Below the pieces are notes generated by a model. That model was given only the letters and a program-made list of their open reading frames with translations, ran no database searches and was not told where the DNA came from. DNA of 32,000 nt from an uncultured delta proteobacterium (lineage in GTDB: Bacteria > Desulfobacterota > Syntrophorhabdia > Syntrophorhabdales > WCHB1-27). Location: the NCBI GenBank assembly GCA_963816715.1, contig CAWFMJ010000027.1:43173-75172 (forward strand), in the 5' to 3' direction. This document shows, piece by piece, positions 1 to 32,000 of this stretch; position 1 is the first letter of the stretch, and each line of letters opens with the position of its first letter. The position numbers and the translations under genes were made by a program.

Positions 1-1
1 T

Positions 2-2551
2 GTGGCGGCGACCCAATCGCTCATGAACGACTTCTACGCACTCGCCCGTGTTCCCATGAGCATCACCGACGTGAGAGGAAAGGTGCTCGTCGGCGTCGGA
101 TGGCAGGACATCTGCACCCTCTTTCACCGCGTCCACCCGGAGACCCGGAGGCGATGCTTCGAGAGCGACACCGCGCTCACCGAGGGCATTCGCGCCGGTG
201 AGTTTCGCTTCTACAAGTGCGGGAACAACATGTGGGACGTCGCGACACCCATCATCGTGGACGGCAAACGCATGGGCAACATCTTTTCGGGCCAGTTCTT
301 CTTCGAGGGCGAACCGCTCGACTACGACCTCTTCCGCGCCCAGGCAAAGCAACATGGTTTCGATGAAAAAGCGTATATGGCCGCCCTCGAAGCCGTCCCC
401 CGGCTCGGCAGGGAATCCGTCAACGCGGCCATGTCATTTTTCGTGAAGCTCGCCCGGATGCTCTCGGAAGCAGGCCACAGCAACCTGAAGATTGCCCGGT
501 CGCTGGCCGAGCGCGATGCGCTCATGCGTTCCTTGCGCGAACAGGAGGAACAGCTCGCCCTCTTCGTCGAGCACGCGCCGGCTGCCATTGCCATGTTCGA
601 TAGAGAGATGCGGTATATTGCCGCCAGCAACAGGTGGCTTTCCGACCTGGGTATCGAGGGACGGGACATCCGCGGTTTGAATCACTATGAGGTGTTGCCC
701 GGATTGCCGGAACTGTACAGGGAGGCCGACAGCCGCGGCCTGTCGGGGGAGGTGGTGCGACTGGAAGAGAGCCCGTTCACCTGGCCCGACGGAAGGGCCG
801 GCTGGATCAGATGTGAAATGTACCCCTGGAGAAGAGCCGCGGGGGATGTGGGGGGCATCCTCTCATCCGTGGAGGACATCACCGGGCCCAAGCAGGAGCA
901 GGACGTGCAAAGGAGCGCACGCCAAGAGCTGGAGAGACGGGTCGGGGAGCGAACGAAAGAGCTGCGCAGGCAGGCACTCATAGCGGAAAGCGAGAGAGAC
1001 CGGCTGATGACGCTCCTCGACAGTATGACGGAAGGCGTGTGGCTTCTCGATAGGGACTACAAGGTCATGCTTGCCAACCCCGTCGCGAAGGAACAAACGA
1101 TGGAGGTCGGGCTCGATCCGGACGAGCCGGACGGAGCCCTCCTCTTGTCGGGGCTGGAGATAGCCACAGCCAACGGGAAAACTCTTGGCGTCGAACCATT
1201 CACCGACGTGCTCTCGGGCACGCCCATCTGCTCGCTGAAGTGCAGGGTCCGCAACAGAAAGGGCGGCGAGTTCTTCTACAGAAGAATTTCGGCGAACCCT
1301 ATTGTCGACGCCGGGAAGAGAACCGTGGGCATGGTGCTGGCCGTACAGGACATTACCGCGGAGGTCCGGGCGGGACAGGAGAAGGCTTATCTGGAGGAGC
1401 AGCTCCATCAGTCTCAGAAAATGGAGGCTATCGGCACCCTTGCGGGCGGGATAGCCCACGACTTCAATAACATGCTTGCCGTGATCGTCGGCAACGCCGA
1501 ATTGGCTCTTGACGGGCTCGACAATGCCCCCGGCACGAGAAGAAACGTCGAGCAGATAGTCAGCGCCTCCAAACGGGCTGCGGACCTGGTCAAGCAGATT
1601 CTCGCCTTTAGCAGGAAAGCAGAAGCGGGACGTAAGCCGCTCCGGTTGACGCCCCTCCTCGAGGAGACCTACAGGCTGCTCCGCTGCAGCCTGCCGAGCA
1701 CCGTACACATGCGCCTGGACGTGCACACCGAGTGGGACACCGTTATCGGCAACCCTTCCCAGATCCAGCAGGTGCTGATGAACCTGGCTACAAACGCGGC
1801 AGACGCGATGCAGGAGAAGGGCGGGAATCTATCGATCAGTCTCTCCGGCGCGAGGTTCACCGCGGCCGACCGGTTGCCGAACGCGGACGTCAAGCCCGGC
1901 GCGTATTTGAGACTGAGCGTCAAGGACACGGGCGCCGGCATGACGCGGGACGTGCAGGAGAGGATCTTCGAACCCTTCTTCACCACCAAAGAGCCGGGCA
2001 AGGGAACGGGGATGGGCCTCGCCGTCGTTTATGGCGCGGTCAAGGACCACGACGGCGCAATCACTGTGAAAAGCAAGCCGGGCAAGGGAACGACGTTCCA
2101 TGTCTTCCTGCCCCGTGCCGTCGAACGGGTCGTGGAGGAGCGGGAAGACATGGTTGAGACGCCCGGCGGGAGGGAGCGCATACTCCTCGTTGACGACGAG
2201 CCCGTACTCCTCGACACGATGTCGCTCATGCTCGCGCGTTTGGGGTACCAGGTGACGACCGCGCAGAGCGGAACCGAGGCGTGGGACATCTTCAGGGGAG
2301 AACCGGATGCCTTCGACCTTGTCGTCACGGACCAGACCATGCCCGATCTCACCGGCATGAGCCTAGCCGAAAACATGCGAGGGGTGAGAAAGGACCTGCC
2401 CGTCCTCTTGATTACGGGCTACAGCGAGTCCGTCTCTCCGGAAAAAGTAAAGGCGGCGGGCATTGGCGAATTCATCATGAAGCCCGTCGTGAAGCAGGAG
2501 ATGGCGCGGGCCGTCCGGAGGATGCTGAAGAAGAGCGACGGGAGGGAATAA
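2..2551 (+). CDS. Hybrid sensor histidine kinase (PocR-like sensor, PAS region, HisKA, HATPase_c, C-terminal receiver); 5' end may be cut by the window edge
   Basis: 849-aa ORF running from the window edge. N-terminal PocR-like pattern ([16 protein letters not shown]...[32 protein letters not shown]). H-box [21 protein letters not shown]-box [15 protein letters not shown]-boxes VKDTGAGM and [11 protein letters not shown]. Receiver ILLVDDEP...[12 protein letters not shown]...KP. Confidence 0.9.
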
Positions 2552-2629
2552 CGCCGGATAGGCCGGGTCATCATGGCAACGAACGCCCAACGCCTCCCGC
2601 CCCCGAGAAAGAAAAAAGAAACGAGAGAG

Positions 2630-3790
2630 CTACAGCCTGAGAAAGCCGTCGGGGAAGACGCTCGTGGCGAGCATTACCATGTTGATATCTCGATGGGCCC
2701 CCCACCCCTCTCCCTGCCGATGCTCAGGCTCAACCCAAAACCCCTCGATCGTCTCCGCCAGCGCCTCGTACGGCCGCAGCGCCGCAATGCGGACCTCTAC
2801 GTCGTCTTCCCCCTGAAACAAGCCCGGGTTCCTCGCGACCACGTCCGACAGCCGGCTGAGCGCATGCAGTCCGATGGATAAACCCAATTCGCGGAAGGCC
2901 AGGCGATCGTCGGCCGGCAATTTCAACAAACCCCGGTCAAGCGCCTCGAGACCGATGAAAGAACCTTCCAGCATGCCGGCAAGCAGGCCGGGTTGCGACA
3001 AGTCCCCCGACGCCGTCAACTGGGCCGCGCGATAGGCGTCGGACAGCAGCCCGCCTATGCCGAGAGGATCGTCGGTTATCCAGCTCCTCCCTTTGCACAT
3101 GGCCGCCATATCGGCGATTTCCGTTTCCAGACCCCTCTGCCCTTCCGGGTTTTTCGCCGCCGTGGCGGCCAATTGCGCATAGGTGATCAAACCGTCGAGA
3201 GGGTCATGGAGGCCCATGGAACGGACCAGGGGGTAAGAAAGGTCCGTGCTCATCTTCCAGTACATCCGCTTCTCCCTGCCGCCGCCCGGCTCGTAGACGA
3301 ACCGAGCGTGGATAGCACGCGCCAGTTCCACGGCCCAGCGGTTGTAGGCCAGCTCTCCGGTTGCCCGCGCGACGCGGTTCAGGGCGTGCATCCATTTTGT
3401 CAGGTAATGAAAATACTGGCCGTCCCTGTCCCATTCTATGCGCTCGTCGAGGGGCTCGGTGGCTTTTCGCTCCCTCAACTGTTTGCCTATCCTTAGGCCC
3501 CCCGCCGTCGGATGAAGCCTGGCTTCCGCTTCCTCGAGCCCGCTGATCCAGCCGGTTCTCGTCTCGCCCTTTCGGTAGCGTCCGAGCGTCTCATGCACCT
3601 GGGAGACGAGCTGCAGCGCCAGTTCCTTGCACTTCTCATCGCCGCTTTCCTCGTAAAGGCCCAGGAAGTTACAGGCGGCGAAAGCGTCAGTCCACAGGTA
3701 TCGTTGAGGCGCGCCGCTTCCCGGCGCAAGACCGGTAAGACCGGCAAACTCCTTCATGATCTCGCTGGCAAACAAACCGTCCTCTCTCAC
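2630..3790 (-). CDS. Conserved hypothetical protein (386 aa), mostly helical; possibly alpha/alpha-toroid-like; function unknown
   Basis: Long ORF with GTG start preceded by GGAGAGAGGGG. Codon usage matches neighbouring genes. I recognise no diagnostic motif (YLWTDAFAACNF, DRDGQYFHYLTKW). Confidence 0.6.
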   Translation of the reverse strand: MREDGLFASEIMKEFAGLTGLAPGSGAPQRYLWTDAFAACNFLGLYEESGDEKCKELALQLVSQVHETLGRYRKGETRTGWISGLEEAEARLHPTAGGLRIGKQLRERKATEPLDERIEWDRDGQYFHYLTKWMHALNRVARATGELAYNRWAVELARAIHARFVYEPGGGREKRMYWKMSTDLSYPLVRSMGLHDPLDGLITYAQLAATAAKNPEGQRGLETEIADMAAMCKGRSWITDDPLGIGGLLSDAYRAAQLTASGDLSQPGLLAGMLEGSFIGLEALDRGLLKLPADDRLAFRELGLSIGLHALSRLSDVVARNPGLFQGEDDVEVRIAALRPYEALAETIEGFWVEPEHRQGEGWGAHRDINMVMLATSVFPDGFLRL

Positions 3791-4180
3791 CTTAGCCCCT
3801 CTCTCCCTCGATCTTGTTTACTTTAGCCGCCAATGACGTCCGTCGTCAATCTGTTTGTTGCGGCGCGCCGTCTTTCCGCCCGCTGATTCACTCTATTTCA
3901 TGAAAATACCAAAGGGAAGAAAAAAATGCAAAGATCCGCGCATGCTCGGGCAGGCCCACAGAATGTGCTCCCCTAGCCCGCTAAGAAGACCTTCAGAAGA
4001 AAACAAAGAACGAGAATTCTGTTGACCTTCACCGGGGCAGGGTGTCAGAATAGGTTGAGCATCCAGTAAGAGAAACCCTGCTAAACATGACAAAAACGAA
4101 GGAAGACCCATAAATGTTGATCTTAAATAGCCGGGGCGAAGAGCCTACAACTTCGCTCTATGGCAATTGGAGGAGACGAG

Positions 4181-6874
4181 ATGGATCGCAAGCCTATCGA
4201 TTTGAAGGATGGAAAACGCACCCTGAAGTCCGCCAGCCTCATGGGGCCTTTGAGCGGGCCGCCCGTTGCCGTCTATTCGGACGGCAAAAAGATCACCCGC
4301 ATACGGCCCTATCATTACGACGAGGACGGTCGCAACCTGGAGGCGCTGAACCCGTGGAAGATCGAGGCGCGGGGAAAGACGTTCTCTGCCCCCACGCACA
4401 CGGTGCCCTCGCCGTTCTTTCTTGCCTACAAAGGGCGCGTCTACTCGAAGAACCGGGTATCCTACCCCCTCAAAAGGGTCGACTGGGACCCTAAAGGCGA
4501 GAGAAATCCGCAGAACCGCGGCAAGAGCGGCTATGTCCGCATCTCCTGGGACGAAGCGGCCCAGCTCATCGCTGACGAGTTGCTTCGGGTCAAAGAGCAA
4601 TACGGCATGTCTGCGGTCCTCTCCGAAGCCGACATGCACGGCGAAGGCAAGCATATTGCGCCTTCCCACGGCGCAGCCAACCGTCTTTTCTCCCTTCTCG
4701 GCGGCTACACCATACAGATGCGCAACATGGACAGTTGGGAAGGCTATTCCTGGGGTTCCAAAAACGTCTGGGGCGGCGAGCCGGTCGGCGAAATGCAGCC
4801 CTCGGGCAACCTCTATCCCGATATTGCCAAGAACTCCGAGCTGTTGCTCTTCTGGGGCTGCGACCCCGAGACGACGCCCCTCGGGGTGGACGGCATGATG
4901 GCAAGCCGCCTGTGCTACTGGCTCACTGAGCTGGGAATCAAATGCGTCTACGTGGACCCCGCCCTCAACTACGGCGCCGCCGTCCACGGGGACAAGTGGA
5001 TACCGGTGAAGCCCAATACCGATGCCGCCCTCTACCTTGCCATCGCGTACACGTGGCTCAGCGAAGGGACGTACGACAAGGAGTACGTCAAAACGCACGT
5101 CGTCGGCGCAGAGCCCTTCTTCGACTACGTGCTCGGCAAAGAAGACGGCGTGCCCAAAACGCCGGCGTGGGCTACCGAAAAATGCGGCGTTCCCGAATGG
5201 ACCATCAAAGCCCTGGCCAGGGACTGGGCCAACAAGGTCACGAGCATCTGCATCGGCAACGGCGGACCCGGCCTGCGAGGTCCCTACGGCACGGAGCCGG
5301 CCCGTCTCCAGTCTATCCTGTTGGGCATGCAGGGCCTGGGCAAACCGGGCAGGCACCAAGCCAAGATGCTCGAATGGAACTGTCATTCCGCCATATTCCC
5401 TCTGCCTTACCAAGGCAAGGGCGTCCCCATTTTCCCGAACAGGGGCGAGATCGTGCGCCCGCCGAAGGCATACCAGCGCTGCGGCTTCGAGGTCATGGCA
5501 GATGCGATGGCGATACCGGAAATCGCCAAACTGCTCGAATGGAAGGAGCCGCCGGCGCAGTCGATACCCAAGTGCCGCATTCACGACGCCATCCTCAACG
5601 ATTCCATCACCTGGTGGGGCCTTCGCTCGTTCTGCGGCCCCGCTCACGAGCAGTGGGTGGAGCATAAGTTCCCCGACGACGGCTGCTCGCGCATCCACAT
5701 GGTCTGGTCCGACTCTCCCTGCATGACCACCTGTTGGAACGACGGCTTCCGCTTCGTCGAAGCCATGCAGAGCCCCGATATCGAATGCTTCGTGGTGCAA
5801 CACCCGTGGCTGGAGAACGACTGCTACCTGGCCGACATCATCCTGCCCGTCGCAACGAAGCATGAGCTGAGCGACATCTCGGACGACACGAACGGCGGCA
5901 TTTTCACCTCGGTCTACCGGGAGACTCCTGCCTGCCCGCCCGTTGGAGAGTCGGTTTCCGACTATGAAGCAGTGGCGAGGGTCTGCAAGAAGATCGGCGA
6001 AAAGCTCGGCGATGAGATCTACCAGCAATTCACCGGCAACGACATGTCCGACGAGAAGTGCATTGATCTGTTCTGGCAGGGCTGCGGCGTGACGCACCTC
6101 GACACGGAGAAGCACTTCGAAAAGGAAGGCATTTTCGTCATCCCCTGCGACCCCGACATCCAGAAGCACCCGCCCGGATTGAGCGAATTCGCCAACGATC
6201 CGGAGAAACATCCCCTCTCCACGCCGACGGGGAAACTCGAATTCACGGCCACGGGCATTCTGGAGCATTTCCCGAACGATCCCGAGCGCCCGCCCTATCC
6301 CAAGTGGGTAGAGCAGGGCGAATCGCACGACGAGCGGGTGAGCGGCGACCGGGCCGGCAAGTATCCGCTGCTTTGCATGTCAAACCACGGCAGATGGCGC
6401 ATGCACGCACAGTGCGACGATATCGTCTGGAACCGCGAACTTGGCGCCATGAAAGTCCGCGGCAAAGACGGCTATCAGTACGAGCCAATCTGGATGCACG
6501 CATCCACGGCTGCCGAGCGCGGCATCAAACACGGCGACATCGTCAAGATCTTCAACGACCGGGGTACTGTCCTCGGCGGCGCCTACGTCACCGAGCGGGT
6601 CATTCCCGGCGTCGCTTACATGGACCACGGCTCGCGCTTCGACCCCATCGATACCAAGGCCATCGACCGGGGCGGCGCCATCAACCTGATCACCCCTCAT
6701 TCGAACACCTCGAAGCACGTCACCGGCATGGCCGTTTCGGGCTTCCTGGTGGAGGTGCAGAAGGTAACGGACGAAGAGATGGACGGCTGGAAGAAGCAAT
6801 ACCCCGAGGCCTTCGCGCGCAAGATAGACAAAGCCTGCGGCGTCTGTCTCGACGGCTGGCTCATCAACAACTAG
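4181..6874 (+). CDS. Molybdopterin (DMSO-reductase superfamily) oxidoreductase, pyrogallol hydroxytransferase large-subunit-like
   Basis: ORF 4160..6874. I prefer the ATG at 4181 because GGAGGAG at 4169-4175 lies 5 nt upstream. Blocks recalled from Pelobacter AthL-type enzymes: WKIEARGKTF, DSWEGYSWG, FWGCDPETTP, AIAYTWLSEGTYDKEYV, DYVLGKEDGVPKTPAW. No N-terminal Cys cluster and no twin-arginine signal. Confidence 0.85.
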   Translation: MDRKPIDLKDGKRTLKSASLMGPLSGPPVAVYSDGKKITRIRPYHYDEDGRNLEALNPWKIEARGKTFSAPTHTVPSPFFLAYKGRVYSKNRVSYPLKRVDWDPKGERNPQNRGKSGYVRISWDEAAQLIADELLRVKEQYGMSAVLSEADMHGEGKHIAPSHGAANRLFSLLGGYTIQMRNMDSWEGYSWGSKNVWGGEPVGEMQPSGNLYPDIAKNSELLLFWGCDPETTPLGVDGMMASRLCYWLTELGIKCVYVDPALNYGAAVHGDKWIPVKPNTDAALYLAIAYTWLSEGTYDKEYVKTHVVGAEPFFDYVLGKEDGVPKTPAWATEKCGVPEWTIKALARDWANKVTSICIGNGGPGLRGPYGTEPARLQSILLGMQGLGKPGRHQAKMLEWNCHSAIFPLPYQGKGVPIFPNRGEIVRPPKAYQRCGFEVMADAMAIPEIAKLLEWKEPPAQSIPKCRIHDAILNDSITWWGLRSFCGPAHEQWVEHKFPDDGCSRIHMVWSDSPCMTTCWNDGFRFVEAMQSPDIECFVVQHPWLENDCYLADIILPVATKHELSDISDDTNGGIFTSVYRETPACPPVGESVSDYEAVARVCKKIGEKLGDEIYQQFTGNDMSDEKCIDLFWQGCGVTHLDTEKHFEKEGIFVIPCDPDIQKHPPGLSEFANDPEKHPLSTPTGKLEFTATGILEHFPNDPERPPYPKWVEQGESHDERVSGDRAGKYPLLCMSNHGRWRMHAQCDDIVWNRELGAMKVRGKDGYQYEPIWMHASTAAERGIKHGDIVKIFNDRGTVLGGAYVTERVIPGVAYMDHGSRFDPIDTKAIDRGGAINLITPHSNTSKHVTGMAVSGFLVEVQKVTDEEMDGWKKQYPEAFARKIDKACGVCLDGWLINN

Positions 6875-6878
6875 GCAC

Positions 6879-6918
6879 GGGAGGACGGCCAACGTCCTCC
6901 CGTCTTTCTTTTTCTTTC
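6879..6918 (+). terminator. Rho-independent terminator of the molybdoenzyme gene
   Basis: GGGAGGACG (6879-6887), loop GCCAA, CGTCCTCCC (6893-6901), then T-rich tail GTCTTTCTTTTTCTTTC. It starts 5 nt after the stop codon. Confidence 0.7.
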
Positions 6919-6942
6919 GGCGGGAGGCGCCGGGCTAGGCGA

Positions 6943-6977
6943 TCCGGGATCGAGTTCAACCATGATCGATCCCGGAA
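6943..6977. repeat. 35-nt hairpin element, copy 1 (10-bp stem CCGGGATCGA/TCGATCCCGG, 12-nt loop)
   Basis: Read directly from the sequence. It is the reverse complement of 7230..7264 with one mismatch, located in the loop. Confidence 0.8.
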
Positions 6978-7229
6978 GTGGGCCATCATGGGTAAATTGT
7001 TCCGTTGGTCTTACCCGATGCCTGTATGTTCCGTCTACCGGGTAGGAACGGGACCTTCTTATGGCGCTAAAAGCTCCTGGGATTCCGGTTCCCCTATTGC
7101 AAGCTTCGCAGGCGCGGCGGCCGGGGCTCAACGCGCCCGTCGGCGAAACCACAACCGAGCACCCCTCTGACTCTCATCCGATGAAGGCCGGCGGCGCTAT
7201 CGCCGGCCTCCCGCTGACAAACTGGTACA

Positions 7230-7264
7230 TTCCGGGATCGATCATGGTAGAACTCGATCCCGGA
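7230..7264. repeat. 35-nt hairpin element, copy 2, inverted relative to copy 1
   Basis: The reverse complement of ccgggatcgatcatggtagaactcgatcccgg matches 6944..6975 at 31 of 32 positions. The flanking t and aa also match. Confidence 0.8.
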
Positions 7265-7270
7265 CGTCCC

Positions 7271-7405
7271 GGACTGCGGCTTGGTTGAAATCGTGAGGTC
7301 GGGATGCAATCTGAGCCTCGTAGCCCGCAGGCGTACTGAATGTACGACGGAGGGCACGGGGCGAAGAGGGCGCCCGAGATCGCGATTTCAACCAAGCCGC
7401 AGTCC
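7271..7405. repeat. 135-nt long hairpin: 23-bp perfect inverted repeat enclosing 89 nt that contain three small stem-loops
   Basis: GGACTGCGGCTTGGTTGAAATCG at 7271-7293 is the exact reverse complement of 7383-7405. Inner hairpins: gcct/aggc (7315-7332), cgtac/gtacg (7332-7346), gggcg/cgccc (7359-7375). Confidence 0.75.
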
Positions 7406-7462
7406 ATCCGACCACACGCCGAACAAAAGAAAAAAAGAGAAGAGAAAAGGAGGAACGCTTGA

Positions 7463-8158
7463 TTACGGGCGGTACTGTTCCAGATAGTCTTCGATATACT
7501 CCCTGACCCGTTCTTTCGTCCGATAGACCCCGAAGTGGCCTTCGCACAGGATGTCGGCCTCCAGGTCGATCAGCGTTTCCATGGAGCGCCGCCAGATGCC
7601 GAGGTCCGCGCCGAATTGGGGAAGAAAGGGGCCATGGATGTCTTGGCCGAAAAGCACCCGCTCTTCGCCCCGGTCTCCGTAAACGGAGAGAGAGCCGGGG
7701 GTGTGGCCGGGCGTGTGGAGGCAAACGAGACTCCATCCGTCGCGGAAGCTCAGCGTCTCTTTCGCCGCCTCGAGCTTCACGTCCACGGATACCGGCGCCA
7801 GATGCAACCCATACAAGGAAGCGCCCGTTTTCACCGGATCAGCCATCTCAACAGCGGCGGCATCGAGGGCGTGCATGATGACCCTGACCCCGAACCGTTC
7901 CTTCAGATAACTCGCCCCTCCTACGTGGTCGATGTGGCAATGGGTAAGGATGAGCGTGGAAAGGCGGGCCGGATCGAGGCCGAGAAGCTCGATGTTCATC
8001 ACGATCCGGGCCGTATTCGCGCCGGCCCCGCTGTCGACGAGGATGAGCTCTCCCGCGTCCACAAGGTAGACGGAACAGTCCTTCTCGTCGGTCAAATCGG
8101 AGCTGCCGACCAGATAAACGCCGTTTGCTACTTTTTCGGGATGCAGAGCATGGCGCAT
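7463..8158 (-). CDS. MBL-fold metallo-hydrolase (231 aa)
   Basis: Metallo-beta-lactamase motif LTHCHIDHVGG, later HTPGHTPG and a C-terminal EGHF. ATG start preceded by AGGATGAGG. Confidence 0.85.
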   Translation of the reverse strand: MRHALHPEKVANGVYLVGSSDLTDEKDCSVYLVDAGELILVDSGAGANTARIVMNIELLGLDPARLSTLILTHCHIDHVGGASYLKERFGVRVIMHALDAAAVEMADPVKTGASLYGLHLAPVSVDVKLEAAKETLSFRDGWSLVCLHTPGHTPGSLSVYGDRGEERVLFGQDIHGPFLPQFGADLGIWRRSMETLIDLEADILCEGHFGVYRTKERVREYIEDYLEQYRP

Positions 8159-8247
8159 GCCTCATCCTACCACGCTGCCCTTCGCTGAAGCAACTGAAGT
8201 CGTTCAAAAGACATGCCCGGAAAACCGGCCCGCGCTATCCTGGCCGC

Positions 8248-10857
8248 TCAGGTTGGATTTGACGCGTCATTTTCCCATCGCTCCCACATCCCCCATAGCG
8301 CCGTCTCGAGATGGCGGGCAAAGCGTGGGGCGTCGAAGAGAGGGGAGGCGAGAACCCGGGCGCGCATCGATGACCTCAGCTCGGCCAAACGAGTCAGGTC
8401 ATCGATGCAGGAAACGGCTTTCCTCACATACTCCTCGTCGCTGTCCGCTATCCATTCCGAAAGTCCCGCATTGTGGGCGATGCTTTCGCCTAGGTGCGAA
8501 AGAAAGCGGTCCCCCCGCCGAACAACGGCAGGAATTCCCATCCACAGCCCTTCGACGCTCGTGGTCCCGCCGGGATAGGGAAAGGGACTCAGGATGACGT
8601 CAACGCGATGGTAGGCTTCGAGCATCTGCGGCCGCAGCGAGTAACCTTCGAGGAGAAGCCGGTCGACGGAGACGCCGCAGGCTGCAAAGCGCTCGACCAG
8701 GGCGTCGCGGACGGTGAAATCGTTAAGCTGTTTGGCCTTCAGAAAGAGCCGCGAACGGGGCGTCGCCTCGAGAATCTTCGCCCACAGCGAGATAAGTGGG
8801 GCGTTGATCTTGGCGAGGTTGTTGAAGCTGCCGAAGGTGAAGACACCCGAAGAAAGCGCAGGCAGCGGTCCGACATCAGGAGAAACATCGGGCGGGGCGA
8901 AGCAAAGGTACGTTTCCGGCAAACGCCATACTGCCTCCGTGAAATGGCCCTCTTCTCCGGGGGGCGTCACCCGGGGATCGCCGAGAATGTAGTCCATCGC
9001 CGCAAGGCCCGTAGAGGCGAAGTAGCCGGGCCAGGTCGCCTGGACGGGCGCCGGTCTTCGGACAAACAAAGGCAATCTGTTCTTGGCGGTGTGGCCGGAG
9101 CAGTCGAGGAGCAGATGGACGCCGTCCGCGTGGATCGTCCCCGCAGCCTCTTTATCGTTCAAGCCGCCGAGCAATTTCCAGGAGGAGAAATACGGTTTTA
9201 TGCGGGCGGTCAGCTCATCCTCCAGCGGGTCGACGGGATAGGCGATCAGTTCCATGCGCGACCGGTCAATCTCGGCGAGAGCCCTTTCAAGGATGTAGCC
9301 GACGGGATGACTGTGGAAGTCTCCCGAGACGAGTCCCACACGGAGGCGTTTCGGCCGTCGGGCGCACAGCCAGGAGGAAAAAGGCGTCGTTTTCTTCCCC
9401 GCAACCTCTCCGTACCTTCTCGCTTCATTCAAATACTCCCGAGGCGGTAGGTCCGGAACGTAGCCCAGGGCGAACAGCAGATTGCTGCGACAGTCGAGGT
9501 AATCCGGCTTGATGGAGAGAGCGCGGCGGTAGCTGGCCACCGCTTCATCGAACCGGCCCTGTTCCCTGAGCGCATTGCCCAGATTGCTGTGGGCCCCGGC
9601 AAAATCCGGCTTGATGGAGAGAGCTTGCCGGTAGCAGCTTTCGGCCTCGGACAAACGACCCTGGTCCCAGAGGTCGACGCCCAGATTGTTGTACGTTCCG
9701 GCGGAATCGGGTTTGATGGAGAGGACGCGGCGATGGCACGCTTCGGCTTCGGGCAAGCGACCGCAGCTCCATAAGATGACCCCCAGGCTGTTGAGCGCTT
9801 CGACGTATTCCGGTTTGACGGCAAGAGCGCGGCGAAGGCAGGCCTCGGCTTCGACCGGCCGGCCGCGTTCCATGAAAAGGCTTCCCAGATTGTTGTACGC
9901 CTCGGCGAAATCCGGCTTAATCGAAAGGGCCTGCGTCAAAGAGGCTGCGGCCTCGGATAAACGGCCTTGACCGCGAAGAACCACGCCCAGGTTGTTATAT
10001 GCTTCAGCATAGTCCGGCTTGATCGAAAGCGCCTGCCGGTAATAGCCTTCCGCTTCCGGCGCACGGCCTTGCCTTTGAAGAACCATGCCGAGGTTCGTCA
10101 GTGTTTCGACATGATCCGGTTTGATCAAAAGAAACCGGCGGCAAACCTCTTCCGCCTCCACGAGTCGTCCCTGGTCGCGGAGGACGATTCCTAAATTGCT
10201 GAACGCTTCGATGTATTCCGGCTGAAGCAAAAGCGCTCGGCGCAGACATGCTTCGGCTTCGGACAACTGACCCCGGTCTCGCAGAACAACGCTCAGGTTG
10301 TTGTACGCTTCCCCGAAATCAGGCCTGATCGCAACCGCGCGGCTCAGGCAGGCCTCGGCCTCCGTGAGACGGCCGAGATCCCGGAGGATGACGCCGAGGT
10401 TGTTGTGCGCCTGGGCATAATCGGGCTTGATCGAGAGTGCCTGACGTTGACAGGCCTCTGCTTCCGTCAGGCGGCCTAAATCCCGCAACAGACTCCCCAA
10501 GTTGCTGTGCGCTTCAGCATAATCAGGCCTGATCGCGACGGCTTCACGATAGCAGCTTTCCGCTTCCGCACGACGGCCCTGCTCCCTCAACGCGTTGCCC
10601 AAATTGTTCCGCGCTTCCGGCGAGTCCGGTCTGATGGCGAGAGCCCGGCGAAAGCAGGCCTCGGCCTCGGCGAACCGGTGTTGGTTCCGCAAAACGACAG
10701 CCAAGTCGTTGCACGCCTCGAAACAATCCGGATCGATGTCGAGGAGTTGACGTAAACCCGCTTCAGCCTGAGAAAACCGGCTGGTTCTCCCGGAAACGTC
10801 TTGGGAGTCGTGCTTCGTCCCGTCGGGCGCCTGCTTCTCCAAATGCCGCTGTTTCAT
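8248..10857 (-). CDS. TPR-repeat protein with C-terminal SPINDLY/O-GlcNAc-transferase-like (GT41) domain
   Basis: 869 aa. About 13 consecutive 34-aa TPR units (consensus AEACxRRALSIKPDxAEAxNNLGxxLRDxGRL). The C-terminal ~400 aa resemble GT41 (VGLVSGDFHSHPVG, FGSFNNLAKI, DTFPYPGGTT-like SPFPYPGGTTS). Confidence 0.85.
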   Translation of the reverse strand: MKQRHLEKQAPDGTKHDSQDVSGRTSRFSQAEAGLRQLLDIDPDCFEACNDLAVVLRNQHRFAEAEACFRRALAIRPDSPEARNNLGNALREQGRRAEAESCYREAVAIRPDYAEAHSNLGSLLRDLGRLTEAEACQRQALSIKPDYAQAHNNLGVILRDLGRLTEAEACLSRAVAIRPDFGEAYNNLSVVLRDRGQLSEAEACLRRALLLQPEYIEAFSNLGIVLRDQGRLVEAEEVCRRFLLIKPDHVETLTNLGMVLQRQGRAPEAEGYYRQALSIKPDYAEAYNNLGVVLRGQGRLSEAAASLTQALSIKPDFAEAYNNLGSLFMERGRPVEAEACLRRALAVKPEYVEALNSLGVILWSCGRLPEAEACHRRVLSIKPDSAGTYNNLGVDLWDQGRLSEAESCYRQALSIKPDFAGAHSNLGNALREQGRFDEAVASYRRALSIKPDYLDCRSNLLFALGYVPDLPPREYLNEARRYGEVAGKKTTPFSSWLCARRPKRLRVGLVSGDFHSHPVGYILERALAEIDRSRMELIAYPVDPLEDELTARIKPYFSSWKLLGGLNDKEAAGTIHADGVHLLLDCSGHTAKNRLPLFVRRPAPVQATWPGYFASTGLAAMDYILGDPRVTPPGEEGHFTEAVWRLPETYLCFAPPDVSPDVGPLPALSSGVFTFGSFNNLAKINAPLISLWAKILEATPRSRLFLKAKQLNDFTVRDALVERFAACGVSVDRLLLEGYSLRPQMLEAYHRVDVILSPFPYPGGTTSVEGLWMGIPAVVRRGDRFLSHLGESIAHNAGLSEWIADSDEEYVRKAVSCIDDLTRLAELRSSMRARVLASPLFDAPRFARHLETALWGMWERWENDASNPT
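9440..10780 (-). repeat. Intragenic 102-nt periodicity from about 13 TPR units
   Basis: The recurring KPD/RPD-x-AEA-x-NNLG codon blocks are seen 13 times in the translation. Confidence 0.8.
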
Positions 10858-11323
10858 TCGGCCTGCCGAATTGGAGAGGGTGATGTGGAACTGGACCTTA
10901 TCGTCGTAACAAAGTCTCTCGAGGGACTGCGCCAGGGGGGGTCCCCATGAAGTCCTGGGCGTTGCCCCTGGCGGCCGATACTATCTCAATGTTTTCCGTA
11001 CCGCACACTGCCTTCATCCTCGCCGGTCCGACAGTCTTGCTGACGGAAAACCGCCCTTGCTGCTGTCGTCGCCGAGTGGCCCTCTCGGCTTACCAAACCG
11101 GCGTTCCCTCTGCCGTTCATTATCGGAGAAATCTCACGGGATTACAACAACTATTTTCACAGCTATTTTCATAAAACCCGCTTTCGTTTGTTGATAAAGC
11201 GGCGTAACGTTGTGTAATTCATCGAACAATTGCAAGAATTGTGGGATGTCGTTTCGCCGTTCACGCTTTTCCCGATTTGTGCGATAATAGGGAGCGTCAA
11301 ATTACCCGCGAAGGCAATCGGCA

Positions 11324-12157
11324 GTGAAAATAGGGTTCCATATCCCCATCGGAAAAGGCTTTGCCCATGCCCATCGGGAGGCAATGCATCTTGGCTGCGA
11401 GGCAGTCCAGATATTCCTGAAGAATCCCCGGTCATGGTCCGAAAAATCGTGGAGAGACGGAGACCGCGAAGTCTTCGGCCGCCTCTTCCGGGACATTCCG
11501 GCGGTCGCCCACCTCACTTACCTGCCCAACATCGCGCGCTCAGATGAAGAGCCGAAGAACCTCGCCGGCTTTTTGCATGAGGCGAAGCTTTGTGCCGAGC
11601 TGGGGATAAAAAGCGTGGTGGTCCACTGCGGGTCGAGACAGGACGTTGAAAAAGGCCTCGACGTGGCGGCGGGGAGCGTGGAGCAGGTTCTGGCCGCATA
11701 TCCCGTTTCCGTGCTTTTGGAAAATGCGGCCGGCCAGGGCAACGCCCTGGGGAAAACGCTGCGGGAGCTGACGGCATTGCGGGAGCGCGCGGGCAATCCG
11801 GAGCGGGTCGGCTTTTGTCTCGACACGGCCCATCTGTTCGCAGCAGGCTACGACGTCAGGAAGCCTGCGACATGGGACGAGATCGTGGGCGAGTTGGAAG
11901 AACGATCGGGTCCCGGCTGCATCCGGTTCTTTCACCTCAACGATTCGAAAACCGCGCTTGGGAGCCTGGTGGACAGGCACTGGCATATCGGCAAGGGGGA
12001 GATCGGCGACGAGTGCTTCCGTTTTCTCGTGAACGACAAAAGGTTTGCCCACCTTGGGGGCGTCATGGAAACCCCAAAGGTGGGCAAAATGGACGAAGAA
12101 AATATGAGAAAGATGAGGTCCCTACTTTCTCCGCTGGTGCCTCGTCCTTCTTCTTAG
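11324..12157 (+). CDS. nfo: Deoxyribonuclease IV (endonuclease IV, AP endonuclease family 2)
   Basis: GTG start. Blocks match E. coli Nfo: VLLENAAGQGNALG, FCLDTAHLFAAGYD, FHLNDSKTALGSLVDRHWHIGKGEIG, METP. Confidence 0.9.
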   Translation: MKIGFHIPIGKGFAHAHREAMHLGCEAVQIFLKNPRSWSEKSWRDGDREVFGRLFRDIPAVAHLTYLPNIARSDEEPKNLAGFLHEAKLCAELGIKSVVVHCGSRQDVEKGLDVAAGSVEQVLAAYPVSVLLENAAGQGNALGKTLRELTALRERAGNPERVGFCLDTAHLFAAGYDVRKPATWDEIVGELEERSGPGCIRFFHLNDSKTALGSLVDRHWHIGKGEIGDECFRFLVNDKRFAHLGGVMETPKVGKMDEENMRKMRSLLSPLVPRPSS

Positions 12158-12372
12158 CTTCCGGTACTTATGCTTCCGCATTTTCTTCTTTCTCCACTTT
12201 ACGACGCTGCCCATCCTTCACCTCATTATTTGAATGGAAAAATGACCCTTAAATACGATTGGGAGTCACGGACTCCTATAACATACCGTTCATCCGCCTT
12301 TTTTTCAAGAAGATAATGAATATACCCTCTTCGCAACGCCTCTCAGGCCTCCTCCTCAGCGACAAACAAGCG

Positions 12373-13227
12373 CTAAATGGATAGCGAAGAGAACAGGTCC
12401 AGGACGGCCCTGTTCCAGCCCGCCGGCCCGACGCCCGTCGCCTCGGCGAACCCCCTGCCTTCCAGGCGAGGGTCGTAAGTTCCGTCGGGTCTTCGAACGA
12501 CGATGGGATAGTCGACGCTCTCCAGCATGGAAAGATCGTTCGGACCGTCGCCCAGGGCGGCAAAAACGACCCTCTCGCCGGCGCTCGCTTTCTCGAAGAG
12601 GTCTTTGAAGACGGCGACCGCCCTTCCCTTGTTGTTGTCGCTCATGAGGTGGGATAAGACCCTGCCCTCGGACACGGCAAAGCCCATCTCTTCAATGGCC
12701 CTCACAATCTCTTTTCGGCGGTCCGCGTCCTTTTCCATGAGGAACGGCTCATCGAATTCCCGTTCTTTCGCCATCACTGCCTCGTTGAGCGGAAGAGCCG
12801 TCAGCCCGGCAACCTCCTCCGCCGACATATCGCCGAAACCGGTGACGGCGAAGCCCCGTGAGCGCAACGAGAGAATCACTTCCCGAAGCCGCCCATAGGG
12901 CGCGCCGAGGCTGATGACCTCGAACCGGCATGCCAAGGAGGCATCCGATGAAAACCGACCGCCCGAAGCGTCGAAATACCCTTTCGGCACAAAGACGCCC
13001 CCGCCGTTCTCGGAAGAGAAGGGATCGTCGTTGCGGAGCTTTTTCCTGTAGTAGCCTATTTCACGACGGGTTTTGCTCGAGCAGATCACGCAGGGAACCC
13101 GCGCTCGGGCCACCCGGTCGAGGGCAGGCAGCGCCGCCTCAAAAGAATAAGCTCCGTCAAGCAGAGTACCGTCAAGGTCGGTGAAGATGACGAGGGGCAT
13201 CAGGAATAAGAATAAGGCAGCCCACAT
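12373..13227 (-). CDS. HAD-IIB hydrolase, mannosyl-/glucosyl-3-phosphoglycerate phosphatase family (YedP/MpgP-like)
   Basis: Motif I FTDLDGTLL, CSSKT, GDGPNDLSML, C-terminal GPAGWNRAV, all parallel to E. coli YedP. The start is ambiguous (ATG 13227 or ATG 13200) and neither has a clear SD. Confidence 0.8.
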   Translation of the reverse strand: MWAALFLFLMPLVIFTDLDGTLLDGAYSFEAALPALDRVARARVPCVICSSKTRREIGYYRKKLRNDDPFSSENGGGVFVPKGYFDASGGRFSSDASLACRFEVISLGAPYGRLREVILSLRSRGFAVTGFGDMSAEEVAGLTALPLNEAVMAKEREFDEPFLMEKDADRRKEIVRAIEEMGFAVSEGRVLSHLMSDNNKGRAVAVFKDLFEKASAGERVVFAALGDGPNDLSMLESVDYPIVVRRPDGTYDPRLEGRGFAEATGVGPAGWNRAVLDLFSSLSI

Positions 13228-13309
13228 CAGCGAGCAAGGTTAAAGGCTGCTGAAAAACACCTTCAACGTGGTGCGATCCGGTGAGACGAAGACCTCTTTT
13301 CCCTCCGGG

Positions 13310-13337
13310 TTGACAACAATTTGTGCGGACCTATGTT
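13310..13337 (+). promoter_or_regulatory. Putative sigma70 promoter for the BON-domain gene
   Basis: TTGACA (13310-13315), 16-nt spacer, TATGTT (13332-13337), about 70 nt upstream of the GTG start. Confidence 0.35.
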
Positions 13338-13409
13338 ATTACAAGTGAAGAAGGGCTTTCCCTGGTGGTTGCCCTTGCAGGGTGGCAAAGGCGATAAAAG
13401 GAGGAAATC

Positions 13410-14441
13410 GTGGCAAGAGAAACAATCGGGGATGAAGGGAAGAGAGTGAGTCCGGCCGAGACGGCTCTGGCCGGCCGCATCGGTAGCGAGCCCGAGGCCC
13501 GGGAGGCGGTGGGGCCGTTCAAAGGCGTCGGGCCGAAGGGCTACGCGCGCAGCGACGCCGGGATACGGGATGAGGTTTCCGAGCGACTCATGGAGAACGG
13601 CAACATTGATGCAAGCGACATCGAGGTGAGTGTCCTGAATGCAGATGTTATCCTGACGGGCAGCGTAAGGACTGATGACGAGAGGCGCTCCGCCGAGAGG
13701 ATGGCTTTGCTGGTCCGCGGCGTCCAAAACGTGACGAATAGGCTCCAGGTAAAGCGAGACCGGGCGGCCGGAGAAACCGCGGCAACAGCGCCGGCCGGGG
13801 CAACGCCGGCCGGGGCAGTGGGACAACCGGAACGGCGAGGCCGGGCGGAAGGAACGCGGAAGGTGGGGAGGGCAAATATCGCGGTCTTCGGTATTTACCG
13901 GGACCGGTCGGCGGCGGAAGGAGCAGTCGAAGCCCTCAAGACAGCCGGCTTCCGCAACACGGACCTATCGATCCTCTTTTCGGAAAACGCCGGGACAAAG
14001 GACTTTGCCTTCGACAAGGCGACGAAGGCGCCCGAAGGAGTGGTTGTCGGCGCGGGATCGGGAATAGTCGTCGGCGGTATCCTCGGCTGGCTCGCAAGTA
14101 TCGGCCTCCTTGCCGTGCCCGGCATAGGGCCTTTCCTGGCAGCGGGACCTATCGTTTCGGTTCTGGCGGGAATGGGCCTGGCTGGCACGGTCGGCGGCAT
14201 TGCCGGAGCCCTCGCCGGCATGGGCATGCCCGAATACGAGGCAAAGAGATATGAAGGGCGGGTAAAGAGAGGACACGTGCTGATCTCGGTCCACGCGGAC
14301 GATAGGATATGGGCCGACAGGGCGGAAAAGGTCCTCGACCGTACGGGTGGCGAGGACATCTCCAGGACTGGCGAGAAATCGGCCGACTTCGGGGCCACGA
14401 ACAAGCCGCTGCCGAGGGGGGAAGAGTACCGAGAGGACTAA
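13410..14441 (+). CDS. BON-domain protein with C-terminal glycine-zipper membrane segment (stress-protein-like)
   Basis: GTG start with AAGGAGG SD. BON-like DIEVSVLNADVILTGSVRTDDERRSAERMALLVRGVQNVTNRLQV. Gly-rich hydrophobic stretch GVVVGAGSGIVVGGILGWLASIGLLAVPGIGPFLAAGPIVSVLAGMGLAGTVGGIAGALAGMG. Confidence 0.75.
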   Translation: MARETIGDEGKRVSPAETALAGRIGSEPEAREAVGPFKGVGPKGYARSDAGIRDEVSERLMENGNIDASDIEVSVLNADVILTGSVRTDDERRSAERMALLVRGVQNVTNRLQVKRDRAAGETAATAPAGATPAGAVGQPERRGRAEGTRKVGRANIAVFGIYRDRSAAEGAVEALKTAGFRNTDLSILFSENAGTKDFAFDKATKAPEGVVVGAGSGIVVGGILGWLASIGLLAVPGIGPFLAAGPIVSVLAGMGLAGTVGGIAGALAGMGMPEYEAKRYEGRVKRGHVLISVHADDRIWADRAEKVLDRTGGEDISRTGEKSADFGATNKPLPRGEEYRED

Positions 14442-14506
14442 AGGCAGCCTGAGTCGCCAGACCCTGCGGGTCATCGATTGCGAACTGCCGCTCCCGAGTC
14501 TCTCGC

Positions 14507-15388
14507 CTATTTTTTGCTTCCCTCCGTTCCTCCCGATTGGCGGCCCATCTTGCTCAAGTCCAGAAATGGGACGGCGCCGCCGGAGACTTGGGGCAAGGCG
14601 CCGTTCCATTTCTCTATGCCTTTGTACTGCACGAGGATGGGGCTGATCGAGTGCGACAGGGCATCATTGGCCTTCGCCTGCCCCTGGGCTACCACGAGAA
14701 TTGATTCGGCCTCGCCTTTTGCCGTGGCAACCTTTTGCTGGGCCTCGACATCGCGCTGGGCCAGGACCTGTTTCTGGGTTTCCACCTGCTGTTGGGCCAC
14801 CTGTTTGGCCTCGATAGCGCCTTCATATTCGGGAGAGAAACGGATGCTGGCAAAGTAAATGTCGTCGACGATGATGTGGTATCTCGACAGGTTATCCCCT
14901 AATTTTGTCATCGCCCTTCTCCGGATCTCCTCCCTCTTGGGAAGAATCTCCCCGATCGGGTAGGTCGGCACTACTTCCTTGACGAAGTCGTTGAAGGCCG
15001 GGTCGATCACCTTGTCCGCGAAGTCGAGTCCGACTTTCTGGTAAAGATCGTTGACATACGACGGATCGATGTGAAAGTTCATCATTCCCGTCATTTTCAC
15101 CATCTGGTACTCTTTGGAAGAGGCATCGATTTCCTTGAAGGGATGCGGCTGCACCTTTACATCGACCTTGATGACGCTTTCGGCAAGGGGCGTTTTGAAG
15201 TTGAGGCCCTCTCCCATGATCCTCCTCTCTACGCTCCCCCACAAAAGCACCACGCCCCTGTGGCCGGCCGGAACGATCACAAACGTACCCCAAGCAATGA
15301 TCAGGATGATGAGGACCACAACCAGCATTCCAATAGTGCGCAGGTTCGGGAATCTGAATTCAGCGACATCTTCGTCTTTTTCCGGCAT
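14507..15388 (-). CDS. SPFH/band-7 (prohibitin family) membrane protein
   Basis: N-terminal TM helix (IGMLVVVLIILIIAWGTFVIV) followed by PAGHRGVVLLWG...NFKTPL and an Ala/Gln-rich coiled C-terminus. I prefer the ATG at 15388 (AAGGAGA SD 7 nt upstream) over the ORF-track start at 15430. Confidence 0.85.
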   Translation of the reverse strand: MPEKDEDVAEFRFPNLRTIGMLVVVLIILIIAWGTFVIVPAGHRGVVLLWGSVERRIMGEGLNFKTPLAESVIKVDVKVQPHPFKEIDASSKEYQMVKMTGMMNFHIDPSYVNDLYQKVGLDFADKVIDPAFNDFVKEVVPTYPIGEILPKREEIRRRAMTKLGDNLSRYHIIVDDIYFASIRFSPEYEGAIEAKQVAQQQVETQKQVLAQRDVEAQQKVATAKGEAESILVVAQGQAKANDALSHSISPILVQYKGIEKWNGALPQVSGGAVPFLDLSKMGRQSGGTEGSKK

Positions 15389-15726
15389 CGTTCGTTCTCC
15401 TTGTCGGGCATCCTGCCCGAAATGACGCAACTGCCTCAGAGCTAAAAAGCCGGGCTTCCCAAAGGGCTATCCTTAGGCATCTCGGCCCTCTTCTCAGAGG
15501 GTTTGCCCTTTTCTGACTCACCGTTCACCCTGAGTCTATCAAATACGGCGCCCTTGTCAAGCATCTCATTAAAGTCATTCGGGTATAAATGCCTTGACGG
15601 CGGTAGAGTCTTCGTGGGGCGCGCCAGGCAAGCCTACCGACACAGCGCATGGATTCTGAACAACAGAAGGTGCTACAATGAAGCGGTCTGGCTTCATTGG
15701 CCTTCCCGAAACCCGCGGAGGAGTTT

Positions 15727-16824
15727 TTGACACGACGCAGTTTTATGATGAACCTGCTCGCCTGGGCCAAAATGATCGCTTTGGCGGGTCTTTTCCCAGG
15801 CGCCTTTCTCCGGGTTGTCCGCGCGTCGGAGAGGTCGGAGCCAGTCAGCGCCGGGGCCGAAGGTCTGAGTCTCCGGGAGATCGCGCGACAGAAGATTCAT
15901 CATGGGCACGGCCGTTTCAAGAACCCCTTCGGCAAAACCGCCTCCGGGAGCCCTTGGGAACTGATAAAGTGGAAAGTTCTTTCGGTGAATCGGTTCAAGT
16001 CTCAATACGTTCAAGAGCGCGTTTCACCCGTTTCTCCGGATTGGAAAGCCATCGACGGCAACAGGGGACTCTCCGCGACGTTTCTCAAACACGCCGGCGT
16101 CCTGATCAAGGACCTGGACGACCACATCCTGGTCGATCCCATCTTCTGGAGCGTCTCACGGTACGTCAAGGACTTCACGCCCCTTGCCTTCGACGTCAAG
16201 AAACTGCCCGCGCCGCAGCACATCCTCGTGACCCATGGTCACTACGATCACCTGGACGTTCCGACCCTTTCTTCCTTCAGGAAAGACACCCACGTGATAA
16301 CGCCCCTTGGATACGATGGCGTCTTTGGCAGCCTTGGAATGAACCGACGCACCCGGCTCGACTGGTTCGATTCTTTTAAAGAGGATGGACGGGAAATCAT
16401 GCTGCTTCCGTGCAACCACTGGACCATGAGAAACCCGCTGGAAGGGCCTAACCGGTCTCTCTGGGGATCATACCTGATAAAGACCGCTGCCGGCCCCACG
16501 ATCTATGTCTCCGGCGACACGGCCTGCTTTCATGGGTTTTACGAAATCGGAAAGGAATTCGCCATAGATCTGGCGATCATCAATCTGGGAGCCTATGAGC
16601 CCCGTTGGATGATGGCTGCTCATCACATGAATCCGGCCGAGACGGTGAGGGCTTTCAAAGAACTAGGCGCCAAGAGACTCATGATTGTTCATTGGGGGAC
16701 ATTTCGCCTTGGGGACGAACCCGTCTATCTGCCGCCGATCGAGCTACAACGGGAACTAAAAAAAGAAGGCCTTTTGTCCCGCTTCGTGTCGCTCGAACAC
16801 GGAAGAACCCTCTTTCTGAAGTGA
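15727..16824 (+). CDS. Tat-exported MBL-fold hydrolase (NAPE-PLD / Zn-dependent hydrolase-like)
   Basis: HILVTHGHYDHLD motif. The ORF is open from 15697 (TTG). I prefer the TTG at 15727 because GGAGGAG at 15717-15723 precedes it. That start gives MTRRSFMMNLLAWAKMIALAGLFPGAFLRVVRA, a twin-arginine signal. Confidence 0.8.
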   Translation: MTRRSFMMNLLAWAKMIALAGLFPGAFLRVVRASERSEPVSAGAEGLSLREIARQKIHHGHGRFKNPFGKTASGSPWELIKWKVLSVNRFKSQYVQERVSPVSPDWKAIDGNRGLSATFLKHAGVLIKDLDDHILVDPIFWSVSRYVKDFTPLAFDVKKLPAPQHILVTHGHYDHLDVPTLSSFRKDTHVITPLGYDGVFGSLGMNRRTRLDWFDSFKEDGREIMLLPCNHWTMRNPLEGPNRSLWGSYLIKTAAGPTIYVSGDTACFHGFYEIGKEFAIDLAIINLGAYEPRWMMAAHHMNPAETVRAFKELGAKRLMIVHWGTFRLGDEPVYLPPIELQRELKKEGLLSRFVSLEHGRTLFLK

Positions 16825-16919
16825 CGCTTCGCCGGTCGGCATCGTCGTCGCGCACCGTTGGGCCTCCCGGTCTTTCGATTCTCCTTAGTCGCAGCCCGGA
16901 CCTTTTTGCGCCATTTGGC

Positions 16920-16960
16920 TTGTTTTTTGCAAAATTTAGTGCTATAGTACTGTATACAGT
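16920..16960 (+). promoter_or_regulatory. Putative extended -10 sigma70 promoter followed directly by a 12-bp perfect palindrome
   Basis: TTGTTT (16920-16925), 17-nt spacer ending in TGc, TATAGT (16943-16948), then ACTGTATACAGT (16949-16960). A second GTATAC lies at 16965-16970. Confidence 0.4.
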
Positions 16961-17216
16961 TAGCGTATACGAGAAAGAGCATCGCCGTCGTCGATTTGCG
17001 CATAGGAAGCGGGCCGTCTTCGAGTAAAAACCTGTTGATTTTCTGATTCCCCCTCGCTCAGTCAAAGCTCCGTTTTCCGTTACCATTCGCGACTCGACAC
17101 TGTCTTTCAAAGCGATATTGCAGCCGGATGGACGCACAACCAACGGAGCGCGAAATCGCCGCTTTGGGGGCCGGCGCCGTGAGGTCGATGACGGCCAGGA
17201 AAGGGAGGAACCTTCT

Positions 17217-17393
17217 ATGGCAGAGAAGCTTGGCATCAAAAGAACGCTCCTCAAAAAAGACGTCGAAGAGTTACAGGAAGAACTGGACATCGCAACGGCG
17301 TTCGGGGAAGCTGAGAACGTGAGAAAATTCAGGATTCGACTTCTCTATCTCGGCGTAAAAGGTCGCGTTGACGCGAAAACGCTGGTCAAATAA
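17217..17393 (+). CDS. Small hypothetical protein (58 aa), predicted helical
   Basis: ATG at 17217 preceded by AAGGGAGGAA (17201-17210). Peptide MAEKLGIKRTLLKKDVEELQEELDIATAFGEAENVRKFRIRLLYLGVKGRVDAKTLVK. No family recognised. Confidence 0.45.
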   Translation: MAEKLGIKRTLLKKDVEELQEELDIATAFGEAENVRKFRIRLLYLGVKGRVDAKTLVK

Positions 17394-17558
17394 GTCAGTC
17401 GAAACTTACAATTCAAGGCTCCTTTTCGAGGCGCTCGATACCCGGGCGACACTCAGACGCTTTTTCCGGGACGCGCGAGGGTACCCGCTACCCGAGCAAA
17501 AACTGGAAGCCTGATTCATCCCGGGGGCGATGGCTGCTGCCTTCAGGGTGTGTTACGA

Positions 17559-18500
17559 CTATTTCCAGTGCGTGCCCGAGTACTTCCGCGCCGGCCCTGC
17601 GGTGAAGACCAGCGTGGGCTTCTTTATGCCGAGGAATTTCCACGGGCAGTGTTTCACGCCTCCCGGCACGCATATAAAACTGCTTTCGGTAATAGTGTGA
17701 ATCTCGCCATCGAGGGCGATGCTCATCGGACCGCCGAGGTCGCGCGGATGCTTGGGGTCGGAGCCAACCATGCCGATCAGTTCTTCCCAGTCGTGGCTGT
17801 GCTCCGGCTCCGGCACAGTGCCTGAACCTTCGTAAATCCAGAGGAATTCCGTATAGAAAGCGCCCTCCACGACGTCCTCGTCAAGGTAGAAAACGCGGGT
17901 GGACTTTATGGTATTGTCAGGAGACCGCGGCGGGGGCGGAGCGTCGCTGTCTCCGGGGTGAACGTAGAAATTCTGCTTGAACTCGGTAATGATCGTATAG
18001 TCAGACAACTTGCTAGTGCTCGGCCCGGGTTCGTCTGCCTCCCCCCGTAAATTCGTCCGGGTGTACGTCGCGTTCGGAGCCATCGTAATCAGGAATATCG
18101 GCCTATCTATCCGGCTCAGCAGGATGGGGCAGTGCTTCGTGCCCGCCCGTACGAATATCAGGCTGCTGTTGGTAAGGACTTCCTCTTTATCATCCAGCCA
18201 GATGCTGACTTTGCCCCCCAGGTCGTACGGGTCTTCGGGGTTGGAGCCCATGAACGCGATTACCTCGTCGAAGTCGTGGAAGTGGGACTCCTCCATGGGA
18301 TATTGCGACTCCCCGCTCCAAAACCAGACGCAATCCGCGTAAAAGAAGTCTTTTACTATTTCGTCGTTCACGGAGAGTAAGTGGGTCGACTGAATAGCAG
18401 ACATCTCCCTAGCGTGTTCCGCCATGCGTTGCTCATCGATTCCCGGCGGGAGCTTGCTCGGTTTGGTAATGATATATTTTGAAGTCTTCAGGTCAGCCAT
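17559..18500 (-). CDS. Bicupin-like hypothetical protein (two tandem cupin modules)
   Basis: Internal duplication: HFHDFDEVIAFMGSNPEDPYDLGGKVSIWLDD...VRAGTKHCP versus HSHDWEELIGMVGSDPKHPRDLGGPMSIALDG...VPGGVKHCP. Both halves carry HxHxxxE and PxGxxH-type cupin motifs. Confidence 0.7.
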   Translation of the reverse strand: MADLKTSKYIITKPSKLPPGIDEQRMAEHAREMSAIQSTHLLSVNDEIVKDFFYADCVWFWSGESQYPMEESHFHDFDEVIAFMGSNPEDPYDLGGKVSIWLDDKEEVLTNSSLIFVRAGTKHCPILLSRIDRPIFLITMAPNATYTRTNLRGEADEPGPSTSKLSDYTIITEFKQNFYVHPGDSDAPPPPRSPDNTIKSTRVFYLDEDVVEGAFYTEFLWIYEGSGTVPEPEHSHDWEELIGMVGSDPKHPRDLGGPMSIALDGEIHTITESSFICVPGGVKHCPWKFLGIKKPTLVFTAGPARKYSGTHWK

Positions 18501-18605
18501 TTTTTTACCCCCTTTCTTGAACTAGCGGGAAAGACCGCCAACTTGAGATCGGTTTACCTGCGCCGGTATGACCGAAAAAGAGACATGAACCGTTTTTCAC
18601 GGGTC

Positions 18606-19490
18606 CTATGCTTTCCCTATATCTTTTTCCGACATTTTCCAGAAGATTTCTTCCATTTCGGAAGTCAGTTGAGGCATCCCCTCTGTTTGGGCCTCCCTGA
18701 TCCGTAGGTCATATGCTCTTTCGAGCTCCGGCAGGAGGGCTTTCACCGCCGGGGAATCCTCTACCTTTTCGCCGATGAGCTTGCGCTGTTCCAGAGCCTT
18801 TTCAAAATCTTCCTTGCCCAGAGGAATATCATAAAGCAGGTTAAGCGCTTCCATGAGCCTGACCTTTCCCTGGTAATCTTCCTCCAGGGCGACGTAGTGC
18901 GGCAGAGAAACAATGAGGACAACGGACGCGATCCCTGCTTCCCCAGCTTTCTCCGTGATCAGGTGCGTCATGCTCGATGGACCGTGATACTTGCTCCGCA
19001 GGGCGCCTGCCTTTCTTACATCCTGGCGCGCTTCTTTTCCTATTCCGGATCCGCTGACAAGCAATGGTTTCGTATGGGGCGTCATGTCGTGCATGCTCCC
19101 TATCAGTATATATTTCCTTGCCTGCACGGCCTTGAGGAACTTTAAGACGGAATCGGTGTACAACTCCGAATTTGCGTGAGGCTCCAGGAGATGGAGCAGA
19201 ATGATATCGTTGCGCCCCTCCCGTTTGGCGTAGTGAATCGATGTATTAGGAATGGAGAAACCGCGGATGCCGCCTTCGAGATGAATGACGGGCCGGTACC
19301 GTGTGAAGTCATAAAAGCGGCCCGGCGTGGACAGTTGCCCCAATTCAGCGGCGCCCAATCGGGCCTCCACCTCGTTCAGGACCATACTTCCAACGCTGTT
19401 CACATCGATCCAGGGTTTCAGGCAAGCCAGAACGTAGGGCTCGTTGAACTCCGGAACGGGGTCGTGCAATTGGAAACAACCTATCCTCAT
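18606..19490 (-). CDS. PAC2 (proteasome assembly chaperone 2-like) family protein
   Basis: Family-typical blocks: CLKPWIDVNSVG, FYDFTRYRPVI, LLEPHANSELY, ILIGSMHDMTPHTKP. ATG preceded by GGGGG. Confidence 0.7.
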   Translation of the reverse strand: MRIGCFQLHDPVPEFNEPYVLACLKPWIDVNSVGSMVLNEVEARLGAAELGQLSTPGRFYDFTRYRPVIHLEGGIRGFSIPNTSIHYAKREGRNDIILLHLLEPHANSELYTDSVLKFLKAVQARKYILIGSMHDMTPHTKPLLVSGSGIGKEARQDVRKAGALRSKYHGPSSMTHLITEKAGEAGIASVVLIVSLPHYVALEEDYQGKVRLMEALNLLYDIPLGKEDFEKALEQRKLIGEKVEDSPAVKALLPELERAYDLRIREAQTEGMPQLTSEMEEIFWKMSEKDIGKA

Positions 19491-19860
19491 GATGTACCCC
19501 CTGTCGCGTTAGCTCACTCGGCGCTGAGAACGCGACACTCATAATTCTATCATTCCACGACCGGCTCGACAACAACAAGCGACTGCCGGAAAAGCCCTTC
19601 GGATAATTATCCCCATACCAGATGGTTCTCGTAAAAGGAAATGCTCACGGGAAAGAACGATATGTGGCATAAAAGACAATAATTCGTTTCGTATCTCGAA
19701 GGTGCTGCCGGAACATGGCCCGGAAATTGACTTCCCGGCCCTCCGGTAGCGGTACGATAGTTGCATGGAAGCAGTCGGATGGATTAAGCCTCGTTCGCAA
19801 AAAGAGGCTGGAAAACGAGCAAACAATACTGCGCGTACTCAAGAACAGGGAGGACAAAAC

Positions 19861-21429
19861 ATGGGAATAGGAACTTATCAGGCGTACAAAGAGCGGCTAT
19901 TGAAGATGAAGCCGAACGTGTATATCAACGGCAAGAAGGTCGACCGATCGGGCGACTGGATCGACGGCGGCTGCTATGTGATGAAGCAAACCTACGATTA
20001 TGCCAATGATCCCGAATACCAGGATGTCTGTACGGCCGTATCTCATCTGACCGGCGAGAAGATCAACCGTTTCACCCACGTTCACCGGTCGAAGGAAGAC
20101 CTGCTCAACAAGCAGATGATGACGAGGCTGCTCTGTCATCGCGTCGGCGGCTGCACCCAGCGTTGCATGGGCACGGACGCAATCAATGCCCTCGACGTTG
20201 TCACCTATGACATAGACCAGGCGTGCGGCACCAAATACCACGAACGTTTCGAAAAGTATCTCCTGTATTCTCAAAAATATGACCTTGTCGCAAACTGCGC
20301 ACAGACAGACGTCAAAGGGTCCCGCAACCCCAAGTACAAGAGAGCCCATATGCAGCCCGATCCGGACCAGTTTGTCCACATAGTGAAGACAAACGTCGAC
20401 GGCATCGGCCTCGATGGAAAACCATGCAAGGGCATCATCGTCCGCGGCGCGAAGATCTGCAACTCCAACGCCCCCTATGTCGATGAAATAATCGTTAACC
20501 CGACCAAGCTCATGGGCAGAGGCGACGAGGGCTACGCCGTATCCTTTGCGTTGCCGGCCGACTGGGACGGCTTGAAGCTGATGGCCCTTCCGGGGAAACA
20601 TCACAAGAGGACGCACATCACGGCCCCCTTTTCCAATGTCGGCGACGTGGAATCCCTGACTATCTTCGACGATGTATTCGTGCCCGAGGAAAGGGTCTTC
20701 ATGAATGGTTACGATCATCCCGACGTGGTTCAGTACGCAGGCTATCTTGCCCTCATGTTTGCCCATTTTCACCGTCATTCCTATACCGGCTGCAAGACCG
20801 CCGTCTCCGAGGTTATCGCGGCCCAGGCAGCCCTCGTTGCCGACGTGAACGACATCGCGCAGGAACACCACGTCCGTGAAAAACTCTGCGAGATCATCAG
20901 CACCGCGGAACTGGTGTTCGCTGCCGGGCAGGCCTCAGCTTTTCGTGCGGTGGAGTTTCCCAATGGTTCATGGGTGCCGGACGAGGTGCTCACTAACGCG
21001 GGACGAAGGCTTGCCGGCCACAAGATCTACGAGGAATATGCAACACTGGCAGACCTGACGGGCGGCATTTGCGCGTCGCTTCCCACGGAAGAAAGCTACT
21101 ACGCTCCGGAAACGGCCGAGCTGTGCAACAAGTACATCATACGAAACCCCGCATATACCGCCGAAGAGACCCACAGAGTCATGCGCATGATGGAAAACAA
21201 GCTCTGCGATCCTTTTGAGGGCGCTCAGGCGGTCGCAGGCATGCACGGCGGCGGCTCTCCCCTCATGGAGACCATCACCATGATGAGCCGGTATGACCTC
21301 GAGCCGCTGAAGAACATCGCGAAGTTCCTCGCCGGTTTCAAGGATGCGAAGCTCCCCCGGTACGAACGTCCCACCGCGACGCCGAGGGCTATGCTCGACA
21401 AGTTTAAGAAGCTGGAAAAGAAGGACTAA
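19861..21429 (+). CDS. 4-hydroxybutyryl-CoA dehydratase / vinylacetyl-CoA isomerase family (HpaB-fold) protein
   Basis: ATG at 19861 with GGGAGGA SD; the ORF-track start at 19765 is unlikely. Blocks parallel to Clostridium AbfD: GGCTQRCMGTDA, YAVSFALP, IFDDVFVPEERVF, FAHFHRHSYTGCK, MHGGGSP. Confidence 0.85.
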   Translation: MGIGTYQAYKERLLKMKPNVYINGKKVDRSGDWIDGGCYVMKQTYDYANDPEYQDVCTAVSHLTGEKINRFTHVHRSKEDLLNKQMMTRLLCHRVGGCTQRCMGTDAINALDVVTYDIDQACGTKYHERFEKYLLYSQKYDLVANCAQTDVKGSRNPKYKRAHMQPDPDQFVHIVKTNVDGIGLDGKPCKGIIVRGAKICNSNAPYVDEIIVNPTKLMGRGDEGYAVSFALPADWDGLKLMALPGKHHKRTHITAPFSNVGDVESLTIFDDVFVPEERVFMNGYDHPDVVQYAGYLALMFAHFHRHSYTGCKTAVSEVIAAQAALVADVNDIAQEHHVREKLCEIISTAELVFAAGQASAFRAVEFPNGSWVPDEVLTNAGRRLAGHKIYEEYATLADLTGGICASLPTEESYYAPETAELCNKYIIRNPAYTAEETHRVMRMMENKLCDPFEGAQAVAGMHGGGSPLMETITMMSRYDLEPLKNIAKFLAGFKDAKLPRYERPTATPRAMLDKFKKLEKKD

Positions 21430-21476
21430 CCGCTTCATAGACCCTTCGGCCTTCGGAAAATTCAAAATCTTGGTCC

Positions 21477-21516
21477 AAATCGGACCCATCGGGTAAACTC
21501 CGAATGGGTCCGATTT
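21477..21516. terminator. Hairpin between convergent genes (possible bidirectional terminator)
   Basis: AAATCGGACCCA (21477-21488) pairs with TGGGTCCGATTT (21505-21516) around a 16-nt loop. Short T/A runs lie on both sides. Confidence 0.5.
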
Positions 21517-21587
21517 ACGTTGTCCGGTGACGCCATTGAGGATTCTTCTTTGATGCTTCACTAGAGTCCAACACGCACAAAGGGAGC

Positions 21588-22157
21588 CTAGAGTCGTGGT
21601 TTGCAGATGATTTCTCTGATTTTTGTGTTGAAGAATGTATGCGTATTGGCGGCTGTCAAGACCAAGGCGGCGTCCGCTCCTCCCGCAGAGCCTGCGATCG
21701 CGACGACGTCCTCATTTGTTCTGATTAAACCTGCATCCGCGGCCATACAGGTGATTTCACAGGAGACTTTCACGCCTTGTCCGAATAGTCTGAGGACATG
21801 GGCGATAATCTCGTCAACCTGAATTGTGTTGAATCTGTTGTTTACGGCCCTGCCCAGACCGCCGAAGGAGTGGGCCGCGTGGAGTATCCTGCCGCCGTTC
21901 CGCTCGATCGCAGTGCGGTTTTCAGCCAGAAGCATGGTTGTGTTCGGTTCCTTGAATCCGACCACCCCAGCCACTACGATCAGGTTGACGCCTTTGAACA
22001 TTTCTGAGGCTTTAGCCCCGGTAAGACCGCTGTAGGAGGCTACGATGATATTCTTGACGCCCAGTTGTTCGGCTCTCTCCTTCGCGAGTTTAAGGGTCGC
22101 GTCGGTGTTCCTGCTTCCGGGATGCTCGAAATAAGTGGTTTTACACGCTACATCCAT
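21588..22157 (-). CDS. Stand-alone pyruvate kinase alpha/beta (C-terminal)-domain-like protein
   Basis: 189 aa: TTYFEHPGSRNTDATLKLAKERAEQLGVKNIIVASYSG...FGQGVKVSCEITCMAADAGLI...VAIAGSAGGADAALV...IREIICKP. This is typical of the PK_C-only family. GAAGGA SD. The start overlaps the preceding mini-ORF by 10 nt. Confidence 0.7.
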   Translation of the reverse strand: MDVACKTTYFEHPGSRNTDATLKLAKERAEQLGVKNIIVASYSGLTGAKASEMFKGVNLIVVAGVVGFKEPNTTMLLAENRTAIERNGGRILHAAHSFGGLGRAVNNRFNTIQVDEIIAHVLRLFGQGVKVSCEITCMAADAGLIRTNEDVVAIAGSAGGADAALVLTAANTHTFFNTKIREIICKPRL

Positions 22158-22291
22158 GTGTTGATCCTTCTGATGTTCTGTATGGCCTCCATCGACTTCT
22201 GTGTGCTTCCCGCGACGTAGAGGCGCGGCACGCAGCGCTGCCGGCCGCTGAGTTTCGCCGCCTTCTCGAACTCTTTGCCGCTTTCTTTCAT
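22148..22291 (-). pseudogene. 47-codon KaiB N-terminal fragment (truncated second kaiB of module B), possibly still translated
   Basis: Not in the ORF track because it is under 60 aa. My translation: [47 protein letters not shown]. It aligns to the ERAAK...[22 protein letters not shown] region of the 24520..24936 KaiB. Its ATG overlaps the kaiB stop as ATGA. Confidence 0.5.
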
Positions 22292-22617
22292 GCCGTCCCC
22301 TTGCCCTTCACGCGCAGGTCGAGTCCCACCAGGACGCGCTCCGTGTTCGACAGATCGCCGATGATCTTGCGCACCGGCTCGGGGAGCTTCCTCACGAGGG
22401 TGGGAATGGCGAGGATCTGGTCGCCCTTGGCGAGGGTGGGGTTTTCTAAAAGGTCGATCACCTCGATGCGATACTTCCCTTTCAGGTGCTCCTCGCAGAG
22501 CTTCTTCAGGTTAGAAAAGGCAACGAGGGACTTCGGCGTTTGACCGGCGACGTAGAGGCGAAGCTCCCAGAACTCTTCGCCTGAGGCTGCTTTCCTGATC
22601 ACGCGCTCCTCCTTCAT
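22288..22617 (-). CDS. kaiB: KaiB (module B)
   Basis: [83 protein letters not shown] is the thioredoxin-like KaiB signature. ATGA overlap with the kaiC stop. Confidence 0.92.
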
Positions 22618-24317
22618 GTCGTCCCGTCAGCCTGCCGGCGGCGAGCCATCTCCTTGCGCTGCTCGTTGAGCGCTGATCGGCGGCGCTCCACCTGCTGGGC
22701 GAGTTTGCGCATCTCTTCCTCGTCCGCCTCGATGCCTGCCCGTATCGCGGCGATCTGCGCTTCCGCCAAAAGCCGCTTCCGCTCCAGCTCCCGCTTCCTG
22801 CGGTCCGTTTCTTCTTTCAGGTCCTCCTCTGCCATGCGCTCTTTCGCCTCCTGGGCGGCGCGGGCAGAACCGGTAAGCACGCCTGAAGGGCCGAGGTAGA
22901 CGTCCTGGAGCTCGATGCCAGAATCGGTGAGGAGGAACTCGCGTATCTGGTTGGAGTGCGCAATGCCGCGGGCTTTCAGGATCATGAGGCCCCGGTTGCG
23001 CTCGCCGCTCGACTCCAGGTCGCGCAGCACCATCCACGCGTCCATGAGCGAGGAGATGCCCACCTCTGTTCGTTCGAGACTTTCGCCTCCGGCAGTGAGG
23101 CTCGTGAACAGGGCGGTTATGCGCTCCGCTTTTAAGTAATCGATGAGACGAGTGAGCATCGATTTCACTTCCTGCTCGTTGCCGACGCTGATCAGGTTGG
23201 TGATGGGATCGAGGATGACGACGCTCGGCTTGAAGGCCTCGACGGTCCGGTGAATGTGGGCGAGGTGCGTCTCGAGCCCGAAGACCGTCGGGCGGGAGGC
23301 TTCAAAAAGAAGAAGGCCTTTGTCGATGCAGGGCTGGAGGTCGATGCCGATCGACCGCATGTTGCGGACGATCTGGCTTTGGGATTCCTCGAAGGCGAAG
23401 TAGACGGTCTTCTCTTTGCGCTCGCAGGCCGATTTCGCGAAGGCGGCGGCGACGCTCGATTTGCCCGTGCCCGCCGTGCCGGACAGGAGGATGGTGCTTC
23501 CCCGGTAGTGCCCCGCGCCTGCGAACATTGCATCGAGCCGGGGGATGCCGGTGGAGATGCGTTCTTTCGAGGCCGTGTGTTTCAGGCCGAGCGAGGTGAT
23601 AGGCAGCACGCTGATGCCGCGTTCCCCGATGAGGAAAGGGTACTCGTTGGCGCCGTGGGAGGAGCCGCGGTATTTCATGACGCGCAGGCGCCGGGTCGAG
23701 AGCTGCTCGGCGACGCGGTGGTCGAGGATGATCACGCAGTCGGCGACGTACTCTTCGAGACCGTGGCGGGTTACCTTATCGACGCCCCGCTCGCCGGTGA
23801 TGACGGCAGTGACCCCTTTCTGCTTCAGCCAGCGGAAGAGGCGCCGCAGCTCGGCCCGCAGGATCGCCTCGTTGGGGAGGCTGGCGAAGAGCACTTCGAT
23901 GGTGTCGAGGACGACGCGCTTTGCCTTGATCGAATCGATGGCGTGGCCGAGCCTGACGAAGAGGCCTTCCAGGTCGTATTCGCCCGTCTCCTCAATCTCG
24001 CTCCGCTCGATGTAGACGTAGTCGATGGAAATCTTCTTCTCTTTGGTCAGCTTCGCCAGATCGAACCCTAAGGACTTGACGTTCTTGGTCAAGTCTTCGG
24101 CGGTCTCCTCGAAGGCCATGAAGACGCCCGGCTCATTGAAGGCTTCGGCGCCGTGGACGAGGAACTCCATCGCCAAAAGCGTCTTGCCCGCGCCCGGTCC
24201 GCCGGCCACGAGGGTGGGGCGGCCTTTCGGCAGACCGCCGCCGGTGATCTCGTCAAGGCCTTTGACGCCTGTGGGCGCCTTCGGCAGCGCGCCGGGGTCT
24301 GAGAGCTTCCTTGCCAT
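22614..24317 (-). CDS. kaiC: KaiC (module B), double RecA-like domain with coiled-coil-like C-terminal extension
   Basis: 567 aa. CI has Walker A GGPGAGKT and AFEET. CII has Walker A GTAGTGKS and [22 protein letters not shown] lies at the phosphosite position. The tail [76 protein letters not shown] follows. AAGGAGGAG SD. Confidence 0.93.
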
Positions 24318-24466
24318 GCCTCAACTCCTCCTTGCCGCGGCGATGTCGACCGGAAAGAAATGGCGCGCTTGCCTGTTTCTGCGGACCGGTCTCGAAGGTT
24401 CGTTCACCTCGTCCTTCCCGGAAAAGCAATTAAGCATGAAGATGGATGCAATAACCGACACTCATT

Positions 24467-24495
24467 ATTCTACGACTGTTGATTTTGGCTGTAAA
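24467..24495 (-). promoter_or_regulatory. Putative sigma70 promoter of kai module B
   Basis: Minus strand: TTTACA (24495-24490), 17-nt spacer, TAGAAT (24472-24467), about 150 nt upstream of the kaiC-B ATG. Confidence 0.45.
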
Positions 24496-24519
24496 GCGAT
24501 AAAAGCTGCGCGCGCGTCT

Positions 24520-24936
24520 TCAGACGCCCTCTCGGGCGTCCTTCAGCGCTCCGGCCTGGGGCTTCGGCTGCAGATCGAGCCCTATGAGGATGGTCTCGAT
24601 ATCGGTCATACCGCCGATGAACCGGCGCAAAGGCGGCGGCAGCTTCTTTATCAGCGTAGGCACGGCAACGATTTGTTCCCCCCTGGCGAGGACCGGCTGC
24701 TGATAAATGTCGATCACCTGCAGTTTGTAGCGTCCCTTCAGGTGCTCCTCGCAGATGCGCTTTATGTTGGTGATCGCCTGGTTCGATTTCGCCGACGTCC
24801 CCGCAATGTACAGCTTGAGCACATAGTTTTGCTCCTTGACCCCCTTGGCGGCCCGTTCGGACAGCTCTGGCCCGTTCCCCGGTCCTTCCGTCGCGGACTT
24901 CGGATCAACGCTGTCTTTTCGGCTTCGCTTTGTCAT
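24520..24936 (-). CDS. Divergent KaiB-like protein with N-terminal extension (module A, second kaiB)
   Basis: 138 aa. Core [84 protein letters not shown]. The ATG at 24936 overlaps the upstream kaiB by 32 nt. An alternative GTG at 24822 is preceded by AAGGAG. Confidence 0.8.
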
Positions 24937-25261
24937 TCGTCACTTCCAGGGTTAATGGCCGGGGTTTCAGATCGAGACCCACGAGCACGCGCTCCGTGTT
25001 CGACAGGTCTCCTATGACCTTTCTTATGGGGGTCGGCAACTTTCGTACAAGGGTCGGGATGGCGACGATCTGATCGCCCTTCGCCAGAAGCGGCTTTGCC
25101 AGGAGATCGACTACCTCGATGCGGTATCGACCGGCAAGGTTTTCCTCGCAGATCCTCTTGAGGTTCTCGAGTGCGGTCCACGATTTCGGCATCGATCCCG
25201 TCACGTAAAGGCGAAGCTCATAGATCGGGGCCGGCTGTTCCTCTTTTTTTGCGGCCCTCAT
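24905..25261 (-). CDS. kaiB: KaiB (module A)
   Basis: [87 protein letters not shown] overlap with the kaiC-A stop. Confidence 0.92.
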
Positions 25262-26973
25262 GCTTCTGCCTTCGCATCCGCCTGACGGCGGCGCGCCATC
25301 CCCTCCTGTTGCTCCTGGATCGCTCTCGCGCGGTTCTCATCCTGCCGGGCTATCCTCCTCATCTCCTCAACGTCGGCCTCGATGTTTGCCCGTATCGCTG
25401 CTATCTGCGATTCGGCCACGGCCCGTTTCCGCTCTAAATCCCGCCGCTTGCAATCGAGATCATCCTTCGACGCCGCCTCGGCCGCCCTCTCTTTCGCCTC
25501 TTGCTGTGACCGGGCCGAGCCTGTCAGGACCCCTGACGGGCCGAGGTAGACATCCTGGAGCGCAATGCCCTGGTCGGTGAGGATGAACTCCCTGATCTGA
25601 TTCGAGTGGGCCATGCCGCGAGACTTCAGGATCCACAAACCCCGGTTTCGTTCGCCGCTTGACTCGATGTCGCGGAGGACCATCCAGGTATCCATGAGCG
25701 AGGAGATGCCCGCCTCCGTCTGCTCGAGGCTGTCGCCTCCCCGTGTGAGGCTCGTGAAGAGCGTCGTGATGTGCTCGGTCTTCAGGTAATCGATGAGGCG
25801 CGTCAGCATCGACTTCACCTCGTGCTCGCTGCCTACGGTGATGAAATTGGTGATCGGATCGATGAGGACGACGCTCGGTTTGAAGTCTTCGATGGCCCGG
25901 TGTATGCTGGTAAGGTGCGTCTCGAGACCGAACGCCGTTGGGCGGGACGCGTCGAAGCGCAGCAGGCCTTTCCCGACGGAAGGCTTGAGATCGACGCCGA
26001 TCGATTCCATGTTGCGGACGATCTGGCTCTGAGACTCCTCGAAGGCGAAGTAAAGCGTTTTTTCTCCCCGGTCGCACGCCGATTTGGCAAAGGTCGCCGC
26101 CACGCTCGATTTTCCCGTACCTGCCGTCCCCGAAAGGAGTATGGTGCTTCCCCGGTAAAACCCGTCGCCTGCAAACATCGCATCGAGGCGGGGGATGCCC
26201 GTCGATATTCGTTCACGTGAGGCCACGTGCTTCAGACCGAGGGAGGTAACGGGCAGGACGCTGATGCCCTTGTCGCCGATAAGGAAGGGATACTCGTTCG
26301 TGCCGTGGGACGACCCCCGGTACTTGACGATCCGGAGCCGCCTCGTGGAAAGTTGCTCGGTGACGCGATGGTCGAGGACGATCACGCAGTCGGCGACGTA
26401 TTCCTCCAGACCCTGGCGGGTCAGCGTCTCCGTCCCCCGCTCGCCGGTAATGACCGTTGTGACCCCCTTATCCTTGAGCCAGCGAAAGAGGCGCCGCAAT
26501 TCGGCCCTCAGGATCGCTTCGTTGCGCAAACTCGAGAAGAGTACCTCTATCGTGTCGAGGGCCACCCGCTTTGCCTTGATGGAATCGATGGCGTGACCGA
26601 GCCTCACGAAAAGTCCGTCGAGGTTGTATTCCCCCGTCTCCTCGATCTCGCTCCGCTCGATGTAGACGTAATCGACCGACATTTTTTTTTCGCGGCCGAG
26701 CTTCTCAAGATCGAAGCCGAGGGACCTGACGTTCCTGGTCAGCTCCTCTGCCGTCTCTTCGAAGGCTATGAAAACGCCCGGCTCGTTGTAGTCCTGCGCG
26801 CCGTGAACGATAAATTCCATAGCCATAAGAGTCTTGCCCGAGCCCGCTCCGCCGGCGACGAGCGTAGGCCGGCCCTTCGGCAACCCCCCGTTCGTGATCT
26901 CGTCGAGACCCCTGACGCCCGTCAATGCTTTCTCAAGAGCTCTTGAATCGCTTGACGCCTGTCGTGCCGCCAT
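25258..26973 (-). CDS. kaiC: KaiC (module A), double RecA-like domain with coiled-coil-like C-terminal extension
   Basis: I prefer the ATG at 26973 (AAAGGAGG 7 nt upstream); the ORF track extends to a TTG at 27003. CI has GGAGSGKT and AFEET. CII has GTAGTGKS and [22 protein letters not shown] is present. The tail is [75 protein letters not shown]. Confidence 0.93.
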
Positions 26974-27163
26974 TGCGCAACCTCCTTTTTGCAAACCGCG
27001 CAAGATGGTTTAGAGCTCAATGCTTTCGCGGCCCCATAGCCGCACACCGCCGCAACGCCGGGACGGTTTCATCCACGAACAGAGAATTCCTGAGAGGTCT
27101 ATCCCGATCGGTTTGGCCGGCCCGCCGCCATGATACGCCGCAAAGCGGCGGGAGAAGCATTTT

Positions 27164-27204
27164 GGCGTGCGAAATCCATACTCTTGACATGGATTTCGCA
27201 CGCC
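27164..27204. promoter_or_regulatory. Perfect 16-bp inverted repeat with 9-nt spacer in the kaiC-A leader (operator or RNA hairpin)
   Basis: GGCGTGCGAAATCCAT (27164-27179), actcttgac, ATGGATTTCGCACGCC (27189-27204). It lies about 27-67 nt downstream of the predicted TSS. No U-tract follows on the minus strand. Confidence 0.6.
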
Positions 27205-27237
27205 ATGGCTTCCTACTAGATCATCCTCGTAATCACC

Positions 27238-27266
27238 ATTGTACAGCCTCAATAGAGACGAGTCAA
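27238..27266 (-). promoter_or_regulatory. Putative sigma70 promoter of kai module A
   Basis: Minus strand: TTGACT (27266-27261), 17-nt spacer, TACAAT (27243-27238). It sits immediately downstream of the PocR-LuxR stop and about 260 nt upstream of the kaiC-A ATG. Confidence 0.55.
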
Positions 27267-27292
27267 TAGGATAATAAGGACAAACAGGATTT

Positions 27293-28252
27293 TCAGGTTA
27301 TGGATATGAGGTGGCTGCGCAGATTTGTCTTGTGGTCAAGGACCAATTTCTTTCGGATGTTGTAACGGTGATACTCTACCGCTCTCAGGGATACGCCCAA
27401 AAGCTCTGCAATCTCGGCGGTAGCCCGGCCCTCCTTCAACAGCAAGGCCACCGCGAGCTCCCTTGCCGTAAGGCCAAGGGTCTGCATCTTTCGCATGACG
27501 GGGGACATTATATCCTTCAGACCGGACTCGAGCATGTCGACGGCGCTCGCCTGCTCGCGAGACAGCCGGCTCTTCTTCAACTTCTCCAGATAGGGAAGGA
27601 CGCGTTCTTTCATATTGGCGGTGATATCTTCCTCGAGCTGGCTTCTTTCATTTTCCTTTTTTCCCGGGGCTGCTCGCGGCGGCGTACCGACCTTCTCCGG
27701 AAAGCGGGAGCCGATGGCCCGTCCCTTCTGAGGCGTCGCATCGGCGAGCCCTTGCACGACCGTGCCGCCCAGGTCGGCAAGAAGCGAGAAACATTGGAGA
27801 AATGCGCGGACTTTTGATTCATCCACTACGGCGGCCTTCGATAGCGCTTCGGCAAGGGCCGACTCGCTGAGGCCGAATCGCCCCTCCTTGTGTTTGAATG
27901 AACCCATATCGGGAGGATCCGTGAAAAACGGGCCGGCCACCAGGGCGCCGACGCGCTCCCCGAGGACGGCAACGGGCGCCGACGCACAGGCCAGGCCGTG
28001 CCCGCATTTTTCAATCGAGTACTTTGGGCGGGCTTTCTTCTTGAGGGCAACGCCCCCATCGCCTCGTTCGCACTTTTGCACCGCCTGCCGGTCCGGCCCG
28101 CAAAGGCGACGAATATCCGGCCCATCCGATTTCGCGAGGATCGAGCCCTCGGGGTCAACAATGGAAAGCGGAATGCCGGTCGCCTTATAGAAAGTGTTCG
28201 CGAACGTCTTTAGCCTGGCGGCGTCGACGAGGTGGGAAAGCTTGTGTTCCAT
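27293..28252 (-). CDS. PocR-sensor / LuxR-family (GerE HTH) transcriptional regulator
   Basis: N-terminal PocR-like region (FYKATGIPLSIVDPEGSIL...IRRLCG...VQKCERGD...IEKCGHGLACASAPVAVLGERVGALVAGPFF). C-terminal LTARELAVALLLKEGRATAEIAELLGVSLRAVEYHRYNIRKKL. Confidence 0.85.
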   Translation of the reverse strand: MEHKLSHLVDAARLKTFANTFYKATGIPLSIVDPEGSILAKSDGPDIRRLCGPDRQAVQKCERGDGGVALKKKARPKYSIEKCGHGLACASAPVAVLGERVGALVAGPFFTDPPDMGSFKHKEGRFGLSESALAEALSKAAVVDESKVRAFLQCFSLLADLGGTVVQGLADATPQKGRAIGSRFPEKVGTPPRAAPGKKENERSQLEEDITANMKERVLPYLEKLKKSRLSREQASAVDMLESGLKDIMSPVMRKMQTLGLTARELAVALLLKEGRATAEIAELLGVSLRAVEYHRYNIRKKLVLDHKTNLRSHLISIT

Positions 28253-28354
28253 AGCAAAGGGTTCTCTGCCTCTTCCCTATAAGATTATCCTCATTGCGAG
28301 GCATTTTCCTTCTATAAATATACACTCATACTACTATGCTTTTACACGTATGTT

Positions 28355-29347
28355 TTATCGTATGGACGACAGGTGGGATCGCAGATTCATCTTCTTCCGG
28401 TTCAGTCCGAGTTTCTTTCTGATCTTGTATCGGTGGGTCTCGACCGCCCGTGGGGAAACGCCCAGCAATTCCGCGATCTGCTTCGTGGTTTTGCCGGCTT
28501 TCAAATAGGCCACGACTTCGATCTCCTTGGGAGTGAGATCGAAAGCTTGTATTCGCCTGATGATAGGCGACGTTATCTCCTTCAGGTTAGCCTCGATGAT
28601 CTCGACGCTGCTGGCCTGGGCAGTATCCAGCCGGCTCTTTTTCAACCTCTCCACGTAGGGGAGGATCAGCTCCTTCACGTTTGAAAGGATATTCTCTTCA
28701 AGCTCGCTCTTGTCCGCCTCCCTCTGCTTCAGCAGGACGCGGAGCGCCGTATTGGTCTCTTCGAGGGTCCGCGACTTTATATCGAGGGTTTCCTCTGCCC
28801 ATTTTCTCGCTGAAATGTCGGTCGCCACGATGCAACTGTTGCGCGCGTCGTGAAGCTCGCACCCGCCCGCAAGGTGGATATAAAGTTCTTTGCCGGACGC
28901 CGTCTTGAGAGGGATCTCCTGCAAGGATTTCTCTACGTGGCTTCGGTTTATAAACGCGGTAAAGGTGTCCCGACAGCCGGCGGGCACGAGGTCCAGGAAC
29001 GAGGAGCCGACGAGCTGTTCCATGGGAACGCCGATCATCTCTGAAAAAAAAGCGTTGCAGTACAAGATGATATACTCGCCGTTCAGGGTCACCGCGCCGG
29101 AGGCCATCGTCTCGACGATGCTGCGGTAAGGAAAATCAGGGCCCTCCAGGGTGTATACCTGAGGCCTTTCGCCCTCGATGACCAGTGCATCGACATCGCC
29201 GTTCCGGATCGCTCCGATGGTCTGCTCCGCCTCTTCGAGCCGCGCCCGTAACTCCTTATTCTGCTCCAGAAGACGTTCCAGGCCGACATCGCTGCTCGTC
29301 GTGGTCTCCTTATTCACCGCGCACCCCCCGCCGTCCTTGGCATGCAT
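28355..29347 (-). CDS. PAS-sensor / LuxR-family (GerE HTH) transcriptional regulator
   Basis: Coiled N-terminus, then a PAS-like core (YRSIVETMASGAVTLNGEYIILYCNAFFSEMIGVPMEQLVGSSFLDLV...IVATDISARK). C-terminal LTPKEIEVVAYLKAGKTTKQIAELLGVSPRAVETHRYKIRKKL. The start is either ATG 29347 or GTG 29317. Confidence 0.85.
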   Translation of the reverse strand: MHAKDGGGCAVNKETTTSSDVGLERLLEQNKELRARLEEAEQTIGAIRNGDVDALVIEGERPQVYTLEGPDFPYRSIVETMASGAVTLNGEYIILYCNAFFSEMIGVPMEQLVGSSFLDLVPAGCRDTFTAFINRSHVEKSLQEIPLKTASGKELYIHLAGGCELHDARNSCIVATDISARKWAEETLDIKSRTLEETNTALRVLLKQREADKSELEENILSNVKELILPYVERLKKSRLDTAQASSVEIIEANLKEITSPIIRRIQAFDLTPKEIEVVAYLKAGKTTKQIAELLGVSPRAVETHRYKIRKKLGLNRKKMNLRSHLSSIR

Positions 29348-29356
29348 CTAAGCCAG

Positions 29357-29365
29357 ATTATAGCA
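29357..29365 (-). promoter_or_regulatory. Possible extended -10 promoter (TGCTATAAT) directly upstream of the PAS-LuxR ORF
   Basis: Minus strand TGC-TATAAT (29365-29357) ends 9 nt before the ATG at 29347. This implies either a leaderless mRNA or use of the GTG at 29317. There is no convincing -35. Confidence 0.35.
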
Positions 29366-29817
29366 TCATCTTTACCGGAACCGCCATGAAACCCCTAGGC
29401 CGGTGGGCGAAAACCGGGCCATTTCACTGCCCCTTGGAAAACGCGGCATTCACGCAGTCCGGTCACGGCGAAGGCGCCTTGATTCGTCCCCGCTGACGTT
29501 GGGCGCCGCTGCCCGCCGTGAAGGCCCTGCAATGGGCTTATCGGGATCGTCCCCTCGTGTTCCTTAAATGCGACCGCATTGACTATGATCTTGCCTTTCT
29601 TGCGCGGTCGGGCAGGGTTTGCTTCAATCACCCTGCCCTTTTTTGGACCCTGAGAACCTGTCGAGGCGTAAGTTTCGGTAATCATAGGGTAAACAGAGTC
29701 ATACTAATCATAGACTTTCAGCTTAAAACTTGGTTATACTCGTCTCGCTCGTGAGGAGCGCCCAAGGAAAGGGGCAGGGATGCAACGGCGGTCAACAAGA
29801 TTTTGGGAAGGTGATTT

Positions 29818-31359
29818 ATGAGAAAAATGGCGTTTGTTCTGATTTCGCTACTTTTGTCAGGCCTGGCCTGCAGCATTGGTCATGCCGCCCCGCCGGGCTA
29901 TTACGGCTCCTGCGTTGCAATGGACGCGCTGGCAAATCTCACGATCGGTCCTGACGGGCAGATAGACGTGAGGTTTCTGTGCGAGCACAGCGGAAGCATA
30001 GACAAGATCGTCCAGCAGTACCAGAACGTGACGCCCGGCTACATGGGCGGCACGGGCGGCCAGATTAAGTGGGAGCTGAGGACCGATGATGGAACCGCGA
30101 ACCATTTCCCTTCGACAAAGGTTTTATGGACGGCCACCGACACGAATCCGACGAAGACCGCGAGCGGCACGGTGATACAGTATTTCTCCGTCGCTCCCGC
30201 CGTTCCGGTAACGGCCGGCACACTCTATCACCTCGTCTACACCAACGTCGATCCCAACCCTACGGTCAACTACGTCTCCTTCGACGGCATTTATACGTCA
30301 AAGAACAGTTCTCCGGTCCAGCCGTGCTACAGCGATGACAACCTCATGACCCTCTGGAGCGGGCCGAACTGGCAAAAGAACCTGCACATCACGCCCGACT
30401 TCAACGTGCACTACACGGACGGCTACGCCCAGGGGACCGGCTATGTCGATTCTACGAGCATAAGCGGTCCCGCCACGGAGACTTTCACGGTAAGCGGCGG
30501 CAACAAGGTCGTCACCAGCGTTTCAGCGGCGGGCAGCAACCTTTCGTTTAAGTTGAGCGCCGGCGCAACTCTCCTGGCGTCCGGATCGGGTTCCGCAGCA
30601 GTCTATCCGGGATGGCAAACCTACCAGTTTCCCTCCCCCATAACGCTGACTAACGGGCAAACCTACAGTCTCGTCATCGGCGGGTCCGTTGGACGCGCGG
30701 TACAGAAGGGCAACCCCTACGGGATGTACACGTCCTTCCCCGACGGCCGCTATACCGGCAACAGCGCCTATGACCTACAGTTTTATTTCTCCATGAACCA
30801 GCTCCCCGCGCCGACGAATCTCGCCATTCTCTCAAGCACGAGCAGCCAGGCGACGCTTGGCTGGAGCGCGCCCACAGGCTTCGCTCCGTCGGGATACAAG
30901 ATCTACTGGGGGACGTCGAGCGGCAGCTACACCCAGAACGTCAACGCCGGCAATGTGACCCAATATACGGTGTCCGGCGTGACAGCCCCTTTATACTTCG
31001 TTGTGACCGCGTACGACAGCGCCGGCGACGAGAGCCCCTATTCCAACCAGGTCTCATGGACAACAACGTCGCCGTCTTCGGCATGCACGTATACGATATC
31101 GCCCACGAGCCAATCGTTCGGCTCGGGCGGCGGCAGCGGCAGCGTATCCGTTGTCGCGAACGGCAGCAGTTGCTCGTGGACCGTGTCCGGAATGCCCTCC
31201 TGGATTGCCGTCCTTTCGGGCAACAAGGGCGCCGGCAACGGAATTGTGACCTATTCGGTGACAAGTAACCGCACTGGAAGCTCAAGGACTGCCGGTTTGA
31301 CTATCGCCGGCCGGACGTTCACCATCGACCAATCAAGCTCGTACGGAGGCCGCTGGTAA
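29818..31359 (+). CDS. Secreted protein with fibronectin type III domain and C-terminal BACON/Ig-like beta domain
   Basis: Signal peptide MRKMAFVLISLLLSGLACSIGHA. FN3-like PAPTNLAILSSTSSQATLGWSAP...YKIYWGTSSGSYT...YFVVTAYDSAGDESPYSNQVSW. C-terminal CTYTISPTSQSF...CSWTVSGMPSWIAV...GIVTYSVTSNRTGSSRTAGLTIAGRTFTIDQ. GGAAGGTGA SD. Confidence 0.8.
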   Translation: MRKMAFVLISLLLSGLACSIGHAAPPGYYGSCVAMDALANLTIGPDGQIDVRFLCEHSGSIDKIVQQYQNVTPGYMGGTGGQIKWELRTDDGTANHFPSTKVLWTATDTNPTKTASGTVIQYFSVAPAVPVTAGTLYHLVYTNVDPNPTVNYVSFDGIYTSKNSSPVQPCYSDDNLMTLWSGPNWQKNLHITPDFNVHYTDGYAQGTGYVDSTSISGPATETFTVSGGNKVVTSVSAAGSNLSFKLSAGATLLASGSGSAAVYPGWQTYQFPSPITLTNGQTYSLVIGGSVGRAVQKGNPYGMYTSFPDGRYTGNSAYDLQFYFSMNQLPAPTNLAILSSTSSQATLGWSAPTGFAPSGYKIYWGTSSGSYTQNVNAGNVTQYTVSGVTAPLYFVVTAYDSAGDESPYSNQVSWTTTSPSSACTYTISPTSQSFGSGGGSGSVSVVANGSSCSWTVSGMPSWIAVLSGNKGAGNGIVTYSVTSNRTGSSRTAGLTIAGRTFTIDQSSSYGGRW

Positions 31360-31366
31360 GCTTCAA

Positions 31367-31398
31367 GGGTTCGGGGCAGGCATCCTGCCCCGAACCCG
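31367..31398. terminator. 14-bp perfect GC-rich hairpin between convergent genes
   Basis: GGGTTCGGGGCAGG (31367-31380), loop catc, CCTGCCCCGAACCC (31385-31398). It starts 8 nt after the stop of the secreted-protein gene. The U-tract is weak in both directions. Confidence 0.55.
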
Positions 31399-31411
31399 AA
31401 AGAGAAAACGG

Positions 31412-32000
31412 TCAGGGTTGGGCCGCTTTTCTTACCCATAGACTGGTAGTGCCCGGGTGCCCCTTTAGCGTGGGGGCCGTTAGGAGCTTCGGCATCAATT
31501 CCCGAAGCATTCCCGAATGGTACAGTGCCATATAGGAGGTGAAATAGAGAATTTCGAATTCAACGCTGTTTTGCAAAAGAGCGCGTAAGAAATAGGTTTC
31601 ATTCCAGGCTCGTCCCAGCCGAAACCAGCTTGCCGGGTACTCGAAGGGCCATAAAACATCATGAAAATGAATTATGACTCCTTTCCTGAGAAGGGGAAGG
31701 ATATGGAAAATTATGTGCAGCACGTCGCTCCCGCACTTTGCCGTATGGCTGGAATCAACGAAGAGGATGTCGTTTGCCTCGAGGGAACCAAACATGTTTA
31801 GCTCTGTTTCTTGCACCGGCTTTGTTTCAAGCCTGATCCTGTTTTTGTCGCTGTCCGTCAAAAGGGCCCGCAGTCGGTCGGGAAAGGGTTCAATGAAGGT
31901 AAAGTCAATCGCACTGTTCAGGAACAGATCGTTTGTGTCGAGCATCAAGGCAGAGGAATAGCCGGAGCCTATTTCGATTATCCGCCTCGGAGCGAAGCTT
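31412..32000 (-). CDS. Class I SAM-dependent methyltransferase (5' end beyond the window)
   Basis: The reading frame stays open upstream of the ORF-track Met to the window edge and encodes ...RRIIEIGSGYSSALML, the SAM motif I ExGxGxG. Downstream are ILFVDSSHT and VIIHFHD. Confidence 0.75.
   Translation of the reverse strand, partial: SFAPRRIIEIGSGYSSALMLDTNDLFLNSAIDFTFIEPFPDRLRALLTDSDKNRIRLETKPVQETELNMFGSLEANDILFVDSSHTAKCGSDVLHIIFHILPLLRKGVIIHFHDVLWPFEYPASWFRLGRAWNETYFLRALLQNSVEFEILYFTSYMALYHSGMLRELMPKLLTAPTLKGHPGTTSLWVRKAAQP

Follow-up and report, generated by a model that had tools for sequence, protein, structure and literature searches.

Two KaiC2-type kaiC-kaiB modules and a LuxR-type regulator with a Kai-operon PAS domain: a possible Kai-coupled route to transcription in a probable syntrophic anaerobe

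The locus described here lies within a 32,000-nucleotide stretch of DNA (hereafter the window) and encodes two paralogous KaiC2-type modules and, upstream of them, a one-component LuxR-type regulator (PAS-LuxR) whose sensor belongs to a PAS family that is commonly encoded directly after kaiB. The PAS histidine kinase that is the usual partner after kaiB is missing at both modules, and this sets the locus apart from the kaiC-kaiB-PAS/HK operon described in Rhodopseudomonas palustris and R. sphaeroides (PMC4794148). Since PAS-LuxR bears the kinase's usual sensor domain, it is, judged from sequence, more likely to act as a partner of the Kai proteins than as a sensor unrelated to them, and we infer that it is physically coupled to them. 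We assign an even chance to the proposal that both modules of the locus are KaiBC phospho-switches driven by ATP/ADP and that PAS-LuxR, a one-component regulator coupled to Kai, feeds back on the first of them. A search of the literature found no paper on a Kai-LuxR arrangement. The ORF check agreed with the initial annotation in placing nine open reading frames, all on the minus strand, between 21588 and 29347:

28355..29347 (-): PAS-LuxR one-component regulator (Pfam PAS and GerE)
27293..28252 (-): PocR-LuxR one-component regulator (Pfam PocR, 89.8 bits; GerE, 40.1 bits)
25258..26973 (-): kaiC_A, 571 aa (Pfam KaiC, two domains; NCBIfam PRK09302, 736 bits)
24905..25261 (-): kaiB_A1, first-position KaiB (Pfam KaiB, 89.8 bits)
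24520..24936 (-): kaiB'_A2, second-position KaiB family, 138 aa (Pfam KaiB, 89.6 bits)
22614..24317 (-): kaiC_B, second KaiC2/KaiC_RS-type gene, 567 aa (Pfam and NCBIfam)
22288..22617 (-): kaiB_B1, common-type first-position KaiB (Pfam KaiB, 97.3 bits)
22148..22291 (-): 5' remnant of kaiB', 47 codons, sequence LYVAGSTQKSMEAIQNIRRI
21588..22157 (-): PK_C-domain protein, 189 aa (Pfam PK_C, 37.1 bits)

Best matches to the Syntrophorhabdaceae suggest that the host is probably a member of that family, a syntrophic and non-phototrophic anaerobe, and for such an organism a day-night role of the Kai proteins is doubtful. As had been claimed from the initial reading, KaiA, SasA-like and CikA-like proteins are absent among the window ORFs scanned with Pfam, and RpaA is likewise absent from the window; its sole histidine kinase is a PocR-PAS-HisKA-HATPase-REC protein at 2-2551.

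PAS-LuxR begins with an N-terminal helix and a PAS domain of the Kai-operon family (residues 24-198), from which a long linker of helical character leads to a GerE/LuxR HTH (residues 271-317); an AF2 model of moderate confidence (pLDDT 68.8) places a helix at 16-48, the PAS core at 84-177, a second helix at 179-237 and the HTH at 273-328. Against a profile built from 63 N-terminal domains encoded downstream of kaiB, the sensor scored 168.7 bits (E 2e-50), compared with a median of 193.5 over all domain matches in the training proteins and at most 39 bits for the unrelated PAS domains that these loci also encode; the specificity of this profile was gauged within kai-flanking DNA, and members of the family unlinked to kai may exist. 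In 65 of 80 unrelated genomes a member of the family is encoded right behind kaiB; the fusion partners are HisKA, HisKA_2 or HisKA_3 kinases, GGDEF-EAL (in four surveyed genomes), a sigma-54 activator, or none. The neighbourhood with LuxR-type regulators is conserved, as the initial annotation required: of 13 informative loci, 12 have the PAS-LuxR gene next to kai genes (8 of these having been found from the LuxR side), and only two of the 12 have no PocR regulator beside it. PocR-LuxR and PAS-LuxR agree at 54% of positions in their C-terminal 140 aa, which comprise linker and HTH.

A candidate operator for these LuxR-type regulators was recognized from its sequence ahead of the first module. 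The non-coding features of the two modules are:

27238..27266 (-): sigma-70-like promoter candidate of module A, TTGACT-17-TACAAT, 10/12 consensus matches
27214..27231 (-): palindromic box, TACGAG-GATGAT-CTAGTA, directly 3' of the -10
27163..27205 (-): inverted repeat in the kaiC_A leader, its 17-nt arms matching perfectly around a 9-nt spacer
24467..24495 (-): sigma-70-like promoter candidate of module B, TTTACA-17-TAGAAT, 10/12 consensus matches

The candidate -35 and -10 of module A are conserved in an alignment of five relatives, and in 10 loci (this one and 9 others) promoter and box are conserved before the neighbouring kai operon, while the intergenic sequence around them is not. The box, whose position after the -10 is taken from consensus promoter scans, has the family consensus TACTAG-N6-CTAGTA and a single match in the window; none occurs upstream of kaiC_B with up to 2 mismatches, nor upstream of the LuxR genes. 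Module B has strong Shine-Dalgarno sequences, and its upstream region does not align with that of module A. The 17-nt inverted repeat is unique in the window (0 of 100 shuffles gave 2 matches), was not seen in relatives and has no Rfam match.

Alternatively, the PAS domain could respond to a ligand or to redox state with no involvement of the Kai proteins. Both LuxR-type proteins would then be input-side factors that switch the kai operon without contacting its products, the output PAS histidine kinase being encoded elsewhere, for example at a third KaiC. The conserved box does lie at the kai promoter, PAS and PocR are classical ligand-binding folds, and three Cys are invariant among PAS-LuxR orthologs. 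A third KaiC (P0020) is, moreover, apparently present on the same 463,761-bp contig and is 88% identical to the KaiC2 of L001, which is followed by kaiB-kaiB'-PAS/HK. We nonetheless consider this explanation rather unlikely: the recurrence of one PAS family after kaiB with many different output domains is more readily explained by a common Kai-docking module than by a common ligand, and the PAS domains of KidA can bind KaiB, in its fold-switched form (PMC9478674).

By their sequences both KaiCs are of the KaiC2/KaiC_RS type, for which KaiA-independence is predicted, a C-terminal coiled coil replacing KaiA. Their best PDB match is the R. sphaeroides KaiC 8DBA, with alignments that run through the coiled coil (KaiC_A, E 5e-190, residues 13-563; KaiC_B, E 1e-189, residues 11-544). 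Both genes are complete and their catalytic motifs intact, as first reported: Walker A, the EE motifs (AFEES) and GISSLMD are all present in the products of 571 and 567 aa, the former if translation begins at the ATG behind AAGGAGG (from a TTG start KaiC_A would have 581 aa). In the S413E/S414E KaiC_RS entry 8FWI, the two residues changed to EE correspond in the alignment to the SS of GISSLMD, so that S424/S425 in KaiC_A and S422/S423 in KaiC_B are the predicted phosphosites. The two proteins are 78.7% identical (75-80% had been estimated by eye) and their genes 76.6%, and hence the pair is not an assembly duplicate; a dS of ~1.0 and a dN/dS of 0.14 uphold the view that these are paralogs kept under purifying selection. 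Their CI and CII domains are 82-83% identical (dN/dS 0.10-0.12), and the coiled coil, ~residues 498 to 571 in KaiC_A, is the most diverged part at 58%, with central heptads conserved in both (ERKR..AE.QIAAIRA.IEAD.EEMR).

The 4-nt ATGA overlap reported for the kaiC/kaiB junction is found in both modules and recurs between kaiB_B1 and the remnant. KaiB_A1, whose best PDB match is KaiB_RS in the complex 8FWJ (E 2e-29), scores 160 bits with the first-position profile versus 131 with the second-position one; KaiB'_A2, with an N-terminal extension of ~35 aa, scores 129.6 and 148.9 bits, respectively. Of 54 second-position KaiBs in the GTDB loci, 50 have KaiB'_A2 as their best match, and of 76 first-position ones 71 have KaiB_B1; KaiB_A1 and KaiB_B1 belong to different sub-lineages. 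The additional kaiB had been regarded as a peculiarity of module A. It is not: kaiC-kaiB-kaiB' is the usual operon, found in 54 of 80 unrelated genomes. The proposal that module B retains a remnant of this gene fared better. The 47 codons gave no match in the Pfam scan, and pairwise comparison does not discriminate, the identity to each of the three KaiBs being 39-43%; their profile scores (32.5 bits for second-position versus 25.3 for first-position KaiBs), together with the position of the gene, support the kaiB' assignment. The homology ends near 22165, at the beginning of the PK_C-like gene, which is an intact neighbour abutting the truncated kaiB' and probably outside the Kai system, rather than the Kai-linked context once supposed: its homologs are stand-alone proteins of ~185-200 aa that align end to end, none was found in the 81 kai loci searched with it, and it adjoins kai genes in 0 of 99 other loci.

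Under the Kai-coupled proposal, the locus would hold two kaiC-kaiB-kaiB' modules, each with its own promoter-like site. KaiC_RS forms a coiled-coil dodecamer, autophosphorylates independently of KaiA, has a KaiB-accelerated ATPase and acts as an ATP:ADP-driven hourglass (PMC10076222). Because of this homology, each KaiC would be expected to form hexamers paired via the C-terminal coiled coil and to autophosphorylate on its Ser-Ser pair without KaiA, with KaiB returning it to its dephosphorylated form once the ATP:ADP ratio drops; KaiBC would thus be an environmentally driven hourglass or energy-state switch and not a free-running clock. PAS-LuxR would read the Kai state, most likely by docking on KaiC-bound KaiB or KaiB', and then bind the palindrome, which overlaps the start of the promoter of module A; a direct transcriptional output and feedback on kaiC_A-kaiB-kaiB' would both follow. 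Its PocR-LuxR paralog, with the common linker and HTH, would probably use the same box and add a small-molecule input. Module B, in which kaiB' is truncated and both the box and a dedicated output gene are missing, may supply a second, differently regulated KaiC-KaiB pool to the same regulator, or may be a copy that is beginning to decay.

The history of the tandem bears on this last point. The initial annotation saw an old duplication; the copies are indeed diverged and selected, but the sequences do not establish that they arose by simple tandem duplication in situ, since KaiC_A and KaiC_B are sisters in 29% of bootstraps, their first KaiBs differ in sub-lineage and their upstream regions do not align. 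Among relatives, KaiC is split or frameshifted in L085 and L089, KaiBs are orphaned in L088 and L090, and in all four the damaged or orphan genes adjoin the LuxR pair, which indicates that these clusters are evolutionarily unstable; transposases or integrases stand beside kai genes in L001, L085 and L087, and in L084 a kaiCBB'-HK module lies among conjugation genes. Given such heavy gene flux, it has to be considered seriously that module B is redundant or decaying and not one of two coupled timers. In its strongest form, Kai modules would simply be multiplied and lost through mobile elements and recombination, with no joint function here and with module B redundant, its kaiB' and output gene gone, and the three KaiC copies apparently sharing one contig and the lack of a second KaiC within 10 kb in all 80 unrelated genomes are in keeping with this. 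We judge it unlikely, as KaiC_B and KaiB_B1 are full-length with intact motifs, CI and CII show the low dN/dS given above, module B has its promoter-like site and ribosome-binding sequences, and L001 also holds two complete tandem modules.

The original suggestion, in which a pair of KaiA-free hourglass timers measures time, either coupled or independently tuned, and the LuxR and PK-C proteins form its sensor and output context, is sound as to the KaiC_RS hourglass type of both KaiCs, whose diverged coils could insulate or retune the assemblies, but seems improbable overall, for PK-C has no kai association, there is no sign of coupling between the modules, the conserved coil heptads may permit cross-pairing, and a daily ATP:ADP cycle would not be expected in the probable host. 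The underlying observation is confirmed, and its interpretation is in part supported and in part corrected.

Among the closest known counterparts is R. sphaeroides KaiBC (8DBA, 8FWI, 8FWJ; PMC10076222), which shares the double-domain KaiC with its Ser-Ser pair and coiled-coil extension, the lack of KaiA, a kaiB right after kaiC and the KaiB that KaiB_A1 matches best in the PDB; it differs from the present locus, with its tandem modules, apparent third KaiC, extra kaiB', upstream LuxR regulators, missing PAS histidine kinase and inferred non-phototrophic host. With the kaiC-kaiB-PAS/HK operon the locus has in common the gene order and a partner that opens with the same kind of PAS (the 63-operon profile), here, however, fused to a LuxR HTH, upstream instead of downstream, and accompanied by a PocR-LuxR paralog. 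KidA of Synechococcus elongatus, a multi-PAS GGDEF-EAL protein, is comparable in its KaiB-tied function and domain fusion; unlike PAS-LuxR it modulates the KaiABC oscillator, and its output is c-di-GMP and not DNA binding. SasA-RpaA and CikA of the cyanobacterial KaiABC clock offer a conceptual parallel, a protein that docks on KaiC/KaiB according to phospho-state and controls transcription; theirs is a two-component phosphorelay whose docking domain is KaiB-like in SasA and a pseudo-receiver in CikA, whereas here a single polypeptide would join a PAS docking domain to a LuxR HTH. Several KaiC/KaiB paralog pairs also coexist in Synechocystis (KaiAB1C1, KaiB2C2, KaiA3B3C3; PMC11372060, PMC5520375), but there the pairs come from separate KaiC subgroups and are scattered over the genome, while the KaiCs here share the KaiC2 type and 76-79% identity, two of them lying side by side. 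KaiA-free, non-circadian KaiC stress systems of non-phototrophs are known from Legionella pneumophila and Pseudomonas, the Pseudomonas KaiC interacting physically with its cognate kinase and response regulator (PMC5520375; bioRxiv 10.1101/2022.01.26.477890); that output is a kinase with a response regulator, and neither a LuxR one-component partner nor tandem modules are described for them. A Kai-linked DNA-binding regulator, such as PAS-LuxR may be, suggests a direct and testable route from the Kai state to gene expression.

All nine minus-strand open reading frames that the initial annotation had read in this region are present. The region and the candidate control sites between its genes are as follows.

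28355-29347, minus strand: PAS-LuxR regulator gene (Pfam PAS and GerE)
27293-28252, minus strand: PocR-LuxR regulator gene (Pfam PocR and GerE)
27266-27238, minus strand: promoter-like site of module A, TTGACT-17-TACAAT
27214-27231, minus strand: candidate operator box, TACGAG-GATGAT-CTAGTA, directly after the promoter-like site
27163-27205: in the leader of kaiC_A, shortly after the box, a perfect inverted repeat of 17 nt, TGGCGTGCGAAATCCAT / ATGGATTTCGCACGCCA, whose arms stand 9 nt apart
25258-26973, minus strand: kaiC_A (two Pfam KaiC domains)
24905-25261, minus strand: kaiB_A1 (Pfam KaiB)
24520-24936, minus strand: kaiB'_A2 (Pfam KaiB)
24495-24467, minus strand: promoter-like site of module B, TTTACA-17-TAGAAT
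22614-24317, minus strand: kaiC_B (two Pfam KaiC domains)
22288-22617, minus strand: kaiB_B1 (Pfam KaiB)
22148-22291, minus strand: kaiB' remnant, 47 codons, no Pfam match
21588-22157, minus strand: PK_C-like gene (Pfam PK_C)

The ATGA overlaps by which each kaiC was said to run into its kaiB are real, and the Walker A, catalytic EE and GISSLMD motifs are intact in both KaiCs, as had been claimed. The paralogs, guessed to be about 75-80% identical, share 78.7% identity as proteins and 76.6% as DNA, and this low identity rules out an assembly duplicate as the source of the tandem modules.

Both KaiCs match PF06745 in two stretches each (378 bits for KaiC_A and 372 for KaiC_B, Pfam), with Walker A and AFEET in CI and GTAGTGKS and AFEES in CII. 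They pass the general KaiC model PRK09302 (736 and 737 bits, NCBIfam cut-off 408); the cyanobacterial KaiC equivalog TIGR02655 was reached by neither (348.7 and 347.6 bits, NCBIfam cut-off 546.25). The best match among solved structures is the Rhodobacter sphaeroides KaiC, 8DBA (E 5e-190 and 1e-189). KaiC_A aligns with its chain as far as residue 554 and KaiC_B as far as 537, well beyond residue 488, at which the coil-deleted construct 8DB3 stops. The two serines of GISSLMD align with the EE positions of the S413E/S414E entry 8FWI and stand where KaiC1 and KaiC3 carry Ser-Thr. The KaiC2 subgroup is marked by a pair of serines and by some 50 additional residues at the C-terminus (PMC5520375, PMC10076222). 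The R. sphaeroides protein, KaiC_RS, has the Ser-Ser pair and the coiled-coil extension in common with KaiC_A and KaiC_B; there, the extension links two hexamers and permits autophosphorylation independent of KaiA, the CI ATPase is accelerated by KaiB, and the system behaves as an hourglass driven by the ATP:ADP ratio (PMC10076222, PMC5520375). KaiB_A1, for its part, finds its best PDB match in KaiB_RS from the complex 8FWJ. KaiA, SasA and CikA had been reported absent from the window, and indeed neither KaiA nor the SasA-like and CikA-like architectures that would mark a KaiABC oscillator were found among the window ORFs that were scanned. Both modules have an intact KaiC of the KaiC2 type and an intact KaiB to go with it, and the structural comparison gives good support to the prediction that both modules act as KaiA-free KaiBC systems of the hourglass type.

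The three KaiBs clear the Pfam gathering threshold of 27 easily (KaiB_A1 89.8, KaiB_A2 89.6 and KaiB_B1 97.3 bits), and none reaches the NCBIfam cyanobacterial KaiB equivalog cut-offs of 110 and 145.3. The second kaiB of module A had been regarded as an extra gene, a view that did not survive a survey of 80 GTDB species-representative loci from many phyla, including archaea, among the matches listed. The KaiC relatives in these loci are 60-67% identical, among the matches listed, which makes this a broad survey and not one of close relatives. Two KaiB ORFs follow kaiC on the same strand in 54 of the 80 loci, one in 21 and three in one (among the matches listed). Among the same matches, KaiB_B1 is the best counterpart of 71 of 76 first-position KaiBs and KaiB_A2 of 50 of 54 second-position ones, and separate profiles for the two positions sort the three window proteins accordingly. 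The second-position family, kaiB', is not told apart by the G and D of the IGLDL motif, which we take to be the fold-switch residues of Thermosynechococcus elongatus KaiB: both are common to all three window KaiBs. On the NCBIfam SasA model PRK09303, KaiB_A2 scored E 1e-7, KaiB_B1 E 1e-3 and KaiB_A1 had no match, and the advantage of KaiB_A2 over KaiB_B1 hints that kaiB' may resemble the KaiB-like docking domain of SasA. The 47-residue product of the short ORF in module B is 39-43% identical to all the KaiBs, so that pairwise identity assigns it to neither family; the second-position profile gives it 32.5 bits and the first-position profile 25.3, a modest separation that agrees with its position and with the earlier reading of it as a remnant of the additional kaiB.

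In a published operon, kaiC and kaiB are followed directly by a PAS/histidine kinase gene (PMC4794148). No such kinase follows either window module: kaiC_B comes after module A and the PK_C-like gene after module B, and Pfam finds no HisKA or HATPase domain within 21588-29347, which leaves neither module with a kinase. Residues 24-190 of PAS-LuxR, encoded upstream, match, at 30-42% identity, the N-terminus of the gene after kaiB or kaiB' in 72 of the 80 loci listed. On a profile built from 63 such N-terminal domains, the focal clade being left out, residues 24-198 of PAS-LuxR align with positions 9-185 of 187 at 168.7 bits (E 2e-50), where the median for domain matches of the training proteins is 193.5 bits. 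PAS domains outside this family in these loci, 1.6 Mb in all, reach at most 39 bits, the few partial matches of 62-85 bits come from gene fragments or cover nothing but the N-terminal helix, and the PocR-PAS kinase of the window (2-2551) has no score. A search with the PAS N-terminus yielded at least 29 close orthologs; more distant family members came from local profile searches.

The outputs attached to this Kai-operon PAS family are diverse. After kaiB it is carried by kinases (HisKA, HisKA_2 or HisKA_3) in about 47 of 65 cases among the matches listed; it is fused to GGDEF-EAL in Rhodoferax, Methylococcaceae and Lamprocystis (L017, L036, L046, L081), an architecture like that of KidA, and, in a MAG of a deltaproteobacterium (L049), to a sigma-54 activator. 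L046 additionally has a PocR domain. At least 10 carriers are stand-alone proteins of about 235 residues, mostly in Bacteroidota MAGs (most of L010, L019, L020, L025, L029, L037, L039, L050, L068 and L077 have such a protein). A sensor module that is kept beside kaiB while its outputs are swapped behaves as expected of a Kai-coupling domain. The AF2 model of PAS-LuxR (pLDDT 68.8) has an N-terminal helix, a confident PAS core at residues 84-177, a 60-residue helix and the HTH. In KidA, PAS domains bind fold-switched KaiB (PMC9478674); this precedent and the gene linkage suggest that PAS-LuxR may bind KaiB or KaiC. The GerE HTH is clear in both regulators (49.6 bits in PAS-LuxR and 40.1 in PocR-LuxR, Pfam gathering 23.5). 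Pfam found no Autoind_bind domain in them, and with PAS and PocR as their sensor domains they are not quorum-sensing LuxR proteins. The kaiB' and Kai-operon PAS families are regular parts of KaiC2 operons in bacteria and some archaea, and no description of either as such was found in the literature searched.

The association of PAS-LuxR with kai genes recurs, a point on which a survey had been proposed with the initial annotation: kai genes adjoin it in 12 of 13 informative loci, the window counted and three metagenome contigs too short to judge set aside. Three loci were found from KaiC homologs. L087 has PAS-GerE, PocR-GerE, kaiC, kaiB and kaiB' without a kinase, the arrangement of window module A; L085 has PAS-GerE and PocR, then a frameshifted kaiC and a kaiB, with more kai genes around; and in L001 PocR-GerE and PAS-GerE are followed by an IS630-type transposase and a tandem of two kaiC modules, both of which have a kinase. 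Three more came from PAS-LuxR orthologs (L088, L089 and L090, the last with two kaiB and no kaiC), and a metagenome scan from PAS-LuxR added L091, L094, L095, L096 and L098; in L097, from the same scan, the ortholog has no kai genes nearby. A PocR regulator accompanies PAS-LuxR except in L088 and L096. In L098 (333-2144) about 830 bp, possibly an insertion, splits the PAS from the HTH of the ortholog. The tandem arrangement itself recurs in L001. By comparison, none of the 80 GTDB loci among the matches listed has another KaiC less than 10 kb away, and PocR-LuxR and PK_C-like genes are likewise absent from them.

Frameshifted or split KaiCs, or kaiBs without a kaiC, lie by the LuxR genes in L085 (16879-18932), L089 (5162-6892), L090 (10298-11220) and L088 (10492-10899), from which it is apparent that the Kai clusters of this lineage are in rapid flux. 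L084 (1-7400, 15300-17200) holds a complete kaiC-kaiB-kaiB'-PAS/HK module and an orphan kaiB among conjugative-transfer and other genes, with TrbC, TraF, TraH and TraG on one side and SLT, HU and SSB genes on the other; this setting suggests that Kai modules may travel on integrative conjugative elements.

When the region upstream of kaiC_A is aligned with those of L087, L085, L001 and L090, the -35, the -10 and the palindrome are conserved and the remainder is not. In the intergenic stretch ahead of the kai operon that adjoins the LuxR genes, L001, L085, L087, L089, L090 and L091 carry the exact form ACKAG-N6-CTWGT, and L094, L095 and L098 a form with one mismatch; in L089 and L095 the box faces divergently transcribed kai genes. 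It occurs a single time in the 32-kb window; neither kaiC_B nor PAS-LuxR has it upstream, and the gap between the LuxR genes lacks it too. As a lead, an inverted repeat that starts with TAC and ends with GTA resembles NarL/FixJ-type sites. PAS-LuxR and PocR-LuxR are 54% identical over their last 140 residues, the linker and the HTH, and for this reason may plausibly recognise the same candidate site. The 17-nt inverted repeat of the leader is unique in the window; with no T-tract, no Rfam match and no counterpart in relatives, it finds no explanation as the terminator or riboswitch that had been considered.

The two modules had been read as an old duplication kept under selection. Age and selection stand: for the whole KaiCs dS is about 1.0 and dN/dS 0.14, with the CI domain (83% identity, dN/dS 0.10) and CII domain (82%, 0.12) more constrained than the coiled-coil tail (58%, 0.38). 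The duplication itself is less clear, since KaiC_A and KaiC_B are sisters in only 86 of 300 neighbour-joining bootstraps, and KaiC_B groups with the KaiCs P0002-5/P0019 in 136 of 300. The phylogeny called for at the outset thus left these two without a well-supported placement, although the group of a third copy is well supported (264 of 300). This third KaiC, also of the KaiC2 type (P0020, 569 aa), 76-78% identical to KaiC_A and KaiC_B (76% to KaiC_A), appears to sit on the same source contig outside the window, its contig agreeing exactly in length (463,761 bp) with those that carry KaiC_A and KaiC_B, and is 88% identical to the KaiC2 of L001 that is followed by kaiB-kaiB'-PAS/HK. KaiB_A1 and KaiB_B1 are just 62-65% identical; in the KaiB tree the former clusters with the first KaiB of the LuxR-linked modules of L085 and L087 and the latter with the common kinase-linked type. 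The upstream regions of kaiC_A and kaiC_B do not align with each other. These comparisons depict two old and selected modules that may have arisen either by duplication in situ or by the juxtaposition of two module lineages.

The PK_C-like protein had been counted with the Kai system and probably does not belong there: it is full-length and stand-alone, and has no kai linkage among the loci listed. Its 189 residues contain PK_C alone (37.1 bits, Pfam) without the PK barrel, so it is not a pyruvate kinase. Its homologs (1,121 representatives at E <=0.001) are likewise stand-alone, of about 185-200 residues, and align end to end, by which the gene is judged intact. The kaiB' remnant passes straight into the start of the PK_C-like gene, a sign of a deletion or rearrangement at about position 22165. 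L086, which carries P0005, among the KaiCs most similar to KaiC_B, has a Kai-PAS kinase upstream and a peptidase gene downstream. Elsewhere in the window, a PocR-PAS-HisKA-HATPase-REC hybrid histidine kinase (2-2551, plus strand) lacks its 5' end, which lies beyond the window, and its PocR domain makes PocR sensors recurrent in the signalling proteins of the source genome. An AhtL-like molybdopterin oxidoreductase (4160-6874, plus strand), an HpaB-family enzyme (19765-21429, plus strand) and a large TPR and GT41 glycosyltransferase (8248-10857, minus strand) have no visible link to the kai genes in the window; the first two would suit an anaerobe that degrades aromatic compounds. From the Syntrophorhabdaceae matches and the aromatic-type oxidoreductases, the DNA probably comes from a Syntrophorhabdaceae-like anaerobe, in which a switch that responds to energy state or stress seems likelier than the timing of day and night.

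By homology, each KaiC/KaiB pair would form a phospho-switch driven by ATP:ADP, like KaiC_RS/KaiB_RS. The Kai-operon PAS domain would couple PAS-LuxR to the Kai state, as family membership, linkage and the KidA precedent suggest, and PAS-LuxR and PocR-LuxR would, to judge from the phylogenetic footprint, attach to the conserved box and regulate module A; module B would take no part in this feedback, and may either use the same regulator or be in decay. More broadly, and tentatively, for we hold it to be somewhat more doubtful than probable, the N-terminal helix-plus-PAS that follows kaiB in most operons of the KaiC2 type may be a general Kai-docking domain, by which KaiA-free KaiBC switches are coupled to outputs that can be exchanged for one another (histidine kinases, c-di-GMP enzymes, a sigma-54 activator and stand-alone adaptors). 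Its fusion to a LuxR HTH in this Syntrophorhabdaceae lineage would then have created a one-polypeptide path from the KaiC phospho-state to a defined operator, TACTAG-N6-CTAGTA, at the promoter of the kai genes. Such a path would amount to a transcription-translation feedback loop of Kai proteins in an organism that is not a cyanobacterium.

The KaiBC core of the KaiC2/KaiC_RS type is already known. Relative to the literature found, what is new is the tandem pair of KaiC2 modules, the replacement of the partner kinase by a LuxR one-component regulator bearing the kinase's PAS module, and the conserved candidate operator at the kai promoter. The main interest lies less in the duplication than in a testable hypothesis about output. 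How KaiA-free KaiBC systems outside the cyanobacteria put out their state is largely unknown, the R. sphaeroides work having given the core mechanism and not the output. This locus offers a compact candidate for that output, the single PAS-LuxR protein, and, in the 18-bp palindrome that 10 loci have in common, a candidate for the DNA that it targets; module A with the box and module B without it constitute a natural comparison. Should docking of the PAS domain on KaiB or KaiC prove true, the kinase, c-di-GMP, sigma-54 and LuxR outputs would all come under one coupling mechanism.
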